Source: Vulcanimicrobiota bacterium (lineage in GTDB: Bacteria; Vulcanimicrobiota; Vulcanimicrobiia; Eremiobacterales; Eremiobacteraceae). Taken from it: 64,000 nucleotides of DNA. The stretch lies in assembly GCA_963805945.1 (NCBI GenBank), contig CAWDVP010000001.1:256001-320000 (forward strand), in the 5' to 3' direction. Positions 1 through 64,000 of this stretch are shown here, one piece after another. Under the pieces are notes generated by a model. The model was not told the origin of the DNA and made no database searches. It worked only from the letters and a program-made list of their open reading frames with translations. The translations under genes were made by a program, and so were the position numbers. How positions within the stretch are numbered: position 1 is the first letter of the stretch; each line of letters starts with the position of its first letter.

Positions 1-82
1 TGGCGCTGTGCGCAGCGCTCTTCCTGCGCGACGAGGCCTTGCGGCAGGCGCCCTAGCCTCGGCTGCGTGAACTAGGACGGCT

Positions 83-1198
83 ATGGGTGGACGCACGATC
101 GGCCACGCGCTGCTCGCGATCGGCGACGGCACGGCGCATCAAGGCTGTATCCGCATCGAGGGCGGCACGATCTCACGTCTCGACGACGGCCCACACCATC
201 TCGACTTCGAGCTGCCCTTCGGCAGCACCATCACGCCGGGGCTCATCGACCTGCACGTGAACGGCGCCGATCGTCACTGGTTCAACCGCGAGCCGCTCGA
301 AGCGATGCATGCGTTGGCGACCGGCGGGCCGCGTTACGGACTCACCTCGTATCTTCCCACCGTGATCACCGGACCGTGGGATCAGATGCTGCGTTCGGCG
401 CGCGAGCTGTTCCGCCAGATCGAGTTGCCGTCCGAAGGAGCGCGCGCGCTCGGCGTCCATTTCGAAGGACCGTTCCTCAACCCGATGTATCGCCGCTTCC
501 ATCCGGCCGAGCACTTGCTCACGCCTACTCCCGGGCGCATCGAAGCGTTGCTCGAGTGCTGGACGAGCGGCCGTTGCCGCGTCACGATGGCGCCAGAGGT
601 CGACGACGGTACCCGCGCCGCAGCCGAGCTACGGCGACATGGCGTGGTGCTGTCCGCCGGGCATACCGCCGCCGACTTCGCCGCGGGCGTCGCGGCGATC
701 GAGCATGGCTACCGCATCCTCACGCACTCGTTCAACGCGATGCCGGGCCTGCATCATCGGGCTTCTTCCATCTTAGTGGCATATCTGCTGGATAGCGCCG
801 CGCTGTGCGAGGTCATCGCCGACGGCGTCCACGTCTTGCCCGAGCACGTCGCGCTGCTGTATCGTCTCAAGGGGCTTAACCTCGTGCTGTCCACCGATAT
901 GATGCCCGTCGGCGCCGGGCTGACGCACGAGGGCGGCGTCGTGCGCGATCTCGACGGCGTGATCGCCGGCAGCGATCTCCGTCCGGATGCCGCGGTCCGC
1001 AACCTCATGGCGGCGACAGGCATCACGCTCGCAGAGGCGGTCGCCTGCGCGACCTGGGCGCCGGCGCGCGCGCTGGGTCTCGATGCGGAGATGGGCATGC
1101 TGCGCGAGGGGCTGCGCGCCGACCTCGCGGTGTGGGATCGGCACAACCGCATCTCGCACGTGTTCGTGGGAGGCGAGCTTGTATACGCGGACGGCTAG
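83..1198 (+). CDS. nagA: N-acetylglucosamine-6-phosphate deacetylase (amidohydrolase)
   Basis: PGLIDLHVNG, GVHFEGPFLN, AGHTAA, THSFNAM, VIADGVHV and ADL motifs typical of NagA. Confidence 0.85.
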   Translation: MGGRTIGHALLAIGDGTAHQGCIRIEGGTISRLDDGPHHLDFELPFGSTITPGLIDLHVNGADRHWFNREPLEAMHALATGGPRYGLTSYLPTVITGPWDQMLRSARELFRQIELPSEGARALGVHFEGPFLNPMYRRFHPAEHLLTPTPGRIEALLECWTSGRCRVTMAPEVDDGTRAAAELRRHGVVLSAGHTAADFAAGVAAIEHGYRILTHSFNAMPGLHHRASSILVAYLLDSAALCEVIADGVHVLPEHVALLYRLKGLNLVLSTDMMPVGAGLTHEGGVVRDLDGVIAGSDLRPDAAVRNLMAATGITLAEAVACATWAPARALGLDAEMGMLREGLRADLAVWDRHNRISHVFVGGELVYADG

Positions 1199-2229
1199 AG
1201 CGCGACGATCTCTCCCACGACCGTGCCCGCATAGTTCTTGATCTTCGGCCGTCGATGACGTGCGAGCGCGTCGAGCTGGCCGGCGTCGAGCAGCGCATGC
1301 CGCGCAAGGGTTTCGACGACGAACGGCCCGACCGCCCGATAGTTGCCGTCGGCCACTTTGACCGCGAGCCCCATACCGGCGCGCAGCGCCGACGTCGCGT
1401 GATACCCTTCGGCGCCGCCCTTGCTCAGCAGCGTGCCGTCCGCCGCCAGCATGAGGTCGGTGTCGAATCTGCCCGTGCCAGCCACGTACTGCGGAAAGCT
1501 CGTCATCGCGCGGACGACGCGCGTGACGGGCGCGCGCCACGCCGGGCCGAAGCGCTCCGGATCGGAGAATTTCGCGAAACACACGGCCGCGTTGCGCATC
1601 GGCACGCCGATGACCGGGATGCCGCAGCCATCGACGCCGATCGCCATATCGGGCTCATCGACGTCGAGCAGTGCCGCGCACGCTGAAAGGATCTCGCGCT
1701 GGGCCCGATGGTCCGGCGAACGATAGCCGTGCGGCGCATAGCCGCGATGCACCGCCAGCGCGAGGATAGAGGCGTGCTTGCCCGAGCAGTTGTTATGGAT
1801 GCGCCCCGGCTTTTCGCCGGCGGCGGCGAGCGCCGCGGCGCTCGGTTCGTGCAACGGCGGATGCGGACCGCACTCGAGCGCGCTTTCAGTCAGGCCGATC
1901 TTCGCGAGCATGCTGCGCACGGCGGCGATGTGATACGGCTCGCCGCTATGCGACCCTGCCGCGACCGCCAGTTCTTCATCGGTGAATCCGAAGCGCTCCG
2001 CTGCGCCCGAGGCGACGACCGCAGCGCAGATGAGCGGTTTGGCGGATGAGCGCATGAACGCCGGGCCGTCGATGTCGCCGGCCGCGTCGAGCAGCGTCCC
2101 ATCGGCGCGCGCCAGGGCCTTTCGGACGAAATGCTCGCTTTCGACGACACCGCCGCGCGTCACCACGACAGCAGGCGTCGTGCCTGTGTCGAACGGCGTC
2201 AAGGTCCCGACGTCGCGCTTGGCGGACAT
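1195..2229 (-). CDS. L-asparaginase II (Rhizobium etli-type) family protein
   Basis: RGGVVESEH, RSSAKP, GSHSGE, HNNCSGKH, DGCGIP, SKGGAEG, KVADG motifs; start trimmed to ATG at 2229. Confidence 0.85.
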   Translation of the reverse strand: MSAKRDVGTLTPFDTGTTPAVVVTRGGVVESEHFVRKALARADGTLLDAAGDIDGPAFMRSSAKPLICAAVVASGAAERFGFTDEELAVAAGSHSGEPYHIAAVRSMLAKIGLTESALECGPHPPLHEPSAAALAAAGEKPGRIHNNCSGKHASILALAVHRGYAPHGYRSPDHRAQREILSACAALLDVDEPDMAIGVDGCGIPVIGVPMRNAAVCFAKFSDPERFGPAWRAPVTRVVRAMTSFPQYVAGTGRFDTDLMLAADGTLLSKGGAEGYHATSALRAGMGLAVKVADGNYRAVGPFVVETLARHALLDAGQLDALARHRRPKIKNYAGTVVGEIVAL

Positions 2230-2327
2230 GCTTCGTGCCACGGCCTTCGCTGGTTCGCACAAAGGCGGCGCATCGCCTCGCATCACGCCACAGGGCGTCC
2301 CCGGCGCACCAAAGAACCGTCGAACCC

Positions 2328-3341
2328 ATGTCTTCGCCACCGCCCGGCGCGCCGACGCTTGAAGCCTCGGAGGCCGCCGCCCGCCTGCGCCCATTGAGCA
2401 TCGGCGAGATATTCGATCGCGCCTTCACCATCTATTTCCGCCACGTCCTCACCTTCGCGTCGCTCTTGCTCGTCGTCATCGTCCCGCTTTCGTTCGTGTA
2501 CTACTTCATGGCGCACGGCCTGCTCCAAGCCTATGTCGATCTCGTGTCCGACGCCTTCAAGCATCCTTCGACGCCGCCCGATCCAAGCATCATCCAGAAC
2601 GCCATCACGCCGTCGTATTTCGCTTGGGCCGGCCTATACTACGCGATCGCCTTCTTCGGGATCCCGCTCGCCAACGCGGCGGTCGTGTCCGGCGTGTCGC
2701 GCGCGTACCTCGGCCTGCCGGTGCGCTTCAGCGAATGCTATGCGGACGCGCGCAAGCGCTGGGGCTACGTGCTCATCCTCTCCATATTGTGGTTCATCGC
2801 GGTCGTCGCGGTCGCGTTCGCCGCCGGCTTCCTCATCGTCGTGGTCGTCGCGGTGTCGGTCGGGATCGGCGCGGTCCTCAAGGTCTTGGGCATCGTCCTC
2901 GGCGCGATCTTCGGCATCGCGTTCAGCATCGCGTTCACCGGCCTCATCATCATGAGCTACATGGCGTTCGCGTCCTCGTTCATCGCATGCGTGCTCGAAC
3001 AGGCCGATCCGGTGAAGTCGTTCGGCCTCGGCATCACACGCGTCTTCGGCGGTGGTCAGTTCTGGCGGTCGCTGCTGCTCGCGTTCGCCATCGGCGCGCT
3101 CGGGATCGGCTTCGTGCTCGTCGCCTATCTGATCGGCGGCCTCGCGTTTTGGCTCACCAAGTCCATCTTTCTCTTCCTCGCCGTCTTCCAGCTCACCAAC
3201 GTGTTCTTCATCGGCTTCGCCTTCGTGACGGTCGCGCTGTATTATTACGACGTGCGCATCCGCCGTGAAGGCTTCGACTTGCAGCTGCTCGCCGCTCAGC
3301 TCGCCGCCACATCCCCAGCATCGCCGCCGGCCTCGCCGTGA
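2328..3341 (+). CDS. Integral membrane protein (GDPD membrane-domain-like; LRPLSIGEIFD...YYDVRIRREGFDL)
   Basis: Several TM helices; N- and C-terminal motifs typical of the membrane protein heading DUF4129/DUF4350/MoxR operons. Confidence 0.75.
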   Translation: MSSPPPGAPTLEASEAAARLRPLSIGEIFDRAFTIYFRHVLTFASLLLVVIVPLSFVYYFMAHGLLQAYVDLVSDAFKHPSTPPDPSIIQNAITPSYFAWAGLYYAIAFFGIPLANAAVVSGVSRAYLGLPVRFSECYADARKRWGYVLILSILWFIAVVAVAFAAGFLIVVVVAVSVGIGAVLKVLGIVLGAIFGIAFSIAFTGLIIMSYMAFASSFIACVLEQADPVKSFGLGITRVFGGGQFWRSLLLAFAIGALGIGFVLVAYLIGGLAFWLTKSIFLFLAVFQLTNVFFIGFAFVTVALYYYDVRIRREGFDLQLLAAQLAATSPASPPASP

Positions 3342-4366
3342 CCCGCGCCATCGCGGCCGCTTTCGGCGGTCTTATGCTCGCGCTCGTGCTCGCGCTCGCG
3401 TCCGCGCCCGCCGCCCGCGCTGACGACGCCGCGTACCGTGCGAGCCTGCTCGCGTCGGCCGCGACCCTCGAGGCTGCCGAAAAGGTCCAACGGCAGGGCG
3501 TATCCGTGCCGGACCTCCATCTGCCGCCGGCGCCGCTGCCGGGGCCGCCGCGCTTCTCACCGTCGCTCGACGATTGGTTGCAGGCGCAACTCGCCGACGT
3601 GCGGCATGCGAAGAGCTGGCGCGAGCGCATCCGCCGCTTGCGCGAGATGTCGAAGACGCTGCGCCGCACCGCGCTCGCGGATCAGGGGGCCGGCGCCGCG
3701 CCGGCGCCGGCGCACGCGGTCGACCAGACCATCGCCTCCGTGCTCGCGCAGGCCGCCTATCACCAACAGGAATCGACGAAGCAGGCGCAGATCCACAAGT
3801 CGCTGTGGCAGCGCTTCGTCGAATGGCTGGCGGGCGAGGTCGACAAGCTGTTCAGCGCGATCGCCAACGCGGCGGCGGGCGCGCCGATCCTGGGCCAGAT
3901 CATCGTCGTACTGCTCGTCGCGGCGTTCCTCGCGCTCGTCGCCACCGTCGCATACCGGCTCGCGCGGTACTTCGCGAGCGCGCGACGGGACAGAGCAGCG
4001 GTCGACGCCGGCGAACTGCTTGAGGGTCGCCCCGACCCGGACGAACTGTACGCGCAAGCACGCGACGCGGCTGCGCGACGCCGCTACGCCACAGCCGTCG
4101 CATTCGCATTCCGGGCAAGCCTGCTCCAGCTCGACGCGAAGGGGCTCATCGCGTTCGATCCGTCGCGTACCGCGGGCGAGTATCGGCGCGCGGTGTGGCG
4201 CGCGCGATCGGGCGCGGCGGCACCCTTCGACGAGCTCGCGCACGCCTTCACCCTCGCCGCGTACGCGGAAGCGCCCACGGATGAACGCGATTGGCGCGAT
4301 GCCGATGCGGCGTACCAGCGCTTCGAGCCGTTGCTCGGCCCACGCGTGGGAAGCGGCGCGCGGTGA
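3338..4366 (+). CDS. DUF4129 domain-containing membrane protein
   Basis: Signal-like N-terminus, central TM, C-terminal SRTAGEY...F..LAHAFTLAAY motif; GTGA overlap with upstream gene. Confidence 0.7.
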   Translation: MTRAIAAAFGGLMLALVLALASAPAARADDAAYRASLLASAATLEAAEKVQRQGVSVPDLHLPPAPLPGPPRFSPSLDDWLQAQLADVRHAKSWRERIRRLREMSKTLRRTALADQGAGAAPAPAHAVDQTIASVLAQAAYHQQESTKQAQIHKSLWQRFVEWLAGEVDKLFSAIANAAAGAPILGQIIVVLLVAAFLALVATVAYRLARYFASARRDRAAVDAGELLEGRPDPDELYAQARDAAARRRYATAVAFAFRASLLQLDAKGLIAFDPSRTAGEYRRAVWRARSGAAAPFDELAHAFTLAAYAEAPTDERDWRDADAAYQRFEPLLGPRVGSGAR

Positions 4367-5598
4367 AGCAGCCGTTCCCTTGGGCTGAGACGATCATCTT
4401 GAGCTTGGCGGTCGCGTCGCTGCTGCTGATCACGTATGCGAACGCACGGCGCCAGGCGGCGCAAGCGCCGCGCTACGACACGTTCTCCTCGTATGACGCG
4501 CACACGGGCGGCTATCGCGCATGGTACGAGCTCCTCCAGCGCGAGGGCATCCACGTCACCCGCTTCGAGCGGCGCCCCGCCTTCCTCGACGATTCGATCG
4601 GCACGCTCATCGCATCCGCCAACACCATGGAGACGGTCCTGCGCGGCCAGGCCACCGGCGACGTGACCGGCTCGCTTCAGGCGATCGACATCGAGAACTT
4701 GAAGCGATGGGTCCAAGCGGGCGGCCGCCTTGTATGGGTCAGCGACGGCTCGTCGGATGAGCCGCTCGTGCAGACGTCCCTGATCGATTCCGGCCAGCAG
4801 CGCGACGACGCTGTGCCGCTGGCTCGTGCACCGGTCACTCAAGACGTGACGTCGGTATCGGGCCCCGGGCAGCGGCGCGTGGCGTACGGGGCCAACGCGC
4901 GCCTGGAGCCCCTCATCGGCGACGGTTCCGGCGCCGTGGTGGCGGACTATCCGTTGGGCAAGGGCCGCATCATCGTCGTCACGGATCAGAATCTCTTCGA
5001 CAACAAGCACATCGCCGCGGCCGGCAACGCCCAGCTCGCGCTCAACCTCGCAACCGGCGGGCCGCGCGGCTCCGTCGCCTTCTTCGAATGGGTGCACGGC
5101 TACGCGGCGGGCGGTTCCTGGTGGACCATCCTCCCCATGCCGGTGCGCGCGGCGGTGATCATCGTCCTCGTGGCCGCCCTGCTGCTGCTCGTCGGCACCG
5201 CGTTGCGCTTCGGCCCGACCGCACGTCTACCAGAAGATGCCGAGCGCACATCGGCGGAGTATCTGTCGTCGATGGCGCAGTTGCTCGCGCGGGGCAAGGC
5301 GGCGCGCAAGGCGATCGGCGACCTTGCCGCCGTCACGCTGCGCGATGTCGCGACCGCGCTCGGGCTGACGGAGCGTGCGACCGTCGCCGAACTGGTGACA
5401 CGGCTGAGCTTCGGCCAGGACGGCGAGGCCCGCGTGGAGCAGTTGCGCGAGCTCGACCGCATACGCGCGCTCGCTCATCCGAGCGACGCCGACCTCATAC
5501 GTGCGGCGCAGATATGCGCGCTCTTACGAAAGGAATACACGCGTTATGGCCGCATCGGCTTCGGTCGTCGCCCAGCGCCTCTCCGCCGGTCTGCATAA
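4363..5598 (+). CDS. DUF4350 domain-containing protein
   Basis: SSYDAHTGGYRAWYELL, WVQAGGRLV, LGKGRIIVVTD...FDN...GNAQLA motifs, C-terminal TM then RFGP; GTG overlaps upstream TGA. Confidence 0.7.
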   Translation: MKQPFPWAETIILSLAVASLLLITYANARRQAAQAPRYDTFSSYDAHTGGYRAWYELLQREGIHVTRFERRPAFLDDSIGTLIASANTMETVLRGQATGDVTGSLQAIDIENLKRWVQAGGRLVWVSDGSSDEPLVQTSLIDSGQQRDDAVPLARAPVTQDVTSVSGPGQRRVAYGANARLEPLIGDGSGAVVADYPLGKGRIIVVTDQNLFDNKHIAAAGNAQLALNLATGGPRGSVAFFEWVHGYAAGGSWWTILPMPVRAAVIIVLVAALLLLVGTALRFGPTARLPEDAERTSAEYLSSMAQLLARGKAARKAIGDLAAVTLRDVATALGLTERATVAELVTRLSFGQDGEARVEQLRELDRIRALAHPSDADLIRAAQICALLRKEYTRYGRIGFGRRPAPLRRSA

Positions 5599-6565
5599 GA
5601 TCGTCGTCGGCCAGGACGACGCGATCTTCGCGCTGCAGCTCGCGCTGCTCGCGGCCGGCCATGCGCTGATCGAAGGCGTGCCCGGCACCGCGAAGACGCT
5701 CATCGTGCGCGTGCTCGCGCTCCTGCTCGGCGCGGACTTCCGGCGCATCCAGTTCACGCCGGACCTGATGCCCTCCGACGTCGTCGGCACGACGGTGTTC
5801 AATCCCAAGAGCGGCGAGTTCTTCACCCGCAAGGGACCGATCTTCACGAACCTGCTGCTCGCCGACGAGATCAACCGGACGCCGCCCAAGACGCAGTCGG
5901 CGATGCTCGAGGCGATGGAGGAGCGCCAGGTGACGATCGACGGCGTCTCTTTCCCGCTGCCGACGCTGTTCATGGTGTGCGCCACGCAGAACCCGGTGGA
6001 ATACGAGGGCACCTATCCGTTGCCCGAGGCGCAGCTCGACCGCTTCATGGTCAAGTGCGCCACGGATTACCCTGCCGAGAGCGAAGAAACAATTCTGCTC
6101 GAGCGCGTCGCCGCCGGCTTCGACGCGCGCTTTCTCGAGCGCGAAGGCATCACGGCGCTGGTCACCGAGGGCGAGATCGAGGCGGCGCGACAGGATGTGC
6201 GTGCGGTGCACGTGGCGCCGGGACTGCGCAAATACATCCTCGACGTCGTCACCGCGACACGCCAGGCCGCCGACGTGAGCCTCGGAGCGAGCCCGCGCGC
6301 CGGCATCCAGCTGCTCGTCGCGGCGCAAGCCGCCGCAGCGATGGACGGGCGCGACTTCGCCACGCCCGATGATGTCAAAGCCACCGCGCACTTCGTGCTC
6401 GCGCATCGGCTCCTCGTCCGGCCCGAAGCGGAGATCGAAGGGCTGAGCGCTTCCGATGTGGTGAAGCGGACGTTGGACTCGGTGACCGTGCCCAAAGATG
6501 CGTCGCCGTCCGCCGCGCCTGGCGCTGCGCCGGAAGGACCCGCGCAACCGGCCGCCGGCGAGTGA
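5546..6565 (+). CDS. MoxR family AAA+ ATPase
   Basis: GHALIEGVPGTAKT (Walker A), RIQFTPDLMPSD, LLADEINRTPPKTQSAMLEAM, ATQNPVEYEGTYPLPEAQLDRF, GASPRA. Confidence 0.95.
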   Translation: MAASASVVAQRLSAGLHKIVVGQDDAIFALQLALLAAGHALIEGVPGTAKTLIVRVLALLLGADFRRIQFTPDLMPSDVVGTTVFNPKSGEFFTRKGPIFTNLLLADEINRTPPKTQSAMLEAMEERQVTIDGVSFPLPTLFMVCATQNPVEYEGTYPLPEAQLDRFMVKCATDYPAESEETILLERVAAGFDARFLEREGITALVTEGEIEAARQDVRAVHVAPGLRKYILDVVTATRQAADVSLGASPRAGIQLLVAAQAAAAMDGRDFATPDDVKATAHFVLAHRLLVRPEAEIEGLSASDVVKRTLDSVTVPKDASPSAAPGAAPEGPAQPAAGE

Positions 6566-7896
6566 AGCGGTTCGACGCCGCCTTCCCGTGGATCACCCTG
6601 CGTTTCGCGGGGTGGATGGTCGCGATCGCGTTCGTCATCGCGCTCGGCGCGGCGTGGCCTCCCCTCGTCTTATTCGGCGCTCTCGCCGCCGTCGTGCTGG
6701 CCGGCTTCGTGCTCTTCGACGTCAGCGCGGGTCCGCGCCGTGCCGACGTCCGCGTCGAACGCGAACCGCTCGAACATCTCGCGCTGCGTTCGCCCGGCGC
6801 GCTGCGCTACGCGATCGAGAACCGTTCTTCACTTCCCCTCCACTACAGCCTCGTCGACACGCCGGTGGACCATCTGCAGATGCCCGAAATGGCCCTGACC
6901 GGCGTCGTCGGAGCGGGGCGGCGCGTCAAGGTCGAACTTCCGGTGACGCCGCTCGAGCGAGGCCCGGCGGCGCTCGGGTCGCTCTACCTCAGCGCAGAGA
7001 ATCCGCTCGGGTTGGTGCAGCGGCGCTGGCGCTACGACGCAGCACAGGTCGCGCAGGTCTTCCCCGATCTTTCCGCGGTCGAGCGCTACGGCATGCTGGC
7101 GCGCCGCGGCCGGCTCGTCGAAGCGGGCTTCCGCAAGCTGCGCCTGCGCGGCGGCGGCGGCGAGTTCGACAGCCTGCGCGAGTGGCAGCCCGACGACGAG
7201 TTCCGCTCGATCGATTGGAAGGCGACCGCCCGGCGCAGCAAGCTGATGGTCGCGCAATACGACATCGAACGCAGCCAGACCGTGATGCTTGCGCTCGACG
7301 CCGGGCGCCTGATGACGCCGCGCATCGGCGGGCAGCGCAAGTTCGACTACGCGATCACCGCCGCGCTGTCGGTCGCTTCCATCGCCTCGCTCGCCGACGA
7401 CAAGGTGGGCCTCATGGCGTTCGCGGGCGACATCCGAGAACACATCGCGCCGCGTTCGGGCTCGCGCCACGTGGCGGGACTCGTGCGGCGCATCTACGAT
7501 CTGCAGCCGCGCTTCGAAGAATCGGACTACGCGGGCGCGTTCACGTACCTGCGGCGGCGCCAGCCCAAGCGCAGCCTGGTCATCTTCTTCACCGATATGT
7601 TCGACCCGGTCGCGTCGGCGAACGTGCTGTCCAACGTCGCGGTGCTCTCGCCCCGCCACCTCGTCATCTGCGTGCTGATGAACGACGAGGCGATCGAAGA
7701 CGCGTTGGGCGACGTGCCGCACACCGCGAACGACGCCTACCGCGCCTCGGTCGCAGCGACGCTGGGCGCCGAGCGGCGCAAGGCGGCGGCGCTGCTGCGA
7801 CAGCGCGGCATCGGCGTCATCGACGTGCCCGCCGCGGATCTCACGGTGTCGCTCATCAACGCCTACGTCGACGTGAAGGCCCGCAACCTGATCTGA
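6562..7896 (+). CDS. DUF58 domain-containing (vWA-like) protein
   Basis: GEFDSLREWQPDDEFRSIDWKATAR motif; directly follows MoxR. Confidence 0.9.
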   Translation: MKRFDAAFPWITLRFAGWMVAIAFVIALGAAWPPLVLFGALAAVVLAGFVLFDVSAGPRRADVRVEREPLEHLALRSPGALRYAIENRSSLPLHYSLVDTPVDHLQMPEMALTGVVGAGRRVKVELPVTPLERGPAALGSLYLSAENPLGLVQRRWRYDAAQVAQVFPDLSAVERYGMLARRGRLVEAGFRKLRLRGGGGEFDSLREWQPDDEFRSIDWKATARRSKLMVAQYDIERSQTVMLALDAGRLMTPRIGGQRKFDYAITAALSVASIASLADDKVGLMAFAGDIREHIAPRSGSRHVAGLVRRIYDLQPRFEESDYAGAFTYLRRRQPKRSLVIFFTDMFDPVASANVLSNVAVLSPRHLVICVLMNDEAIEDALGDVPHTANDAYRASVAATLGAERRKAAALLRQRGIGVIDVPAADLTVSLINAYVDVKARNLI

Positions 7897-7902
7897 TCTA
7901 GG

Positions 7903-7931
7903 TCTATGGAGCGGTCGAATTTATTCGACCG
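7903..7931 (+). repeat. REP family B (ATGGAG-CGGTCGAAT hairpin)
   Basis: TCTATGGAGCGGTCGAATTTATTCGACCG. Confidence 0.8.
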
Positions 7932-8941
7932 TTCTCTCCTTGAAACCCGAAGTAGTAGATCAGCGCGAGCGCGGTCACGGCGCCGAACATCAGCCGTATC
8001 TCGGGAGAGAAACGCTGCGGCGAGATGAACCCTTCGATGAGCGCGGCGCACATGAGCATGACGACCACGCCGCCGAAGAGCACAAGCGCTCGTTTCGAAT
8101 TCCGCACCAACGCATCGATGCGGCGCAGCCGCCCTGGGTTGAACAGCGCCGCCGACATCAAGAAGCCGGCGCCGCCCGCGATCTGGATGGCGGTCAACTC
8201 GATGACGCCGTGGGGCGCGATCGTCGCCCAGAAGTCGTAGCCGAAGCCTGCGTTCTGATACATCGCGCCGAGCCCGCCGACCATGAGGCCGTTGGTGAAG
8301 ATCATATAGGCCGTGGGCACGCCGGGCACGAGCAGCAGCAAGGTCATCGCGATGCCGTTCTCGAGCCCGAGCAGCGGCATGGGCGCGATGCCTCCGGCGA
8401 ACGCCATGGCGGCGACCCTGATGTTGTTCGTCATGATGGCCGCCGACATCGTGGACGCGAAATCGCGGTCGAACCCGAAGTTGGAATCGTGGAGCCGCTC
8501 GTGGATCGGCCGGATCCACTGCTCCGGCAGGATGACGAAGGCGTTGGTCGGATTGGCGGTGATCTGCAGATACGAGATGACCGCCGGAACGGCTGCGAGA
8601 GCGACAGCCGTGAGGATGTACCAGCGCGACCGGCGCACTTCTGCGGGGAAATCCCGGGCGAGAAAACGCGTGACGCGATTCCAACCGCCCTCCACGTTGC
8701 CGGCGTAGACGTACGCGTGCGAGCGCGCGGTCAGCCGATGGAGGTAGGCGCGCAAGCTCGCGTCGTACCTGCGCCCTTCGGCGAACGCGAGATCGGACGT
8801 CACCCAGCGGTAGAGCCGGCCGAGCTCCTCGATGGCCTCCGGTGGCAGCGCGCGCAGCCCGCGCTTCTCGGCCGTGTCGAGCAGCGCTTCGAGCCGCTGC
8901 CAGCCCGCGCGGCGCCGTTCCACGAAAACGCTCTGACGCAT
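7904..8941 (-). CDS. Stage II sporulation protein M (DUF95) family membrane protein
   Basis: IMTNNIRVA, FTNGLMVG, APHGVIELTAI, AALIEGFIS motifs. Confidence 0.85.
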   Translation of the reverse strand: MRQSVFVERRRAGWQRLEALLDTAEKRGLRALPPEAIEELGRLYRWVTSDLAFAEGRRYDASLRAYLHRLTARSHAYVYAGNVEGGWNRVTRFLARDFPAEVRRSRWYILTAVALAAVPAVISYLQITANPTNAFVILPEQWIRPIHERLHDSNFGFDRDFASTMSAAIMTNNIRVAAMAFAGGIAPMPLLGLENGIAMTLLLLVPGVPTAYMIFTNGLMVGGLGAMYQNAGFGYDFWATIAPHGVIELTAIQIAGGAGFLMSAALFNPGRLRRIDALVRNSKRALVLFGGVVVMLMCAALIEGFISPQRFSPEIRLMFGAVTALALIYYFGFQGENGRINSTAP

Positions 8942-8979
8942 GCGGGCGATTTCTTGGGGGCCGCCGAAAGCGCCTCCGC

Positions 8980-9744
8980 GTGGAACGAACCGTCTCGGTG
9001 CGCACGCCTGAGAGCATCGCCTTCTCGTATGAGCTGGCGGGCCTCGGCAGCCGCTTTTTGGCGGTCGCGATCGACATCGTCATCCAAGTCCTCATCGCGG
9101 TCGCGATCGGCTTCGCGTTCAGCCTTGCCGCCGAGCGCAGCGGCGACGTCGCGAAGACGGCGCACGTCCCCAACGCCCAGGTCACCTCGCTCGTCATCGC
9201 GATCGTCATCCTCGTGATGTTCTTGATCTTCGACGGCTACTTCATCGTTTTCGAGGCGCTGTGGAACGGGCAGACGCCGGGCAAGCGGCTCTTGGGCATC
9301 CGCGTCGTGCGCGACGGCGGCTATCCCATCGATCTCGGCAGTTCGGTGCTGCGCAACCTGATCCGCATCCTCGAGGCCGCCCTGATCTACGTCCCCGCGG
9401 CCGTCTGCGCGTTGCTCTCACCGCAGAACAAGCGCATCGGCGACTACGCGGCCGGCACGATCGTCGTCCGCGACCGGGCGTTTGAAGTGTCGCATCCTGA
9501 CACGTGGCTCACGGGCGATGCGGCGCCTCAGTTGCCGCCGCTCGTCTCCGCCGAGGCGCTCACGCCGGAGGAGTGGATGCTGGTCGATCGCTACGTCGAG
9601 CGGCGCACGAGCCTGCCGCCCGGCGTCGCCGCGGATTCTGCCGCGCGCATCGCGAGCGCGCTGCGCCCGAAGATCGGCGATGCGGGCGCATCGCTCACTG
9701 ACGACGACCTCTTGTTGCGCTTGTCCGCTTCCCGCCGCCGCTGA
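8980..9744 (+). CDS. RDD family membrane protein
   Basis: TPESIAFSYELAGLGSRFLAVAID, GQTPGKRLLGIRVV, KRIGDYAAGTIVV; GTG start inferred. Confidence 0.9.
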   Translation: MERTVSVRTPESIAFSYELAGLGSRFLAVAIDIVIQVLIAVAIGFAFSLAAERSGDVAKTAHVPNAQVTSLVIAIVILVMFLIFDGYFIVFEALWNGQTPGKRLLGIRVVRDGGYPIDLGSSVLRNLIRILEAALIYVPAAVCALLSPQNKRIGDYAAGTIVVRDRAFEVSHPDTWLTGDAAPQLPPLVSAEALTPEEWMLVDRYVERRTSLPPGVAADSAARIASALRPKIGDAGASLTDDDLLLRLSASRRR

Positions 9745-9822
9745 CAGGTCGGCGCTGCCCCGCCGCCTAAGTCGCCGAGTCGCCGTAGAACACCGGCACG
9801 TCAGACGGAGAGTGCGTCGCCT

Positions 9823-10941
9823 ATGAATCTCCTCGCGGTTTTGGTCGTCGCGCTCGCGGCGGCATCGCCTACTCCGGCCGCCCCGGCCGGCGCCGCGGCC
9901 ACTGCTACGCCCGTTCCCGGACCGACTATCAAACCGGTGCAGTGGCAGGGCGTCACGCTCGGCGAAGACATCGACGCCGTCCGCACGCGGCTCGGCAAGC
10001 CGGATTTCAGCCGCAAGATCATCCAAGGTTCGGCGCTCGTCGGCTATCAGATCCACGGCGGCGAAGGTTCACTCGTCATCGAGACCTCCGACCGCCAGGT
10101 GACGCAGATCCGCGTGGAGGCCGCGGCGCCGAAGCAGCTCGGCCTGCCGATCGGCGATCCGTTCGGTGTCGATCTCGGCGACAGTCTCAACCGCCTGCTC
10201 ACGGTGCGTGGCGAACCGACCCGCGCCGACGACGAAGGCGGCGATGAATCGACGACGACGTACGGAGGCTCGAACGACAACCGCTGGGTCTACAGCATGC
10301 ACAGCGGCATGATCTATGCGATCACGCTCGTCGCGCCGAAGCTGATCAACCCCGCTACGTTGGTGCCGCCGCGGCACGGCATCACGCTGACGGGCACACC
10401 CGCGCCGCCGCCGCGTCACCATATCGTCATCAAAGGGACGCCGGCTCCGACGCCCACGGGTGCGACGCCGAAAGGCGCCACGCCGGCCGGAGCGCCGACG
10501 GAAGCCCCCGTCGCCACGCCGTCGCCGACGCCGATACCCGGCATCGCAGTGACGCCGGCGCCGTCGCCCGAGCCGCGCATCGCGCCGCCGCCTTCAGGGC
10601 ATGGTTCGCCGACGCCGAAGCCCACCGCCGCGCCGACCGCTGCGCCGACGCCGACGCCGACGCCCAATCCGAACGCGACACCGGCGGCCGACGGCAGCTC
10701 GGTGCAGACGGCGATCGTCGTGCGCGCGCCCGATCAGACCGAGGGCTTCACCTACATCTATAAGTTCGTCGAGAACATCCCGTGCGCCGACGGCAACTCG
10801 CAATATCGCATCGCCGATCAGGTCATCTTCTCGGAGAACCGCCACAACTACGCCAAGGTGACCGGGGAATGTCCGGTGGGGCACGACCGTCGAGCGTTCT
10901 TCTTCGACATCACGTACATCTTCACGCGCGCCCCGCGCTGA
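9823..10941 (+). CDS. Secreted hypothetical protein with Pro/Thr/Ala-rich linker
   Basis: Signal peptide, two similar GV.LG...D....RLG/RGEP units, long PT-rich region, C-terminal FFFDITY domain; GGAG upstream. Confidence 0.65.
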   Translation: MNLLAVLVVALAAASPTPAAPAGAAATATPVPGPTIKPVQWQGVTLGEDIDAVRTRLGKPDFSRKIIQGSALVGYQIHGGEGSLVIETSDRQVTQIRVEAAAPKQLGLPIGDPFGVDLGDSLNRLLTVRGEPTRADDEGGDESTTTYGGSNDNRWVYSMHSGMIYAITLVAPKLINPATLVPPRHGITLTGTPAPPPRHHIVIKGTPAPTPTGATPKGATPAGAPTEAPVATPSPTPIPGIAVTPAPSPEPRIAPPPSGHGSPTPKPTAAPTAAPTPTPTPNPNATPAADGSSVQTAIVVRAPDQTEGFTYIYKFVENIPCADGNSQYRIADQVIFSENRHNYAKVTGECPVGHDRRAFFFDITYIFTRAPR

Positions 10942-10972
10942 CGCGCACGACACGGCTGGCGCGCCCGACCAT

Positions 10973-10998
10973 GTAGGGGTCGACCCTTAGGTCGGCCC
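10973..10998 (+). repeat. REP family A (GTAG-GGGYCGA hairpin)
   Basis: GTAGGGGTCGACCCTTAGGTCGGCCC. Confidence 0.8.
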
Positions 10999-11985
10999 TT
11001 GCACGGTCAGGTCGCCGAGGGCGCGGCGCGCGAACACGCGCAGCATCCGCTTGCGATACGGGATGGTCGCGCTGGTGTTGTCGAGCGGCCGCCCGACGGC
11101 GAACGCCGCGTCCGCGGCGGCTTCAAGTGCGCCGTCGTCGAGCGTACTGCCGACGAGGGCCTGCACCGCGAGCGGCACCTCCAACGGTTTCGGTGCGACC
11201 GCGTTGAGCACGAGCTTCGCGGCCGTGCAGATGCCGGCGTCATCGAGCCGCACGACGACCGCGACGCCGAGGATCGGGAAATCGAACGAGTTGCGCAACC
11301 GCAGCTTGCGATAGGCGCTGCGCGTGTGCGGCGCGGGCGGCGGCACCGAGATGCGCGTGACGATCTCGCCCGGCTGCTTCTCCCATGCGTACATGCCGTC
11401 GTTGAGGTAGAACGATGCGATCGGCACTTCGCGCTCGCCTGACGGCCCTGCAAGATGCACGCTAGCACCGAACGCCTGCAGCACCGGCGCCATGTCCGAC
11501 GAGTTCACCGCGAGGCATTTCGGACTGCTCGTCGCGACGCGGCAGATATCGCCGTCCTTCTTCATGCAATAGCCGAGCGCTTTGCGCCAATCGAGGTTCT
11601 GGTTGTAATAGTTGCAGCGTGTATCGACGCATAGATTGCCGCCCAGCGTCCCCATGTTGCGCAGCTGCGGCGTCGAGATGAGCGCTGCGGCCTGCGCGAG
11701 CGCGGGATAGTGGCGCTGCACCGCATCGCTTTCGGCGATCGAGGTGAGCGTCGCGAGCGCGCCGACGGTCAGCCCGCTCACGTCGTTGTAGCGGATGAAA
11801 CCGAGATTGCGGATGGGCCGCAGACCGACGAGCACCTTCGGCGTGAACAAGCGCTGCTTCATGTTCGCGTAGAGATCGGTGCCGCCGGACACCGGCAGCG
11901 CGTCGAGCCCATGCTCGGCGAGCAGCGCGACCGCTTCATCGGCGGTGTGCGCGGGGACGTAACGGAACGACGGCAGGCGCAGCAT
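10987..11985 (-). CDS. hcrB: Xanthine dehydrogenase-family FAD subunit, 4-hydroxybenzoyl-CoA reductase beta-like with Cys-rich insertion
   Basis: SGGTDL, PQLRNMGTLGGNLC, insertion C-DTRCNYYNQ...YCMKKDGDIC...KC, KLRLRNSFDFP. Confidence 0.75.
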   Translation of the reverse strand: MLRLPSFRYVPAHTADEAVALLAEHGLDALPVSGGTDLYANMKQRLFTPKVLVGLRPIRNLGFIRYNDVSGLTVGALATLTSIAESDAVQRHYPALAQAAALISTPQLRNMGTLGGNLCVDTRCNYYNQNLDWRKALGYCMKKDGDICRVATSSPKCLAVNSSDMAPVLQAFGASVHLAGPSGEREVPIASFYLNDGMYAWEKQPGEIVTRISVPPPAPHTRSAYRKLRLRNSFDFPILGVAVVVRLDDAGICTAAKLVLNAVAPKPLEVPLAVQALVGSTLDDGALEAAADAAFAVGRPLDNTSATIPYRKRMLRVFARRALGDLTVQGPT

Positions 11986-12017
11986 GGTGGACTCTTATCG
12001 GGCGGACGCCATGCGCC

Positions 12018-13619
12018 CTACCTGCCGGCGAATGACAGGTCCTGGAACGAGACCATGCTGTCGGGCGAGGCCACGAAACCCCGGATGTCCGCGCGGAAGA
12101 CGATCGGGTTGCTGGTGTGGGCGATAGTGACGATCGGCGCTTGCTCTCGGACGACCGCAAGCGCCCGCAGGTACAGCGCGCTGCGCTGTGTGCGTCCGAC
12201 GATGCGCTGCGCAGCGGCGACGTCCGCGCTGAACGCATCGTCGCGCCAAAACGCCAGGTTGTACGCGCCTGGCGGATTCGCATTGTCCTTGCTCAGCGGC
12301 ACGTAGAGGAAATTGTCCGGATCGCCGTTGTCGCCCGTCCAGCCCGAGAGGCACATGTCGTGCTCGGCGTTCTCGACCTTCTGCAGGTAGACACCCCACT
12401 CGAAGCCTTGGAGCCGCGCGTCGATGCCGACGGCGCGCAGTTCCGCTTGCACCGCCTCGGCGACACGCTGCGGCTCCGGCAGATACGGCCGCGGCGCGGT
12501 CATGTACCAGAGCGTGGTTGAAAAGCCATGCGGATAGCCGGCTTGCGCGAGCAGCCGCCGTGCCGCTGCCGGATCGTACGGATGCGCCACCTCGCCGCCG
12601 CGCGGCCACACCACCTCGGGCAAGAACTCGCGCGCGATCTTGGCGGTCGGATCGTAGAAATGCGCGACGATCGACGCGCGGTCGATCGCTTCGTTGATCG
12701 CGAGCCGCACGCGTGCGTCGTCGAAGGGATGCTTGAGATTGTTGAGCGCGATGAAGCTGAGGCTGTTCGGCGGCTGGTGGTAGATGCGCAGACGCGGATC
12801 TGCGGCGACCTGCGCAAGCGCGCCCGGGGTCGGGTATTCCCAGCCGTCGAGATCGCCGCGCCCGAGCAGCAGCAGGGTGGTCGCCGCATCGGGGATGTCG
12901 CGCAGCACGACCGTACGGATGTAGGCCTTTCGTCCCCAATACCCCTCAAAACGACGCAGCGTGATGTGGTCGTCGCGCACCCACTCGACGAACGCGTACG
13001 GACCCGTGCCGACAGGCTGCTGCGCGAAACGCTCGCGCTCTTTTTGCAGCGCGGTGGGCGATGCGATGCCGAACGCCGGCATGGCGAGATTGGCGAGCAG
13101 CGGCGCCACCGGATCGCGCAGGTCGATCTCGACCGTGAGCGGATCTGTCGCTTTGACCGCGGCGATGCGGCCGGGAAATCCGCCGAACTGGCCGCCGTAA
13201 TAGGTGAAGAATCCCCACGCGTGATAGGGGTTGTGCGGATCGCGCCAGCGATCGAAGTTGAACTTGACCGCGTTGGCGTCGAACGGCGTGCCGTCCTGGA
13301 AGCGCACGCCGCGCCGCAGGTGGAAGGTCCACATGCGCCCGTCAGCGCTCGACGACCAGGATGTGGCGAGCGATGGCTCGACGTCGAAGCTGCCCGGCTT
13401 GTAACGGGTGAGCCCTTCGTAGATGACGTGCGTCGCGGTGAGCGAGATGCCGTCGGATGAGACGGCCGGGTCCAAGGTGACCGCATCCTTGTTGCGCCCG
13501 AACACGAGCGTGTCGGGCACGCCGGCGGTCGGCTGCGACGCGCAGCCATACGCCGACATTAAGATGAACACCACGAGGCATGCCACAGCCGAAAAGCGTA
13601 CAGGGCGGCGAGAGGACAT
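12018..13619 (-). CDS. ABC transporter peptide-binding lipoprotein (DppA/OppA family 5)
   Basis: TLDPA, IYEGL, PSLATSW, FHLRRGVRFQDGTPFDANAVKFN, PVGTGPY, GWTGDNGDPDNF; lipobox-like AYGC; true start may be a few codons downstream. Confidence 0.9.
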   Translation of the reverse strand: MSSRRPVRFSAVACLVVFILMSAYGCASQPTAGVPDTLVFGRNKDAVTLDPAVSSDGISLTATHVIYEGLTRYKPGSFDVEPSLATSWSSSADGRMWTFHLRRGVRFQDGTPFDANAVKFNFDRWRDPHNPYHAWGFFTYYGGQFGGFPGRIAAVKATDPLTVEIDLRDPVAPLLANLAMPAFGIASPTALQKERERFAQQPVGTGPYAFVEWVRDDHITLRRFEGYWGRKAYIRTVVLRDIPDAATTLLLLGRGDLDGWEYPTPGALAQVAADPRLRIYHQPPNSLSFIALNNLKHPFDDARVRLAINEAIDRASIVAHFYDPTAKIAREFLPEVVWPRGGEVAHPYDPAAARRLLAQAGYPHGFSTTLWYMTAPRPYLPEPQRVAEAVQAELRAVGIDARLQGFEWGVYLQKVENAEHDMCLSGWTGDNGDPDNFLYVPLSKDNANPPGAYNLAFWRDDAFSADVAAAQRIVGRTQRSALYLRALAVVREQAPIVTIAHTSNPIVFRADIRGFVASPDSMVSFQDLSFAGR

Positions 13620-13622
13620 GTG

Positions 13623-14852
13623 ATGACACTTATACTCGAAGGCGCGACACTCATTGACGGCACCGGCGCAGACCCGGTAGCGCAGGCGACGGTGGCGATC
13701 GACGGCGACACGATCGCATCGGTCGGCAAAGGCGGCACGGCTCGGTCCAAGGGCGAGGTCATCGACCTCGCGGGACTGACGCTCTTGCCCGGACTCATGG
13801 ACGCGCACGCCCATCTCGGACTGGTCACCGATTTCACCGCGGACCCGGGCGCGATGTCGTCCGCCGAGATCGCTGCGCGCACGTTCCGCAATTGCGAGCT
13901 GTGCATCGACGCGGGCTTCACCACGGTCCGCGATATGTGCGGCGTCGACGGCGGGCTCGCGCACACCGTCGCAAGCGGCCAGGTGCGCGGTCCGCGCATC
14001 TTCCCGTCCGCGGCGGCGATCGTGCAGACCGGCGGCCACGGCCACATCACCGGACCCTACTGCTTCCAAGACCACTCGCTCGAATTCCCCGGTCTCGTGC
14101 AGATGATCGCCATCTGCGACGGCGCGGATGAGGTGCGCCGTCAAGCGCGGCTCAATTTCCGGCGCGGCGCCACGCAGCTCAAGGCGTTCATCAGCGGCGG
14201 CGTCGTTTCGACCACCGATCGACTCGAGGACACGCAGCTCACCGTCGAGGAGCTGCGCGCTGCAGTGTTCGAAGCACGCGCGCGCGACACGTACGTCGCC
14301 GGGCACGCGCACAACTGCCAGGCGATCATGAACGGCTTGGAAGCGGGCCTCGAATGCTTCGAGCACGGCACGATGCTCGACGAGAAGACCGCAGCCGCCA
14401 TGAAACGCGCCGGCGCGGCGCTCGATCCGACCTTCGCCGTCTGCCGCCTCATGGTCGATTCGTGGCGCGAGTGGAAACTGCCCGAGTCCGTCGTGCCGCG
14501 TGTCGCGCGCTGCGAACAGATGATGAGCGACGCCGTGCGCATCGCTCGCGCCGCGGGCGTCCTCACCGGCTCCGGCTCCGACCTGCTCGGTTCGGAGCAG
14601 AACCGGCGCGGGCTTGAGCTCGTCATCAAGGCCAAGATCCTGAGCCCGATGGAGGCGATCGTCAGCGCCACGCTCTCCAATGCCAAGATCTTCCGCCAAG
14701 ACCACCGGCTCGGTTCGGTGGAAAAGGGCAAGCTCGCCGACGTCATCGCGGTGCGCGGCGATCCGTTGTCGGACCCGGCGCTGTTCGACGACCCCTCGCG
14801 CGTCATGCTCGTCGTCAAAGGCGGCACAATCCTCAAGAATCTCGTCGCCTAA
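13623..14852 (+). CDS. Metal-dependent amidohydrolase (prolidase-like)
   Basis: LLPGLMDAHAH, AGFTTVRD, TGGHG, GHAH, EHG, GSGSD, GKLADVIAVRGDPL; GAGG SD. Confidence 0.9.
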   Translation: MTLILEGATLIDGTGADPVAQATVAIDGDTIASVGKGGTARSKGEVIDLAGLTLLPGLMDAHAHLGLVTDFTADPGAMSSAEIAARTFRNCELCIDAGFTTVRDMCGVDGGLAHTVASGQVRGPRIFPSAAAIVQTGGHGHITGPYCFQDHSLEFPGLVQMIAICDGADEVRRQARLNFRRGATQLKAFISGGVVSTTDRLEDTQLTVEELRAAVFEARARDTYVAGHAHNCQAIMNGLEAGLECFEHGTMLDEKTAAAMKRAGAALDPTFAVCRLMVDSWREWKLPESVVPRVARCEQMMSDAVRIARAAGVLTGSGSDLLGSEQNRRGLELVIKAKILSPMEAIVSATLSNAKIFRQDHRLGSVEKGKLADVIAVRGDPLSDPALFDDPSRVMLVVKGGTILKNLVA

Positions 14853-15065
14853 GGCCCCGTCCCGCTTCCTCGTCTTCATGCGCACCGCGGCGGCCCAAGT
14901 CTCGGTACCGGGCTCGCGGCATGTTCCGTATTGACCCCGAGGCCCACATCGGGCCTCATGCTCTATCCTTGGACCAGAGGCAGGCGCCGCTCGGCAACCC
15001 CGGCGCCTCGCCCTCTCCGATCGATGCGAATCGATATGGCGCTCAAGGTTCAAGGAGGTTCAATC

Positions 15066-15509
15066 ATGACCGCACGCTCGAACCGCAATCCCGCATTGGC
15101 AGCCGCCGCCCTGGCGGTCGCGATCGGCCTTGCGTCCGCCATCCCCGCCGGCGCGGCGCCCCGCGTCAGCTTCAGCGAACTCCTCCCGGCCGGGCCGGTC
15201 TACATGCTCGACACCATCATCGTGACAGGCTGCGCGACCCCGGACTCGCCGGCGCGCATCAGCGACGCGTATCCCGTGCAGTGGCCGGAAGTTCCGGCGT
15301 CGCAGAACGTCGACGCGGCCACTTCGAGGATCCGACTCAACCTCGACTCACGCGGCACCTTGGTCGCGGCGGCTATCGCCGACTCCTCGGGCAATGAGCT
15401 GCTCGACGAGGCAGCGCTCTCCGCGGTCCGGCTCTCGTCCTACGAGCCCGAGGTCCGCAAGTGCACCTCGCTCGCGGCCGCGTACTTCGTCGACGTGATG
15501 TTCGAGTGA
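15066..15509 (+). CDS. Stand-alone TonB C-terminal domain protein
   Basis: Signal peptide; SSGNELLDEAALSAVRLSSYEP motif; AAGGAGG SD. Confidence 0.75.
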   Translation: MTARSNRNPALAAAALAVAIGLASAIPAGAAPRVSFSELLPAGPVYMLDTIIVTGCATPDSPARISDAYPVQWPEVPASQNVDAATSRIRLNLDSRGTLVAAAIADSSGNELLDEAALSAVRLSSYEPEVRKCTSLAAAYFVDVMFE

Positions 15510-15596
15510 CCCGCGATCGACGACACGGATGACACGACACAGGCCGGCGCCGCTCATCTCAGCGGCGTCGGTCTTCCTTATCCTAAGGCGTTCGCG

Positions 15597-16082
15597 TCAG
15601 TTCGAGGACTTTGCGGCGGCACCGTAGCGGCGCAGCTCGGCCGCGAGATCGAGCCGTTTCGTCGGCGCTTCCTTCTCATATTGGCCCCATTGGTCGCGCG
15701 GCACCATCCACATGATCTCGAACTCGTGACCGTCGGGGTCGGCGCCATACAGCGATTTCGTGGCGCCGTGGTCGCTCTCGCCAGCGAGCACGCCGGCGGC
15801 GACGAGCGCTTCACGCGCCTGGGCGAGATCCTCGATCGTCGGCACTTCCCACGCTATGTGGAACAGACCGACCGCGTTGCGCGCCGGACGCACCGCTTTG
15901 TCGCCGAGCGCGAGGAAGCCGAGGTCGTGGTGGTTCGCCGAGCCGTGCGCGCGCATGAACGCCATCTGGCCGCCGGCACGCGCCACTTCGTCGAAGCCGA
16001 AAACGTCATGATAGAAGGCGACGGAGCGGTCGAGGTCGCGCACGAGCAGGACGGCGTGATTGATGTGTTTGACGGGGATCAA
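15597..16082 (-). CDS. VOC/glyoxalase family protein
   Basis: INHAVLLVRDLDRSVAFY, HHDLG, GLFHIAW, SLYGADPDGHEFE; TTG start with GGAGG SD. Confidence 0.85.
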   Translation of the reverse strand: MIPVKHINHAVLLVRDLDRSVAFYHDVFGFDEVARAGGQMAFMRAHGSANHHDLGFLALGDKAVRPARNAVGLFHIAWEVPTIEDLAQAREALVAAGVLAGESDHGATKSLYGADPDGHEFEIMWMVPRDQWGQYEKEAPTKRLDLAAELRRYGAAAKSSN

Positions 16083-16261
16083 TGCGAACTGCCTCCATGG
16101 AGAGTGACGATGATGAGCACAACGATCAAGAAGACGCCCATCGCGATCCAAAGTACCTGGTTTGCGTACACAAGCACGAGAAGCGACGTGAACATCCCCT
16201 GAATCCGTTTCGGGTCACCGCCGGGTCGAGCGTTCGGCGGAAAACCCGGCAACTGTTTCAT
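16079..16261 (-). CDS. Small single-pass membrane protein (60 aa, or 38 aa from ATG 16195)
   Basis: ATGA overlap with hcrA stop and TTGA overlap with VOC start; hydrophobic VLWIAMGVFLIVVLIIVTL. Confidence 0.55.
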   Translation of the reverse strand: MKQLPGFPPNARPGGDPKRIQGMFTSLLVLVYANQVLWIAMGVFLIVVLIIVTLHGGSSH

Positions 16262-18708
16262 GCCCGTGCCGGCTCTTTGAGCTTCTTCAACCGCAGCGGC
16301 GCGCCGCTGCCCGCGTCCAGCGCTTTCAAGACCTTCTCCGCGGTGATCGGCGTCGAGTGGACGCGCGCTTTGATCGCGTCCGCCACCGCGTTGGCGAGCG
16401 CGGGGATGACGGGATTGAGCGGGCCTTGGCCCGCTTCCTTCGCGCCGAACGGTCCCTCACGGTCGTCGGTCTCGACGATGATCGTCTCGATCGGCGGCGT
16501 GTCTAGACTCGTCGGCGTCTTGTAGTCGAGCAGGTTGGGATTCTTGTGCTCGCCCGCGCGGAACGGCCACTCCTCCATGAGCGCTTCGCCCAGCCCCATG
16601 TAGACGCCGCCCTCGATCTGCCCTTCCACCGAATCCGCGTTCACGCAGCGCCCGACGTCGTGCGCCAGCGTGATCTTCTCGACTTTGATCTCGCCGGTCT
16701 CGAGGTCGACGTCGACTTCTGCCACCGCCACGCTGTATGAGTATGCCGGCGAGGGTCCCACGCCTGAGCCCTTGTATTCCGCGGCGAGTTTCGGCGCGGT
16801 GTACGAGCCCGCGCACGCAATCGTGCCGAAGCGGCCCTCGGCGAGCTGCGCCGCTTCGATGAAGGTGAGCTCGTTGGCAGGAGTATCGACGTCGAACACC
16901 CTGCGTTTGGCGAAGCCGACGCGCTCGACCGCGATGCCCAGTTTCTCCGCGGCGGTGTGCGCGATCATCGCGCGCGCCTTGCCGGCGGCTTCACGCGCCG
17001 CGTTGCCCGCCATGAACGTGACGCGGCTCGAGTACGAGCCCAAATCGACCGGCGTGAGATCCGTGTCGCCGTAACAGACGCACACGTCTGTCACGTCGAC
17101 GCCCAGCGTCTCCGCCACGATCGCGGCGAGCATGTGCGTCGAACCTTGGCCGCACTCGCTCGTGCCGGTGAGGATGGTGACGCCGCCGCCGCGATCCACC
17201 TTCACGATCGCGGCCGATTGCGGCATATCGTTCCAATAGATGGGCAGGCCCGCGCCGCACAGATATGCGCTCGCCGCGATGCCGATGCCCTTGCCGCGCG
17301 GCAGCTTCCCCTTCTTGCGCTTGTATCCGGTGCGCTCCGCCGCGGCGTCGAGGCACTCGCGGATGCCGCACGAGGTGACGCGCAAGCCGTTGATCGTCGT
17401 CGTGTTCGGATCGACCGCGATGCGCTTGCGATACTCGGCCGCGTCGAGGCCGAGCGCGTCGGCGATCTTGTCGAGCTGGCTCTCGAGCGCGAAGCGCGGC
17501 TGCGTCGTGCCGTGCCCGCGCTTCGGACCGCACGGCGGCTTGTTGGTGAACACGCGGATGCCGTCGAACTTGTACGCGGGCACCTTGTAGGTGACGGTGG
17601 TCAGCGCGCCGGTGTAGTAGGTCGTCGCCACGCCGTACGAGCCATATCCGCCGCCGTCGAGGAACGATTGCAGGTGGATGGCGGTGATCGTGCCGTCGTT
17701 CTTGACGCCGGTCTTGAGCTTGAACTTCACCGGATGGCGGCCGCGGTGGGCGTAGAACACCTCTTGGCGGGTGAGCGCGATCTTCACCGGACGGCCAGTC
17801 TTGCGTGCGAGGAACGCCGCCGCGAGCTCGTGGGCGAACGGCTCGGTCTTGCCGCCGAAGCCGCCGCCGACCGGCGGCGCTATCACGCGCACGTGGCTGC
17901 CGGGCAGGCCGAGCACGGCGCACGAGATGCGATGCAGATAGTGCGGCGTCTGGGTTGAGCACCACAGTGTCAGCTTGCCGTCGCCGCCGAAGCGCGCGAC
18001 CACCGCGTGCTGCTCGATCGGCGCATGCGTCGTGCCGTCGAAGAAATACTCGTCTTCGAAGATCCGGTCGGCGGCGGCGAAGCCCGCCTCGACCTCGCCG
18101 AACTCGAGGTGGACTTCCTTATGGATGTTGTTCGTGCGCCGCGGGTTTTCGTGGATCTGCGGCAGGTCGTCGCGCAGGCCTTGTTCGATCGTCATGATCG
18201 TCGGCAGGGGCTCGTACTCGACCTCGATCAGCTCGAGCGCCTCCTCGGCCGTGAACTCATCGTCCGCCACGACACACGCGATGGGATCGCCGACGTAGCG
18301 CACCTTGTCGACGGCCATGACCGTCTCGTCCGCGCTCGACGGGAGGATGCCGTAGCGGACCGGCATGTCCTCGCCGGTCGCGATCGCGACGACGCCGGGA
18401 AGCTGCAAGGCGCGGCTCACGTCGACTCGTAGAAGCTTCGCATGCGGCATGGTGCTGCGCAGCATCTTGCCGTAGAGCATGTTCGGTAAGAAGATGTCGT
18501 CGGTGAACTGGTCTTGGCCGGTGACGCGCGTGTAGCTGTCGAGCTTCGGCATGGCCTTGCCGATGACGTGAAAACCTTCGGGTTTGCCGGGCGGCGTCTG
18601 CGGTGCGCGTGCGACGATCGTGAGGGCGTCGTGCGCCGGCATCGGCGGGCTCGCGTCGCCGTCCGGATTGGTCGCGGTGGTGACCTTGGGGAGATCGCTC
18701 TCCTTCAT
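16258..18708 (-). CDS. hcrA: Xanthine dehydrogenase-family molybdopterin subunit, 4-hydroxybenzoyl-CoA reductase alpha-like
   Basis: STQTPHY, VGGGFGGK, HRGRHP, CGPKRGHG, ECGQGS, GSYSSRVTFM, VEGQIEGG, GPFGAKEAG. Confidence 0.75.
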   Translation of the reverse strand: MKESDLPKVTTATNPDGDASPPMPAHDALTIVARAPQTPPGKPEGFHVIGKAMPKLDSYTRVTGQDQFTDDIFLPNMLYGKMLRSTMPHAKLLRVDVSRALQLPGVVAIATGEDMPVRYGILPSSADETVMAVDKVRYVGDPIACVVADDEFTAEEALELIEVEYEPLPTIMTIEQGLRDDLPQIHENPRRTNNIHKEVHLEFGEVEAGFAAADRIFEDEYFFDGTTHAPIEQHAVVARFGGDGKLTLWCSTQTPHYLHRISCAVLGLPGSHVRVIAPPVGGGFGGKTEPFAHELAAAFLARKTGRPVKIALTRQEVFYAHRGRHPVKFKLKTGVKNDGTITAIHLQSFLDGGGYGSYGVATTYYTGALTTVTYKVPAYKFDGIRVFTNKPPCGPKRGHGTTQPRFALESQLDKIADALGLDAAEYRKRIAVDPNTTTINGLRVTSCGIRECLDAAAERTGYKRKKGKLPRGKGIGIAASAYLCGAGLPIYWNDMPQSAAIVKVDRGGGVTILTGTSECGQGSTHMLAAIVAETLGVDVTDVCVCYGDTDLTPVDLGSYSSRVTFMAGNAAREAAGKARAMIAHTAAEKLGIAVERVGFAKRRVFDVDTPANELTFIEAAQLAEGRFGTIACAGSYTAPKLAAEYKGSGVGPSPAYSYSVAVAEVDVDLETGEIKVEKITLAHDVGRCVNADSVEGQIEGGVYMGLGEALMEEWPFRAGEHKNPNLLDYKTPTSLDTPPIETIIVETDDREGPFGAKEAGQGPLNPVIPALANAVADAIKARVHSTPITAEKVLKALDAGSGAPLRLKKLKEPARA

Positions 18709-19229
18709 CGGCCGTGCGTACGGTCGAATGAATTCGGCCGCTCCATATCACCCATTCGCGCAGAGGCGAGCGCGATGGCTTCGACGATCTTCGAATAGCC
18801 CGTGCAGCGGCACAGATTACCGGCGATCGCCTCGCGGATCTGCTGCTCGGTGAGATCGCCCTTCTGCTCGACGAGCGCGGCGCCTGTCATAAGAAAGCCT
18901 GGCGTGCAGTAGCCGCATTGCGCGGCGCCGCACTCGGCGAACGCGGCTTGGATCGGATGCAATGTGCCATCGCGCGCCAGACCCTCGACGGTGCGGATCT
19001 CATGCCCTTCGGCTTCGATGGCGAGCGCGAGGCACGACAGCACGGGCACGTCATCGACCAGCACGCAGCACGCGCCGCAATGGCCCATCTCGCAACCGTG
19101 CTTGGTGCCGGTCAAACCGAGATCCTCACGCAGCACTTCGAGCAGCGTTTTGTTGGGATGAAACGCGCACTCGATCGGCTCGCCGTTGATGGTGAGCGTC
19201 ACGAGGACTTTCGCGGGGGCGACGGTCAT
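18705..19229 (-). CDS. hcrC: 2x[2Fe-2S] small subunit of xanthine dehydrogenase family
   Basis: GTKHGCEMGHCGAC..SC, AQCGYCTPG, GNLCRCTGY; ATGA coupling to large subunit. Confidence 0.8.
   Translation of the reverse strand: MTVAPAKVLVTLTINGEPIECAFHPNKTLLEVLREDLGLTGTKHGCEMGHCGACCVLVDDVPVLSCLALAIEAEGHEIRTVEGLARDGTLHPIQAAFAECGAAQCGYCTPGFLMTGAALVEQKGDLTEQQIREAIAGNLCRCTGYSKIVEAIALASARMGDMERPNSFDRTHGR
18721..18747 (-). repeat. REP family B inside the hcrC 3' end
   Basis: CGGTCGAATGAATTCGGCCGCTCCATA. Confidence 0.7.
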
Positions 19230-19286
19230 GGGGTGTGTCGGCGCTCCGTTCAGCTAGCAGAACGCCCGTTCTCGGGCCAGACAGTA

Positions 19287-19703
19287 TTATAGATGATGGG
19301 GGAGTGGATAGCAACGAGTCGCCGCAGAGCGCCACAGCCGCCATCCCAGGGCGGCGCTGAGGCCGCCCAGCCCGATGATGAGACCTTCAAGCAGTTTCGA
19401 GATGAAGCCGTGCCGGTAGTCCGGCCCGGCGAAGAGCATGTCGTGGCCATGCACGACGATCGCGCCGATGCACCACAACGCGCCGGTGAATGCGAGCACG
19501 ATCGCGGCCCGGTCGTTCCCGCGAAGCACGAGCGCGATGCCGATCAGTTGCAGCACGTACGCACCGGCGAGGAGCCACTCGCTCGCGGCCAGCGATATTC
19601 CGAAACGGTCTAGATCACCGTAGCGGAAGTCCTCAAGTGCGTGCGGGAAAGCGACGAACGCGAGCGCGACCGCGACGACGACAAGACTAATGCGAGGCGA
19701 CAT
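19287..19703 (-). CDS. Hypothetical membrane protein (about 4 TM)
   Basis: Hydrophobic helices, PHALEDF motif. Confidence 0.6.
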   Translation of the reverse strand: MSPRISLVVVAVALAFVAFPHALEDFRYGDLDRFGISLAASEWLLAGAYVLQLIGIALVLRGNDRAAIVLAFTGALWCIGAIVVHGHDMLFAGPDYRHGFISKLLEGLIIGLGGLSAALGWRLWRSAATRCYPLPHHL

Positions 19704-19716
19704 GCGTGATGGATTT

Positions 19717-19742
19717 GGGTCGAGCTAAAGCTCGACCCCTAC
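19717..19742 (-). repeat. REP family A
   Basis: GGGTCGAGCTAAAGCTCGACCCCTAC on +. Confidence 0.8.
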
Positions 19743-19752
19743 ATAGGTCGAT

Positions 19753-20238
19753 TTATTGGGCGGGCTTGAAGACCAGCGCCACCCCGTTCATGCAGTAGCG
19801 CAGTCCGGTCGGCTTCGGCCCGTCGTCGAACACGTGGCCGAGATGTCCGCCGCAGCGACGGCAATGCACCTCGGTGCGCACCTCTAAGAACGACGTGTCG
19901 CGCGTCGTGCCGATAGCGTTCGGCAACGGCGCCCAGAAACTCGGCCAGCCGGTCCCGCTGTCGTACTTGGTCTTCGACGAGAACAGCTGGAGTTCGCAGC
20001 CGGCGCACGAGTATATCCCCGGCCGCGTCTCGAGATCGAGCGGACTGGTGAACGCCGTCTCGGTCCCCTGCTCGCGCAGCACGTAGAACTGCTCCGGCGT
20101 GAGCCGCTTCTTCCACTCTTCGGTGCTGTAGCTCACTTCGTATGTCTGCGCCGAGCGTGCGGCGCGGCGCGAATTAGCCACGCCTACGGCGGCGGCGATC
20201 GCGGCGAGTGTCCCTGTGATCCAAGTGCGTCGAGTCAT
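19753..20238 (-). CDS. msrB: Peptide-methionine (R)-S-oxide reductase with N-terminal export signal
   Basis: GTETAF, CAGC, KYDSGTGWPSF, RTEVHCRRCGGHLGHVFDDGP, RYCMNG; TRRTWI Tat-like leader; GAGGGA SD. Confidence 0.95.
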   Translation of the reverse strand: MTRRTWITGTLAAIAAAVGVANSRRAARSAQTYEVSYSTEEWKKRLTPEQFYVLREQGTETAFTSPLDLETRPGIYSCAGCELQLFSSKTKYDSGTGWPSFWAPLPNAIGTTRDTSFLEVRTEVHCRRCGGHLGHVFDDGPKPTGLRYCMNGVALVFKPAQ

Positions 20239-20356
20239 GATGTCCCTCGTCAAGCGTACTTTCTCTGTGTGGATATACGTTGTCCCGGTGGTTTTGGATG
20301 CGGGTACCCCGCCGGCGCGGGTGAATGCTCCCTATTTCGCCAAGCGTGCAAGCGAT

Positions 20357-21223
20357 ATGCAATTCAAGACCTTCAGTTGGCCGGTCAGCATCGGCCTGCT
20401 CATCATCCACTTGATCGCGTTCGCGGCGTTCTTCCCGTACTTCTTCTCGTGGGGCGGCGTTGCCGTCGCGCTGGGGCTGTGGTGGATGACGGGCGCCGTC
20501 GGGATCGCGCTATGCTACCACCGCATGCTGACGCATCGCAGCATAGAAATGCCAAAGCCGCTCGAATATTTCGCCGCGTTGTGCGGCACGCTCTCGCTGC
20601 AGGGCGGCCCCATCGAATGGGTGGCGACGCATCGCCTCCATCATGCGCACGCCGACGACGAGGGCGACCCGCACGACGCGCATCGCGGTCTCATCTGGAC
20701 GCACATCGACTGGCTCTACAAGCCCAATGATGCGCGCCCGAGCGTGGAAGAACAACAGCGCTACGCGATGGACCTGTACTCCCAACCGTACTACCGGTTC
20801 TTGCAGCGCTATCAGCTGTGGTTGCAGGTCGCACTCGGTCTCGTGCTCTTCGCGTTCGGCGGCGCGTCCTGGGTCGTGTGGGGCATCTTCGCGCGCTTGG
20901 TCTTCGTCTACCACATCACGTGGTTCGTGAACAGCGCGGCGCACAAGTACGGCTATCGCACCTACAAGACGACAGACCTCTCCACCAACTGCTGGTGGGT
21001 CGCGCTGCTCACCTGGGGCGAAGGCTGGCACAACAACCACCATGCCTTCCCGTTCTCAGCGCGCCATGGGCTGCGCTGGTTCGAGTTCGATCCGACTTGG
21101 ATCCAGATCAAAGTGCTCAAGGCGCTCCACTTGGTGCGCGACGTCAAACTGCCGTCACCCGCCATGCTCGAACGTCTCGCCGCCCGCGCCACGGGATCGG
21201 CGCGGTCGCAGCCGCAAGGATAG
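20357..21223 (+). CDS. Delta-9-type fatty acid desaturase
   Basis: His boxes YHRMLTH, HRLHH, GEGWHNNHH. Confidence 0.92.
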   Translation: MQFKTFSWPVSIGLLIIHLIAFAAFFPYFFSWGGVAVALGLWWMTGAVGIALCYHRMLTHRSIEMPKPLEYFAALCGTLSLQGGPIEWVATHRLHHAHADDEGDPHDAHRGLIWTHIDWLYKPNDARPSVEEQQRYAMDLYSQPYYRFLQRYQLWLQVALGLVLFAFGGASWVVWGIFARLVFVYHITWFVNSAAHKYGYRTYKTTDLSTNCWWVALLTWGEGWHNNHHAFPFSARHGLRWFEFDPTWIQIKVLKALHLVRDVKLPSPAMLERLAARATGSARSQPQG

Positions 21224-21247
21224 TCTCAAGGAGGCGCGGGAAAGCGC

Positions 21248-22588
21248 ATGTCGACACGCACGATCGAGACCAGCCGCCCGAGCGAGCCCGCTCCAGAACC
21301 GGCGAGCGTTTCGGCCGCACGTGATGTCGTCCAAAGACTTTTCGCGGGTATCGACCTTCCCGTCTCCGTGATCCTCGCCGACGGCACCCCGTTGTTCGCG
21401 TCAACCGCCGCGCCGAAAACCACCTTCGTCCTCGCGCATCCCGGCGTACTGCGTTCGCTCACCGCGCGCGCGTCAGATCTCGCCGCGGGCGAGGCGGTCG
21501 TGCACGGCGACATCAAGGTGCGCGGCGACGCGGAAGGCGCGTTCGCCGCCATGGACGCGATCGTCGGACTGCGCACGCCGAAGGAATGGCTGGCGATCGG
21601 CGCGCTGATCACCCGCCTGCCGCGCGCCCGCAGCGCGCAGACGGCTCAAGGAAGAGGGCCGGCCCGTCTGCATGGACGCGTGCATTCGATCGAGCGCGAC
21701 CGTCTGGCGATCTCGTACCATTACGACGTCTCCAATGAGTTCTTCGCCCTCTGGCTCGGACACGAGATGACGTACTCGTGCGCGTACTTCCGCCATGCGA
21801 CCGACACGCTTGATCAAGCGCAGGCGCAGAAGTACGACCTCATCTGCCGCAAGCTGCGGCTGCGCGCCGGCGAGCGGCTGCTCGACGTCGGCTGCGGCTG
21901 GGGCGGCTTGGTCCGTTTCGCCGCGCGCGAATACGGGGCTCGCACCGTCGGCATCACCTTGAGCCGCAAGCAGGCGGAGTACGCGCAAGCGCGCGGCGCA
22001 GCCGAAGGGCTTGATGCGCTCAGCCGTGTCGTGCTGCTCGACTATCGCGAGCTCGGCACGCTCGGTCCTTTTGATAAGGCGGCGAGCATCGGCATGGTCG
22101 AGCATGTCGGCGAAGAGCGCCTGACCGACTACTTCCGTTGCGTCTACGACGCGCTCGTGCCCGGCGGTGTCTTCCTCAACCACGGGATCGTGAAGCAGCA
22201 TGCGGCGGCGCGCGGTTTGGCGGAGCGCTTCTTCCCGCCCAACTCGCGCTTCATCGAGCACTACGTCTTTCCGGACGGCGACATACCGCGCTTGTGGAGC
22301 ATGTGTCGCGCCTCGCAGGACGAGGGTTTTGAGGTGCGCGACGTCGAGAATCTGCGCGAGCACTACGCGCTCACGCTGCGCATGTGGGTGGCGGGACTCG
22401 AGGCGCATGAGGCCCAGGCGCGCGCGCTCGTCGGGGACGAGACCTACAACGTGTGGCGTTTCTACATGTCGGGCTCCGCGCGCACCTTCGCGGTCGGCCG
22501 CATGGGCATCGTGCAGATGCTGCTCGCGAAGCGGACGGGCGACGGGCGCGCGCTCGTGCCCCCGACGCGCGACGACATCTACAAGTGA
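21248..22588 (+). CDS. cfa: Cyclopropane-fatty-acyl-phospholipid synthase family methyltransferase
   Basis: YHYDVSNEFF, MTYSCAYF, LLDVGCGWG, SIGMVEHVG, YVFPDG, ENLREHYALTL. Confidence 0.88.
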   Translation: MSTRTIETSRPSEPAPEPASVSAARDVVQRLFAGIDLPVSVILADGTPLFASTAAPKTTFVLAHPGVLRSLTARASDLAAGEAVVHGDIKVRGDAEGAFAAMDAIVGLRTPKEWLAIGALITRLPRARSAQTAQGRGPARLHGRVHSIERDRLAISYHYDVSNEFFALWLGHEMTYSCAYFRHATDTLDQAQAQKYDLICRKLRLRAGERLLDVGCGWGGLVRFAAREYGARTVGITLSRKQAEYAQARGAAEGLDALSRVVLLDYRELGTLGPFDKAASIGMVEHVGEERLTDYFRCVYDALVPGGVFLNHGIVKQHAAARGLAERFFPPNSRFIEHYVFPDGDIPRLWSMCRASQDEGFEVRDVENLREHYALTLRMWVAGLEAHEAQARALVGDETYNVWRFYMSGSARTFAVGRMGIVQMLLAKRTGDGRALVPPTRDDIYK

Positions 22589-22589
22589 T

Positions 22590-22615
22590 GTAGGGGCCGA
22601 TCTTTAGATCGGCCC
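22590..22615 (+). repeat. REP family A
   Basis: GTAGGGGCCGATCTTTAGATCGGCCC. Confidence 0.8.
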
Positions 22616-22619
22616 TCGC

Positions 22620-25433
22620 TCAGGACTTCAGCTTCGCGATAAGCTCCGCACGCGAGCCGGCTTCCATCTTCGTGAGCACGGAGGAGACGTGGGTCTCGAC
22701 GGTGCGTTCGCTGATGACGAGCGCCTCGGCGATCGCTTTGTTGGTCTTGCCCTGCACGAGCAGGTCGCAGATCTCGCGCTCGCGGGCGGTGAGCTCGCTC
22801 TTGGTCCGCCCACGCCGGTTGACGGGGTTGAGCAGCGCCTCGAGGCGGCGCGCATCGCGTGCCGCGCCGGTCCGTCTGTAGATCTCGAACGCCTCGGGCA
22901 TCTCGCCCGCGAGTTCGAGCGCCTGCGCTTCGAGCAAGGGCCAGCCGATCGCCTTGAACCGCGCCGCCGCGTCGCGCGCCGCTGCGGCGGCCGCTTCACG
23001 GTCCTTGGACCGGTGACGTTCGAAGGCGTCGAACAGCGCGAGATATGCCGGCAGCGTGGCCACTGCGGAGAGGTCTGCGGTGCGCTGCAGCAGCGCTCGC
23101 GCACGCGGCGCGTCCGCGAGATCGCCGTGCTGCGCCACCATCGTCAGCAGGCGCTCGGCGTCGCTCGGACCGGGATGCGACGTGATATGCTCGAGCGCGT
23201 CGAGCGCGCGGTGCAGCAGGGCAGCGGCTTCGTCGTGTTTGTTCTGCGCCGCGTGCCGCTCGACAAACGCGGCGAGCGCGCCGATGAGCGTCGAGTCGGT
23301 GGAGGTGAGACCGAAATCGATGAGGTCTTTCTTGGCGGTGCGACGCACCAGCTCGTCGTCGTTGAGGGCGAGCCCCAATGGGATCGCGACGCCCGCGAGG
23401 TGGATGCGAAAACTCGGCATTTCGATGCCCGCGGCGAGCGCTTCGTCGACGAGCGCCTTCGCCCGCGCCAACTCCCCTTCGAGGAGCGCGGCGTACGCGG
23501 CGTAGACGAGCGTCCAGTTGACCGTGAGACCGCCGAGTTTTGTCGCTCGCGCGATCTCCAACGCCCGTTCAAAACCGCCTCGCGCCGCCTCGCGCTCACC
23601 GATGAGCGCCATGATGCCGGCGTAGTTCCCCCAGCAGCGCACCGCCGCGCGGACGTCGCGCTCGAGCGCGGCCGCCTCGACCGCCTTCGTGGTGAATTCG
23701 AGCGCTTCGCGCGGCCGGCCGAGCCCGATCGCGAGCGACGCACGGTTCTCCCAGAAGCTCACGAGCTCGGCCGGCCGCCGCGCTGCCGCAGCGCGCTCCG
23801 CCTCGCGTTCGTGCTCGCGGGCCTTGTCGGGGTCCCAGCGATACGACGTGTGAAGACCCAGCAGCTCGACATGCGTGAAGAAGAAAGCGGGACTTGCCGG
23901 ATTCGATCCGACCAGCTCGAGCGCCAGACGACAGTCGCGCAGGTGCCCCTCTGTGTCTCCCAGCGTGAGGCGCTGACGGGCGAGACGGAGCGCCGTCCGC
24001 GCTGCATCCTCAGTGGCGTCTGCCGACCGGTAGTACGCGAACGCTTCTTCCAGCGCTCGAACCGCTCGTTCTCCGAAACCGGCTTGATGCAGCACATCGG
24101 CGAACTTGCGGTTGAGCGCGGCGCGCTGTGGGCCTGCGAGCGCGCCCGTATCGAGGGCGCGGCCGTAGCACGTCACCGCATCCCGGTAGGCGAAGAATTC
24201 AAACGCGAGATCGCCGGCGCTCTCGTTGTAGCGAGCGGCCTTCTCGGCGTCGTGCGACTGCCAGTAATGGTATGCCAGCTCGGCGATATGCGCCTCGACG
24301 TCGGCAGAGGCCTCGAGCGCGTCCCCGATGCGCCGATGCAGGCCGCGCGTCTCGGCGACCAGCAGCTCGGCGTAGAGCGCTTCGCGGATGAGCTCGTGCC
24401 GGAAGGCGTAACGGATATCGGTGCCGGCCTCCTCGACGAGCAACTGCAGACCGATGGCGCGCTTGAGCATCTCGATGACGCGCTCGATCTCGCGACCGGA
24501 GATCGCGGCCAGGAATTCGGCGCTGAAGCGGCGCCCGATCGCCGCGGCCTGCGCGAGCAGCGTCCGATCGAGATCGTCCATGCCCGCGACGCGTTCGCTG
24601 ACCGCTTGGGCCACCGAGCCCGGCAGCTGCCGGCTATTCGCGCGGTCGCCCGCTTCGACGTTCTTGAGCAGCTCTTCGGCGAACAGCGGATTGCCTTCGG
24701 CCCGTTCGCAGATCGCGCCGACCGTGACGGCCGGCAAGGGCGCCCTATCCTCCAACGCCCGTTCCACCAGCTCGCGCATATCGGCGTCGGTCAACGGCCC
24801 GAGATCGAGGCGCTGCACCTGCGGATATCGGCCGAGCTTGGCCAACACGGACCGCAGCTGGTGTCCGCGGGGCAGTTCATCAGAGCGGAAAGTGACGACG
24901 ATGACGAGTCGCGACGCCACGATGCGCGGCGCGAGATGCAGCAGCAGCTCCAAGGTCGCGCTATCCGCCCATTGGAGATCCTCGATGACCACGACCGTCG
25001 GCGTCGCCGCAGCGAAGCGCACCAGCGCGTCGGCTAAGGCGTTGAACTGGAGCAGTTTATCACGCGCGGGCTCCGCTGCAGTCACGCCCGCCTCTGCGAG
25101 CGCCGGCAGCAGCGGTGCGATCGCTTTGCGCAGCGCGGTCGCGCCGCGCAAAGCCGATGGTTCGATGACATCGAGCGTCTCGATGACGGCGAGGAACGGC
25201 GCGAAGGGAGATTGGACGTATTCGAGACAGCCGCCGACCGCGCAGCGGGCGCCGCGCCCCTCGAGGCTCGCGCAGAACTCGGCGACGAGCCGGCTCTTGC
25301 CCGCGCCGCCGTCGCCTGCCACGATGCAGAGCGAGCCCTCGCCCCGCTCTGCCGCGACGATGCGATCCCGCAGCGCGGCGAGTTGCGGCCAGCGATTGAC
25401 GAGACCCCGCCCGTGCGGAGGTGGAGTCGGCAT
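22620..25433 (-). CDS. STAND-type AAA ATPase / TPR / LuxR-HTH transcriptional regulator
   Basis: GDGGAGKS Walker A, VIEDLQWAD Walker B, EGNPLF, FRHELIREALY, C-terminal LTAREREI...TNKAIAEALVISERTVETHV. Confidence 0.9.
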   Translation of the reverse strand: MPTPPPHGRGLVNRWPQLAALRDRIVAAERGEGSLCIVAGDGGAGKSRLVAEFCASLEGRGARCAVGGCLEYVQSPFAPFLAVIETLDVIEPSALRGATALRKAIAPLLPALAEAGVTAAEPARDKLLQFNALADALVRFAAATPTVVVIEDLQWADSATLELLLHLAPRIVASRLVIVVTFRSDELPRGHQLRSVLAKLGRYPQVQRLDLGPLTDADMRELVERALEDRAPLPAVTVGAICERAEGNPLFAEELLKNVEAGDRANSRQLPGSVAQAVSERVAGMDDLDRTLLAQAAAIGRRFSAEFLAAISGREIERVIEMLKRAIGLQLLVEEAGTDIRYAFRHELIREALYAELLVAETRGLHRRIGDALEASADVEAHIAELAYHYWQSHDAEKAARYNESAGDLAFEFFAYRDAVTCYGRALDTGALAGPQRAALNRKFADVLHQAGFGERAVRALEEAFAYYRSADATEDAARTALRLARQRLTLGDTEGHLRDCRLALELVGSNPASPAFFFTHVELLGLHTSYRWDPDKAREHEREAERAAAARRPAELVSFWENRASLAIGLGRPREALEFTTKAVEAAALERDVRAAVRCWGNYAGIMALIGEREAARGGFERALEIARATKLGGLTVNWTLVYAAYAALLEGELARAKALVDEALAAGIEMPSFRIHLAGVAIPLGLALNDDELVRRTAKKDLIDFGLTSTDSTLIGALAAFVERHAAQNKHDEAAALLHRALDALEHITSHPGPSDAERLLTMVAQHGDLADAPRARALLQRTADLSAVATLPAYLALFDAFERHRSKDREAAAAAARDAAARFKAIGWPLLEAQALELAGEMPEAFEIYRRTGAARDARRLEALLNPVNRRGRTKSELTAREREICDLLVQGKTNKAIAEALVISERTVETHVSSVLTKMEAGSRAELIAKLKS

Positions 25434-25502
25434 CAGCTGGCTCTCAGCCTGACGACCGGAGGGAAGACACGCTGGTCAGTTATCTAACGTTGGCGCCCCG
25501 AC

Positions 25503-25970
25503 CTAGCGCTTGCGTTTGGACTTCGCGGCAGCCGCTTTCCCTTTGGCCTTCGGCTCCTTCTTCAGCGCTGCCGGATAGCCCGACTGGACGTGGCCACCGC
25601 CTGGCGGCCAGGGGAAGGGCAAGCGGGGGCGAGGTACTCCGGGATCGCCAGGCGCGTCCGGCCAGACATGTTGGACGTGGCCGCCGATGTAAGGATTCTC
25701 GGGGTTCGTCCGCAGACCGTGCTGGACATGGCCGCCCTGCATGGCTTTACCCTGATGCTCGGCGTCTATCTCTTGGTTGACGTCGTGCGCCCTATCCTTC
25801 GGAGGGCTCTCTTTGAAGAGGCCGACTTGCTTCATCGTCAGACCGTACGCGTCGGCCCAACCGGCGGTGTCGGCGTCGCCGTAAAAATCGTTGCGCGCGT
25901 CCTCATCAAAGGTGAGGAGCAACGCAAGCGCGGTGAATCGGTAGTAGGTGCCTGACGTTCTGCGCGCCAT
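25503..25970 (-). CDS. Putative split-borosin RiPP precursor: LigA-like borosin-binding domain, 3x GGHVQ repeats, Lys-rich tail
   Basis: AAGGAG SD; N-terminus LTFDEDARNDF...AYGLTMKQV resembles the SonA BBD pattern; lies directly downstream of a borosin methyltransferase. Confidence 0.75.
   Translation of the reverse strand: MARRTSGTYYRFTALALLLTFDEDARNDFYGDADTAGWADAYGLTMKQVGLFKESPPKDRAHDVNQEIDAEHQGKAMQGGHVQHGLRTNPENPYIGGHVQHVWPDAPGDPGVPRPRLPFPWPPGGGHVQSGYPAALKKEPKAKGKAAAAKSKRKR
25584..25736 (-). repeat. Three in-frame GGHVQ-encoding repeats in the precursor
   Basis: + strand ctggacatggccgcc (25722-25736), ttggacgtggccgcc (25671-25685), ctggacgtggccacc (25584-25598). Confidence 0.9.
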
Positions 25971-26034
25971 GATGCTACGCTCCTTTAGAAAGCACGAAGG
26001 CATTCTGACCGGTGCGTCAGGCGGCGGCCTTCTT

Positions 26035-26886
26035 TCAGCCCCGAGGGGGAACCTTCGCCTTCCGACGTCCCTTCGTGGAACGCGGCTGCACGGGTGACAA
26101 GCGCTGGAGCCCCAGCCGTCGCAGCATGCGCGCGTCGGTGGTTCCGGGCCGCTTGGGTGGCGCGTAGAGCGTGGACGTGACGCCGACCGATGCCCGTGCG
26201 AGATCCCGCAGTGCTACGCGTTGGATCGACGGCGCGGCGAGGGGCGTGGGCGCGGCGTCGTAGATCGTGACGACGTGTTTCGGACCGTACCGTCGGATCA
26301 GCTCTCGCGCGAGGATCGCCAGTCCGCTGCCGCCGTAGGTCTGCTTATGCGTGAGGTCGCCGACGACCCCGATCTGGAACAGCACGAGCGGAATCGTCGA
26401 TTCGAACTTCGGTCTGCTGATCAAGAACGATGTCGCCTCGAAGGTGAGGCAACCGCTCCTCGCCGGGTCGACACCCAGGTCTGCGAACAGGCAATCCTCG
26501 CTCGATACGCCGGGCAGCATCGCGGCGGCGCGGCCGGACTCTCTCACGCGCACGATCGCCTCCGCCGTCGCGTCGACGAAGACCCCTGGATGGCCGTATG
26601 TCACCATGCAGACGTTCTCACCGCGGCGCACGTACGAAAGGACATCTTTCACGATGGCCTCGTAGATCCGCGCCCGGATCCGACCTGGTTTGTAGTGATG
26701 ATTGAGGGGTTCGGCGGTCGGGTTCAGCCGCTTGATCATCGCGGCGGTGATGAAGTCGGTGACCAAGTGCAGGACCTTGTCGGCACGCGTGATCGCGACG
26801 CGAGCGCCCGGCGTCAGATCCCGCCCGATCTGTATCCCGGTCCCGACGACTGTGAGCGATCCGCGTCGGGTTTGCGCGCGCTTCAT
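26035..26886 (-). CDS. Borosin-type SAM-dependent peptide backbone alpha-N-methyltransferase (OphMA/SonM-like, tetrapyrrole methylase fold)
   Basis: GSLTVVGTGI, ADKV, Y-x5-R-x3-Y (HYKPGRIRARIY), YGHPGVFV, MLPGVSSEDCLFADLGVDP, GCLTFEAT, LVLFQIG motifs. Confidence 0.9.
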   Translation of the reverse strand: MKRAQTRRGSLTVVGTGIQIGRDLTPGARVAITRADKVLHLVTDFITAAMIKRLNPTAEPLNHHYKPGRIRARIYEAIVKDVLSYVRRGENVCMVTYGHPGVFVDATAEAIVRVRESGRAAAMLPGVSSEDCLFADLGVDPARSGCLTFEATSFLISRPKFESTIPLVLFQIGVVGDLTHKQTYGGSGLAILARELIRRYGPKHVVTIYDAAPTPLAAPSIQRVALRDLARASVGVTSTLYAPPKRPGTTDARMLRRLGLQRLSPVQPRSTKGRRKAKVPPRG

Positions 26887-26953
26887 CTGGGCTGCGGCGG
26901 TTCCGCACGCCCTTCGTCGCGCCCTGCGCGCAGAATTCTGCGCGTTGGGTGGG

Positions 26954-27463
26954 CTAGTTCGCGGCGGCTGCCGGTGCGCGGCGCGCGACGAGCGAGAGCA
27001 ACGCGCCTGCGACAGCGGCCACGATTATGATCCATGCTGCGTTCGGATCGCTCAAGAGCCCGAGCGGCGCTTGCGCATCGAGCGCATAGGCGCCGACGCC
27101 GCCAAAGGCGATCGCGAGCGCGGCGGCGATATTCGCGAGATTGTACTCGTAGCCGCCGTTGCTCGCCCAAAATCCCTTGCCGAAATGCACGGTGGCGATA
27201 GCGACGATCATCACCGCGATGATGAGCGCCGGGCCGACCGGATTGAGCCAGCCGAGCGCCGTGAGCAATCCGCCTGCGAGCTCACCGAAGCCGGCGACGA
27301 ACGCGAAGAGCACTCCCGGCTTCATGCCGAGGCCTTCGAAGAAGCCGCCGGTGCCTTTGAGGCCATAGCCGCCGAACCAGCCGAACAATTTCTGCGCGCC
27401 GTGCGCGAAGAAGATGGTGCCGAGCAGCAGGCGCGCGATGAGGAGTCCAATGCTTGTGATCAT
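26954..27463 (-). CDS. DoxX family membrane protein
   Basis: ARLLLGTIFFAHGAQKLFGWFGG, VHFGKGFW..NGGYEY; TATAAT 6 nt before ATG. Confidence 0.92.
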   Translation of the reverse strand: MITSIGLLIARLLLGTIFFAHGAQKLFGWFGGYGLKGTGGFFEGLGMKPGVLFAFVAGFGELAGGLLTALGWLNPVGPALIIAVMIVAIATVHFGKGFWASNGGYEYNLANIAAALAIAFGGVGAYALDAQAPLGLLSDPNAAWIIIVAAVAGALLSLVARRAPAAAAN

Positions 27464-27469
27464 GACGGG

Positions 27470-27517
27470 ATTATAGTCTTAAATGGGCCATAATGTAAGT
27501 ACGGACTATTATGACCC
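27470..27517 (-). promoter_or_regulatory. Leaderless sigma70 -10 (TATAAT) and upstream inverted-repeat operator of doxX
   Basis: ATTATA at 27470-27475 on +; GGGCCATAAT-N13-ATTATGACCC at 27485-27517. Confidence 0.55.
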
Positions 27518-27536
27518 TAAATATCGAATAGGAAAG

Positions 27537-28448
27537 TCACTGAGCGGCGCGACACTGTTGATTGCCGCTATCGGTGAACGCGTACCCGGCGATCGGCGCG
27601 AAGCGCCACGCAAACGAGTGCGGGTGCAATGTCAAGAACAACACGCCGAACGTGCCGGCGGCCCGCGACTCGCTGTTCTGTCCTATCTTTAGAAAGATCG
27701 AGTGACTGCGCCCTCCCGTGCCGACCACGAACTCGGTGATGCCGCGCGCCGTGTCCGCGGCGCCCGCAGGCGTCTGCGGCGCAAAGCGCTCGTAGTCGTG
27801 GTCGTGACCGGCCAGCACGACATCCGCATCCGCCGCGTAGAGATCGTTCCAGAACGGCGCATAGCGCGGATCGCTGTTGTGCGTGCCTGAGGAGAAGCGC
27901 GGCTGATGCCAATACGCCAGCGTGCACGCCGCGTGATGCTGCGCCAAGTCCGCGCGCAGCCAGCGTTCCTGCGGCGAGCCCAGCCCGCAACCGCCGATGA
28001 AGTCGCAATTGCCGTTGAGCGCGATGATGTGCCAGCGTCCGAGGTCGAAGCTGTAGTAGCCTTTCGCCGGCGCGCCGGCGCTGGCCCCGAAGTACGCGAA
28101 GTAGCCTTCCGCGCGCGTTGATGAATAGTATTCGTGATTGCCCGGCGTCGGGTGCGTGATGGCTTTGACCTGGCCCCACGAGGCCTGATACGAGTGCTCG
28201 AACGCTTCGAGCGCACCATCTTCATATTGCTCGTCGCCGAGCGTGAGGACTGCGTCAGGATGCGCAGCGGCGATCAGTTTGTACGTTTGTGCTGCTTGAC
28301 AGCCGCCGAACATCGACTCGATGTTCGAACCGAGATGCGGCCTGCTGTCGCACGCGATGTCGCCGGCCGCAGCGATGAGCGGATCGTGCGGCGGGGTGTG
28401 GATAGGAGCCGCTGTTACGATGCTGAGAGCTGCGAGGAGCGCGAACAC
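27537..28448 (-). CDS. Secreted metallophosphoesterase (calcineurin-like / purple acid phosphatase-like)
   Basis: AAGDIAC, LGDEQY, PGNHEY, YWHQP, LAGHDHDYER, VGTGG; GTG start with GAGGAG SD. Confidence 0.9.
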   Translation of the reverse strand: MFALLAALSIVTAAPIHTPPHDPLIAAAGDIACDSRPHLGSNIESMFGGCQAAQTYKLIAAAHPDAVLTLGDEQYEDGALEAFEHSYQASWGQVKAITHPTPGNHEYYSSTRAEGYFAYFGASAGAPAKGYYSFDLGRWHIIALNGNCDFIGGCGLGSPQERWLRADLAQHHAACTLAYWHQPRFSSGTHNSDPRYAPFWNDLYAADADVVLAGHDHDYERFAPQTPAGAADTARGITEFVVGTGGRSHSIFLKIGQNSESRAAGTFGVLFLTLHPHSFAWRFAPIAGYAFTDSGNQQCRAAQ

Positions 28449-28485
28449 GCGCTCCTCTTCTTGAGCCGAGCCGCCCCGCCTTCGA

Positions 28486-28508
28486 CCCGAGCTTCGCTCG
28501 GGCGCCAC
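28486..28508 (-). repeat. REP family C (CCCGAGCGAAGCTCGGG hairpin)
   Basis: CCCGAGCTTCGCTCGGGCGCCAC on +. Confidence 0.7.
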
Positions 28509-28520
28509 AGAGCTCGGACC

Positions 28521-29792
28521 CTACAGCAAGGGTCGCACGTAGCGGCGCCACACGAAGACGGCGATCAGCACCAGCGGCAGCCAGAACGGCGCGAACGCGA
28601 TGATGGTGAGCAGCCGCGAGACGAGCTTCACGGAGACCTTCTTGACGCTGATCAGCGCGGCTTTCCAGGCATCGGCGATCTGCACGCCGGCGCTCGGTTC
28701 GACGGTCGCGGCCGGCTTTTCGTCTTGGATGCCGATGGAGATGGTCGAATACGCCACGCGATGCTGCATCGACTGGAGCTGCGCGTCGAGCTGCTCGATC
28801 TGCTCGCGGACCTGTGCGATCTGCTGCGTCACCTCGAGCACATCGGGGATCTTGCCCGCGCGGTCCATGATGCGCAGCATGTCGCCTTCGGTGCGACGCA
28901 GGTTGCGCAAGCGCGCCTGCGCGTCGACGATCTGATCGGAGACGTTCTCGGCGCTGATGGAACGGGCTTGCACCGTGCCGAGCGCGGCGAGCGCGCTCAT
29001 CGTCTGGTCGAAACGATCGGACGGTACGCTGATCTGCACTTGCGCCGAGTGCCGGATGCCGGGCTGATAGGGCGTCTGGTCGTCGAGCGACACGATGTCG
29101 CCGAACTGTAGCTGCGCGACGCCCGCCAGCTGGCGCAGCGCCGCTTCGACGTCGGGCACGATAAGGTAGATGTTGCCGGTGCGGATGAGCTGCGGCCGCG
29201 TGATGCCGCCGGGCGGAATGCTCTTGTACAAGCTCTGCACGGCGCCCATCTCAGCCGGGGGAGCCGCCGGAGCAGCCGCCGGCGCACCGCCCATGGCCCC
29301 TTGCGGCAGATTGCTCGCCGAGCGCGTGGTGACCGCGTCGAGCGTCTTCGCCCGCTCGCCGGCCACGGGCTGATTGACAGGTTGACTCATGCTGTGAAGG
29401 AGCGGCTGGGGCTCGACCGCCACCACGCTCTCCGGCGGCCCCGACCAAGGACGAGCGACGATGATCAGCAGCGCGATCGCCGCCGCCGCGAGCGAAAAGA
29501 CCTTGCCGAGCGCGGGCAGCCTCCGCCACCACGCCGTCAGCGAGACCGTGGCGGGCGTCTGGGGCTCGGCGCTGGCGCGCGCAAGCGTGCGGCCGAGCAG
29601 ATAGTCGGAAGGACCGGGCGCGTCTTTTTCGATCTCGTGCAGCGCCGCATGCAGTTGCCGTAGCTGCTCGAGCTCGGCCGCGCACAGCGGGCACGTCGCC
29701 AGCTCGGACTCGACGGCGGCGCGGTCCTGCGGCGGCAGCGTGCCGTTGACGTACCAGGGCAGCAGTTCGACGATCCGTTCGTGTTGCATCAC
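28521..29792 (-). CDS. Anti-sigma factor: zf-HC2-like N-terminus, TM, DUF4349 domain
   Basis: ELLPWYVNGTL...CPLC; DUF4349-like AENVSDQIVDAQARLRNL...VREQIE; coupled to ECF sigma. Confidence 0.8.
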   Translation of the reverse strand: MMQHERIVELLPWYVNGTLPPQDRAAVESELATCPLCAAELEQLRQLHAALHEIEKDAPGPSDYLLGRTLARASAEPQTPATVSLTAWWRRLPALGKVFSLAAAAIALLIIVARPWSGPPESVVAVEPQPLLHSMSQPVNQPVAGERAKTLDAVTTRSASNLPQGAMGGAPAAAPAAPPAEMGAVQSLYKSIPPGGITRPQLIRTGNIYLIVPDVEAALRQLAGVAQLQFGDIVSLDDQTPYQPGIRHSAQVQISVPSDRFDQTMSALAALGTVQARSISAENVSDQIVDAQARLRNLRRTEGDMLRIMDRAGKIPDVLEVTQQIAQVREQIEQLDAQLQSMQHRVAYSTISIGIQDEKPAATVEPSAGVQIADAWKAALISVKKVSVKLVSRLLTIIAFAPFWLPLVLIAVFVWRRYVRPLL

Positions 29793-30361
29793 ATCTCTCT
29801 CCGAACGCCCCGGTCATCAAGTATACGGCGCAGTTGCTGTTTCGCGTAGAAGACCCGCGTCTTGACCGTGTTGAGCGGACAGCCGACGATGCCGGCGATC
29901 TCCGCCTGTGAATATCCGTTGATGAACGTCAGCTCGAGCACGGAGCGGTGCTCGGGCGACAGCGCGTCGAGCGCGTCGCGCACGCCGCGCATGAGGCTGC
30001 CCGCGAGCGCGACCTCCTCTGGCCCTCGCTGCGGATCGGGCGCGTCCGCGAGCGTGGCCAGCTCGATCGCCTGCGGCGCGTGACGCCGCAGCGAGTCCAT
30101 CGCCTTGTGATGCGCGATGCCGAAGATCCAGGTCGACACCTTCGATTGGCCGCGGAAGCGAGCCGCGCTCTTCCACACCTCGAGCATGACGTCGCCTTGC
30201 AGCTCTTCCGCGGTCTGCGGTGTTCGCACGAGCCCGAGCAGATAGCGGTACAGCCGATGTTCGTATGCGCGGAAGAGGCGTTCGAACGCAGCGCGATCGC
30301 CCCGCGCGATGAGCTGCAGGTCGGGAAGATCGCCGTCTGGTGTGCTGCTCTGCGGCGTCAT
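29789..30361 (-). CDS. ECF (sigma-70 group 4) RNA polymerase sigma factor
   Basis: GDRAAFERLF, AEEL..DVMLEVW, STWIFGIAHHKAMD, YSQAEIA...LNTVKTRV. Confidence 0.92.
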   Translation of the reverse strand: MTPQSSTPDGDLPDLQLIARGDRAAFERLFRAYEHRLYRYLLGLVRTPQTAEELQGDVMLEVWKSAARFRGQSKVSTWIFGIAHHKAMDSLRRHAPQAIELATLADAPDPQRGPEEVALAGSLMRGVRDALDALSPEHRSVLELTFINGYSQAEIAGIVGCPLNTVKTRVFYAKQQLRRILDDRGVRREM

Positions 30362-30593
30362 GTCGCTTTCTCGCGCCCGCGTAGTCCCTTGTTGCGGTCG
30401 AATTCACTCGACCGTATTGAGCGGCGCGGCCGGGGCGGGCAGACCGGTCGCGCCACTCCGGCCATGTGTCGCGCCACGCGCGTATAAGGTTCATCGACTA
30501 AAGTCGCCCGCCGGTGAAGGGGCTTAAAAGGGCGTCCCAAGACCGCTACTGAAGGCTCGACGCCGATAGCCGGAAGAGCGTAAGGAGTTGACC

Positions 30594-32282
30594 GTGATCG
30601 TCGACCACGACATCTTGGTTCTCGGCGCGGGCCTCGCCGGAATGCGCGCGGCGCTCGAGGCGGCACGCAACGGCGCGAACGTCGCCATCATCAGCAAAGT
30701 CCATCCGGTCCGCAGCCATTCTGGCGCCGCGCAGGGCGGCATCAATGCCGCCATCGGCGAGGGCGATTCGTGGGAGATCCACGCGCTCGACACCATCAAG
30801 GGCTCCGATTACCTCGCCGACCAGGACGCGGTCGAGGTCATGTGCAGCGAAGCGCCGGGCGACATCATCGAGCTCGAGCACATGGGCGTCACCTTCTACC
30901 GCGGCCCCGACGGCAAGCTCGGCACGCGCGCCTTCGGCGGCGCCTCCAAAGCCCGCACGTATTTCGTCGGCGACATCACAGGGCAGGCGCTCCTCTACAC
31001 GCTGTACGATCAGCTGCTCAAAGCCGGCGTCAAGGTCTACGAGGAGTGGTTCGCGACCTCGCTCTACATGGTCGACGGCGCCTGCCGCGGCATGGTCGCG
31101 CTCGACATGATGAGCGGCGATCTGCACCTGTTGCGCGGCAAAGCCGTGGTGGACGCGAGCGGTGGCATGGGCCGCGTCTACGAGCCGAGCACGAACGCGC
31201 TCATCTGCACCGGCGACGGCATCGCGCTCGCCTATCGCGCCGGCGCGCCGCTCATGGACATGGAGATGGTGCAATACCATCCCACCACGCTCAAAGGTTC
31301 GGGCTTCCTCATGACCGAGGCGGCGCGCGGCGAGGGCGCCTACCTGCTCAACTCGCTGGGCGAGCGCTTCATGGAGAAGTACGCGCCGAAGATGAAGGAG
31401 CTCGCGTCGCGCGACGTCGTCTCGCGCGCGGAGTGGCAGGAGATCGCTGCGGGCCGCGGCATCGACGGCTGCGTGCTGCTCGACCTGCGGCATCTCGGTC
31501 CGGATGTCGTCCTCAAGAAGCTGCCGCAGATCCACGAGATGGCGCTCGATTTCCTCAGCATCGACATGCTGACGCAGCCGGTGCCCGTGCGACCCGGCAT
31601 GCATTACATCATGGGCGGCGTCAAGACCGACGCGGGCGCAGCCACACCGGTCCCCGGACTCTATGCAGCCGGCGAATGCGCGTGCGTGAGCGTCCACGGC
31701 GGCAACCGCCTGGGAGCGAACTCACTGCTCGACACGCTCGTGTTCGGCCGGCATGCAGGCGAGAATTCGGCGGCATATGTGAAGACCGTCGGCAACGTGC
31801 CGTCGGATGCGGCCGCTGAGGCGTTCCTCGCTTCAGAGCAAAAACGCGTCCAAGCTTTCTTGGATCGGCCGACGACCGCCGAGACGCACGCCAAGCTGCG
31901 CCTCGAGCTCGGCATGCTCATGGACGAGAAGGTCGGCGTCTATCGCGACGACGCCGGCTTGCGCGCGGCGCTCGCAGGCGTGCGCGACATCGCCAAACGC
32001 TACGAGACGGTGGCGGTGCGCGACAAGGGACGCATCTTCAACCAAGCGCTCACCTTCGCGCTCGAACTCGGCTTCATGCTCGACTGCGCGCAGGCGACCA
32101 TCATCGGCGCGCTCGAACGCAAGGAGAGCCGCGGCGCGCAGTCGCGCACGGACTATCCCGACCGCAACGATGCCGAATGGCTCAAACACGTCGTGATCAC
32201 AAAGCGCGAAGGCCAAGACCCGGCCATCAGCTACCAACCGGTGACCATCACGAAGTGGCCGCCGCAGGAGCGTAAGTACTAA
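30594..32282 (+). CDS. sdhA: Succinate dehydrogenase/fumarate reductase flavoprotein subunit
   Basis: [16 protein letters not shown] (covalent FAD His), [38 protein letters not shown] 6 nt after AAGGAG (alternative TTG 30588). Confidence 0.95.
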
Positions 32283-33289
32283 TGGAATGGACCGTCGTCG
32301 TCGGAAGGTACAGTCAGCCGGGAGCCCCGCAGCCGAAGGGCGAGCTGGGCCCGGAGTGGCGCGCGCCATATCAGAAGGCGCCGCGCAAGACATACCAGAC
32401 GTTCAAGATCGACCTGCCGCAGCATGCGATGGTGCTCGACGCGCTCATCGGCATCCGCGAGTATCAAGATGAGAGCCTGGGCGTGCGCTGCGCCTGCCGG
32501 AGCGCGATCTGCGGCTCGTGCGCGATGTGGGTCAACGGCCATGCGCGCCTGGCGTGCACGAGCAAGCTGCAGGACCACGTCGTCGACGGCTCGATCACGG
32601 TCGAGGCGCCGCCGTCAATGCCGGTGATCAAAGACCTGGTCTGCGACATGTCGCCGTTCTGGAAGAAGAACCTGTCGGTCAAGCCGTGGCTCGAGAACAA
32701 GCTGCCGGTGCCGGCCGGCGAGGAATACCGCGTCACCAACGAATCGATGGAGAACCTCATCCAAGAGATCGGCTGCATCTCGTGCGGCGCGTGCCTCATG
32801 GATTGCGAATCGTTTGCGGTCAACCCGGACTTCACCGGACCCGCGGCGCTCGCCAAGGCCTATCGCTACACGGACGACCCCCGCGATGCGGAGACGAAGG
32901 CGCGCCTGGGCGGATACAGCGAGCCCAACGGCGTGTGGGACTGCACCCACTGCTACGAATGCGTGCAGCAATGTCCGAAGGGAGTCGCGCCGCTCGATCA
33001 GATCCTCAAGCTGCGCAAGATGGCGGTCGACGCCGGCTTCACCCACAACGCCGGCACGCGGCATGCCGACGCCTTCGCCGAGTCGGTGCGCGACAGCGGT
33101 CGTCTTAACGAGCTGACGCTCATGCCGAAGTCGGTGGGGCTCTTCAATATCCCGGCGCAGCTCGCGGCGCTGCCGACGGCGCTCGGTCTGCTGCGCGCCG
33201 GCAAGCTGCCGCCGATCATCCATCACGCGATCCCGCACGTGGACCGCATCAAGAACATCTTCAAGAAGATAGGCGGAAGGAACAAATGA
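32282..33289 (+). CDS. sdhB: Succinate dehydrogenase iron-sulfur subunit (long form)
   Basis: CACRSAICGSC...LAC, CISCGACLMDC, CTHCYECVQQCPK; extended C-terminus. Confidence 0.93.
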   Translation: MEWTVVVGRYSQPGAPQPKGELGPEWRAPYQKAPRKTYQTFKIDLPQHAMVLDALIGIREYQDESLGVRCACRSAICGSCAMWVNGHARLACTSKLQDHVVDGSITVEAPPSMPVIKDLVCDMSPFWKKNLSVKPWLENKLPVPAGEEYRVTNESMENLIQEIGCISCGACLMDCESFAVNPDFTGPAALAKAYRYTDDPRDAETKARLGGYSEPNGVWDCTHCYECVQQCPKGVAPLDQILKLRKMAVDAGFTHNAGTRHADAFAESVRDSGRLNELTLMPKSVGLFNIPAQLAALPTALGLLRAGKLPPIIHHAIPHVDRIKNIFKKIGGRNK

Positions 33290-34170
33290 AAGTCGCGTTC
33301 TTCCCCGGCTGCGTCTCCAAGGGCGCCTGCCCCGAGCTCTACGTGTCCACCCAGAAGGTGGCGCAAGCGCTCGGCATCGAGCTGCACGAGCTTACCGAAG
33401 CGCCGTGCACCGGCGCTGGCGTGCTCAGCGAGCAGAATCCGCCGCTCGCCGATTCGCTCAACGGCCTCACGCTGGCGATGGCAGAGAAACTGGGCGCCGA
33501 CCTCATGACGATCTGCTCGACCTGCCAGGGCGTCCTCTCCAACCACAACTATCATCTGAAGAAGGATCCGGACCGGCTCCAAGCGGCGAACACGGTGCTC
33601 GCCGACAGCGGCTTCGAGTACCACGGCACCACGAAGGTCAAGCATCTGATGTGGATCCTCGTCGAGGATATCGGACTCGACAAGATCCGCTCGCTGGTGA
33701 AGCGCAAGCTGACCGGGCTGAAGATCGCGCCGTTTTACGGCTGCTACATCCTGCGTCCGCAAGAGTATCTCGGCATCAAGGAGCGGCCAGAGCGCGCCAC
33801 CTACCTCGAGCAGATCATCGAGATCGTCGGCGGCACCCCGGTGGAGTATCACGGCAAGTCGAAATGCTGCGGCTTCCCGATGACGACGATGAACAAGGAC
33901 AAATCGCTGGCGATGGGCGCGAATCACATCCTCGAGGCCAAGGAGAAAGGCGCCGATCTGCTCGTGACGCCGTGTCCGCTGTGCCATCTCAATCTCGATG
34001 CGCAGCAGCCCGACGCGGCCAAGGTGGTCAAGAAGACGATCGACACGCCGATCTTTCATCTGCCGCAGCTGCTCGGCCTCGCATTCGGCTTCAGCCCGGA
34101 AGAGCTGCGCCTCAACCATCACGTCGTGTCGACGACGCGCGCGCTCGAGAAGGTCGAACTCAAAGTCTAG
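33286..34170 (+). CDS. CCG-domain (HdrB/SdhE-like) succinate dehydrogenase subunit
   Basis: FFPGC, CTGAG, TICSTC, PFYGC, KCCG, TPCPLC; ATGA coupled to sdhB. Confidence 0.88.
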   Translation: MKVAFFPGCVSKGACPELYVSTQKVAQALGIELHELTEAPCTGAGVLSEQNPPLADSLNGLTLAMAEKLGADLMTICSTCQGVLSNHNYHLKKDPDRLQAANTVLADSGFEYHGTTKVKHLMWILVEDIGLDKIRSLVKRKLTGLKIAPFYGCYILRPQEYLGIKERPERATYLEQIIEIVGGTPVEYHGKSKCCGFPMTTMNKDKSLAMGANHILEAKEKGADLLVTPCPLCHLNLDAQQPDAAKVVKKTIDTPIFHLPQLLGLAFGFSPEELRLNHHVVSTTRALEKVELKV

Positions 34171-34181
34171 CCCGACTTCGA

Positions 34182-34210
34182 TCTATGGAGCGGTCGAATT
34201 TATTCGACCG
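34182..34210 (+). repeat. REP family B
   Basis: Identical 29-mer to the 7903 copy. Confidence 0.8.
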
Positions 34211-34233
34211 GGGGCCGATCTTCGGATCGGCCC
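34211..34233 (+). repeat. REP family A variant abutting a family B copy
   Basis: GGGGCCGATCTTCGGATCGGCCC followed by TTTT. Confidence 0.7.
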
Positions 34234-34295
34234 TTTTCTGTTGCCGACCTTGACCAGCCCCGGCCTGCACGTGATATAATCCGCGTGCACGCATC

Positions 34296-34835
34296 ATGCC
34301 ACGAGAGATCACGCTGCCGGAGGCGAAACCGGCGCTCGAATGGGTCAACGGCCGGGTTCTGCAAAAGATGAGCCCCAAGCGCCAGCATGGAGTCGCGCAG
34401 GGGCGCTTCTACGCTGCGCTAGACGCGTGGGCAGAGGCTCGGCGTCTCGGGATCGTGGCCACCGAATGGAGATTTCGAATCCAACCGCCCGGCGAGGAAC
34501 GCCGTCCGCTGGTGCCGGATGTCGCGTTCCTGTCATATGCAACGCTCCCGTACGAGATACAGCAGGTCACAGACGAACCGGAAGTCGCGCCCGACGTGGT
34601 CGTCGAGGTTCTTTCAGCCGGCGATCGGAGCGTCGACGTCGAGGAAAAGATCCGAGTGTACCTCGCCGCGGGCGCGGGCGTCATCTTCCTCGTCGACCCA
34701 AGGGCCAAGACCGTACGCGTCCGCGACTCCAAAGGCGAGTGCACAGTGACGGAGAGCGGGATGCTCACGCACGAGTCGCTACAAGGATTCAGTCTACCCG
34801 TTCGCCAGCTCTTCTTCGTGGCGAAGCCGGACTAA
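34296..34835 (+). CDS. Uma2 family (PD-(D/E)XK) putative endonuclease
   Basis: EWVNG, SPKRQH, VPDVAF, APDVVVEVLS, KIRVYLAAG, LVDP; TGaTATAAT at 34272-34280. Confidence 0.9.
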   Translation: MPREITLPEAKPALEWVNGRVLQKMSPKRQHGVAQGRFYAALDAWAEARRLGIVATEWRFRIQPPGEERRPLVPDVAFLSYATLPYEIQQVTDEPEVAPDVVVEVLSAGDRSVDVEEKIRVYLAAGAGVIFLVDPRAKTVRVRDSKGECTVTESGMLTHESLQGFSLPVRQLFFVAKPD

Positions 34836-34865
34836 CGGTCGAATCGAATTCGACCGCTCCATAGA
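34836..34865 (-). repeat. REP family B
   Basis: CGGTCGAATCGAATTCGACCGCTCCATAGA. Confidence 0.8.
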
Positions 34866-34867
34866 CG

Positions 34868-35317
34868 CTATTCGCGGACGTACTTGATGAACGACGTCCG
34901 CTTTGCGAGCGTGTCATAGAGCGCACGCGCGTCGGCGTTATATTCCTGCGTCAACCAATACACGCTGCTCGCGCCCGCCGCGTCGGCCGCTTTGTAGACC
35001 GCCTCGATCAGCGCGCGGCCGGCGCCAAGCCCGCGCGCGTCCTCAGCGACGAAGAGGTCCTCGAGGTAGCAGTACTCGCCGATCGACCACGACGCGCGGT
35101 GGAAGAGATAGTGGACGAACCCGACGATGCGGCCCTCGCTCACGGCGAGCAATCCGTGGGGCTGTTCATGCACGTCCAGCAGGCGACGCCACGTCGCCTC
35201 GGTCACTTCCGCATCGAGCCTCGCGCGATAGAACCTCAGATAGCCGTGCCAGAGCTCTTCCCAGCGCGCTCGATCGGCGGGCAGCGGGGCGCGCAACGTG
35301 ATGCCCGTCGCGCTCAT
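34868..35317 (-). CDS. GNAT family N-acetyltransferase
   Basis: [36 protein letters not shown]. Confidence 0.92.
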
Positions 35318-38115
35318 ACGGTGTCGTCATCCTCCGATTCTTCGTCATCTGGTTTGTTCAATGAGTCGGGCGGCAGCAGCCCTCGGCGGCGCGCCTCGGC
35401 CACCGCCCTCGTCCGCGATGCCGCACCGAGCTTCGCGAGCACGCGCTCGACGTGCGTCTCCACCGTCCTTGTGCTCACGTCGAGCCGCTGCGCCACCTCC
35501 TTGTTCGAGAGTCCGAGCGCGACGAGCGAAAGCACCTCTAGCTCACGCTTCGTGAGTGCCTCCCCGCGCGGGACACGGCGCGTGCGCTTTGCCTTCGGGC
35601 CGTGCAGCCAGCCGAGCTGCGTCGACCGCAACGCGATCTGCACGTCGGCGCGCCGCTGCCCGATCGGGCGCAACAACTCCGCGATCGCGGCCGCCTCGAA
35701 TCGGGCGCCGCCATGCTCTAGCTTCTCGTAGCCTGCCGCCGCTGCTCCGGCAGCATCGGCAAGAGCGCTGCCCGCACCCGTGTTGAGCCCTCGGATCGCG
35801 CTGCTCAAATCGTGCAGTTCGGCGACATCCCGGCGGGCGGCGATGAAGCGGTGGAATCGTTTCGCGGCCGGCAACTCATGGAGCGCCGCGACCGGCTCGT
35901 CCGGACCGACCGCGAGCGCCAGCTCGAGCATCGCGCCAGCCGACGCGAGCAATGCCGCGTCGACCGCGTCTATGGGCTCGACGCCCGTGACGTCGGCGAT
36001 CGCCTCCGCGCGCGCCGTGGACGCGTCGGAGCTTTCTAGGAGCGTCGCATACAGCGCGGCGTCCGCCTTCATCGCCGCGCGTTCGGGTGGCGGCGGCGAG
36101 GTCGACGCAAGCGCGGCGCGCACGATCTGCAGCGCTTGCGCGGCCGCTCCACCCACGAATGCGCAGCGCGCGAGCATCCGCTGTGAGTGCGCAGCCATGC
36201 GCCTGCGATCCGGGGCATACCATGCGACGGCGGCATGCTCGCGCAGGGTCTCGGCGGCATGCGCGCATTTCTCACGCTCTCCCGCCCCCGCGTGGATCTC
36301 CACAAGCACGTAGTAGACGTTGGCCATTTCGGTCTGCAAGTTCAGGTCGCGCCCGAGCACGGTTCCCTGACGCGCGTAGTCGGCCGCAGCGTTGATGTCA
36401 CCCCAGAGCAGCGACAGGCGGGCGTACCAGAACAGCGCGCAGCACAGCAGGACCACATGCTCTGATGGCTCGAGATCGCGCAGCAGCTCGCTCATCCTCA
36501 TATCTGCCCGCGCGAAGTCGCCGAGGCAGGTCGCCGCATACGCATACAGGAGCGCGGCACGGAAGCGCAGCACGGGCGACGCCGCTCCCAGTTCGGCGGC
36601 CGTCGCGGCTTTCTCAACTGCGGTCACGTAGTCGCCTTCGATCGTCTTGGTCCATCCCAGCAGGATCAGTGCGGTGGCCCGCTGCTGTGTGCCCAGCGCG
36701 TCCGCTTCTCTGACGAACCCGCCGATCTCGCCGACGACCTCAGGGTCGACGCTGTCCAAAGCGCCCCAGAGCAGCTGCACGCGCAACGCGAAGATGGACT
36801 CCTCGTCGCGCAGCTGTTTCGCGATCTCCAGAGCGGTGAGGAACAGCTCGCGTGCGCCAGGCATGCCGCGCTGGCGCATCAGCATGCCCTGGACTCGGCC
36901 GACGAGGACGGGGACATCAGCGCCGCGTTTGCCGAGCTCCCTGACCGCGCGCCCGGCCTGTTCTCCATGGCCGTCGGCGAACAGCGTGTCGGCGTGGATG
37001 GTGAGGAATAGTGCGAGCCGTTTCTCGTCTCGCGACCTCTCGAAATGGAACAACGCCGGCGCATGCAGGCCCGCCGCTTCGAGCATGTCGCCGGCCCAGA
37101 CATGGAGACGCGCGACGCCGTCGTCGCCGTCTCGCTCCCGGATCCGATCGAGCAGCGCTTCGCGCATGAGCGAATGCTGCCGATACGTCTCGCCCGACCG
37201 CAACACCGCAAGCATCTCGCCGCGCCGTTCCAGCTCCCGCAGCATGCGGCGCGCCGCCGGAAACCCGCCGTGCTGCTCAAGGACCGAGGCCTCGAGCACG
37301 TCGAGCGTCGCGGTGCGCTCCAAGAACCCGGTGAGCTCGTCGGGCAGTGTCGCGACGTGCGCGGTGATGAGCTGGGTGACCAGCGGCGCGTCGGGTGTCG
37401 CATGCGCAGTGGTCGCGTCCGCTTGAGCGCCGACCAGCAGCGAGATGCCGGCGGGCCAGCCTTCACAGCGAGCGCATAGCTCGGCCGCCATACGCTCGTC
37501 CAGATCCGCACCATGCTTGCGCGCCAAGAGCGCCGTCTCCGAATCGCTGAACTTCAGATCGTCGACGCCGAACATCACCGCACGGCCTTGCGATGTCCAC
37601 TCCGCCAGCGGGAGCGAGGGAGAGCTGCGGCCGATGAGCAGCAGCGTCACGGTCTCGGGGAGCTGGCGCATCGCGCCCGTGATGAAATCGGAAAGCGCCA
37701 GATCGCCTTCGAGCACCTGGTAGTCCTCGATCACGAGGACGAGGCGTTCCGGGATGTGACCGAGCTCTTGCGCGAAGGCCGCACCGATGCGCGTGACCCA
37801 ACGCCGGAGCGCGTCGGCATCATCTGAAGGTGGGCGGCCGTGCGCTGCAAGCGCAAGCGTGAAGCGTCCGAAATCCTCGCGGACGGTGCTCACCTCCTCG
37901 ACGAGCGGCTCGATGAAGCCGCCGGCATGCCAGGGCTGCGCGGTGTACCACACCGCGGGCAGACCGACGGCGTCGACGGTCAGCGCGCCCGCCGACGTCT
38001 TGCCGTAACCCGCCGGCGCCTGGATGACGATGAGGCGATGCGAGCGGATAGCCATAGACACGGCCTCCACAAAGGAAGCCCTTGGAATGAGGTCTCGGAC
38101 GGAAGGAACCGGCAT
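35314..38115 (-). CDS. MalT-like STAND ATPase / LuxR-HTH regulator
   Basis: [32 protein letters not shown]-terminal LTKRELEVL...SNKEVA..RTVETHV. Confidence 0.9.
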
Positions 38116-38286
38116 CCGCTGGCACGCCCCTCAACTTTCCGCCTCGGGCGCTTGCTTGGTTCCCGTGCCTATTCCTACGGGTCGGCGCGCCGGCGCTGTG
38201 AGGAGCGATCACTCCCGCGGACGACGCCGTAACGGACGCGGCGCGGCCGCGGTCCTATGACAGGGAGTTCGTTAGGAGTCTTCGCG

Positions 38287-38457
38287 ATGAAAGCGTTGCC
38301 CACGCATACGGGTCGATCGCCTCTGGAGGAGCCGTATCTCGACCAGATGTTGCATAGCTGGTGGTCGCTGACCACGATGCGGTTCATCCCGCTCTACCTG
38401 CAATACCGGCGCATGCTTGCCGCGGCATCAAAACTGGTTGTCGCTCCGAAACGTTAA
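38287..38457 (+). CDS. Small hypothetical protein (56 aa)
   Basis: TAGGAG SD before ATG; divergent from MalT-like regulator; no motif. Confidence 0.45.
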   Translation: MKALPTHTGRSPLEEPYLDQMLHSWWSLTTMRFIPLYLQYRRMLAAASKLVVAPKR

Positions 38458-38510
38458 GCCGTCTTGTCCCGCCGATCGGAATTCTTATATGATGGCTGTC
38501 ACAACGGCTG

Positions 38511-38526
38511 CGTGACCCCGGTCACA
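38511..38526. promoter_or_regulatory. CRP/FNR-family-like site
   Basis: CGTGA-N6-TCACA, one mismatch to TGTGA-N6-TCACA. Confidence 0.35.
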
Positions 38527-38644
38527 CGACGTAAGGGAGAAGCCTAGCACTCGCCGGCGGACCCCACAACCGGGCCGCGAGTGGCCGGTTGCTCGATACG
38601 GTGGGGGAGCTGCGATCACCGGCGCGGTTAGGCAACGCACCGGG
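38517..38644 (+). ncRNA. Candidate rod-like structured RNA or 5' leader
   Basis: Nested pairings CCCGGT/ACCGGG, GCCTAGC/GTTAGGC, CGCCGG/CCGGCG, CCCCAC/GTGGGG, AACCGG/CCGGTT; family not recognised. Confidence 0.4.
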
Positions 38645-38645
38645 T

Positions 38646-39071
38646 ATGTCCATTTTCGGATTTCTGTTCAAGAACAAGAAACAGGCTGGCCCCACACGCA
38701 AGCCGCGCCTTGCCACGCGGCTCGCCATGAGCGAACCGGTGCGCTTCATGCCGACGGGCGGTTCCGAGCAGCCGGCGATCCTCCAAGACGTGTCTTCGAA
38801 CGGCGCATCCTTGCGGACGCATCAACGCATGCGCGTCGGCGAGCACTTGGCCCTGTCGATGTATTTCGGCCTGGACCAGCGTTACGATCTACACGCGCAA
38901 GTCGTGTATGCGCGCCCTGGCAGCCAGGGCTTTCATGCTCGCTACGGCGTGCGCTTCGTCGGCATGACCGACGACGAGCGGTTCAAGCTCGACACGTTCG
39001 TGAACGAGTGCCTCGCCGCGAGCCAGTTCGGCGTGCGGACTTTCACGCCGCCGCCCCACCAATACCAGTAG
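38646..39071 (+). CDS. PilZ domain protein (c-di-GMP receptor)
   Basis: RLATR (RxxxR), DVSSNG (D/NxSxxG), YGVRF. Confidence 0.82.
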   Translation: MSIFGFLFKNKKQAGPTRKPRLATRLAMSEPVRFMPTGGSEQPAILQDVSSNGASLRTHQRMRVGEHLALSMYFGLDQRYDLHAQVVYARPGSQGFHARYGVRFVGMTDDERFKLDTFVNECLAASQFGVRTFTPPPHQYQ

Positions 39072-39112
39072 CTCCGATCCGGTCGTGCTGTTTTCCGCGT
39101 AGCGAGAAACGG

Positions 39113-40237
39113 CTACGACGTCGTGCGCGCGAAACGCATGCTCGCCACGACGATGAGCGCGGCGCCCAGCCCTACCATCGCCGCGACCTGCGGCCACAGC
39201 GCGTCGAGACCCGCACCGCGCAGCACGATGCCGCGCAATATCTCCAAGAAATAGGTCAGCGGGATGGCCAAGCCCACCCATTGCATCACCGTGGGCATGA
39301 GCTCGCGCTCGAAGAAGAATCCTGACAGCAATATGGACGGCATGGTCAGCGCGAAGGTCATCAACATCGCCTGCAGCTGCGTCTGCGCGATCGACGACAC
39401 CAGCAGGCCCAGCCCCAACGCAGCCATGAGGAAACACCCGCCCAGGCACAGCAGCAGCGGGATGCTGCCCGCGATCGGCACCTGGAAGATGAACACCATC
39501 GCCAGCAGCACGGCGATGAAGTCCACGAAGCCGATGCACGCGTAGGGCACGATCTTGCCCAGCATGAGCCCGGTGGAGCCGATCGGCGTCACGAGCAGCT
39601 GATCGAGCGTGCCGCGCTCGCGCTCGCCGACGATCGAGAGCGCCATGAGGAAGATCGTGATGACCTGCATGATGACGCCGATGAGCCCAGGCACGAGGAA
39701 GTTGGCGCTGCGCAGGCTGGGGTTGAAGAGCATGCGCGGCCGGACGTCGATGAGCGCCGCGCTCACCTGCCCGTGCGGGCCTAGTTGCGCGGACAGCGAT
39801 TGGCCGATGAGGCCGGCGGCGCCGAAGGCCTGCTGCGCGATCGACGAATCCGAGCCATCGATGAGGACCTGCAGTTGCGCGCTCTTGCCGCCGAGCACGT
39901 CTGCGGAGAAGTTCGGCGGGATGTCGATCGCCACGTGCACCTTGCCGGCGACGATCAGATCCTTGAGCTCCTGGCGCGAATGCGCCACGCGCACCAAGTC
40001 GAACTGCTGCGACGCGCGTAGCGCGTCGAGCGCGCGGATCGCCATCGGACCACGGTCCTCGTCGAAGTAGGCAGTGCGTATGTGTTCGACGCGGGTGTTG
40101 ATCGCATAGCCGAAGAGCAGCAGCTGGAACACCGGCAGGGCGATGGCGAGGATCAAGGTGGTGCGATCGCGCGTCACGTGGAGCCACTCTTTGTAGAGCA
40201 CCGCGGTGAAGCCGCGCAGGTCGAAGGCGCGTCTCAT
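39113..40237 (-). CDS. ABC-2 exporter permease (YbhS/YbhR-like)
   Basis: KEWLHVTRD, LFGYAIN, VPGLIG, GERERGTLDQLLVTP, LLSGF, PLTYF. Confidence 0.9.
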   Translation of the reverse strand: MRRAFDLRGFTAVLYKEWLHVTRDRTTLILAIALPVFQLLLFGYAINTRVEHIRTAYFDEDRGPMAIRALDALRASQQFDLVRVAHSRQELKDLIVAGKVHVAIDIPPNFSADVLGGKSAQLQVLIDGSDSSIAQQAFGAAGLIGQSLSAQLGPHGQVSAALIDVRPRMLFNPSLRSANFLVPGLIGVIMQVITIFLMALSIVGERERGTLDQLLVTPIGSTGLMLGKIVPYACIGFVDFIAVLLAMVFIFQVPIAGSIPLLLCLGGCFLMAALGLGLLVSSIAQTQLQAMLMTFALTMPSILLSGFFFERELMPTVMQWVGLAIPLTYFLEILRGIVLRGAGLDALWPQVAAMVGLGAALIVVASMRFARTTS

Positions 40238-41184
40238 GCCGCGTCGCGTTCCCGGGTGAGCGCGACGAACACATCTTCAAGCGACGGCTCGATGCGCTCG
40301 ATGCCCGCGATGCCGCAGCCGCTGCCCGCGAGATCCGCCTCGAGCCGTTGCGGGCTCACCTCCGCTCCGGTGACCAGGTGCAGGTCGCGGCCGAAGATCG
40401 TGACGTCCTTCACGTACGGCAGCGCCTTCGCCGCCGAGAATCCCGGCATCACGTTCTCGGTGTGCACCGCGTAGCGCACCGTGCCCGGCTGCTGGACGCC
40501 GGGCAGGCGCCGCAGCTCATCGAGCGTGCCGAGCGCGATCAGATCGCCGTTGAAGATGTAGCCGACGCGCGAACAGCGCTCCGCTTCATCCATATAGTGG
40601 GTCGTCACGAACAGCGTCACGCCCTGTTCTGCGAGCTGGAAGAGCAGGTCCCACAGGTCGCGGCGCGCCACCGGATCGATGCCGGCGGTCGGTTCGTCCA
40701 AGAAGAGGACTTGCGGCTCGTGCAGCAGTGCGGTCGCCAGCGCCAAGCGCTGCTTCCAGCCGCCCGACAGCTCGCGCGCGAGACGGTCCGCATATTCGCC
40801 GATGCCGGTGAGCGCGATGACGTCGCGCGCCCTGCTCGCGCGCCGCGCCGCATCCAATCCGTACGCCCGGCCGTAGAACTCGAGGTTCTCACGCACCGTC
40901 AAGTCGCCGTACAGCGAGAACTGCTGCGACATATAGCCGATCGCAGCGCGGACGCCGTCGCTCTCGCGCTCGACGTCGCAGCCGTCGACGCTGCCGCTGC
41001 CTGCGCTGGGCCGGACCAGCCCGCACAACATCTTGATCGTCGTCGACTTGCCGCTTCCGTTAGGCCCGAGAAAACCGAAGATCGATCCGCGCGCGACCTC
41101 GAAGCTGAGATCGCGCACCACGGTCTGCTCCCCGTAGCGTTTGGTCAGGCCGCGCAGGACGATGGCCGGCGCTTCGCTCACCAC
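40234..41184 (-). CDS. ABC transporter ATP-binding protein (YbhF-like)
   Basis: GPNGSGKST, LSGGWKQR, LFLDEPT, TTHYMDE. Confidence 0.95.
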   Translation of the reverse strand: MVSEAPAIVLRGLTKRYGEQTVVRDLSFEVARGSIFGFLGPNGSGKSTTIKMLCGLVRPSAGSGSVDGCDVERESDGVRAAIGYMSQQFSLYGDLTVRENLEFYGRAYGLDAARRASRARDVIALTGIGEYADRLARELSGGWKQRLALATALLHEPQVLFLDEPTAGIDPVARRDLWDLLFQLAEQGVTLFVTTHYMDEAERCSRVGYIFNGDLIALGTLDELRRLPGVQQPGTVRYAVHTENVMPGFSAAKALPYVKDVTIFGRDLHLVTGAEVSPQRLEADLAGSGCGIAGIERIEPSLEDVFVALTRERDAA

Positions 41185-42320
41185 GCGACGCTGACCGTGG
41201 TCCCCCCGCGCAGCACGCGATCGGGGTCGTGCACCCGTATCTTGACGCCGAAGACGAGGTCGCCGCGGTCCTCCGGGGTCTGCACGTCGCGCGGCGTGAA
41301 CTGCGCGCTGTCGTCGATGGACTCGACCGCGCCGGTGAACGTGCGGCCCGGCAGCGCATCGGATCTGACGTTCACGGCCTTCCCGACGTTGAGCCCCCCG
41401 AGCGCGGACTGCGGCACGTAGATGCGCACGAACGGATCGATGAACTCGTTCACCGTCGCCACCGCGGCGCCGGCCGTCACGAGATCGCCCGGGCGCAGAT
41501 TTAAGTTCTGGATCGTGCCGTCCTGCGGCGCGCGGACGGTCATCTCGACGAGTCGCGCGTTCGCCGCGGCGACGCCCGCGCGCGCCGTCGTCACCGCCGC
41601 TTGCGCTTGCGCGATCTGGTCGGGCCGCGTGCCGGCGGCGATGAGCGCCGCGTTTGCGGCGGCCGCTTCGTATGCTTGGCGTGCGGCGTCCACGCCCTGC
41701 GGCACCGAGCCCGACTGGGCGGCATCCAACTGCGCCTGCGCCACCGCAAGCGCCGCTTGCGCTTGCCGGTCGGCGGACACCGCCTGGTCGACCGCCTGCG
41801 CCGACGTGTAGCCCTTCGCGAAGAGCTCTTTGGCGCGCGTCGCGTTGTTCGACGCTTCGGCGGCTGCGGCTTTCGCTTGCTGCACTTGCTGTTTCGAAGC
41901 ATCGATCTGGTGCGGCGCGGTTATCTGAGCCTGCTGGTAGACGTGTTGCGCCTGCGCGGCCTGGGCTTGCGCTTTAGCCGTGTCAGCCGGCCGAGGTCCG
42001 CGCCGCAGATCATCGAGCGTCGACTGCGCCTGCATGAGCGCGCCCTGCGCCTGACCGAGCGCGGCGCGTTGATCTTTGTCATCGAAGCGGACCAGCACTT
42101 GGTCCTTGTGCACGCGCGCGCCGTCGCTCACGAGCACTGCGACGACACGGCCGCCGACGGTGCTGCCGACATCCGCCGACTCGGCCTGCAGCGTGCCGCT
42201 ATAGCCGCTCGCGTTGCGCCCGCAGGCAGAGAGGCACATCAGAATGGAGACGACGAGAAGACCCAGGGTCGCTCGGGCATTACGGGCTCGAGCACGACAA
42301 ACCGGCGCGCGACATGCCAT
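41178..42320 (-). CDS. HlyD/YbhG-family membrane fusion protein
   Basis: VGGRV, coiled-coil Ala/Gln region, VRAPQDG, QFTPRDVQT; start uncertain (ATG 42320). Confidence 0.88.
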   Translation of the reverse strand: MACRAPVCRARARNARATLGLLVVSILMCLSACGRNASGYSGTLQAESADVGSTVGGRVVAVLVSDGARVHKDQVLVRFDDKDQRAALGQAQGALMQAQSTLDDLRRGPRPADTAKAQAQAAQAQHVYQQAQITAPHQIDASKQQVQQAKAAAAEASNNATRAKELFAKGYTSAQAVDQAVSADRQAQAALAVAQAQLDAAQSGSVPQGVDAARQAYEAAAANAALIAAGTRPDQIAQAQAAVTTARAGVAAANARLVEMTVRAPQDGTIQNLNLRPGDLVTAGAAVATVNEFIDPFVRIYVPQSALGGLNVGKAVNVRSDALPGRTFTGAVESIDDSAQFTPRDVQTPEDRGDLVFGVKIRVHDPDRVLRGGTTVSVAW

Positions 42321-42325
42321 ACGGG

Positions 42326-43015
42326 CTAGATAGCCGAAAACGCCTCGTCGACCCTGCCGGCAAATCGCTCCCATGCGGCTTCGCCCGCGCCGGGTTGCGA
42401 CCGTTGTCCCCAGCACCCGATCACGTCATCCATGTCTTGGGACGAGAGGCCGCGTTCTAGCTCCTCGAGCGTGGCATAACGAGCGGACAAGAATTGGAAG
42501 AACTCTCGAGGGGCGCGCATCTCGCCGCGCGGCGTCGCGACGGCGACGTCGTTCCAGTGTCGCACGACGGTGGCGTACAGCGCCCACTCCATGTGGCTGC
42601 GCAGCAGCAGCTTCCTCCACATGGAGAGATCGAGCGCGGCGCCGTTCCACGATCCCTTCGGACAGACGACCTCTTCGCGAAACGTCACCGAGCCGTGCAC
42701 CAGCATCGCGGGAAAGACGCGACATTCGGCCGGCCTGTGCGGATAGATGTCACACAGGCTGATGCCGCCGATATCGGCGAGAAACGTGCACCGGGTGCCG
42801 TCCGAAGCCTCGCGCCGGGCGAGCACCAATGCGAACGTCGCCGTGTCGGCGCCGAGCCGGAAGCCGGCCGGGGTGGGCGCTGCCTCTTGCCCGATCACGA
42901 CGAACTTCTCCGGTGCGAGGCGCAGCGCCGACGCGATGCGCCGCACATCGTGACCGTTGAGGTTGACGGCGTAGCGCTTGCAGCACTGGCCGACGCAGGA
43001 TCCACACGGCTGCAT
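42326..43015 (-). CDS. YkgJ family (CxxCxxxCC) cysteine-cluster protein
   Basis: CGSCVGQCC, CTFL, CDIYPHRPAECRVFP. Confidence 0.82.
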   Translation of the reverse strand: MQPCGSCVGQCCKRYAVNLNGHDVRRIASALRLAPEKFVVIGQEAAPTPAGFRLGADTATFALVLARREASDGTRCTFLADIGGISLCDIYPHRPAECRVFPAMLVHGSVTFREEVVCPKGSWNGAALDLSMWRKLLLRSHMEWALYATVVRHWNDVAVATPRGEMRAPREFFQFLSARYATLEELERGLSSQDMDDVIGCWGQRSQPGAGEAAWERFAGRVDEAFSAI

Positions 43016-43078
43016 CGGGCCGAAGGTTCCGCTGCGTCGCGGCAGGGGCCTCCGCGCGTCGGTGGAACGCTTCGCCTC

Positions 43079-43759
43079 ATGCGTACATCACATTCCGCCC
43101 TCATCGCGGCTGTGGCCGCTTGTCTGCTCGCCCCTTCGCTCGCGCGTGCCGCCGACAAGACGCCCGCGCCGCCGCCGACGCCCGCGCCGGCGATGACCGC
43201 CGCCGAGACGCAGTTCGTCACGAAAGTCACGACGGATCTGCAGCATCGCTTCGCGACCACCGCCGCCGCTGCCGCAGCGGGCTACTTCCGCTATACGGAC
43301 GAGGATGACACCGGCGCCATCAGCTGGGTCAACACGTCCGATTGGAAGAGCGACGCGCAACATCCGAGCCAGCTCTGGTACGATGTGAACGGCCGGCTCA
43401 TCGGCGCCGACTTCTCCACCCCCAAGACCGACGCACGGCCGTCGCTGTGGGGCATCTCCCCGAGCCGCTGGATCGATTTCGAGGCGCACGCCCACTTCGG
43501 CGTGAAAACGCCGACGGGCGTGACGTATGGCGGATGGGGTTCCAAGACCGCGGCGAAATTCGGCGTGACGATCAGCGACCCGACGGCTGCCGACGTGGTG
43601 AAGATCGGCAAGGCCAAGAGCGCCGCCGACGTCGCTTTTGTCTTCCCGTTCCCGGCGCTGTGGGATCTGCAGATATGGCTCGTGCCGAATCCGCTCGGGG
43701 TGTTCGCCGAGCACAACCCCAGCGTGACGCCAAGCCCCAACGCCAAGATGGAGATGTAG
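43079..43759 (+). CDS. Secreted hypothetical protein
   Basis: Signal peptide (ARA/AD), AAAAGYFRY, PSQLWYD, WLVPNPLGVFAEHNP. Confidence 0.7.
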   Translation: MRTSHSALIAAVAACLLAPSLARAADKTPAPPPTPAPAMTAAETQFVTKVTTDLQHRFATTAAAAAAGYFRYTDEDDTGAISWVNTSDWKSDAQHPSQLWYDVNGRLIGADFSTPKTDARPSLWGISPSRWIDFEAHAHFGVKTPTGVTYGGWGSKTAAKFGVTISDPTAADVVKIGKAKSAADVAFVFPFPALWDLQIWLVPNPLGVFAEHNPSVTPSPNAKMEM

Positions 43760-43773
43760 TGCCCAAACGGGTT

Positions 43774-43797
43774 GTAGTACCCGAGCGAAGCTCGGGG
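43774..43797 (+). repeat. REP family C
   Basis: GTAGTACCCGAGCGAAGCTCGGGG. Confidence 0.75.
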
Positions 43798-43806
43798 ATC
43801 TAGACG

Positions 43807-43832
43807 AGAAGCGCGCCAGGTGGCGCGCTTCT
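43807..43832. terminator. Probable bidirectional intrinsic terminator
   Basis: AGAAGCGCGCCA-GG-TGGCGCGCTTCT hairpin between convergent ORFs. Confidence 0.6.
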
Positions 43833-43833
43833 T

Positions 43834-43926
43834 CTATTCGGCTTCGGCTGCGGGGAGCCGCCTGCCCGACGCCAGCCAGCCTGCGACGAGCAAGGCGAAT
43901 GCGGCGAATGAGGCGATCAATTCCAT
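43834..43926 (-). CDS. Small membrane protein, 30 aa (MELIASFAAFALLVAGWLASGRRLPAAEAE), absent from the ORF track
   Basis: TATGAT -10 located 6 nt before ATG (leaderless), one TM helix, stop directly before hairpin. Confidence 0.55.
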   Translation of the reverse strand: MELIASFAAFALLVAGWLASGRRLPAAEAE

Positions 43927-44019
43927 GGCCCCATCATAGCGGCGTTGCCCGCCGCCGGCTATGTGCACGTGTCGCACGATCGCCGGACGCGCTTCTACAG
44001 AGGGCCGGCTCCGCGTGGC

Positions 44020-45270
44020 CTAGAGCTGGTAGGCGACCTCGGCATGCTGCGAGACGTCGAGGCCACGCTCTTCCTCGCCTTGCGACACGCGCAGCGGCAC
44101 GATGCGTTCGACGGCCTTGAGGATGAGGAACGTCATCCCGCCCGAGTAGACCCACGACACCGCCACCGCGAGCGCCTGCACCGCCAACTGGTGGGGATTC
44201 CCCGCGAAAAGACCGTTCGCTCCGGCCGCGTTCACCGCCACTGTGGCGAATAGGCCGGTGGCGATCGCGCCCCAGGTCCCGCCCACGCCGTGAACCGCCC
44301 ACACATCGAGGGAGTCGTCGACGCTGTGCATGCGCTCGCGCCATTGGATCGCCAAATAGCAGACGATGCCGGCGCCGAAACCGATGAGGATCGCGCCGAG
44401 CGACGTCACGTAGCCGCACGCGGGCGTGATGGCGACGAGCCCCGCGACCGCTCCGGCGGTCGCGCCGAGCACGCTCGGCGTGCCCTTGCGCCACCAATGG
44501 ATCGTCATCCAGGTGAGCGCCGCCATCGCGGCCGCGAGGTTGGTGGAGACGAACGCGCTCGCCGCCAATCCGCCTGCCGAAAGCGCTGAACCCGCGTTGA
44601 AGCCGAACCATCCGAACCAGACCAGCACGCCGCCCAGGACGACGAGCGTCATGTTATGGGGCTCGGTGTTGCGGTCAGGCGCGACGCCGATGCGCCGGCC
44701 CAACACGAACGCCGCCACAAGCGCCGAGACGCCCGACGTGATGTGCACGACCGTGCCTCCGGCGAAATCCAGGGTGCCCAGCTTGTTGAGCCACCCGCCC
44801 TGGCCCCAGACCCAATGCGCGATGGGATCGTAGACGAACGTCGCCCACAGCAGCGTGAAGAGCACGAACGCCTTGAAGTGCTTGCGCTCCGCGAAACCGC
44901 CCGAGATCAGCGCCGGCGTGATCACGGCGAACATCATCTGGAACACGCAAAACGCGAGGTGCGGGATCGTCGGCGCGTACGACGAGGGGGTTTGCCCGAC
45001 GCCTTGCAGCCCGAGCCATTGCAGCCCCCCGATGATCCCGTGGAACGAACCGAGGAAATTGGCGTCGGGGCCGAACGCCAGCGTGTAGCCCCATAGCGCC
45101 CATTGGATGCTGATAAGGCATAGGATGAAGAAGCTGTGCATGAGCGTCGCGAGCGCGTTCTTGCGCCGGACGAGGCCGCCGTAGAAAAAGCCGACCGCGG
45201 GGGTCATGAGCATGACCAACGCGGCGGAAGCGAGCACCCAAGCGGTGTCGCCGGCGCTGATTGCGTGCAT
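44020..45270 (-). CDS. amtB: Ammonium transporter
   Basis: GDTAWVL, FYGGLVRRKN, FQMMFAVIT, DFAGGTVVH, WFGWFGFNAGS, DDSLDVWAVHGVGG; AAGGAGG SD. Confidence 0.97.
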   Translation of the reverse strand: MHAISAGDTAWVLASAALVMLMTPAVGFFYGGLVRRKNALATLMHSFFILCLISIQWALWGYTLAFGPDANFLGSFHGIIGGLQWLGLQGVGQTPSSYAPTIPHLAFCVFQMMFAVITPALISGGFAERKHFKAFVLFTLLWATFVYDPIAHWVWGQGGWLNKLGTLDFAGGTVVHITSGVSALVAAFVLGRRIGVAPDRNTEPHNMTLVVLGGVLVWFGWFGFNAGSALSAGGLAASAFVSTNLAAAMAALTWMTIHWWRKGTPSVLGATAGAVAGLVAITPACGYVTSLGAILIGFGAGIVCYLAIQWRERMHSVDDSLDVWAVHGVGGTWGAIATGLFATVAVNAAGANGLFAGNPHQLAVQALAVAVSWVYSGGMTFLILKAVERIVPLRVSQGEEERGLDVSQHAEVAYQL

Positions 45271-45423
45271 CGGCGCGACCTCCTTGGGACCACAGTATAG
45301 CGCGGCGCGCGACGAAATGCTTTCGACGAATGTCGAAGCGTGCAGCGCGACATGCAGCCACTTGTCTACTCGAGAGACCCGCAGGACGAGGTCGCCCCGG
45401 CGAGCACCGCCAAAGCGACCGGT

Positions 45424-46998
45424 ATGCGACCGCTCGTGCTCGTGGCAGAACCGCTCGCCGTAGAAGGCATCGCCGTCCTGCGCGAGGGCGGCGTCGAGGT
45501 GCGCGAAGCATTCGACCAGTCGAGGAGCGCCCTGAAGGCGCTGCTGCACGATGCGCACGCGCTGATCGTGCGCAGCAAGACGACCGTGGACGCCGACATG
45601 CTCGACGGCGCCCCATCGCTGCGCGTCGTCGGCCGAGCGGGCGTCGGAGTGGACGCGATCGATGTCGTGGCCGCCACGCGCGCCGGCATCGTGGTGCTCA
45701 ACACGCCGGATGCGAGCACGCTGGCGACGGCAGAGCACACCATGGCCGTCTTGCTGGCGCTCTGCCGCAACGTGAGCGCCGGTCACGCGCGCGTGCTCGC
45801 CGGGCAATGGAGCGCCAAAGGACTCATCGGAACCGAACTCGCGGGTAAGACCCTCGGTATCGTCGGGCTCGGTCGCATCGGCGCGGCCGTCGCCGCGCGT
45901 GCGCGCGCGTTCGCCATGAACGTGCTGGCGCACGACGCCTTCGTCAGCGAGGCGCGGGCCGAGTCTCTCGGCGCACGGCTCGTGCCCTTGGACGAATTGT
46001 TGAAGCGCGCTGATTTCGTGACGCTGCACGCGCCGCTCACGCCGCAGACGCAGGGTCTCATTGGCGCCGATCAGCTTGCGCTGATGAAACCCGCCGCGCG
46101 GCTCGTCAACTGTGCGCGCGGCGGCTTGGTCGTCGAGGAAGCGCTGCTCGCCGCCCTCGACGCAGGCACGATCGCCGGTGCGGCGCTCGATGTCGTCCGT
46201 GACGAACCGCCGCCGCCCGGGCATCCTGTGTGGCGGCTGCTGCAACACCCACACGTCTTCGCGACGCCGCACCTCGCGGGCTCGACCCACGAGGCGCAAG
46301 CACGCATCGCCGCCGACCTGTGCCGCGACGTCGTCGCCGTGCTCTGCGGCCAACCGCCGTCGGCGGCCGTCAATGCGCCGGTCGCCGCATCGCTGGAGGC
46401 GCGACCGTTCGTGGAGCTTGCGCATGCCCTTGGTCGCGCGTACCCGCAGCTCTCGCACGAGCCGGCGCTGCCCGCGTTCTCGTTGGTGCTCGAGGGCGAG
46501 TTGGCCGCGCACAATCCTCGCCCGTTCGCCGCCGCGTTCCTCCACGGGCTGCTCGGAAACGTGACCGACCGGCGCGTCTCGTCGGTCAACGCCGAGCAGG
46601 TCGCTGCCGAGATGGGCATCGCGCTCGAGATCTTGAGCGCGCCGTGCGAGCGGGGTTTCGCGCGCGCGCTGCTCGTGCGCGGCGGCAAGACGGCGCTTGC
46701 GGGCACGGTGGTGCACGGCGCGCAGCTGCGCATGGTCGAGATCGACGGTTTCGAGGTCGATTGCGCGCCGCAGGGCCACTCCATCGTGACGCGCCATCCC
46801 GACGTCCCCGGCATCGTGGGCAAGGCGGGCACGATACTCGGCGACGCTGCGATGAATATCTCGACGATGAACGTCGCCCGCCGCGAGGACGGAGAGGCGC
46901 TCATGCTGCTCGCGGTCGATCGGGCGCCGCCCGAATCCGTGCTCGCCGAACTGCGGCGCATCGCGGGCATGCGTGATGTCCGGGGCATCGAGCTGTGA
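45424..46998 (+). CDS. serA: D-3-phosphoglycerate dehydrogenase (long form with ASB and ACT domains)
   Basis: GRAGVGVD, GKTLGIVGLGRIG, NCARGG, TPHLAGST.EAQ, C-terminal DVPGIVG...NISTMNV. Confidence 0.92.
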   Translation: MRPLVLVAEPLAVEGIAVLREGGVEVREAFDQSRSALKALLHDAHALIVRSKTTVDADMLDGAPSLRVVGRAGVGVDAIDVVAATRAGIVVLNTPDASTLATAEHTMAVLLALCRNVSAGHARVLAGQWSAKGLIGTELAGKTLGIVGLGRIGAAVAARARAFAMNVLAHDAFVSEARAESLGARLVPLDELLKRADFVTLHAPLTPQTQGLIGADQLALMKPAARLVNCARGGLVVEEALLAALDAGTIAGAALDVVRDEPPPPGHPVWRLLQHPHVFATPHLAGSTHEAQARIAADLCRDVVAVLCGQPPSAAVNAPVAASLEARPFVELAHALGRAYPQLSHEPALPAFSLVLEGELAAHNPRPFAAAFLHGLLGNVTDRRVSSVNAEQVAAEMGIALEILSAPCERGFARALLVRGGKTALAGTVVHGAQLRMVEIDGFEVDCAPQGHSIVTRHPDVPGIVGKAGTILGDAAMNISTMNVARREDGEALMLLAVDRAPPESVLAELRRIAGMRDVRGIEL

Positions 46999-47627
46999 CG
47001 CTGTACTTCGTGCGCCACGGCGAATCGACGTGGAACGTCGAGGGCCGTTTCCAGGGCAGGCGCGACGTGCCGCTCTCGCCGCTCGGTATGCGCCAGGCGG
47101 AGGCCGTAGCCGCTGTCATGGCGTCGACCGAGCATCCGCGCGCCATCGTGTCCAGCCCGCTGCAACGCGCCCGGCGCACCGCCGAAGCGATCGGCGCCGC
47201 GTGCGGGCTGCCGATCGATATCGACGACCGTTTGATGGAGATCTCGCACGGGGCGTGGGAAGGATTGCTCGAGGGCGAAGTCGCTCGCCGCTGGCCGATC
47301 ATGGTGGAGCAGTGGCACACGTCGCCGGCGACGGTGGAATTTCCCGACGGCGAGTCGCTGCTGCAGGTCCGCACCCGCTTCGAGTCCTTCCTCGGCGAGG
47401 CGCAGGCGTATGCCTCACCGCTCGTCGTGTGCACGCACGATGTGATCGTGCGTCTGGCGTCGCTCTGGGCGTCGCACCAGCCGATCGAACGTTTCTTCGC
47501 GATGAAGACCGAGAATGCGGCGATCACCGAGATCCGATGGGAAGAGGGCGTGCCGCGACTGGCGCGCCACAACGACGCCGGCCATCTCGGTGGGCTTCGC
47601 AGCGATTTGGCGCGCCAAGCGCTCTGA
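46995..47627 (+). CDS. Histidine phosphatase family protein (possible phosphoserine phosphatase)
   Basis: VRHGESTWN, SSPLQRA, EISHGAWEG, THD, HNDAGHL; GTGA-coupled to serA. Confidence 0.85.
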   Translation: MTLYFVRHGESTWNVEGRFQGRRDVPLSPLGMRQAEAVAAVMASTEHPRAIVSSPLQRARRTAEAIGAACGLPIDIDDRLMEISHGAWEGLLEGEVARRWPIMVEQWHTSPATVEFPDGESLLQVRTRFESFLGEAQAYASPLVVCTHDVIVRLASLWASHQPIERFFAMKTENAAITEIRWEEGVPRLARHNDAGHLGGLRSDLARQAL

Positions 47628-47643
47628 CGCCGGCACGGTCAAT

Positions 47644-47669
47644 GTAGGGGTCGACCTTTAGGTCGGCCC
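47644..47669 (+). repeat. REP family A
   Basis: GTAGGGGTCGACCTTTAGGTCGGCCC. Confidence 0.8.
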
Positions 47670-47671
47670 TT

Positions 47672-47738
47672 ATTAATTCCTTAGTTGACAAGGCCGTCTC
47701 GGCTATAGTAGAGTATCCCCAACTACTAATTCCTTAAT
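47672..47738 (+). promoter_or_regulatory. sigma70 promoter flanked by two ACTAA-N4-TTAGT-like operators
   Basis: TTGACA 47685-47690, TAGAGT 47709-47714; ATTAATTCCTTAGT 47672-47685 and ACTAATTCCTTAAT 47725-47738. Confidence 0.6.
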
Positions 47739-47759
47739 ATCCTAGTGGGGTGCCGCGCG

Positions 47760-48146
47760 TTGGCTCGCAAGAAGTCGCCGATCCTCACCGAGGCGGAGTT
47801 GCGTCTCATGTCGGTCCTGTGGGATCGGCAGAGCGCGACCGTGGGCGAGGTCCTCGCAGGTCTCACCGGTGACACGGCGCTCGCCTACAGCACCGTGCTC
47901 ACAACCCTTAGAATCCTCGAGCAAAAAGGCTACGTCGCGCACTCCGAGTCCGGGCGCGCCTTCGTCTATCGCCCGCTGATCGATCGCGACGAGGCGCGGC
48001 GCAGCGCCACGCAGCAGTTGGTGCGCCGCTTCTTCGACAACTCGCCCGGGCTCTTGGCGTTGAGCCTGCTCGAGGGGGAAGACCTCGACGAAGCCGAGCT
48101 CGCGCGGCTCAAAGCCTTGATCGAGCGCGCCACGGAGGACGTATGA
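47760..48146 (+). CDS. BlaI/MecI/CopY family repressor
   Basis: LTEAELRLMSVLW, LAYSTVLTTLRILEQKG, RAFVYRP, RFFDNS; TTG start. Confidence 0.93.
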   Translation: MARKKSPILTEAELRLMSVLWDRQSATVGEVLAGLTGDTALAYSTVLTTLRILEQKGYVAHSESGRAFVYRPLIDRDEARRSATQQLVRRFFDNSPGLLALSLLEGEDLDEAELARLKALIERATEDV

Positions 48147-50035
48147 TGCACCTGCTCGTGCAGCTCGGCGAGCTCTTCGCGCGCGTGAGCGTCGGCGCGA
48201 TCCTCAACTCGCTGTGGGAAGGCGTCGCTCTCGCCGTGCTCGCCTGGCTGCTGCTGCGCAGCGTGCCGCGCGGCAGCGCGTCATTGCGCTACGGCCTCTG
48301 GTGCGCGGCGCTCGTCGCCGTGCTCGCGCTGCCGGTCGTGGCGCTCCACCCGTTCGCAGGACCCGCGGCAAGCGCAGCGGCCACCGGCGCAGAGCCGCCG
48401 GTGCTCGTGCCGCAGCGGCTCGCACAGCTCATGTTCGCGCTGTGGTATATCGTCGCGACCGCGTTGCTGCTGCGGCTCATCATCAGCTACGTCCGGCTGC
48501 AGCAGCTCAAGGCGAGCACGCGGCCGATCCCGACCCTGTATCAACACCGCGTGCGCCGCTGGCTCGAGGAGTCCGGCGGGCGCCGCGAGTGCCGCCTGTG
48601 CCTGTCCGACAAGGTGCCGATGCCGGTGGCCATCGGCTTGTTCGACCCGGTCATCGTGCTGCCCGAACGGCTGTTGGAGCAGCTCTCTGACGACGAGCTC
48701 GATCAGGTCGGACTCCACGAGCTCGCGCACCTGCAGCGCTGGGACGACTACACCAACGTCTTCCAGAAGATCGCCGAGGCGCTGCTCTTCTTCAACCCGG
48801 CGGTCTATTTCATCGGTCGTCAGCTCACGCTCGAGCGCGAGATCGCCTGCGACGACCGCGTCATCGCGACGACGCGGAAACCGCTCACCTATGCCGCCTG
48901 CCTCACCCGGTTGGTGGAGGAGACGGCGCTCGCGCGGCAATCGCTGCCGGCGCTCGGCGCGGTCTCGACGCGCCGCCAGATCGCCATCCGCATCGAGCGT
49001 CTGCTCGACAAGCGGCGCGCACTACCGCTCGCGTCTGGTCTTGCGGCATTGGCCGCGTGCTGTGCCATCGCCGCCGGGCTTGTGACGGCATTGCACGCGC
49101 GCCCCTTGGTGGGCATCGCGCCGGACTACTCAGGCTCGCGGCCGCACGCCGCCCGAATCGCGACGCGCCCGACCGATCTCATCGCACGTATTCTCGTCAC
49201 CTCGCAGCGCCCGGCGGCTCACGCCGCCGTCACGGCCTCGACGCTTCCCATGGCCATCATCGGCCGGGTTGACGTCGAAGTGCGCCGCGTGCACGCTGTT
49301 GCGCGTTCCAACGCCGTGGGAGCGCGCAACTTCACCGCCGCCATCGCTAGGGCAGAGCGCAGCGCACAGGCAACGCAGGCTGACGAGCGAGTCGCCGAGA
49401 TCGCGCAGGTCGACGTCCATGTCGATGCACACGCCGCGTCCGCGCCGTCTGCCGAGTCCGTAATGTCCGACGAGTCCGTCGCCTCAATGGCGAGCGACAA
49501 CGACCTCGCTCCGACGGCCACGACGCCAACCACGACGCACACCGAGATCGCGGCGCTCACCTGCTCACTCAAAGCAGCGCAGAGCGCGATCTCGCGGCTG
49601 GATGCCCTGCGCGCGCTCAGCCAACACGTCGAGCAAGCAGAGGCTCGCGCGGCGATCGTCGGCGCGCTGCTCCATGACTCGTCGCCACTCGTCCAGCTGC
49701 AGGCGATCCATGTGCTCGCACATGACGCCGTTCATCCGGATTCGCAAGCGGGCCTCGTCGAGGCGCTGCGCACCTCGGAATCGTCGCACATCAAGGTCAT
49801 AATCATCTCATTGCTGGCGGACAAGGCCCGCGACGTGCAGGTCCGCAAGGGGCTGACGACCGCGCTGCTGGGTGATGGCTCTCTGCACGTCCAGCTCGCC
49901 GCGGTTGAGGCGCTCGCGCCCGTCGCCGACGATCCCGAAGTGCGAGCCGCGCTCCAAGAGGCGGGCGGCTACAGCACTTCCAACTTGCTGCGTCTGAGCA
50001 TCAGGCGGGTGCTCGCGCAATTCGAGCAGCGCTAG
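48143..50035 (+). CDS. BlaR1-type M56 metallopeptidase with C-terminal HEAT-like repeats
   Basis: HELAH, FFNPAV, EREIACDD, YAACL; C-terminal helical repeats (DSSPLVQLQAI, ESSHIKVIII, DGSLHVQLAAV). Confidence 0.85.
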   Translation: MMHLLVQLGELFARVSVGAILNSLWEGVALAVLAWLLLRSVPRGSASLRYGLWCAALVAVLALPVVALHPFAGPAASAAATGAEPPVLVPQRLAQLMFALWYIVATALLLRLIISYVRLQQLKASTRPIPTLYQHRVRRWLEESGGRRECRLCLSDKVPMPVAIGLFDPVIVLPERLLEQLSDDELDQVGLHELAHLQRWDDYTNVFQKIAEALLFFNPAVYFIGRQLTLEREIACDDRVIATTRKPLTYAACLTRLVEETALARQSLPALGAVSTRRQIAIRIERLLDKRRALPLASGLAALAACCAIAAGLVTALHARPLVGIAPDYSGSRPHAARIATRPTDLIARILVTSQRPAAHAAVTASTLPMAIIGRVDVEVRRVHAVARSNAVGARNFTAAIARAERSAQATQADERVAEIAQVDVHVDAHAASAPSAESVMSDESVASMASDNDLAPTATTPTTTHTEIAALTCSLKAAQSAISRLDALRALSQHVEQAEARAAIVGALLHDSSPLVQLQAIHVLAHDAVHPDSQAGLVEALRTSESSHIKVIIISLLADKARDVQVRKGLTTALLGDGSLHVQLAAVEALAPVADDPEVRAALQEAGGYSTSNLLRLSIRRVLAQFEQR

Positions 50036-50048
50036 GGCGCGAACGAAA

Positions 50049-50093
50049 GGGCCGATCTAAAGATCGGCCCCTGCACCCAAGATCGGCCCCTAC
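50049..50093 (-). repeat. REP family A, one and a half copies
   Basis: GGGCCGATCTAAAGATCGGCCCCTGC...AAGATCGGCCCCTAC. Confidence 0.8.
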
Positions 50094-50094
50094 A

Positions 50095-50589
50095 TCAATC
50101 CTTGAGCGCTTCGAAGCGCACCCGTTCGATCGTGTCGCCCACCTTGATCTTCTGCACCTTGTCCATGCCTTCGGTCACCTGGCCGAAGACCGTGTACTTG
50201 TTGTCCAAGAACGGCGCCGCTTCGAGGCAGATATAGAACTGCGAGCCGGCTGAATTCGGCGATTCCGCCCGCGCCATCGCGACCGTGCCCTGCACGTGCT
50301 TGTTCGCGTTGAACTCTTCGCGCAGATTGTATCCCGGGCCGCCGCGACCCGTTCCCTCCGGGCAGCCGCCCTGCACGACGAATCCAGGTTCGACCCGATG
50401 GAACGTCAGGCCGTCGTAGAATCCGTCGCGCCCGAGCTTGATGAAAGCGGCCACGGTCGTCGGCGCATCGTTCGGGTAGAACTTGAAGACGATGTCGCCA
50501 TACTTGGTGGTGATGCGGGCTGCGAGTTTCCTCGCCTCGTCGGAGAGCGAGCTCACCTCATCGGCGGTCGGCGGCGTACGTGCTGGCAT
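50095..50589 (-). CDS. Cyclophilin-type peptidyl-prolyl cis-trans isomerase
   Basis: FYDGLTFHRV, FVVQGG, VAMAR, SAGSQFYI, LDNKYTVFGQV; GAGGAGGAG SD. Confidence 0.95.
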   Translation of the reverse strand: MPARTPPTADEVSSLSDEARKLAARITTKYGDIVFKFYPNDAPTTVAAFIKLGRDGFYDGLTFHRVEPGFVVQGGCPEGTGRGGPGYNLREEFNANKHVQGTVAMARAESPNSAGSQFYICLEAAPFLDNKYTVFGQVTEGMDKVQKIKVGDTIERVRFEALKD

Positions 50590-50668
50590 CGGGGCTCCTC
50601 CTCTTAAGGATGGGCTATGGATTGCGCGGCTGGTGGGGCCGACCCTACTTGGCGGGGAATGAATCGGG

Positions 50669-52498
50669 ATGTTCCACGGGTCAGGTCCGATGTATCTCAT
50701 GTACGGCGCGGGCGCCGGCGGCGATGGCCTCAAGCGCCCCACGAAGGTGGAGTGGCGGCGCATCCTGCGCTACTTCGCCCCCTACTGGCGCAAAGAGACG
50801 CTGGTCTTCGCGTGCATCCTCGCCACCACCACGCTTGGCCAGTTCCCGCCGCTCTTCACCAAGTGGATCATCGACGTCTCGATCGCCCAGCACGACCTGC
50901 ACAGCCTCTGGCTCAACGTCGGCGGCATGGTAAGCGTCGCGCTCGCGGCCGCCGCCATCGGCGTGTGGCAAGGATATCTCAACGCCGCCGTCGGCGAGGG
51001 TATCATGCGCGACATGCGCGACGCGCTCGTGCAGCACTTGCACCGCATGTCGCTCGCCTTCTTCGCCTCGACCAAGACCGGCGAGATCATGAACCGCGTC
51101 GCGAGCGACGTCGACGCGATCGACAACGTCGTCACCGGCACGATGGTCACCATCGTCACCAACGTGCTCATGATCGTGACGACGCTCGTCGCCATCTTCT
51201 TGCTGGATTGGCGACTCGCGCTGCTCTCGCTCGTCGTCGTGCCGCTCATGGTGATCCCGCTCGGGCCGGTGGGCCGCACGATGTATGCGGTGCGCAAGAA
51301 GACGCGCGAGCAGCGCGACAAGATCGAAAGCCTCATCCAAGAGACGCTGTCGCTGTCGGGCATCACCTTGGTGAAGTCGTTCGCGCGCGAGCGCCAGGAA
51401 GCCGATCGCTTCCACCTTGCGGGCACCGAGCTCATGGACATGGAGATCCGTCTCGCGCTGGTCGGCCGCTGGTTCATCGGGGTGGTCGGGGCGCTCGTCA
51501 TCGTCGGTCCGGCGCTCATCTGGCTGGGCGGTGGTTGGATGGCGATCCGCTCCGGCTTGCAGATCGGCACGATCGTGGCCTTCGTCGCCTATCTCGCGCG
51601 GCTCTACGGCCCGGCCGCCGCGCTCATCGCGGTGCAGGTCCAGATCGTGAGCGCGCTCGCCGTCTTCGAGCGCATCTTCACCTATCTCGACATGACGCCC
51701 GAAGCGCCGCAGCGTCCGGATGCGCTGTCGCTGTCGCCGGTGCGCGGCGAGATCGCGTTCGAGAACGTGCGCTTCCGCTACGGCGAGGACCGCTGGGCGC
51801 TCGACGGCGTCTCGTTCCGCGCACAGCCCGGCCAGCTCGTCGCGTTCGTGGGGCCGAGCGGCGCCGGCAAGACGACGATCATGCAGCTGGTGCCCCGCTT
51901 CTACGACCCGCAGGAGGGCCGCGTCACGCTCGACGGCCACGATCTGCGCGACCTCACGTTGGAGTCGCTGCGCGGGAGCATCGGCAGCGTCGCGCAGGAG
52001 ACCTATCTCTTCCACACGACCATCTCCGAGAATCTGCACTACGGCAATCCCGGCGCGACCGAGGCCGAGCTCGTCGCCGCGTGCAAGGCTGCCAACATCT
52101 ACGACTTCATCGCGGGCCTGCCCGACGGTTTCGCGACCATCGTCGGCGAGCGCGGGCTGAAGCTCTCCGGCGGCGAGCGTCAACGCGTCGCGATCGCGCG
52201 CGTGCTGCTCAAAGACCCGCGCGTCCTGATCCTGGACGAGGCGACCAGCGCGCTCGATTCGACCTCGGAGACGCTCATCCAAGAGGCGCTCGAGCCGCTC
52301 ATGCGAGGCCGCACCAGCTTGGTCATCGCGCACCGGCTGTCGACCGTGATGCGTGCTGACGTCATCCACGTCGTGGTCGGCGGCCGTATCGTCGAGTCCG
52401 GCACGCACCGCGACCTGCTCGCTCGCGGGGGGCCGTATGCCGAGCTCTATCGCGCGCAGTTCAAACACGAAACGCTGGTAGGAGAGGCGATATCATGA
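50669..52498 (+). CDS. ABC exporter, fused permease and ATPase
   Basis: TM domain plus GPSGAGKT, LSGGERQR, ILDEATSALD, IAHRLST. Confidence 0.95.
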   Translation: MFHGSGPMYLMYGAGAGGDGLKRPTKVEWRRILRYFAPYWRKETLVFACILATTTLGQFPPLFTKWIIDVSIAQHDLHSLWLNVGGMVSVALAAAAIGVWQGYLNAAVGEGIMRDMRDALVQHLHRMSLAFFASTKTGEIMNRVASDVDAIDNVVTGTMVTIVTNVLMIVTTLVAIFLLDWRLALLSLVVVPLMVIPLGPVGRTMYAVRKKTREQRDKIESLIQETLSLSGITLVKSFARERQEADRFHLAGTELMDMEIRLALVGRWFIGVVGALVIVGPALIWLGGGWMAIRSGLQIGTIVAFVAYLARLYGPAAALIAVQVQIVSALAVFERIFTYLDMTPEAPQRPDALSLSPVRGEIAFENVRFRYGEDRWALDGVSFRAQPGQLVAFVGPSGAGKTTIMQLVPRFYDPQEGRVTLDGHDLRDLTLESLRGSIGSVAQETYLFHTTISENLHYGNPGATEAELVAACKAANIYDFIAGLPDGFATIVGERGLKLSGGERQRVAIARVLLKDPRVLILDEATSALDSTSETLIQEALEPLMRGRTSLVIAHRLSTVMRADVIHVVVGGRIVESGTHRDLLARGGPYAELYRAQFKHETLVGEAIS

Positions 52499-53034
52499 CG
52501 CACCTCACGCCGCAACAGCTCACGCCCATCATCCTAGCAGCCGTCATCGTCGTGGTGGTGGGGCTGCGCATCTGGCGGTCGACGCGAGAGCAGCGCTTTC
52601 AACCGGGCAGCATGTGGGTCGTGCCGGGGATCTTCGCGGCCTTCACGCTCGCGTTCATCGTGATCGAGCGGTATACGAGCCCGCTTGACATCGCCTTCAT
52701 GGCGCTCGCGCTTGCGGTGGGCGTCGCGATCGGCCTGTACCAGGGCACCCATACGACCGTCCGCGTCGACCATGCGGCCCACGCGATGTTCGTGAAGATA
52801 TCGCCCCTTGGTTCGCTCATCTTCATCGCCGTGCTTGTGCTCCGGATCGCAGTGCGTTATGCCACCGGCGGCATAGCCGCCGCGACCGCCGCGACGGCCA
52901 GCCCTGGTGCGCCGATCGTCCACACGACGGCGGGCCTCATCAGCTTGCTGCTGCTCGTGCTTGCGGTCGGCATCGTCGTCGGCTTGCGCGTCTATCTGCA
53001 GCGGGTCTACGACCAGGCGCGAGCCACGCTGTGA
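52495..53034 (+). CDS. CcdC/DUF1453-like membrane protein
   Basis: About five TM helices; ATGA overlap with upstream ABC gene. Confidence 0.6.
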   Translation: MTHLTPQQLTPIILAAVIVVVVGLRIWRSTREQRFQPGSMWVVPGIFAAFTLAFIVIERYTSPLDIAFMALALAVGVAIGLYQGTHTTVRVDHAAHAMFVKISPLGSLIFIAVLVLRIAVRYATGGIAAATAATASPGAPIVHTTAGLISLLLLVLAVGIVVGLRVYLQRVYDQARATL

Positions 53035-53047
53035 CAGCGCGCTAGCC

Positions 53048-54622
53048 GTGGCCGCTCGCATTCATTCCGACGCCGGCGTGATCGCCGGTACTCCGGCAGC
53101 GAAGACGCCGTGCCCGCGCGTGACGGGCCGGCTGGTGCTCATCGCCACCATCGTCGCGTCGAGCATGGTGTTCATCGACGGCACCGTCGTGAACATCGCG
53201 CTGCCGGTGATCCAGCTGGATCTGCATGCGACGGCGACCGACGTCCAATGGATCGTCAACGCCTATACGCTGTTCCTCGCATCGCTCATGCTCGTCGGCG
53301 GTTCGCTCGGCGATTTTTACGGACGCAAACGCATATTCATCATCGGCACGGTCGTGTTCGGCCTTTCCTCCGTGTGGTGCGGTCTCGCGCCGGACGTGCA
53401 TCACCTCATCCTCGCGCGCGGCGTGCAAGGCATCGGCAGCGCCTTGCTCACGCCCGGCAGTCTCGCGCTCATCAGCGCCACGTTCGACCGCGAGCAACGC
53501 GGCCGCGCGATAGGCACCTGGTCGGGGATGACGGCCGTCATGGCCGCGATCGGCCCTGCCCTCGGCGGCTGGATCGTGCAGCACGCATCGTGGCGCTGGA
53601 TCTTCTTCATCAACGTGCCGTTGGCGCTCGTCGTGCTCGTCGTCGCGTGGTTCGGAATCTCGGAGAGCAGCGACGGCGAACGGACGCATCGTCTCGATTA
53701 CACCGGCGCGCTGCTCGCGACGCTAGGGCTCGGCGCACTCACCTACGGGCTCATCAGCGCGAGCGCTGTCGGCCTCTCCGATCCGCTCGTGATCGGCGCA
53801 TCGCTGCTCGGCGTCGCCACGCTGGTGGTGTTCGTCTGGCTCGAGCGCCGGGAGGCGAAACCGATGCTGCCGCCGCAGCTCTTCCGCAGCCGGACCTTCA
53901 GCGGCGTCAACCTGCTGACGCTGCTCCTCTACGGCGCGCTCAGCGGCGTGCTGTTCTTCTTGCCCTTCAACCTCATCCAGATGCAGCACTACACCCCGAC
54001 CGCAGCCGGGCTTGCGATGCTGCCGTTCATCGCGTTGATCGTCGTGCTGTCGCCGTGGGCCGGCGGACTGGTCGCGCGCGTCGGTCCGAGGCTGCCGCTC
54101 GTCGTCGGACCGGCCCTCGCGGGACTCGGCATCGCGCTCCTCGCGATGCCTGGGATCGGCGGCAGCTACTGGTCGACGTTCTTCCCCGCCATCGTCGTGC
54201 TCGGGTTGGGCATGGCGGTGACCGTCGCACCGCTGACGACCACCGTCCTCGAATCCGTGGACGCCGAGCACGTCGGCATCGCGTCGGCGATCAACAACGC
54301 GGTGTCGCGCGCCGCGGGGCTCTTCGCGATCGCGGTGTTCAGCCTCATCGTGCTGGGCGTCTTCAACGCGCATCTCGATCGCGGACTCGCGGCGATGAAC
54401 GCATCACCTCAGCTGATCGCCGAGATGGCGCCCGAACGCAGCAAGCTCGCTGCGGCGCAGCCACCCGCCAGTATGTCGCCGGCGCAGCACGCCGAGCTGG
54501 TGGACGCGATCGACGTCTCCTATCTTGCCGGCTTCCGCATCGCGATGGTGCTCGGCGCGCTGCTGGCTGTCGCGGGCGCGGGCTGCGCCTTTCTCTCGGT
54601 CCGCGGAGGGAAGGGATCATGA
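53048..54622 (+). CDS. MFS transporter, DHA2 (EmrB/QacA-like)
   Basis: FIDGTVVNIALP, GSLGDFYGRKR, ARGVQGIG, WRWIFFINVP; start approximate. Confidence 0.93.
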   Translation: MAARIHSDAGVIAGTPAAKTPCPRVTGRLVLIATIVASSMVFIDGTVVNIALPVIQLDLHATATDVQWIVNAYTLFLASLMLVGGSLGDFYGRKRIFIIGTVVFGLSSVWCGLAPDVHHLILARGVQGIGSALLTPGSLALISATFDREQRGRAIGTWSGMTAVMAAIGPALGGWIVQHASWRWIFFINVPLALVVLVVAWFGISESSDGERTHRLDYTGALLATLGLGALTYGLISASAVGLSDPLVIGASLLGVATLVVFVWLERREAKPMLPPQLFRSRTFSGVNLLTLLLYGALSGVLFFLPFNLIQMQHYTPTAAGLAMLPFIALIVVLSPWAGGLVARVGPRLPLVVGPALAGLGIALLAMPGIGGSYWSTFFPAIVVLGLGMAVTVAPLTTTVLESVDAEHVGIASAINNAVSRAAGLFAIAVFSLIVLGVFNAHLDRGLAAMNASPQLIAEMAPERSKLAAAQPPASMSPAQHAELVDAIDVSYLAGFRIAMVLGALLAVAGAGCAFLSVRGGKGS

Positions 54623-54647
54623 ATGGCGACTGGCGCTGGCTCGTCCC

Positions 54648-55130
54648 TTAGAGTCTTCCGATGACCTGCTTGGCAAGACTCTCTAGTTGCTTTTCTGTCG
54701 CCGAGCTAAGATTTATGTAGAAACGCACTTTGCCTTTCCGCACGTGCAGCGCATGTTCCGGATCAAAATATGCCTCGTCTCCGAGATTGGGGACCGCGGT
54801 CGGCGGGCTATAGAAAGCCTGAAGTCTGGCGAATAGGTCCGTCGCAGCGGACGGCGACGGATCGACGTACACTCGAAACCACAGCTTGCCGGCGGCAGCG
54901 CCCTTGGACTCATAATTGCAATCCGTCCCCGTGTTGGTGTTCGCAAACGGCCGAGGGGCGACGCTCTCCTGCGGGGCGTCATATGCCTGCCCTAAGGTCT
55001 TGGTCACATCGGCCGCCGGCAAGAGCGAGCAGAGATCGGGCGGAAGACCGGTCGCTTGTGCTGGCTGAACCACCAACGCAGTCGCCGCGACGGCTGCAGC
55101 GATCAACAAGAACCTGCGGAACTTTGACAT
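54648..55130 (-). CDS. Secreted hypothetical protein
   Basis: Signal peptide, DLCSLL, DCNY, VPNLGDEAY; GGAGAGG SD. Confidence 0.6.
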   Translation of the reverse strand: MSKFRRFLLIAAAVAATALVVQPAQATGLPPDLCSLLPAADVTKTLGQAYDAPQESVAPRPFANTNTGTDCNYESKGAAAGKLWFRVYVDPSPSAATDLFARLQAFYSPPTAVPNLGDEAYFDPEHALHVRKGKVRFYINLSSATEKQLESLAKQVIGRL

Positions 55131-55159
55131 GTCGCGAGCCCTCCCCAACAGCATGGTAC

Positions 55160-55522
55160 TTATTTCGCGTCGTCGTCCGGCTGCATCATGCCGAACTCGT
55201 TTCCTTCGGTGTCTTCGCAATAAGCGAGCCAGCCGACGCCGGGTATCGGATGTTTCGGCGAGGTGAGTTTTCCGCCGGCGGCGGTGACGCTCTTGATCGA
55301 CGCGTCGAGGTCTTCGACGCCGAGCGTGTTGATGGTCGCCTCGGACGGATGCGAACGTTTCAGCAGGCCGCCGTTGATGCCCAGCCCTTCGCCTGTGTCC
55401 ACCATCCAATACTCGACGGGACCGCCCCATTTGTCGATCTTCCAGCCGAAGGCCGTGGAGTAGAATTTGGCAGCCCGTTCCGGGTCATCCGCATGCACTT
55501 CGAAATGAACAACTCGGGGCAT
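55160..55522 (-). CDS. VOC family protein
   Basis: VVHFEVHADDPERAAKFY, GINGG, IPGVGWLAYCEDTEGNEFG. Confidence 0.92.
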   Translation of the reverse strand: MPRVVHFEVHADDPERAAKFYSTAFGWKIDKWGGPVEYWMVDTGEGLGINGGLLKRSHPSEATINTLGVEDLDASIKSVTAAGGKLTSPKHPIPGVGWLAYCEDTEGNEFGMMQPDDDAK

Positions 55523-55615
55523 GGAAGCCATCCTTTCGGCGTGTTTTCGCCTAGTCGTCTATGAGGCGCGTTTCGTTCTTCGGCCCATTTGGGACGACCT
55601 TGCGGCTCTAGGGCC

Positions 55616-55644
55616 TTGATTAGCAGGGCCGCCTTTGCTAAGAT
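55616..55644 (+). promoter_or_regulatory. sigma70 promoter of the zinc-ribbon gene
   Basis: TTGATT-N17-TAAGAT with extended TG. Confidence 0.65.
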
Positions 55645-55702
55645 AGATGAGGTTTTGGTCATTCGGGGGGCAGCTCGCCCGGGCGTCGAAAATAGGAAGC
55701 AT

Positions 55703-55793
55703 ACTCCTCTTCGCGATCGTCAGCAACCGTACACCGAAACGTTCTACTACTGACGCGTGCATTGTCAGAGTCTGACAGTGCACCAAGAGGAGT
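55703..55793 (+). promoter_or_regulatory. Structured 5' UTR sequestering the Shine-Dalgarno
   Basis: ACTCCTCTT (55703-55711) complements AAGAGGAGT (55785-55793); internal stems 55718-55723/55750-55755 and 55757-55783. Confidence 0.6.
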
Positions 55794-55803
55794 TTCAAAC
55801 CCA

Positions 55804-56136
55804 GTGTATACAGATCAACTCATCACCTGCGTTGATTGCGGGAATCAATTCACATTCACCGCAGGCGAACAGGAGTTCTACGACCAGAAGGGCTTCCAAA
55901 ACAAGCCCAGCCGTTGCCCGGATTGCCGGCAGGCCCGCAAGGCCAGCCGCACCGGTGGCGGTGGCGGCGGCGGTAGCCGTGGCGGTTACGGCGGCGGCGG
56001 CGGCGGCGGCCAGCGCGAGATGTTCAAAGCGACATGCTCGAGCTGCGGCGGTGTTGCTGAAGTCCCGTTCCAACCGCGCGGTGACAAACCGGTGTATTGC
56101 CGCGACTGCTTCCAAAAGCAGCGCTCAGCGTACTAA
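55804..56136 (+). CDS. Zinc-ribbon / CxxC-x17-CxxC domain protein with Gly-rich linker
   Basis: CVDC..FTFTAGEQEFY..KG...PSRCPDCR and CSSC-x17-CRDCF; GTG start after GAGGAG. Confidence 0.9.
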   Translation: MYTDQLITCVDCGNQFTFTAGEQEFYDQKGFQNKPSRCPDCRQARKASRTGGGGGGGSRGGYGGGGGGGQREMFKATCSSCGGVAEVPFQPRGDKPVYCRDCFQKQRSAY

Positions 56137-56159
56137 GGCCTAGCCGACAAACGCGATCG

Positions 56160-56190
56160 AGGCCCGGTGTTCACACCGGGCCTTTATCAT
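56160..56190 (+). terminator. Rho-independent terminator
   Basis: AGGCCCGGTGT-TC-ACACCGGGCCT followed by TTATCAT. Confidence 0.7.
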
Positions 56191-56192
56191 TC

Positions 56193-56216
56193 CCCCGAGC
56201 TTCGCTCGGGCACTAC
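56193..56216 (-). repeat. REP family C
   Basis: CCCCGAGCTTCGCTCGGGCACTAC on +. Confidence 0.75.
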
Positions 56217-57646
56217 TACTGCGAGCTCGGGCCCGGCGTCGGTTTCGGCGAGAGCAGCAGCGGCGGCCGCGGCACCTGAGTGAAATCGAACTCGGCGATG
56301 AGGTTGCCCAATTGCGGTGCGTTCTCGCGCACGTCCGGGCGCGGATCGGGGCGCCCGTCGGTCCGCGGATCGATGCGTGCCGCATTGAGGAAATCGTCCT
56401 CGATGAACTTGAGGTACGCATCGAAGCTCAACGTCTGATGGTCGATGTAGCCTCGTCTCGCATACGGGCTGATCAACAGTCCGGGCACCCGGAGCCCATA
56501 GCCGTTCTGATCCACCGTCGGCGGCGCCACGTGATCGTAGAAGCCGCCCCAATCATCCCATGTCAGGAAGATCGCGGTGCTGCTCCAGTCAGGGCTCTTC
56601 ATGAGCGCGTTGACGATGTTCGTGACATACGTCTGGCTCGCGCTCACGAGCGCCGGAGGATGATCGCTCACCGGCCCGCTCGGGACCACCCATGAGACGG
56701 CGGGCAGCGTGCCGTTCCGGGCGTCCTTGAAGAGGTCCGCGGTGGTCTTGATGTTGCCGAGTTCGCCGTCTTGGCGCACGGTCACGAACCACGGCAGCGG
56801 ATTCCATATCTGCGGCACCTTGCGGCTCTGCGGCGCGGGCGCGCAGAACATCGCATCGTCCGCGCAATCGGGCTGCGTGCCTTCGGCGAGATAGTACGCC
56901 CAGCTGATGTGATTCTCGTGCAGCAGATACGTGAGGTCCGTCCACGCGTACACGGAAGCGCCGGCCGGCAAACCCCGCTGTGGATTCTGCAGTTCGTTGA
57001 CGCAGCTCATGGGATCGGCTGATGCGCAGCGCGCCGACCAGCCCGACACCATGAACAGATGCGCCGGCAGACTCCATGACGCATTGGGCTCGAACATGTG
57101 GTCCTGCAGCGTGTAGCCTTGCGCGTAGCGCCAATAGTTGGGGATGTCGCGCGCGTCATGATAGCCCATCACATCGGGTTGTCGGCCGCCGCAGCGCGGA
57201 TCGAACGGCCCCGCGCAATGTCCCTTGCCGCCGCGCTGCTGCTCGCCGACGAAGCCGTCCATCTTCCCGCCATCGATGTCCGCGCGCGCGCTGCTTTCGC
57301 CGTGCGGCCCGCCGCTGTTGCGATCGGCGGCGTCATGATATGGCTGCACGCAGCCGCCTTGTGACGGATTGGGGACGCACGCTGCGAAGCCGCCGTTCGC
57401 GTTGCGCGGCAAGCCATCGCCGCCAGGATAGGTGCCGAAGTATTCGTCGTAACTGCGGTTCTCTTGCATGATGATGACGACGTGCTTGATCTTGTGGATG
57501 TCGCCGGGCGCCGCGGCGGCCTGGGGATGCGTGGCCATCGGCGTGAGCAGCGATCCTGCCAGCATGAGCGCGACGAAGTAGCCGATGGTGAGCAGGCCTT
57601 TCCAGCGCTCCCACGAGGTCTGCAGCTGCACCACCATCATGAGCAT
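56216..57646 (-). CDS. Phosphoesterase (phospholipase C / AcpA family), secreted
   Basis: [52 protein letters not shown]. Confidence 0.9.
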
Positions 57647-57723
57647 GTCCCCTTTGTTGTACTACCGCCCGCGCACGGCCGAATTAAGCGCGGATGAGGC
57701 CTTCCCAAGAGGGCGCTGAGAAG

Positions 57724-58548
57724 CTACGCTTTGAGGATGAAAGTCTCGACCGACTGCATCGTGGGGTCGTTCGCCTCGCTCATGTGATCGAGCATGTTCC
57801 AATGGTCCCGGCCGGCCGGCTGTAGGTACTCGACCCGATCCCCCGCCGTTTTCAGTTGCTCGTAGAGCTGCGCCGAGATCGCCTCCGGCGCCATACGATC
57901 GTCGCGGCCGTGGATGACGAGCGCCGGCGGCTCGTCGCCACGCAGGCGCGGCTGGATGTCGAAGCGCCGCCACCCGCTGCGGTCGGCTCCGAACGCAGGG
58001 TCGTAGATGCTCTGGTAGCTCGGGTCGAGATCGGCCACATCCGTCGACGGATTGATGCCGACGCTGCCGAGCGCCACCACGCCGCGCACCGCACCACGTG
58101 GGATCGCACCGCTGACGAGCGCGTAGAGCGCGAGCTGCGCGCCCGCCGAGTGGCCGACGAGGACGATGCGCTTGGGGTCATAGCCGGCGGCGGATGCGTG
58201 GTTCACGAGCCAGCGGAACGCGCGCGCGACGTCGGCAGCCTGGTGTTCGGCGTCGGTCTGCGGCGCAAGCGGATAGTTGAGGACCGCCGCCGCGATGCCG
58301 CAGCGCGCGAACGCTTGGCCGAGCGAGACATACTCGCTCTTGTCGCGGCTCACCCACGCGCCGCCATGTATGTAGATGGCGAGCGGGCCGCCCTTGACGC
58401 CGTGCGGCAGATAGAGATCGAGCGCTTCGAACTCCGGATCGGAACCGTACACGTGCGTCGCTGCATCGACACGATGCGGCGTGCTGGGACATGGCGTCGC
58501 ACCGCCGGTGCTGAAGGCGAATGCGAGCGCGATGATCGGCAGCGTCAT
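57724..58548 (-). CDS. Alpha/beta hydrolase (esterase/lipase)
   Basis: HGGAW oxyanion motif, GHSAG nucleophile, HGRDD, DH. Confidence 0.9.
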   Translation of the reverse strand: MTLPIIALAFAFSTGGATPCPSTPHRVDAATHVYGSDPEFEALDLYLPHGVKGGPLAIYIHGGAWVSRDKSEYVSLGQAFARCGIAAAVLNYPLAPQTDAEHQAADVARAFRWLVNHASAAGYDPKRIVLVGHSAGAQLALYALVSGAIPRGAVRGVVALGSVGINPSTDVADLDPSYQSIYDPAFGADRSGWRRFDIQPRLRGDEPPALVIHGRDDRMAPEAISAQLYEQLKTAGDRVEYLQPAGRDHWNMLDHMSEANDPTMQSVETFILKA

Positions 58549-58621
58549 CTCGCCATCTAGGCGTCATGGCGGCGGGTTTTCCTGCCAGGCGCCGCGCGTG
58601 AGCGGCGCGAACCCCCGCGTC

Positions 58622-59295
58622 ATGTTCTTCGATCCGAACTATCTCTGGTACGCGCTGCCGCCGATGCTATTCGGCTTTTGGGCGCAGTGGCGTGTCAGCA
58701 GCGCCTTCAACAAGTACGCGAAAGTGCCGACGAGCAGCGGCATCAACGGCCAGCAGACCGCTGCCCTGCTCATGCAGCGCACCGGCCACGAGTTCGGCGT
58801 CCAACAGGTCCCTGGTGTGCTCACCGACTATTACGACCCGCGCACCAAGACGATGTGCCTCTCGCAGAGCTCGGTGCAGAACTCTGTCGCGTCGGTCGCC
58901 GTCGTCGCGCACGAATTCGGGCACGCGATCCAGGACGTCGAAGGCTACGCGCCGATGCGGCTGCGCAGCGCGCTTGTCCCCATGGTCAAACTCGGCTCGT
59001 GGGTCGGTCCGCTGTTGTTCATCGCGGGTCTGTGGCTGTCGATCATGAACCTGGCGTGGGCCGGCATCATCCTCTTCGGGGCGACGGCCATCTTCGCGAT
59101 CGTGACCTTGCCGGTCGAGCTCAACGCGAGCAGCCGTGCGCTCACCATGCTGCAGTCGAACGGGGTCCTGAGCGCCCAGGAGATGCCAGGGCACAGGCCG
59201 TCCTGAGCGCCGCGGCGCTCACCTATTGCGCTGCGATCACCCAGTCGGTGGCGCAGATCCTGTACTACCTCAGCATCATGGGCCGGCGCAGGTAG
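58622..59295 (+). pseudogene. Neutral zinc metallopeptidase (YugP-like), frameshifted near 59190
   Basis: LTDYYDP, AHEFGHAIQ, TLPVELNASSRA in the first frame; conserved VLSAAALTY C-terminus in another frame. Confidence 0.75.
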
Positions 59296-59441
59296 ACCGC
59301 AGGCCTGCGGGACGGCGGCGGGGCGGCTGTCCGTAATATCCGTATTCTACGTGGTCGCGCGCCCCTAATACCCGGAATAACACCGATTCGAGCGCACCCC
59401 CTGAAAACGTACGATGGAGCCGTGAAAGGGGGGCTTTCCCC

Positions 59442-59777
59442 ATGGTACGGCATCCATCGATCAGCATCACGACCCTCGCGGAGCCTTTCGACGATCAGAG
59501 CCTGGCGCTGCTGAAGGCGGAGTTCCGCCATCACGTCAAGGCGGGCCGCAAGCTGCACGTCATCGACCTCGACCAGCTCGGCTCGTCGGGTTCGTGCGTC
59601 ATCCGGGCGCTCGTGACGGCGCTGCGCATCGTGCGTGAGGTCGGCGGCGAGATCCGCCTGGTCAGTTCGACGCGGCCCATGCAGCGCGTGCTGACCCTCA
59701 CCGCCTTGAACCGCGTGTTCCCCGTGTATCGCACCGTGCACGACGCGGTCGCGGCGCATCGCTCGATTGCGGCGTAA
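59442..59777 (+). CDS. STAS-domain anti-sigma factor antagonist
   Basis: VIDLDQL, GGEIRL, RVLTLTALNRVFPVY.TV.DA. Confidence 0.75.
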   Translation: MVRHPSISITTLAEPFDDQSLALLKAEFRHHVKAGRKLHVIDLDQLGSSGSCVIRALVTALRIVREVGGEIRLVSSTRPMQRVLTLTALNRVFPVYRTVHDAVAAHRSIAA

Positions 59778-59782
59778 GATGA

Positions 59783-59808
59783 GGGCCGACCTAAAGGTCG
59801 GCCCCTAC
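59783..59808 (-). repeat. REP family A
   Basis: GGGCCGACCTAAAGGTCGGCCCCTAC. Confidence 0.8.
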
Positions 59809-59827
59809 ATCGGGTGGCGTTACGGGT

Positions 59828-60625
59828 TTAGCGGCGGGGCCAGCGCGGCTTGCGCTTCTTGAGGAACGCGGTGATGCCTTCGTGCGCGTCGGCCGTAAGC
59901 GCGTTGTACGTCATCACTTCCTTGGTGTAGGCGTATGCCTTGCGCTGCGGCATGTCCATCTGCCGGTAGAACGCTTCCTTGCCGAGCGCGATCACGTTCG
60001 GACTCGATTCGATGATCTGGCCCGCGAGTTGCTTCACCGCATCCTCGAGCCCTGAGCTCAACACGACCTTGTTGATGAGCCCCACCTCGAGCGCTTCCTT
60101 AGCTGAGATCGGCTCGCCGGTGAGCAGCATCTCCATCGCCTTCTTGCGGCCGATCGCCCGCGTGAGCGGCACCATCGGCGTCGAACAGAACAAGCCGATC
60201 TTGACCCCGGGCGTGGCGAACCATGCCGTCTGCGCCGCCACCGCGAGATCGCACGTCGCGACCAGCTGACACCCGGCCGCGGTCGCCGGCCCCTGCACCT
60301 GCGCGATCACGGGCTGGCCTATTTCCTGGATCGTCTCCATGAGCTCGACGCATAGCTCGAAGATGCGCTTGTACTCGATGACCGTGCGGTGCAGCAGTTC
60401 GGTGAGGTCGTGGCCGGATGAGAACACCGAGCCGTTCGCCTTGAGCACGACGACTTGGATCTCGCTCTTCTTCCCCACATCGCGCAGCGCTTTGATGAGC
60501 CGCAGCATCACGTCTTCGGAGAGCGCATTGCGCTTCGCCGGCCGGTTCAACGTTATATAGGCGAGCGGGCCGTCGATCTCGACGAGCACGTCCGCGGTTG
60601 GTGGGGTCAGCAGTGTCGTCGCCAT
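59828..60625 (-). CDS. Enoyl-CoA hydratase/isomerase family protein
   Basis: TLNRPAKRNALS, FSSGHDL, ATAAGCQLVATCD, PGVKIGLFCSTP, EGITAF. Confidence 0.93.
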   Translation of the reverse strand: MATTLLTPPTADVLVEIDGPLAYITLNRPAKRNALSEDVMLRLIKALRDVGKKSEIQVVVLKANGSVFSSGHDLTELLHRTVIEYKRIFELCVELMETIQEIGQPVIAQVQGPATAAGCQLVATCDLAVAAQTAWFATPGVKIGLFCSTPMVPLTRAIGRKKAMEMLLTGEPISAKEALEVGLINKVVLSSGLEDAVKQLAGQIIESSPNVIALGKEAFYRQMDMPQRKAYAYTKEVMTYNALTADAHEGITAFLKKRKPRWPRR

Positions 60626-62280
60626 CAATTGATCCGTTTCTCGCGTCCGGCCCATTCCTTGTCGCGCAGCTTGAACTTCTGCACCTTGCCGGTCGAGGTC
60701 TTCGGCAGCGGGCCGAATTCCACTGTCTTCGGCGCTTTGAAGCGCGCGATCTTCTCGCGGCAGAAGGCGATGATGTCCTCCGCCGTCGCGCTCTCGCCCG
60801 GCTTGAGCGTCACGAACGCTTTCGGCACTTCGCCCCATTTCTCATCGGGCACGCCGACCACCGCGGCTTCGAGCACCGCCGGGTGCGCGTAGATGGCGCG
60901 CTCGACCTCGATGGTCGAGATGTTCTCGCCGCCGCTGATGATGATGTCTTTCGACCGGTCGCGCAGTTCGATGTAGCCGTCCGGGTGCATGACGCCGAGA
61001 TCGCCGGAATGGAACCAGCCGCCGCGAAACGCTTTGTCGGTCGCCGTCTTGTCGTTGAAATAGCCCTGCATGACGTTGTTGCCGCGCATGACCACCTCGC
61101 CCATGGTCGACGCGTCGGCCGGCACGTCGCCCATGTGGTCGTCCACCACCCGCAGTTCGGGCGCGTGGATGAAGCCGACGCCTTGCCGTGCTTTGAGGCG
61201 CGAGCGCTCCTCGGCCGGCTTGCCGTTCCACTCAGGCTTCCACTCGCTCACCGTGTGCGGCCCGTAGGTCTCGGTGAGACCGTAGGCATGCGTGAGCACC
61301 GCGCCCATCGACTCGATCCGCTCGATCACCGTCGGCGGCGGCGGCGCGCCGGCGGTGACGATGCGCAGCGGCCGCGGGAATCTGTAGTCCTTCGTCGGCG
61401 TCTCGGAGGCGAGCATGACGAGCACGGTCGGCGCGCCGCACAGATGGGTCACCTGCTCGCGCTCGATCAGCTCGAAGATCGCTTTCGGTTCGACTTTCGG
61501 CAGCGCGATGTGGCGCGCGCCGGCGGCGGTGACGCCCCACGTGTAGCACCAGCCGTTGCAATGGAACATCGGCAGCGTCCACAGGTAGACGCTCTCGCCC
61601 GTCAGGCCTGAATGGTACACCTCGCCCAGCGCGTTGAGGTACGCGCCGCGATGCGTGTACACGACGCCCTTGGGCCTGCCGGTCGTGCCGCTCGTGTAGT
61701 TGATCGAGATCGGCGCCTCTTCGTCGTCGATGCCGAGATTGAACGGCTCCGGGCTGCCGCCCGCGATGAAGCGCTCGTAGGTGGATCCGCGCAGCGCTGC
61801 GTCGCCGGGCTCATCGCCCACCCAGACGAGCGTCTCGAGCTTGGACTCAGCGCGGCCGGGCGCGATGAGCGGCGCGAAGTCCGGATGCGCGATGATCGCC
61901 TTCGCACCGCAATGCTGAAGGATGTAGCCGATCTCGTCCGCGCTGAGCCGGATGTTGATGGCGACGAGGACGCCGCCGATCTGGGGTACGCCGAAGTGCG
62001 CCTCGAGCGCCTCATCCGAATTATACGCGAGCAGCGCGACGCGATCGCCCTTCTCGATGCCGGCCGAGCGTAGGGCACTCGCCAAGCGGTAGACGCGGGC
62101 GGCGAACTCCCCGTACGCGATGCGGCGCTCGCCGTCGACGACGCCCACCTTGTCATGATACACGTGCGCGCTGCGCTCGACGAACATCAGCGGCGACAGC
62201 AGCGAGCGGTTGACCGCGAGGGCGCTCCATTGGTCGCGCGACCAGAGTTTCTGGAATGTCGGCCGATCGACGTCTATCAT
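60625..62280 (-). CDS. Acyl-CoA synthetase (AMP-binding)
   Basis: YTSGTTGRPKG, PMFHCNGW, YGLTETYG, WFHSGD, DRSKDIIISGGENI, PKTSTGK. Confidence 0.95.
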   Translation of the reverse strand: MIDVDRPTFQKLWSRDQWSALAVNRSLLSPLMFVERSAHVYHDKVGVVDGERRIAYGEFAARVYRLASALRSAGIEKGDRVALLAYNSDEALEAHFGVPQIGGVLVAINIRLSADEIGYILQHCGAKAIIAHPDFAPLIAPGRAESKLETLVWVGDEPGDAALRGSTYERFIAGGSPEPFNLGIDDEEAPISINYTSGTTGRPKGVVYTHRGAYLNALGEVYHSGLTGESVYLWTLPMFHCNGWCYTWGVTAAGARHIALPKVEPKAIFELIEREQVTHLCGAPTVLVMLASETPTKDYRFPRPLRIVTAGAPPPPTVIERIESMGAVLTHAYGLTETYGPHTVSEWKPEWNGKPAEERSRLKARQGVGFIHAPELRVVDDHMGDVPADASTMGEVVMRGNNVMQGYFNDKTATDKAFRGGWFHSGDLGVMHPDGYIELRDRSKDIIISGGENISTIEVERAIYAHPAVLEAAVVGVPDEKWGEVPKAFVTLKPGESATAEDIIAFCREKIARFKAPKTVEFGPLPKTSTGKVQKFKLRDKEWAGREKRIN

Positions 62281-62293
62281 GGCGGCTCCCCGT

Positions 62294-62319
62294 GGGCCGA
62301 CCTAAAGGTCGGCCCCTAC
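62294..62319 (-). repeat. REP family A
   Basis: GGGCCGACCTAAAGGTCGGCCCCTAC, identical to the 59783 copy. Confidence 0.8.
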
Positions 62320-62326
62320 AGACGAT

Positions 62327-63925
62327 CTAGATTTCGAGGGCGGCGATGTTGCGTACTGCTTGGCGCGACGTTCGCCAGACCACCAATGCGACGATCGCAC
62401 ACGTGCCGGCCAGGCCGAGCAAGAGGCCCGCCTCGCCATCCCACACGTCGCGATAGCCCATCCGGCTGAGGCCTAGCAGCGCGCCGCACAGCGCGAGGAC
62501 GAACAGCGCGTTGAGGAAGGGCATGATCATGCGCACGCCGCGATTGATGGCGTTGGGGTTCTCCCAATCGAACGACGGGAAGCGCGTGTCGAAGGCGACG
62601 CCGAAGCACACGGTCGCGGCCGCCACGAGCAGAGCGAACGCCACGAGCGCCATGATGTGCGGGAACCCGAAACCGTAGCCGATGCCGAGCAGCACCGCGG
62701 CGACCACGGAGATCGCCGCCGTCTGCAGGTACGACGAGAGGATCTTCGCGGTGAAGATGTGGCGTGGCGACAGCGGCGCGGCCTCGAGCAGCCAGATGCT
62801 CTTGTGCTCGAGCGAGAGCGCGGTCATCCCCGGATTGAGCCCGTCGAGCACGGCGACGAAGCCGATCTGCATCATGGCCAGCTGCACGGTCAGCGGCAGC
62901 AGCGGCGTCTGCGCCTGATGGCCGACGAGCAGATAGCCGATGAAACCGAGCGAGGCGATGTGGTTGAACCATAGCTGCGGCGAGCGGATGACGACGCTGA
63001 TGTCCTTCCACACGATGGCGGCGATCGGCCGCAATCTCGGCGGCGCCCCCGATGAGATCGCCGTAGCGCGCTTCACCGAGACCGACCTGCTCCATCCCTC
63101 CGCGAACCCGAACGACACGAACGCGAGCGCGATCGGGCAGGCGACGAGCGTGATGAACGCGCTGCCCGCGAGCCAGGCCATGGCGCGCCCGAGGTCGCCG
63201 TTGCCGGCATACGCGAGCAGATGGCCCATCCAGCTGCTCGGCAGCCACAGCGGCGTCACCGGGAGCTGCAGCGAGGTGATGTCTCCCTCGATGTGCGCGA
63301 GGCGCGCGAAGCTCAGCAGCCAGAACGTGGTCGGCACGGCGGCGCCGATCACCCATAACATCTCTTTCGCGGCGCGCGGCGGGATCACGCGCAGGGTCAC
63401 GATGGTGACGCTCGCCAGACCCGCGTACAGCACCGCCGGGAAGAGCGACAAGCCGACGATGGAGATGGGATAGGCCCACCACGGCGCAGCGACACCGGCG
63501 AGATAGCCGATGACGAACGGCAGCAAGAAGACGGCGACGTAGACCTCGTTCTGCGCGACCCCGAGGATGAATTTCGCCACGATGAGGCTCGACGAGCGCA
63601 CCGGCATGGCGAGCAGGATCGGCATGTCGGAGGACAGGTACATGTCGTTGAGCGCTTGCCCGAACGCGATGAAGAGGTCGGTGAACAGGTACACCAGGAA
63701 AGCCCAGCTCGCGACGCTGAGCAGCAGCGCGGTGGCGTTGGCGGCGACCAGCGCCCGCACGCCGACGTACGAGCCGATGAATATCATGAACACGAGGACC
63801 GCCGACGCCGCGCCCGCGGCGATGTACAGCTTGCGGCTCGTCCAGTCGCGCTGCGATGCCAAGATGCGGAAGCGGATGAGACGCGAGGTGAGCATGAGCG
63901 TCTCCGCCACCGGACCGCGGTTCAT
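62327..63925 (-). CDS. ABC-2 type transporter permease
   Basis: Multi-TM; YLSSDMPILLAMP, LSLEHKSIWLL, FPSFDWENP; ATGA overlap with upstream ATPase. Confidence 0.8.
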   Translation of the reverse strand: MNRGPVAETLMLTSRLIRFRILASQRDWTSRKLYIAAGAASAVLVFMIFIGSYVGVRALVAANATALLLSVASWAFLVYLFTDLFIAFGQALNDMYLSSDMPILLAMPVRSSSLIVAKFILGVAQNEVYVAVFLLPFVIGYLAGVAAPWWAYPISIVGLSLFPAVLYAGLASVTIVTLRVIPPRAAKEMLWVIGAAVPTTFWLLSFARLAHIEGDITSLQLPVTPLWLPSSWMGHLLAYAGNGDLGRAMAWLAGSAFITLVACPIALAFVSFGFAEGWSRSVSVKRATAISSGAPPRLRPIAAIVWKDISVVIRSPQLWFNHIASLGFIGYLLVGHQAQTPLLPLTVQLAMMQIGFVAVLDGLNPGMTALSLEHKSIWLLEAAPLSPRHIFTAKILSSYLQTAAISVVAAVLLGIGYGFGFPHIMALVAFALLVAAATVCFGVAFDTRFPSFDWENPNAINRGVRMIMPFLNALFVLALCGALLGLSRMGYRDVWDGEAGLLLGLAGTCAIVALVVWRTSRQAVRNIAALEI

Positions 63926-64000
63926 GCCGGTTCGGCCTCGCGGAAGATATCCGCGATCCGGCGATCCTCCACCCCGCCGGTGAGGTTCAAGAAGATCTCC
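63922..64000 (-). CDS. ABC ATP-binding protein, C-terminal fragment (partial)
   Basis: EIFLNLTGG...* typical ABC-2 ATPase tail. Confidence 0.6.
   Translation of the reverse strand, partial: EIFLNLTGGVEDRRIADIFREAEPA

Follow-up and report, generated by a model that had tools for sequence, protein, structure and literature searches.

The minus strand of the window (the whole stretch of Vulcanimicrobiota DNA that was analysed, 64,000 nucleotides in length) very probably encodes a borosin methyltransferase together with its cognate substrate, a small precursor that carries the borosin-binding domain (BBD) at its N-terminus. By architecture we regard the cassette as a Type IV (class 3) split borosin; that its substrate is multi-core, which would be unusual for this type, is a reading with the balance tilting slightly in its favour. 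The assignment follows from the presence of the BBD on the precursor and of a plain enzyme without docking domain (classes as summarised in PMC11395268). The pairing of methyltransferase and substrate had been proposed in an earlier note made from the letters of this DNA, and it is borne out by the PF00590 and PDB matches of the enzyme and by the hhalign and SonA profile matches of the precursor. The two genes lie within a row of four on the same strand (DoxX, methyltransferase, precursor ORF, regulator; Table 1).

Table 1. Features of the borosin cassette and its flanking genes (positions within the window; residues are those of the 155-aa precursor)
Feature	Position	Strand	Remarks
DoxX-family membrane protein	26954-27463	minus	first of the four-gene row
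Borosin-type alpha-N-methyltransferase	26035..26886	minus	283 aa, without fused BBD
Enzyme basic tail, last 15 residues	26038-26082	minus	RSTKGRRKAKVPPRG
Precursor gene	25503..25970	minus	155 aa + stop; AAGGAG, homologue starts, dN/dS
Borosin-binding domain (leader), residues 10-76	25743..25943	minus	five helices; hhalign, AlphaFold2, VIA-align
GGHVQ copy 1, residues 79-83	25722..25736	minus	3 residues after last docking-domain helix
GGHVQ copy 2, residues 96-100	25671..25685	minus	invariant in 3 sequences
Pro/Gly-rich spacer, residues 104-123, ends PFPWPP	25602..25661	minus	PDAPGDPGVPRPRLPFPWPP
GGHVQ copy 3, residues 125-129	25584..25598	minus	two copies of this type in 171-aa homologue
Polybasic tail, residues 137-155	25506..25562	minus	KKEPKAKGKAAAAKSKRKR
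ATPase/LuxR-family regulator, 937 aa, AAA_16 + TPR + GerE	22620..25433	minus	directly downstream of precursor; Pfam

The enzyme matched the Pfam family PF00590 (TP_methylase) with an E-value of 2.9e-18 (67 bits, against a cut-off of 27.8), and all 25 PDB sequences recovered by phmmer at E<=1e-3 were borosin alpha-N-methyltransferases, namely dbOphM (1e-45), OphMA (~2e-45), SonM (2.4e-43) and MroMA (1.8e-39). The NCBIfam models of the cobalamin pathway scored far under their cut-offs, and the enzyme is nearer to the characterised borosin enzymes than to tetrapyrrole methylases. The motifs YGHPG and EDCLFADLGVDP were found to be invariant or nearly so in a 16-sequence alignment, where they correspond to Y97-G98-H99-P100 and D131-C132-L133-F-A135-D136 (longer form DCLFADLGVDP) of the window enzyme; YGHP and DCLFAD are given as the motifs of the borosin detection HMMs of Imani et al. 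(bioRxiv 10.1101/2021.12.24.474128). The catalytic domain of OphMA (residues 4-270, with the OphMA BBD at 321-375) is matched by residues 4-265 of the window enzyme, and as this domain fills most of the 283 residues there is no room for a fused BBD. The basic end of the methyltransferase (RSTKGRRKAKVPPRG), to which the earlier note had drawn attention, is present. In a maximum-likelihood tree of 43 enzymes (two partial rows dropped; L001-L003 left out) the window enzyme forms a long branch (1.05 changes per column) within a weakly supported group (91/87) that contains all the enzymes of its own class. Given the length of this branch, its specificity may differ from that of SonM.

At full length the small minus-strand ORF extends over 25503-26003 and reads as it had been quoted; the segment first singled out (25503-25760) covers precursor residue 71 through the stop codon. 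The ATG at position 25970 is the likely start codon (yielding 155 aa), since it is preceded by AAGGAG 9 nt upstream (25980-25985) and the gene calls of both homologues also begin at this MAR; the longer form of the ORF, up to 26003, is probably not used. Enzyme and precursor genes are separated by 64 nt on the same strand, an arrangement that recurs in L002, a single metagenome locus that encodes the closest homologue. Between the window precursor and that of L002 the dN/dS ratio amounts to 0.23 overall (dS 0.40), with 0.20 for the BBD, 0.28 for residues 77-134 and 0.20 for the tail (20 codons). Hence the selection that the earlier note had read from synonymous differences among the repeats proves to be purifying over the whole precursor, core and tail included (dN/dS 0.20-0.28).

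The precursor has no match in Pfam or NCBIfam, and searched alone against PDB sequences it gave chance-level matches only (E>=0.28); for this reason, we gathered the small ORFs encoded beside methyltransferase homologues and compared the families as profiles. The three-member family of the window precursor matched a profile of 12 neighbouring precursors over residues ~10-83 (hhalign, 97.35%, E 1.6e-11), and a profile of 15 neighbouring precursors, made without any row from genomes flagged as unpublished, over residues 9-83 (96.4%, E 1.1e-9). The neighbours' profile in turn matched the SonA chains of the SonM-SonA crystals, both without (E 5.3e-9) and with (E 2e-6) the rows of the window family. 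TAL-effector repeat proteins, which surfaced as a match of profile A7, were dismissed as a repeat artefact (summed weak 17-residue matches, none of which is significant alone). The nearest single BBD relative is the L020 precursor (BLASTP, 29% over 87 residues, E 5e-6). Its genome (G233) is flagged as unpublished, as is that of L009 (G344); the former contributes a row to A2, A3, A4 and A6, the latter to A4 and the enzyme tree, and the conclusions on the BBD hold when the analysis is repeated without both. Thus, the N-terminal domain of the precursor is a borosin-binding domain.

The predicted structure agrees with this. AlphaFold2 places five helices at residues 11-21, 23-31, 35-42, 46-53 and 57-76 (pLDDT 74-91), followed past residue 78 by a disordered region (pLDDT <50), and a bundle of five helices is also what has been described for the BBD of SonA (residues 1-53; PMC8429565). 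When the model was aligned against 48,161 chains with VIA-align, the first rank fell to a LigA-like domain (3wku_A, Z 4.6), the second to SonA (9cgw_B, Z 4.2, rmsd 2.4 A, 52/52 residues) and the third to LigA (1b4u_A, Z 3.8), with the BBD region of a fungal borosin at rank 17 (Z 3.3). These Z values are low and in a range common for helical bundles, so that they are consistent with a BBD and non-decisive. Pfam LigA was also weakly detected in 5 of 15 relatives. Foldseek returned no PDB match at E<=0.001 for the precursor model, and the ESM Atlas held no usable match.

Past the docking domain, the precursor is organised as three dispersed units spread over 51 residues and a 19-residue tail, and not as a single short core as in SonA. 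The units stand in the contexts QGGHVQHG (78-85), IGGHVQHV (95-102) and GGGHVQSG (124-131), at intervals of 17 (copy 1 to 2) and 29 (copy 2 to 3) residues. Motif positions, spacer, tail and synonymous codon differences are all as the earlier note had them: His is encoded by CAT, CAC and CAC, Gln by CAG, CAA and CAG, and Gly by GGC, GGC and GGT in copies 1, 2 and 3, respectively. The copies have the five-residue motif in common and differ in their flanks; at the DNA level, the 36-nt stretches around them share just 18-22 of 36 bases and Tandem Repeats Finder detected no DNA repeat, so that a recent DNA duplication is not their source.

Relatives of the precursor are scarce. Two were recovered from 5.8 billion clustered proteins, and the same two from 1.84 billion representatives scanned in full by HMMER. 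The first (P0002, from L002) is 83% identical and has three units; the second (P0003, 171 aa), at 42-51% identity, contains four of them (QGGHIQHG, RGGHVQHV and GGGHVQSG twice). The earlier note had asked whether GGHVQ is conserved and varies in copy number among homologues: it is kept in both, in three or four copies. Over the three sequences 14 of the 15 motif columns are invariant, the exception being a conservative V/I exchange in copy 1 (where G, G, H and Q are invariant), and in P0003 every GGHVQ is kept while most of the spacer is replaced. With three family members, the conservation statistics are thin. Gene order in L002 (enzyme, precursor, start of the regulator) is that of the window.

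No further relatives emerged from a pattern scan of 185,579 species genomes (352 matches, none of them a relative), from the 31 genomes of the family, or from 400 genomes of the phylum, where one weak match (G276, E 0.0035) proved unrelated on translation. A search with the core region (residues 77-155) retrieved nothing beyond the window protein and P0002, and when 48 loci were scanned in all six frames for GGH[VI]Q or GH[VI]Q[HS], only the copies of the window, those of L002 and one off-frame GHVQS (L047) came up. Small shares of the sequence were present in three soil-metagenome DNA runs; no RNA run was listed.

The precursor ends in a polybasic tail, and both homologues preserve its KRKR end and the spacing of its Lys residues. 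Among BBD precursors such ends are a minority feature: at least 7 Lys/Arg in the last 20 residues were counted in 4 of 33 (L002, L009, L027 and L047; 46 loci), the example of L009 resting on a genome flagged as unpublished (G344). The L016 precursor has 6 Lys/Arg in its last 20 residues, and that of L017, which was missed by the HMM, is also basic. The basic-tailed precursors belong to the window's own class, to Actinomycetota and to Acidobacteriota. In some of these loci the enzyme tails are basic as well, out of step with the tails of the precursors.

Homologues of the methyltransferase (<=49% identity) were found in 69 of 401 genomes of the phylum, including all six of the same genus. In each of these six, an orthologue of the regulator (48-52% identity) is located directly downstream of the methyltransferase homologue, and a BBD precursor of 85-97 aa directly upstream of it; in the window lineage the precursor is placed between enzyme and regulator. 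Past the regulator lies a CFA synthase that is 69-71% identical in three loci. The site can thus be taken as orthologous, and identity to the same-genus loci falls from CFA synthase (~70%) through regulator (50%) and enzyme (44%, range 40-46%) to precursor (25%). Judged from these sequence comparisons, it is an orthologous site that harbours a fast-evolving cassette. At their C-termini the same-genus precursors carry P-x-P..WPPG(T/G)GG, to which PFPWPPGGG of the window precursor can be aligned (5 same-genus precursors); in two of them, the equivalent region has a single HVN.

The GC content of the cassette (0.635-0.677) is close to the window mean (0.668) and gives no sign of recent transfer. 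On the regulator side the neighbours are the regulator itself, the CFA synthase, a fatty-acid desaturase, MsrB and a molybdopterin oxidoreductase; on the far side, beyond the enzyme, they are DoxX, a metallophosphoesterase, a DUF4349/zf-HC2 anti-sigma-like protein, an ECF sigma factor and succinate dehydrogenase. One promoter-like site (0.5 expected) was located upstream of DoxX and four terminator-like sites were scored against 1.6 expected, with neither kind between the enzyme and precursor genes. Intergenic RNA structure was unremarkable (z-scores -0.44 and 0.15).

We reason that the SAM-dependent alpha-N-methyltransferase would bind the precursor (155 aa) at its five-helix BBD (residues 10-76), and that the disordered C-terminal region of the precursor would then thread through the active site, so that backbone amides could be methylated inside each GGHVQ. 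The likeliest site would be Val or an immediate neighbour, as Val is the only hydrophobic residue of the motif and fits the hydrophobic ‘i’ pocket of SonM. Local recognition of the units would allow one docking domain to serve three of them (four in the homologue), and the adjacent LuxR-type regulator probably controls the expression of the cassette.

That the GGHVQ units are the methylated cores is a reading we favour by a narrow measure, by analogy with published core duplication and from the position of the units and their hydrophobic Val. Copy 1 begins three residues past the BBD, where SonA has its core (SonA is methylated at L63 and I65, after a BBD of residues 1-53; PMC8429565), and nothing else in the disordered region is as well conserved as the motif. 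Regiospecificity in SonM is attributed to the immediately upstream sequence and not to the distance from the BBD (PMC11751858), and duplication of the SonA core is reported to have led to tris- and tetrakis-methylated products, with methyl groups in both copies where they had been predicted (PMC11751858, section 2.7). Against GGHVQ as a core speaks its composition: it is polar, Gly-rich and endowed with one hydrophobic residue, thus much more polar than known Type IV cores, while SonM is described as having hydrophobic pockets at i and i-2 and a poor tolerance of charge (PMC11751858). Moreover, only PFPWPPGGG, and not GGHVQ, aligns with the cores of the same-genus precursors.

Two other placements of the methylated residues were weighed. 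Rather unlikely, in our judgement, is that only the BBD-proximal region (copy 1, perhaps also copy 2) is methylated, with the Pro-rich stretch, copy 3 and the tail serving as follower or functional parts that are not substrate. Methylation of SonA is reported 10-12 residues past its BBD (PMC8429565), the distance at which copy 1 is found, and GGHVQH is common to copies 1 and 2, copy 3 (GGHVQSG) standing in a different context. However, the local site choice of SonM and the methylation of a distal duplicated core (PMC11751858) run counter to a limit set by distance, other borosins are reported to methylate long stretches (e.g., 32 consecutive residues in SliA), and it is the copy-3 type that has been duplicated in P0003, a hint that this unit has an importance of its own. 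We consider it unlikely, too, that methylation falls in the Pro-rich LPFPWPPGG element and that GGHVQ has another role, such as metal coordination through His and Gly amides or recognition by a protease. In favour of this count the hydrophobic preference of the SonM pockets (PMC11751858), the likeness of GGHVQ to the Cu(II)/Ni(II)-binding sequence Gly-Gly-His, and the fact that PFPWPPGGG is the sole C-terminal part that aligns with the C-termini of five same-genus precursors. The element, however, occurs once, the conserved repeated unit being GGHVQ; it offers few methylatable positions, since Pro has no amide hydrogen; and P0003 swaps most of the spacer and keeps every GGHVQ.

A more radical doubt, that the ORF is a non-functional gene or its repeats a chance or low-complexity artefact, is hardly credible and already contradicted by the data. 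It could draw on the missing Pfam and NCBIfam matches and on the two relatives that are all the very large databases yielded, but it is at odds with the constraint on the gene (dN/dS 0.23 at dS 0.40), with a homologue that at 42-51% identity retains domain, motifs and tail, with the Shine-Dalgarno site, and with a place beside the enzyme that is syntenic in L002. In addition, when the residues of the protein were shuffled 20,000 times, any 5-mer occurred at least three times in a single shuffle.

Among sequences that bind Cu(II)/Ni(II), Gly-Gly-His is a classic one. Metal binding by GGHVQ is chemically plausible, as predicted from this sequence resemblance. No protease, exporter or further tailoring gene is encoded within ~10 kb of the cassette, an absence of evidence that leaves room for an uncleaved product. 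For SonA, too, peptidase questions are described as settled only through experiment (PMC10549244; bioRxiv 10.1101/2024.01.09.574750). In line with the suggestion of the earlier note that the methylated protein could act without being cleaved, the product might be an intact N-methylated disordered protein, whose Gly-Gly-His units would bind Cu(II)/Ni(II) and whose polybasic tail would anchor it to a polyanion (nucleic acid, polyphosphate or acidic membrane), methylation either tuning the coordinating amides or protecting from proteases. We regard this scenario as distinctly doubtful. Were it true, borosin chemistry would also be a protein-modification system, beyond a natural-product pathway alone, and the basic-tailed precursors from three phyla would mark a functional subclass.

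Borosin methyltransferases are wanted as tools for backbone N-methylation, and their substrate rules are still unclear. The window substrate differs from the characterised ones in its short polar units that contain His and Gly, and in the presence of three or four such units per single docking domain, and it constitutes an architectural hybrid of Type IV and Type V. In a soil phylum that has received little study, the locus combines fast turnover of the precursor with a site that is otherwise orthologous, and the polybasic tails on a minority of precursors in three phyla raise the question of whether some borosin products are modified proteins. The earlier note had called the multi-core substrate unusual, a word that calls for some qualification: multi-core borosin precursors are known (Type V), and many that carry a docking domain were detected beside related enzymes in other phyla. 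Split borosins, BBD-fused precursors and multi-core precursors are all already in print; what appears to be new is the combination of Type IV with a multi-core His/Gly/Gln motif, the polybasic tail, the inverted gene order and the host phylum. The string ‘GGHVQ’ is absent from the searchable literature, while survey supplements and Cho et al. may list similar sequences, and the literature search returned no text that links borosins with Bradyrhizobium, Anaeromyxobacter or Vineibacter.

Among known systems, SonM/SonA of Shewanella oneidensis (PDB 7LTC, 7LTE and others; shewanellamide A) shares with the window a discrete methyltransferase of ~260-280 aa without docking domain, and a precursor in which an N-terminal five-helix BBD is followed by the core. 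SonA is described as a 71-aa protein that has one hydrophobic core with methyl groups on L63 and I65 and that gives a 16-mer product (PMC8429565; PMC10549244), whereas the window precursor, at 155 aa, combines three polar GGHVQ units with Pro-rich spacers and a polybasic tail, is encoded downstream of its enzyme and has no GGDEF or peptidase genes nearby. With several repeated putative cores within one precursor it resembles RceM/RceA (Type V, Rhodospirillum centenum); RceA is reported to contain ten near-identical 11-residue repeats, with one methylation reported per core. For Type V, predictions place the BBD on the enzyme (RceM), and the leader is short, whereas here the BBD is found on the precursor, and the copies share merely a five-residue motif between differing flanks.

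The same-genus cassettes (L050-L055, L021, L023) occupy the orthologous precursor-methyltransferase-LuxR locus and have the BBD precursor and the P-x-P..WPPG(T/G)GG element in common with the window; their precursors, in contrast, are 85-97 aa long and encoded upstream of the enzyme, contain a single core, and lack both GGHVQ and a basic tail (they were not detected by the A1 profile at E<=0.001). A likeness in layout is offered by long multi-core BBD precursors with tandem repeats of the (V/I)HPQ or PPQF type, encoded beside related methyltransferases in Pseudomonadota, Myxococcota, Actinomycetota and Chloroflexota (e.g., Vineibacter terrae, L046). In these (11 of 33 precursors) the BBD precedes many short units in which His, Gln, Val, Ile and Pro are frequent, and one of them (L027) also has an Arg/Lys-rich end. 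Within the searchable texts, a scope that ends before the supplements of two bioRxiv borosin surveys, no description of this group was found. Its enzymes form a separate clade (support 100/99), and its repeats form genuine tandem arrays at the DNA level (42 nt x 15 in L046), whereas the window gene has no DNA repeat. Finally, the fungal Type I system OphMA/dbOphMA provides the best match to the enzyme (E 1e-45) and has the same catalytic motifs; there, enzyme, BBD and a hydrophobic 12-mer core are fused into one autocatalytic protein, whereas in the window enzyme and precursor are encoded by separate genes.

In Pseudomonadota, Myxococcota, Actinomycetota and Chloroflexota, precursors of 215–350 aa adjoin related methyltransferases. 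In this set (L028, L029, L030, L033, L034, L035, L037, L042 and L046, together with L027 and L043) the borosin-binding domain (BBD) precedes long tandem arrays whose units are of the (V/I)HPQ or PPQF(V/I) type or read LPPQFQQ; the array of the cultured Vineibacter terrae (L046), for instance, has 15 copies of a 42-nt repeat. The methyltransferases encoded beside the tandem-array precursors form a single clade (support 100/99), and no description of BBD precursors with (V/I)HPQ, PPQF(V/I) or LPPQFQQ arrays was found in the searchable literature text.

Lys/Arg-rich C-terminal tails are carried by a minority of BBD precursors, distributed over three phyla: among the 33 counted, 4 had at least 7 Lys/Arg within the last 20 residues, and two further precursors were near misses. 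Outside the window, basic tails or near misses occur at L009 (source genome flagged as unpublished), L016, L017, L027 and L047, and the L027 precursor combines a multi-core array and such a tail in one protein.

The borosin methyltransferase has the AAA_16/TPR/GerE regulator as a fixed partner: all six same-genus genomes (6/6) show the pairing, and so do the window and L002, the metagenome locus with the 83%-identical precursor. When the window is compared with L002, the spacers on either side of the precursor gene match or exceed the coding sequence in conservation; their predicted RNA folding did not rise above shuffles (z = -0.44 and 0.15). The metallophosphoesterase, DUF4349 protein and ECF sigma factor encoded upstream of DoxX, together with MsrB, could point to an envelope or oxidative-stress neighbourhood.

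Features around the borosin pair (window coordinates)
Feature	Position	Strand	Remarks
MsrB	19753-20253		
LuxR-type regulator (AAA_16/TPR/GerE)	22620-25433	-	~935 aa; counterparts in L050-L055
Spacer downstream of precursor gene	25434-25502		intergenic
Spacer upstream of precursor gene	25971-26034		intergenic
Secreted-looking metallophosphoesterase; DUF4349 protein with N-terminal zf-HC2 anti-sigma motif; ECF sigma factor	27537-30361	-	upstream of DoxX gene
Second protein of the regulator's size	35314-38115	-	GerE at end

When the PDB was searched with A7 (a profile of 15 neighbouring BBD precursors, built without window-family or unpublished-genome rows), TAL-effector proteins obtained large summed scores with not one single stretch significant. 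The match is probably a repeat-summing artefact: the scores arise because the GL(T/S)xEQxxALL segment of BBD helices 3–4 so closely resembles LTPEQVVAIA, the start of TAL-effector repeats.

Follow-up and report, generated by a model that had tools for sequence, protein, structure and literature searches.

A predicted split borosin with a multi-core precursor beside an apparently mosaic LuxR-type regulator in an Eremiobacteraceae genome

Two adjacent genes in a Vulcanimicrobiota bacterium of the family Eremiobacteraceae, one for a stand-alone backbone N-methyltransferase and one for a small protein with a divergent borosin-binding domain (BBD) and a repeated tail, have by sequence a Type IV split-borosin architecture in which the precursor is multi-core. 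Very probably the methyltransferase binds the precursor through its five-helix leader and, with SAM as donor, methylates backbone amides in the tail. Such a pair alone would be ordinary because split borosins are already catalogued (about 2,600 clusters): a RODEO listing holds 2,596 borosin clusters (10.1101/2024.01.09.574750), the datasets of that preprint may already include this pair or multi-core precursors of Type IV, and in one borosin network Type IV accounts for 79% (10.1101/2021.12.24.474128). It is the apparent swap of the pair, together with the sensor region of the adjoining regulator, onto a fixed DNA-binding domain that merits follow-up, as it opens the function of bacterial borosins to testing. 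Positions below are those of the window, the whole stretch of 64,000 nucleotides that was analysed.

Table 1. Position of the predicted borosin genes, their parts and their neighbours in the window
Feature	Position	Strand	Remark
Predicted stand-alone borosin alpha-N-methyltransferase, 283 aa	26035..26886	-	No fused BBD or extra domain
Candidate precursor, 155 aa	25503..25970	-	BBD leader, three-repeat core and Lys-rich tail; AAGGAG upstream
BBD-like five-helix leader, residues 11-75	25746..25940	-	
Core repeat 1, GGHVQH, residues 79-84	25719..25736	-	V82 is the putative methylation site
Core repeat 2, GGHVQH, residues 96-101	25668..25685	-	
Core repeat 3, GGHVQS, residues 125-130	25581..25598	-	WPPG ahead of it
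Lys/Arg-rich C-terminal tail of precursor	25506..25562	-	Character kept in both homologues
AAA_16-TPR-LuxR (LAL/MalT-type STAND) regulator, 937 aa	22620..25433	-	Proposed receptor; approximate sensor region, residues 1-850
LuxR DNA-binding domain of regulator	22635..22796	-	Apparent breakpoint just N-terminal of domain
DoxX-family membrane protein	26954..27463	-	Resident flanking gene, 67 nt upstream of methyltransferase
Sigma-70-like promoter match ahead of DoxX	27470..27499	-	10/12; 1 found against 0.5 expected, not significant

The methyltransferase and its candidate precursor

Read along the minus strand, DoxX comes first, followed by methyltransferase, precursor and regulator, with gaps of 67, 64 and 69 nt, and each gene is present as a single copy in the 2.3-Mb, 82%-complete genome; GC content is even across the locus region. 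The DoxX gene is possibly co-transcribed with the methyltransferase, and the matches returned by a promoter and terminator scan of the locus are at chance level. A role for DoxX as a maturation partner of the MNIO/Hvf type was considered and rejected, since its 31.5 bits fall short of the cut-off of 80 and it is a resident flanking gene. No exporter, protease or signal peptide was found among the adjoining genes and the ORFs of the locus. Genes for a fatty-acid desaturase and a cyclopropane fatty-acid (CFA) synthase (window 20216-22588, plus strand) converge on the regulator and are syntenic in three close relatives.

The earlier note had taken the 283-aa ORF for a borosin methyltransferase on the strength of several short motifs. 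The ORF lies where it was described and contains all of them, and the Y-x5-R-x3-Y spacing likened there to the OphMA active site is borne out by alignment, since Y65, R71 and Y75 fall opposite Y66, R72 and Y76 of OphMA and Y58, R67 and Y71 of SonM. All 25 PDB matches of the single sequence (E up to 0.001) are OphMA, dbOphMA, MroMA or SonM, at 1e-39 to 1e-45. In the comparison with tetrapyrrole methylases that the note had called for, a profile of 48 relatives matched SonM at 2.8e-89 and three precorrin methylases at about 1e-5. Pfam gives TP_methylase only, and the NCBIfam models for CobJ, CobI, CysG and YabN give 13-33 bits where their cut-offs are 163-525, which leaves the protein outside those tetrapyrrole methylase families. 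Catalytic roles are described for Y58, R67, Y71, Y93 and Q167 of SonM (PMC8429565); these residues, with F99 and E146, correspond here to Y65, R71, Y75, Y97 and Q171, with F103 and E150, while SonM W166 is Phe, as in OphMA, and SonM E173 is Asp. Among 47 relatives Y65, R71, Y75, Y97 and Q171 occur in 45, 46, 47, 47 and 47, respectively. The enzyme deviates at 13 positions conserved in at least 80% of its relatives (e.g., His to Ala at 108), and no Shine-Dalgarno sequence was seen ahead of its ATG. Its dN/dS, calculated against a metagenome contig (L098), is 0.29. On this sequence evidence the 283-aa protein is a borosin alpha-N-methyltransferase, and from the intact catalytic residues and purifying selection we infer that it is active. 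The expectation that automated pipelines would label the pair as a tetrapyrrole methylase and a hypothetical protein holds for generic annotation only, because borosin-aware tools use the YGHP and DCLFAD motifs on which the BorosinMT rule relies (10.1101/2021.12.24.474128), and both are present.

The precursor gene had also been described correctly, with its ATG at 25970, 64 nt past the methyltransferase stop, and AAGGAG 9 nt upstream; the ORF finder reports the same frame as 166 aa from an ATG at 26003, and both homologues of the protein begin at the Met of the 155-aa form. Direct searches of Pfam, NCBIfam and PDB with the precursor matched no family, Foldseek with its model gave no match and ESM Atlas no usable one. 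The link to known leaders is indirect and runs through a profile, A2, which excludes the precursor itself and comprises 27 small ORFs directly upstream of related enzymes (one row from the unpublished genome G233), nine of which touch Pfam LigA, one of them above cut-off. In the PDB, A2 finds SonA (3e-10) and, more weakly, the OphMA clasp (about 0.002-0.003), and it is linked to the family profile of the precursor with a probability of 96.4. Among the 24,858 six-frame ORFs of the genome it ranks the 155-aa ORF first (E 3.6e-4; next 1.4), the sole BBD-like ORF detected by this search, and the score of 22 bits compares with a maximum of 9.1 in 2,000 shuffles; for this profile match, chance is excluded. 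In the AlphaFold2 model five helices span residues 11-75 with pLDDT of about 80-90, and repeats 1 and 2 form a low-confidence hairpin. A structure search placed SonA first of 48,161 chains, a weak match with unrelated chains within 1 Z (Z 4.6, rmsd 2.4 A, 52 residues), and the predicted enzyme-precursor complex scored 0.12 (mark 0.32), a value given no weight in either direction. By profile and model, the 155-aa ORF carries a divergent BBD. The SonA letters quoted in the earlier note agree with the PDB alignment, its by-eye register is that of the HMM, and the checks that it had proposed on a BBD/LigA-like leader and on conserved adjacency came out in its favour through the profile link, the five helices and the enzyme neighbour in the metagenome contig.

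Two large protein searches, one over 1.84 billion representatives, returned only P0003 (83%) and P0004 (42%) as homologues of the precursor; P0005 was dropped as a repetitive false match. Against the 401 genomes of the phylum, the precursor alignment found its own gene and one weak match only (E 0.0035, unpublished G276). The metagenome contig with the 83% homologue has the same order as here, of enzyme, precursor and regulator start, and gives the precursor a dN/dS of 0.23.

The repeats, the Lys-rich tail and the regulator neighbour were absent from the earlier note. Three in-frame GGHVQ(H/S) units lie in the tail of the precursor, and P0004 keeps four units with diverged spacers; the 18 repeat codons, a small sample, show no nonsynonymous and four synonymous changes relative to L098. 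The WPPG before repeat 3 recalls the WPPG/WPGG cores of same-genus precursors, and among the cores of relatives a short internal repeat is seen only in L080, apart from one basic tail. A His-Val motif is shared by only some of the family cores and was not counted as support. RHIM-like amyloid signalling was considered on account of VQxG and was set aside; by eye, the regulator N-terminus has no matching motif.

In the proposed mechanism the BBD leader would dock on the methyltransferase, whose Tyr and Arg residues would stabilise a deprotonated amide that then attacks SAM, as in established borosin chemistry. One or two methylations per GGHVQ repeat are most likely, probably at the Val residues V82, V99 and V128, because SonM prefers uncharged, mostly hydrophobic residues (PMC11751858) and multi-core RceA carries one methylation per repeat (10.1101/2021.12.24.474128). 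The methylated repeat peptide would either be freed by an unlinked protease or stay attached to the precursor. An enzyme of this kind may methylate polar His/Val/Gln repeats in trans, which would be useful for peptide engineering.

Sensor genes beside related pairs in the phylum

The enzyme is found in 69 of the 401 phylum genomes, with 6 of 6 in the same genus and 14 of 29 in the family (counts that include the unpublished G233 and G344). Wide loci were examined in 40 of the 68 other genomes, the remainder being two unpublished genomes, five distant ones, three that match only partially and 18 that mostly lie on short contigs. In 38 of these 40 loci the enzyme has a BBD ORF immediately upstream (one cut by a contig end), and the downstream precursor of the present locus is therefore an exception. 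Fused forms also occur. In L091:6373-7395(+) (G282) a BBD is fused ahead of the methyltransferase in a 340-aa protein, with a Pro-rich ORF upstream and DUF6065 downstream, which recalls type 0 borosins except that the linker is short; L097:6361-7830(+) (G099) encodes a fused, Type III-like bacterial borosin of 489 aa with enzyme, BBD and DVDV repeats.

A sensor gene adjoins the pair in 37 of the 40 loci, which owing to relatedness represent roughly five independent pairings. The sensors are of the AAA-TPR-LuxR (15), PDZ-membrane-GAF (13), cyclase-STAND-TPR (5) and HTH-STAND-TPR (4) types; only L073 and the two fused systems have no sensor neighbour. In each of the 14 other enzyme-bearing genomes of the family an AAA-TPR-LuxR regulator lies directly downstream. 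About six such sensor loci are present in this 2.3-Mb genome, and regulator-like matches number 0-9 per family genome; the best 13 in the family (including G233) all lie beside an enzyme, and none of 20 more distant regulator paralogues has a borosin gene nearby. Downstream of the closest published borosin-free paralogue (L099:5276-7436, G212:C68) come a basic ORF of 90 aa, YcaO and TfuA, which may be a further peptide-modification cassette attached to this receptor family. Two further ORFs of about 115 aa with a GGGxHVGPP motif (L100:5120-5470(-) and L101:4075-4419(+)) lie directly upstream of regulator paralogues, past an MFS transporter; they have no Pfam match, and no methyltransferase was found nearby. 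The PDZ-membrane-GAF proteins, directly after the enzyme in 13 loci within L070-L095, form an unannotated family of about 580 aa with weak or no Pfam matches, and two paralogues are encoded elsewhere in the present genome.

All six same-genus loci (L058-L063) have, upstream of the precursor, a divergent gene of the S9 prolyl-oligopeptidase family with an apparent signal peptide, often accompanied by a TonB-dependent receptor and TMEM175. The peptidase is a candidate processing enzyme or member of the regulon, and no close match to it was found in this 82%-complete genome. A second BBD-like precursor (L063:8601-8960(-), G355) lies 2.8 kb upstream of the cassette in one of these loci, adjoining the S9 peptidase.

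Mosaic structure of the locus and the proposed ligand

The locus is syntenic across the genus. Percentage identity to the same-genus locus L060, given for the present locus and then for L058, is 77 and 78 for the flanking MsrB, 81 and 86 for the desaturase, 63 and 70 for the CFA synthase and 83 and 84 for the LuxR domain, whereas it is 49 and 71 for the sensor region and 46 and 70 for the enzyme. The LuxR domain is 79-86% identical to its same-genus orthologues and 58-63% to those of three other genera; a sliding window along the regulator finds little or no same-genus excess up to about residue 840, then 86% against 64%. Trees of the LuxR domain group by genus (88/90, not starred), while that of the sensor region pairs this genome with another genus (99/98) and monophyly of the genus is rejected (p-AU 0.011, with the whole-protein tree already known before the test). 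The enzyme tree likewise places this genome outside the clade of the genus; monophyly of the genus is not rejected there, so that by the AU test enzyme xenology is not significant (p-AU 0.19). Enzyme and sensor region have different nearest relatives, and the usual upstream precursor and the divergent S9 peptidase of the six same-genus loci are missing at this place. The simplest reading is that enzyme, precursor and sensor region have been replaced up to a breakpoint immediately ahead of the DNA-binding domain. Receptor input, peptide and enzyme vary together over a conserved output domain, a pattern that linkage could also give.

MalT/LAL regulators sense ligands, and staphylococcal agr is an example of a peptide pherotype system. 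The apparent cassette swap suggests that the peptide may serve as a private signal or regulator ligand. In ComQXPA pherotypes the 5' region of the receptor gene is divergent (PMC12935306); by analogy, the methylated product would bind the TPR region of the regulator, and enzyme, precursor and sensor region would form an exchangeable specificity cassette on a conserved DNA-binding output. We regard the case for the methylated repeat peptide as the specific ligand of the regulator, in such a pherotype-like cassette, as evenly balanced, because linkage and a crossover in the conserved gene end would mimic the pattern and no export route is visible. The locus is nonetheless a compact test case, a two-gene peptide system with one candidate receptor, and a single reporter could test specificity because natural non-cognate cassettes, such as those of G071 and G134, share a nearly identical DNA-binding domain. 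Extended to the phylum, with backbone-N-methylated peptides as private ligands for sensors of the STAND-TPR and PDZ-membrane-GAF types and with enzyme-precursor-sensor cassettes exchanged among lineages over a fixed DNA-binding output, a pherotype-style system is a tentative proposal, somewhat more doubtful than probable. If true, it would supply the first biological function for bacterial borosins and the first RiPP ligand for cytoplasmic LAL regulators, and the locus would be a recent swap with an amplified three-copy signal; should the signalling reading fail, the locus adds one more to the roughly 2,600 catalogued clusters, distinguished by an unusual multi-core precursor. The native role of the son cluster is said to remain 'elusive' (PMC10549244). 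Literature searches, in which subscription journals are thinly covered, found nothing linking borosins with LuxR and, for borosins with TPR and signalling, only the 2021 survey (10.1101/2021.12.24.474128); for borosins and Eremiobacter they found only a paper on an FkbM-family backbone methylase, which mentions borosins once (PMC9259500).

Alternative readings and known systems

It is very improbable that the enzyme is a relic in decay or a tetrapyrrole methylase for which the 155-aa ORF is no substrate. The Pfam result, the 13 departures from consensus, the lack of a Shine-Dalgarno sequence and the absence of the usual upstream precursor would fit such a reading, but the NCBIfam scores (13-33 bits against 163-525) and the PDB profile (3e-89 against 1e-5) point away from tetrapyrrole methylases, and both genes are under purifying selection, with the 155-aa ORF the only BBD-like one detected in the genome. 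An ordinary split borosin is a weightier alternative, albeit an unlikely one: its peptide would act elsewhere, in defence, on metal or at the surface, and the regulator would only control the operon, as LAL activators control biosynthetic clusters, and travel with it by linkage. It is hard to reconcile with the observation that the sensor region, not the DNA-binding domain, moves with the cassette, or with the four unrelated sensor architectures that adjoin the pair, among which cyclases and PDZ-membrane-GAF proteins cannot be operon activators; such a neighbour is also missing from both fused-type borosins in the set of 40 loci. Set against this, GGDEF and other signalling, transport and regulatory domains are reported to be common neighbours in borosin clusters (10.1101/2021.12.24.474128). 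A crossover in the conserved gene end would yield the mosaic with no ligand-receptor coupling, and the His-rich repeat could bind metal.

The whole precursor might instead bind the regulator as an intracellular switch from which no peptide is released, with methylation reporting SAM/SAH status or acting as a slow timer. MalT is controlled by partner proteins, which counts for this reading, as do the cytoplasmic receptor and the absence of exporter, protease and signal peptide from the locus; SamA1, moreover, shows that methylation can be a recognition mark and not part of the product (10.1101/2024.01.09.574750). We nevertheless consider it improbable, in that hypervariable cassettes subject to exchange would serve no obvious purpose for a metabolic sensor, multi-copy release is suggested by the three to four identical cores, and the S9 peptidase of same-genus relatives, with its apparent signal peptide, often has a TonB receptor adjoining.

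For the predicted split borosin itself, among the closest known systems is SonM/SonA of Shewanella oneidensis (PDB 7LTC; PMC8429565, PMC10549244), which likewise has a discrete methyltransferase of about 260-280 aa with the same catalytic residues, a precursor with an N-terminal five-helix BBD, a cluster with no protease and an adjoining signalling gene. The precursor here is 155 aa long against 71 for SonA, with three repeated cores, a basic tail and a leader too divergent for direct detection, and its neighbour is a cytoplasmic AAA-TPR-LuxR regulator where the son cluster has a GGDEF protein. RceM/RceA of Rhodospirillum centenum (Type V; 10.1101/2021.12.24.474128) shares the multi-core precursor with near-identical repeats, but the ten DVIELSSGGEL repeats are unrelated in sequence and the Type V BBD lies in the enzyme, whereas here it lies in the precursor. 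OphMA, dbOphMA and MroMA, the best single-sequence PDB matches, have the same active site; in these fungal proteins, however, enzyme, clasp and core are one polypeptide and OphP makes the macrocyclic product, whereas the present genes are separate and have no OphP-like neighbour. Bacillus ComQXPA (PMC12935306) and agr resemble the locus in that modifying enzyme, peptide and receptor input vary together over a conserved output. They are not homologous to it, they use membrane histidine kinases with exported peptides, and signalling is proven for them and only proposed here. In two borosin loci of Proteobacteria, long ORFs with HPQI/IVHPQ repeats were also observed ahead of the enzyme gene (L037:4461-4979 and L041:4510-4956).

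Follow-up and report, generated by a model that had tools for sequence, protein, structure and literature searches.

Does a pair of adjacent genes in an Eremiobacterota/Vulcanimicrobiota genome, one for a methyltransferase of 283 residues and one for a basic, repetitive protein of 155 residues, encode a borosin pathway in which enzyme and peptide precursor are separate proteins? The question was raised by an original prediction made on a stretch of 64,000 nucleotides (hereafter the window), to which all coordinates below refer. No ribosomal route to backbone N-methylated peptides is known apart from the borosins and one FkbM-type exception. Few final borosin products are known, and the bacterial product from Shewanella is described as the first in the available text of PMC10549244. 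The commonest borosins are the Type IV split borosins, with 746 members (78.8%) according to the accessible part of Imani et al. In our literature search on borosins, Eremiobacterota and related subjects, the FkbM-type case alone was found.

From the sequence comparisons described here, we consider it probable (roughly 65%) that the locus is a Type IV split borosin pair, in which a diverged leader is combined with a new, polar and repeated core. If the enzyme methylates the precursor, the known substrate range of borosin N-methyltransferases would be widened. The pair would also indicate how much divergence a borosin-binding domain (BBD) tolerates without losing its enzyme partner, which would be useful for genome mining and for the engineering of N-methylated peptides. 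The gain would be incremental rather than conceptual, namely a known kind of gene pair with an unusual peptide. The enzyme or the precursor may already be included in RODEO Dataset 2 or in the SSN datasets of the bioRxiv borosin preprints.

The methyltransferase

26035..26886, minus strand: stand-alone borosin-type peptide alpha-N-methyltransferase (NMT), 283 residues, assigned by phmmer against the PDB, Pfam and NCBIfam

The NMT gene ends with a TGA stop codon at 26035-26037. The predicted protein consists of a catalytic domain (around residues 9-260) and a short basic C-terminal tail. It contains no BBD, core or additional domain, as in Type IV enzymes, and would depend on a BBD supplied in trans. 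All of the motifs quoted in the original prediction are present in the translation: GSLTVVGTGI (residues 9-18), ADKV (35-38), HYKPGRIRARIY (64-75), VCMVTYGHPGVFV (92-104), MLPGVSSEDCLFADLGVDP (123-141), GCLTFEATSFL (145-155) and LVLFQIG (167-173). The translation, read directly rather than with custom HMMs, also contains the borosin detection motifs YGHPGVF (residues 97-103) and EDCLFADLG (130-138). The antiSMASH BorosinMT rule uses two profile HMMs, YGHP and DCLFAD, as given in the available text of Imani et al.

In a phmmer search of the PDB, all 25 distinct sequences matched at E<=0.01 were borosin NMTs (OphMA, dbOphMA, SonM and MroMA), and no tetrapyrrole methylase was matched at this threshold. 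The E-values ranged from 1e-45 to 1.8e-39, with 1e-45 for dbOphM/OphMA and 2.4e-43 for SonM, and the alignments covered residues 4-265 of the NMT. Residues Y65, R71, Y75, Y97 and Q171 were paired with Y66, R72, Y76, Y98 and Q172 of OphA, where the numbering offset of +1 was deduced from the agreement of all five residues. The Y-x5-R-x3-Y spacing, which had been likened to catalytic Y66/R72/Y76 of OphMA, is that of Y65/R71/Y75. R72, Y76 and Y98 are indispensable in OphA, with a contribution from Y66 and Q172, according to the available text of PMC6108569. OphA Y63 corresponds to Asn62 of the NMT and is not conserved; the same text reports that the activity of the OphA Y63F mutant is merely reduced. 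Across 28 relatives of the NMT, R71, Y97 and Q171 never vary, and conservation is 90% or more at Y65 and Y75. The PDB matches, the hallmark motifs and the key residues all agree with the earlier assignment, and we conclude that the 283-residue ORF is a borosin-type peptide alpha-N-methyltransferase, predicted to be SAM-dependent.

The putative precursor gene

25503..25970 (including the stop codon), minus strand: putative precursor, 155 residues, with a helical leader, three core repeats and a polybasic tail, from the translation and homologues
25980..25985, minus strand: AAGGAG ribosome-binding site, read directly, with a 9-nt spacer to the ATG at 25970

The second ORF starts with the ATG at 25970 and ends with a TAG stop codon at 25503-25505. 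The AAGGAG Shine-Dalgarno sequence and the gap of 64 nt between the NMT and precursor genes on the same strand, both of which had been pointed out before, were read in the sequence. The ORF listing gives a longer version of 166 residues from an upstream ATG (26003). The protein of 155 residues is, however, the likely one, because both homologues start at the MARR/MART position.

A search of 1.84 billion representative proteins gave two homologues only, P0002 (83% identity) and P0003 (42% identity). A third match of the exhaustive profile search, P0124, was rejected as unrelated; it is a repetitive ORF of 1054 residues that matches the W/P/G spacer only. The GC contents of the ORF at the three codon positions (0.68/0.49/0.75) show a pattern of the coding type. 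The three repeat units are 76-88% identical in DNA and encode the same peptide. These facts, together with the two homologues, show that the 155-residue ORF is a real gene.

The precursor belongs to no family in Pfam and NCBIfam, and Pfam found nothing in P0003. The phmmer search of the PDB with the precursor gave matches at the level of chance only, and a look-up of residues 1-78 in the ESM Atlas gave no usable match. Since the family has no Pfam/NCBIfam match, has two relatives only and carries a leader too diverged for HMMs, automated searches would be expected to miss it. It had been anticipated that annotation pipelines would mislabel such a pair, and this is the case among the homologues: those of the NMT are named 'YabN / precorrin methylase', and the one named homologue of the precursor is a 'hypothetical protein'.

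A single contig of 2123 nt is the reported source of the nearest NMT (P0005, 79% identity), and likewise of the nearest precursor (P0002). These contigs are presumably one and the same, on which enzyme and precursor would then be paired as they are in the window. The expectation that the precursor is conserved beside NMT homologues holds to this extent. It fails at the 80 nearest genomic NMT loci listed, where the precursor family was not found beside the NMT and which mostly carry canonical BBD ORFs upstream.

The leader and the borosin-binding domain

25800..25943, minus strand: candidate diverged BBD-like region, precursor residues 10-57, from hhalign and AlphaFold2

The BBD was taken to be an N-terminal, LigA-like bundle of five helices. 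A BBD profile was built by iterated search from 38 SonA-type ORFs at the loci of NMT relatives; its E-values are 3e-14 for SonA and 2e-4 to 9e-4 for the OphMA BBD. When the precursor family was compared with this profile by hhalign, residues 10-57 were aligned with profile positions 9-54, which is the expected place, with a probability of 71.8% and an E-value of 3.5e-5. The N-terminus alone gave 82.9% and 9e-6. The hhalign score of 28.6 was reached by 0 of 200 column shuffles (mean 9.6, sd 2.2, maximum 20.4), and the reversed query scored 7.8. In the reverse search with filters off, BBD ORFs were found at ranks 2, 7 and 8 among 6434 ORFs of the loci, with a best E-value of 8.8.

Other searches did not see a BBD. 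With default filters, the precursor-family HMM had no match at E<=10 among the 6434 ORFs from the 80 loci, and no BBD ORF was found at E<1. The BBD HMM found nothing significant among the window ORFs of at least 35 residues, including the enzyme ORF, and did not list the precursor at E<=10; its match to P0003 had an E-value of 1.2. The N-terminus profile, searched against the PDB, did not find SonA and gave chance-level matches only. The Pfam LigA model was silent on the precursor, as compared with 6e-5 to 7e-3 in the canonical neighbours.

AlphaFold2, with an alignment of three sequences, predicted helices at residues 7-21, 23-31, 35-41, 46-50 and 60-76 of the N-terminus (mean pLDDT 72), with pLDDT values of 82-85 over residues 11-50. 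The C-terminal half of the precursor was disordered in both structure predictions, and the mean pLDDT of the full-length model was 50.5. Foldseek searches of the PDB with the full-length and N-terminal models, which were run without a canonical-BBD control, gave no match at E<=0.001, and SonA chains were absent from the matches listed. A complex prediction for NMT residues 1-265 and precursor residues 1-110 gave no answer (score 0.00, mark 0.32, run without controls) and counts neither way.

The original prediction had lined up the leader with SonA by eye. The register of that alignment is the same as that found by hhalign against the SonA-type BBD profile, whereas the HMMs, Pfam LigA and the two Foldseek searches do not recognise a BBD. 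The similarity is weak but non-random and comes from the profile-profile comparison alone; it weakly suggests that the N-terminus of the precursor is a very diverged BBD.

Core repeats and tail

25716..25736, minus strand: core repeat 1, GGHVQHG, residues 79-85, conserved in 3/3 family members
25665..25685, minus strand: core repeat 2, GGHVQHV, residues 96-102, from the translation and family alignment
25578..25598, minus strand: core repeat 3, GGHVQSG, residues 125-131; P0003 carries this unit twice
25506..25565, minus strand: polybasic C-terminal tail, residues 136-155, ending in KRKR, in 3/3 family members

At an overall identity of 42%, the family retains both its GGHVQ[H/S] units, of which P0003 has four, and its KRKR tail; proline/glycine-rich spacers are kept as well. 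Beta-branched hydrophobic residues are abundant in most related cores; the precursor core, by contrast, is polar (Gly/His/Gln). The claim that the core is unlike the known ones is thus well founded, in view of both its polarity and its three-fold repetition. No published occurrence of GGHVQH, GGHVQS or GGHIQH was found in the literature search. The canonical BBD precursors of related archaeal NMTs (loci L049, L079 and L008) combine a core of the 'GG-x-HV' or 'GHV' type with a basic tail, and a polybasic tail is also present in 6 of the 39 canonical BBD ORFs at related loci.

Loci of the relatives and the downstream regulator

22620..25433, minus strand: AAA_16 ATPase/TPR/LuxR (GerE) regulator, 937 residues, 69 nt downstream of the precursor, from Pfam

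The comparison set consisted of the 80 nearest genomic NMT loci listed, among which the genome of the window itself is not included. A small ORF of the BBD type adjoins the NMT in 39 of them: 37 loci (38 ORFs) were found by the iterated search, and L006 and L009 were added by eye, the ORF of L009 being truncated. The L006 precursor is matched by Pfam LigA (E 0.0017). All 38 canonical BBD ORFs found by search lie upstream of the NMT, whereas the window precursor lies downstream. In the tree, the window NMT is placed with that of L009 (SH-aLRT 97), within a set of seven rows that includes L006 (92).

In L009 and L006, a large LuxR regulator lies directly after the NMT, as at the window locus with the precursor between. 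These regulators are full-length homologues of the window protein (50.6% identity over 933 residues in L009 and 36.6% over 930 residues in L006). From this arrangement, the 937-residue LuxR-type protein is likely to be a regulator of the pathway. Large LuxR/STAND regulators recur with this NMT clade, and no mention of this link was found in the two borosin preprints searched.

Comparison with known borosin systems

The best-described relative is SonM/SonA of Shewanella oneidensis (Type IV; PDB 7LTC and others; PMC8429565, PMC10549244). As in the window, its NMT is a stand-alone protein of about 260-280 residues, and its separate precursor begins with a helical domain, which serves for docking in SonA and putatively does so in the window precursor; a linker and the core come after it. 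The son cluster, like the window locus, has no protease in the available description (PMC10549244). In contrast to the SonA chains of 68-78 residues in the PDB, the window precursor has 155 residues, is encoded downstream of the enzyme and has a BBD-like region missed by HMMs. The SonA core is one hydrophobic stretch, whereas the window core comprises three polar GGHVQ[H/S] repeats followed by the polybasic tail of 20 residues. The regulator beside the window pair is a STAND protein of the LuxR type, while GGDEF proteins are the neighbours described as common in the accessible part of Imani et al.

The fungal Type I enzymes OphMA/dbOphMA (PMC6108569) give the best match to the catalytic domain (1e-45) and share the Tyr/Arg/Tyr/Tyr/Gln set. 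In OphMA, however, a single chain carries enzyme, BBD and core and is self-modifying within a dimer, whereas two genes are present in the window. The Type V system RceM/RceA (bioRxiv 10.1101/2021.12.24.474128) has, in the accessible part of the preprint, several near-identical cores, each presumably modified, and the window core is also repeated. In Type V, according to the same text, the BBD is predicted in the enzyme and the leader is short; the window has an enzyme lacking a BBD and a BBD-like domain in the precursor.

The canonical BBD precursors of Thermoplasmata (L049, L079) and Vulcanimicrobiota (L006) are, as in the window, small ORFs beside a BBD-less NMT. Those of L049 and L079 resemble the window precursor in their 'GG-x-HV' cores and in C-termini rich in Arg/Lys. 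The L006 precursor combines a core region rich in Gly with a Lys-rich tail, and a regulator of 935 residues, of the same kind as that of the window, comes after the L006 NMT. These precursors nevertheless differ from that of the window in having single cores, a length of 82-109 residues, an upstream or divergent position and a recognisable SonA/LigA-like domain. In BLASTP, no member of the window family matched the L006 precursor at E<0.04; the alignments of the window precursor (E 0.21) and P0003 (E 0.044) were in the right register and not significant.

Proposed pathway and alternative interpretations

From the above comparisons we infer how binding, methylation, cleavage and regulation would proceed. 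The 283-residue enzyme, a SAM-dependent backbone alpha-N-methyltransferase with no docking domain of its own, would take the 155-residue protein as its dedicated substrate. The helical N-terminus of the precursor (around residues 7-76) would dock on the enzyme as a diverged BBD. Backbone amides past the leader would then be methylated in the N-to-C direction, as in other borosins, the likeliest sites being within or next to the GGHVQ[H/S] units. A protease whose gene lies elsewhere may free the product, perhaps in the form of three short peptides; alternatively, the product may remain a small basic protein bearing the methyl groups. Expression is probably under the control of the downstream AAA_16/TPR/LuxR protein. 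Besides the failure of HMM and fold searches to see a BBD, the downstream position of the precursor gene, the polar core and the lack of a protease or exporter gene in the immediate operon speak against this pathway.

It is scarcely credible that the 283-residue protein is instead a tetrapyrrole (precorrin/uroporphyrinogen) or YabN-type methylase beside an irrelevant small ORF. The overall fold family is indeed common to the NMT and the tetrapyrrole/YabN-N-like methylases (PF00590): TP_methylase is the only Pfam match (2.9e-18), NCBIfam gives weak matches to YabN and precorrin methylases, and the labels of the public homologues agree. Those NCBIfam scores are, however, 13-33 bits against cut-offs of 163-525, the window enzyme adds the borosin motifs and residues, and the PDB search, which returned 25 borosin enzymes and no tetrapyrrole methylase, gave a clear answer to the comparison with OphMA/SonM that had been proposed as a check. 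Furthermore, no cobalamin or siroheme gene was found among the 24 neighbouring ORFs scanned. Another interpretation accepts the borosin NMT but regards the 155-residue protein as an unrelated basic, His-rich protein (perhaps binding metal or nucleic acid), the true precursor being elsewhere or lost. We consider this unlikely. Although plain HMM and fold searches see no BBD in the protein, the hhalign similarity lies in the right place and above 200/200 shuffles, and no second BBD-like ORF is present within the 64-kb window. The 155-residue ORF looks like an insertion, since L009 and L006 have the regulator directly after the NMT; on the other hand, enzyme and ORF seem to co-occur in the closest relative, and they are tightly spaced on a common strand. 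In favour of this interpretation, RODEO found no precursor for 733 previously identified NMTs, according to the available part of the RODEO preprint; against it, the genuine BBD precursors at related loci have a 'GG-x-HV plus basic tail' C-terminus resembling that of the window protein.

It is also conceivable, though distinctly improbable in our view, that the pair works as proposed and that its end product is the whole backbone-methylated protein of 155 residues, with the tail targeting, for example, nucleic acid or the envelope. Such a product would fit the absence of a protease or exporter from the immediate operon, yet a 16-residue peptide is released in the son system, whose cluster has no protease in the accessible text of PMC10549244, and in L006 an S9 peptidase gene adjoins the precursor. 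The long basic tail and the proline/glycine-rich spacers kept in the family, and the disorder of the C-terminal half in both structure predictions, would likewise suit an intact protein; repeated cores, by contrast, are typical of multi-core RiPP precursors in the available parts of the RODEO preprint and of bioRxiv 10.1101/2021.12.24.474128.

The preferred reading, a Type IV split borosin pair, leaves room for a further and highly speculative idea about its product. Gly-Gly-His at the amino terminus of a peptide is the classical ATCUN tripeptide, which binds Cu(II)/Ni(II). The precursor spacers, rich in W/P/G/H/Q, resemble copper-binding octarepeats. A protease that cut before each GGH unit would yield peptides starting with ATCUN, and the locus might then encode a borosin-derived metallophore; alternatively, the intact methylated polybasic protein might be functional. 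In a metallophore, N-methylation might tune which amides coordinate the metal, or shield the peptide from proteolysis. We give this idea very little weight.

Upstream genes and transcription

26954..27463, minus strand: DoxX-family membrane protein, 67 nt upstream of the NMT (Pfam DoxX 3.3e-20)
27470..27499, minus strand: promoter-like site just before DoxX (CTTACA, 18 nt, TATAAT), one site as compared with 0.9 expected by chance

The 24 other neighbouring ORFs scanned comprise the regulator, DoxX, a phosphoesterase, a sigma/anti-sigma pair, lipid-modifying enzymes, Sdh subunits and others. In tblastn at E<=1e-5, the DoxX protein, metallophosphoesterase, CMAS-like enzyme and anti-sigma factor had no match in the 80 loci, and the ECF sigma factor was matched in one locus only (L040). 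A conserved cluster of these five genes was rejected on the ground of their absence at the relatives' loci, save the sigma factor in L040. Scans for promoters and terminators gave no more sites than expected from shuffled sequence. The DoxX gene may be co-transcribed with the NMT, and the site at 27470-27499 suggests, by its position only, the start of a DoxX-NMT-precursor-regulator transcription unit.

Identity of the N-methyltransferase

The 283-aa ORF at 26035-26886 (-) (hereafter the NMT) had been called a borosin N-methyltransferase on the basis of a list of motifs, every one of which is present in its translation. Searches against databases agree with this call. Compared with the whole PDB, the NMT had 25 distinct matches at E<=0.01, every one a borosin N-methyltransferase: dbOphM(A) (1e-45), OphA/OphMA (about 2e-45) and MroMA (1.8e-39), together with SonM, the enzyme of the Shewanella split borosin (2.4e-43). 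The sole Pfam family found was TP_methylase (2.9e-18). No tetrapyrrole methylase was among the PDB matches at that threshold, and the NCBIfam YabN and precorrin/uroporphyrinogen methylase models scored 13-33 bits against cut-offs of 163-525.

The NMT could be aligned with OphA without gaps across the first ~180 residues. Y65, R71, Y75, Y97 and Q171 align with OphA residues mutated by Song et al. (PMC6108569), who describe methylation as undetectable for R72A/K, Y76F and Y98A/F and as lowered for Y66F and Q172A. OphA Y63 aligns with N62. Across 28 aligned relatives, R71, Y97 and Q171 were invariant, and Y65 and Y75 were at least 90% conserved. The motifs YGHP and DCLFAD, on which the antiSMASH borosin rule made by Imani et al. 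is based, were both found. The NMT ends about 20 residues past the catalytic domain and therefore lacks its own docking domain. Its C-terminus (26035-26103 (-)) is a short conserved basic tail, ..GRRKAKVPPRG (..RGKAKVPPRG in the homologue P0005), which echoes the polybasic end of the neighbouring small protein.

Gene pair and neighbourhood

The features around the NMT are as follows.

Features of the locus
22620-25433 (-): 937-aa AAA_16/TPR/GerE(LuxR) protein (Pfam/domain evidence)
25503-25970 (-): small ORF, putative precursor (ORF listing and direct sequence reading)
25980-25985 (-): AAGGAG, 9-nt spacer to the ATG at 25970
26035-26886 (-): NMT (ORF listing, Pfam, PDB matches)
26954-27463 (-): DoxX (Pfam/domain evidence)
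27499-27470 (-): promoter-like site between the phosphoesterase gene and DoxX, ending 6 nt ahead of the start codon of DoxX
27553-27536 (-): terminator-like hairpin after the phosphoesterase gene, before DoxX
27537-28508 (-): metallophosphoesterase (Pfam/domain evidence)
28521-29792 (-): zf-HC2/DUF4349 anti-sigma-like protein (domain evidence)
29789-30361 (-): ECF sigma factor (domain evidence)

The gaps separating DoxX, the NMT, the small ORF and the 937-aa protein are 67, 64 and 69 nt. As had been noted, an AAGGAG-led ORF of 155 aa lies downstream of the NMT on the same strand; read directly in the sequence, its ATG comes 64 nt after the TGA stop of the NMT, and its own stop is TAG (25503-25505). 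Starting from another in-frame ATG, at 26003, the protein would have 166 aa, but the two homologues start at the MARR/MART position instead. GC at codon positions 1/2/3 is 0.68/0.49/0.75, a coding-type pattern, with GC3 slightly below the 0.78-0.92 range of the likely-gene ORFs, which had themselves been chosen by GC3 >= 0.78. The promoter-like site would imply a leaderless transcript of DoxX, being only 6 nt from the start codon; terminator- and promoter-like sites were no more numerous in the window than in shuffled sequence.

Elsewhere in the window, a 925-aa ORF (44020-46797 (-)) has an ammonium-transporter domain confined to residues 519-923, and its N-terminal half overlaps an opposite-strand 552-aa ORF (45340-46998 (+)) whose GC pattern looks just as coding-like; the actual transporter gene is probably shorter. 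The window SdhA is 87-88% identical to proteins of Candidatus Eremiobacteraeota, which account for 15 of the 17 organism-named rows among the matches listed.

The small-protein family

Neither Pfam nor NCBIfam has a family for the 155-aa protein, and phmmer against the PDB gave nothing below E 0.26. A word-indexed search of 5.8 billion proteins returned only the protein itself and two homologues, P0002 (83%, 154 aa) and P0003 (42%, 171 aa). When 1.84 billion representatives were searched exhaustively with an HMMER profile, P0002 and P0003 came up again, along with a repetitive 1054-aa ORF, which we rejected as a family member. The three proteins have in common a conserved N-terminal third, W/P/G-rich spacers, a Lys/Arg-rich tail with a KRKR end and G-G-H-[V/I]-Q-[H/S] units (three in the window protein, three in P0002, four in P0003). 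The window units are 76-88% identical as DNA and yet encode the same peptide, which fits selection on the protein.

Precursors beside related enzymes

At least 1490 NMT homologues were found at E<=0.001 among 6823 candidates. A one-genome-per-species scan gave at least 558 confirmed relatives among at least 601 pattern matches, from which the 80 best loci were taken forward; the top identity to the window NMT in this set, from which the window's own genome is absent, was 50%. These loci yielded 234 small ORFs that share the enzyme's strand, are 45-220 aa long and lie no more than 500 nt from the NMT. An iterated search seeded by one upstream ORF (locus L003) collected 38 ORFs at 37 loci, all 38 upstream of the NMT, with the consensus L..FL..L..DP.....F...P.......AGLS......L.SGD...I. 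Since their profile matched the SonA precursor chains (3e-14 to 1e-13) and the borosin-binding domain (BBD) segment of dbOphMA and OphMA (2e-4 to 9e-4) in the PDB, these ORFs are genuine BBD precursors. A BBD-type ORF is present in 39 of the 80 loci, including L006 (1757-2086 (-), on the strand opposite to the NMT; Pfam LigA, E 0.0017) and L009 (cut by the contig end and judged by eye only). The same criteria gave none in the other 41, of which a clade of 27 relatives, chiefly cyanobacterial, makes up the majority.

That clade (within L013-L080; e.g. L071 2911-3798, L072 6807-7706, L073 7234-8121, L077 2512-2973, L080 4433-5290) may have a different precursor or partner arrangement. Among the loci listed, a TPR protein of ~295 aa lies just 3' of the NMT, and most have a STAND-like NTPase match ~5 kb downstream. 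Two other NMT homologues, P0006 (494 aa) and P0011 (398 aa), carry a tandem pair of NMT domains, like the duplicated-domain Type IX enzymes of Imani et al.

A quick ML tree of 86 NMT rows pairs the window NMT with P0005 (SH-aLRT 100); the pair joins P0007 and L009 (97), and these four fall in a set of seven rows (92) whose other members are the Vulcanimicrobiota/Eremiobacterota loci L006, L010 and L064. The long window/P0005 stem (0.58) would fit co-divergence of enzyme and leader.

The N-terminus of the small protein

With the BBD HMM, the window small ORF is not reported at E<=10, and P0003 has E 1.2, in the right register. With default filters, the family HMM found nothing at E<=10 among the locus ORFs, and with filters off BBD ORFs ranked 2, 7, 8, 23 and 35 of 6434, all at E>=8.8. 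A profile of residues 1-78 did not find SonA in the PDB. In profile-profile comparison, however, residues 10-57 align with BBD profile positions 9-54 (probability 71.8%, E 3.5e-5; N-terminus alone, 82.9%, E 9e-6), in the register that the original prediction had drawn by eye from SonA. For the N-terminus the score was 28.6; 200 column shuffles averaged 9.6 (sd 2.2) and peaked at 20.4, and reversing the query gave 7.8. AlphaFold2, given three sequences, predicted five helices (7-21, 23-31, 35-41, 46-50 and 60-76) with pLDDT 82-85 over residues 11-50 (mean 72) and the rest disordered. Neither precursor model had a Foldseek match in the PDB at E<=0.001, nor was any SonA chain among the matches listed. 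We regard the N-terminus as a probable but not an established BBD.

Core region

Most cores beside related NMTs are hydrophobic and beta-branched. The C-terminal half of the window protein resembles some canonical BBD precursors: those of L049 and L079 (Thermoplasmata; GG-x-HV, then an Arg/Lys-rich end), L008 (GHV and a Lys-rich end) and L006 (a Gly-run and a Lys-rich end). The window protein therefore looks like a longer, multi-core version of this subtype. At least five K/R in the last 12 residues were counted in 6 of 39 BBD ORFs and in all three window-family members. Methylation would occur in or beside the H-V-Q stretch.

Other cores differ. In three Actinomycetes precursors (L001 5669-5974, L002 5690-5974, L016 5678-5971), the BBD contains an inserted segment and is directly followed by a C-terminal end, ..RW[I/V]C[I/V]W[I/V]I, that is conserved and rich in Trp, Ile and Cys. 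The core at L039 (5631-5990) has KKPIV-type repeats and a Lys-rich end, that at L065 (5671-5982) three WVTS units, and Kitasatospora (L027) has tandem BBD precursors (5264-5584 and 5640-5888).

The LuxR-type regulator

Over the 80 loci compared, the 937-aa regulator is the sole window neighbour that recurs. Full-length homologues lie directly 3' of the NMT at L009 (50.6% over 933 aa) and L006 (36.6% over 930 aa). In all, 39 loci have a match, in four of them to the C-terminal HTH only and in most others to just a portion of the ATPase region. Neither 'LuxR' nor 'regulator' occurs in the two borosin preprints searched. A further large protein, of 933 aa and with a GerE/LuxR domain at its C-terminus, is encoded in the window at 35314-38115 (-), overlapping a downstream GNAT acetyltransferase gene (34868-35317 (-)) by 4 nt; the borosin locus is thus not alone in this genome in encoding a large LuxR-type protein.

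Comparison with known borosins

With a stand-alone NMT, and BBD and core in one precursor, the pair is by architecture Type IV, or 'class 3' as defined in PMC11395268 and the RODEO preprint. Type IV was by far the commonest in the 2021 network (746 members, 78.8%). We put the probability of the full reading, a Type IV split borosin pair with a diverged-BBD precursor as putative substrate, at roughly two in three. Of the split-borosin pair originally proposed, the enzyme was right; the dedicated precursor is probably right.

Repeated cores are described for Type V RceA and Types VI-VIII in the RODEO preprint and bioRxiv 10.1101/2021.12.24.474128, and the RODEO module, by that preprint, takes repeats as a feature. 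New here are the precursor family, the extent to which the BBD has diverged, a polar core repeated three times with a polybasic tail, a precursor gene that lies downstream of the enzyme gene, the phylum and the link to a LuxR/STAND regulator. The core motif was not found in the literature searched; the enzyme may already appear in supplementary datasets of the borosin preprints. The window precursor is an unusual and experimentally attractive putative borosin substrate.

Shewanella's product, a linear 16-mer, carries two methylations, and the cluster behind it, like the window locus, has no protease (PMC10549244). At L006, a gene for a Peptidase_S9 enzyme of the prolyl-oligopeptidase family that has PD40 repeats (3-1643 (+)) is convergent to the BBD precursor (1757-2086 (-)). 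Since omphalotin is matured by the S9 enzyme OphP, this peptidase is a candidate maturase.
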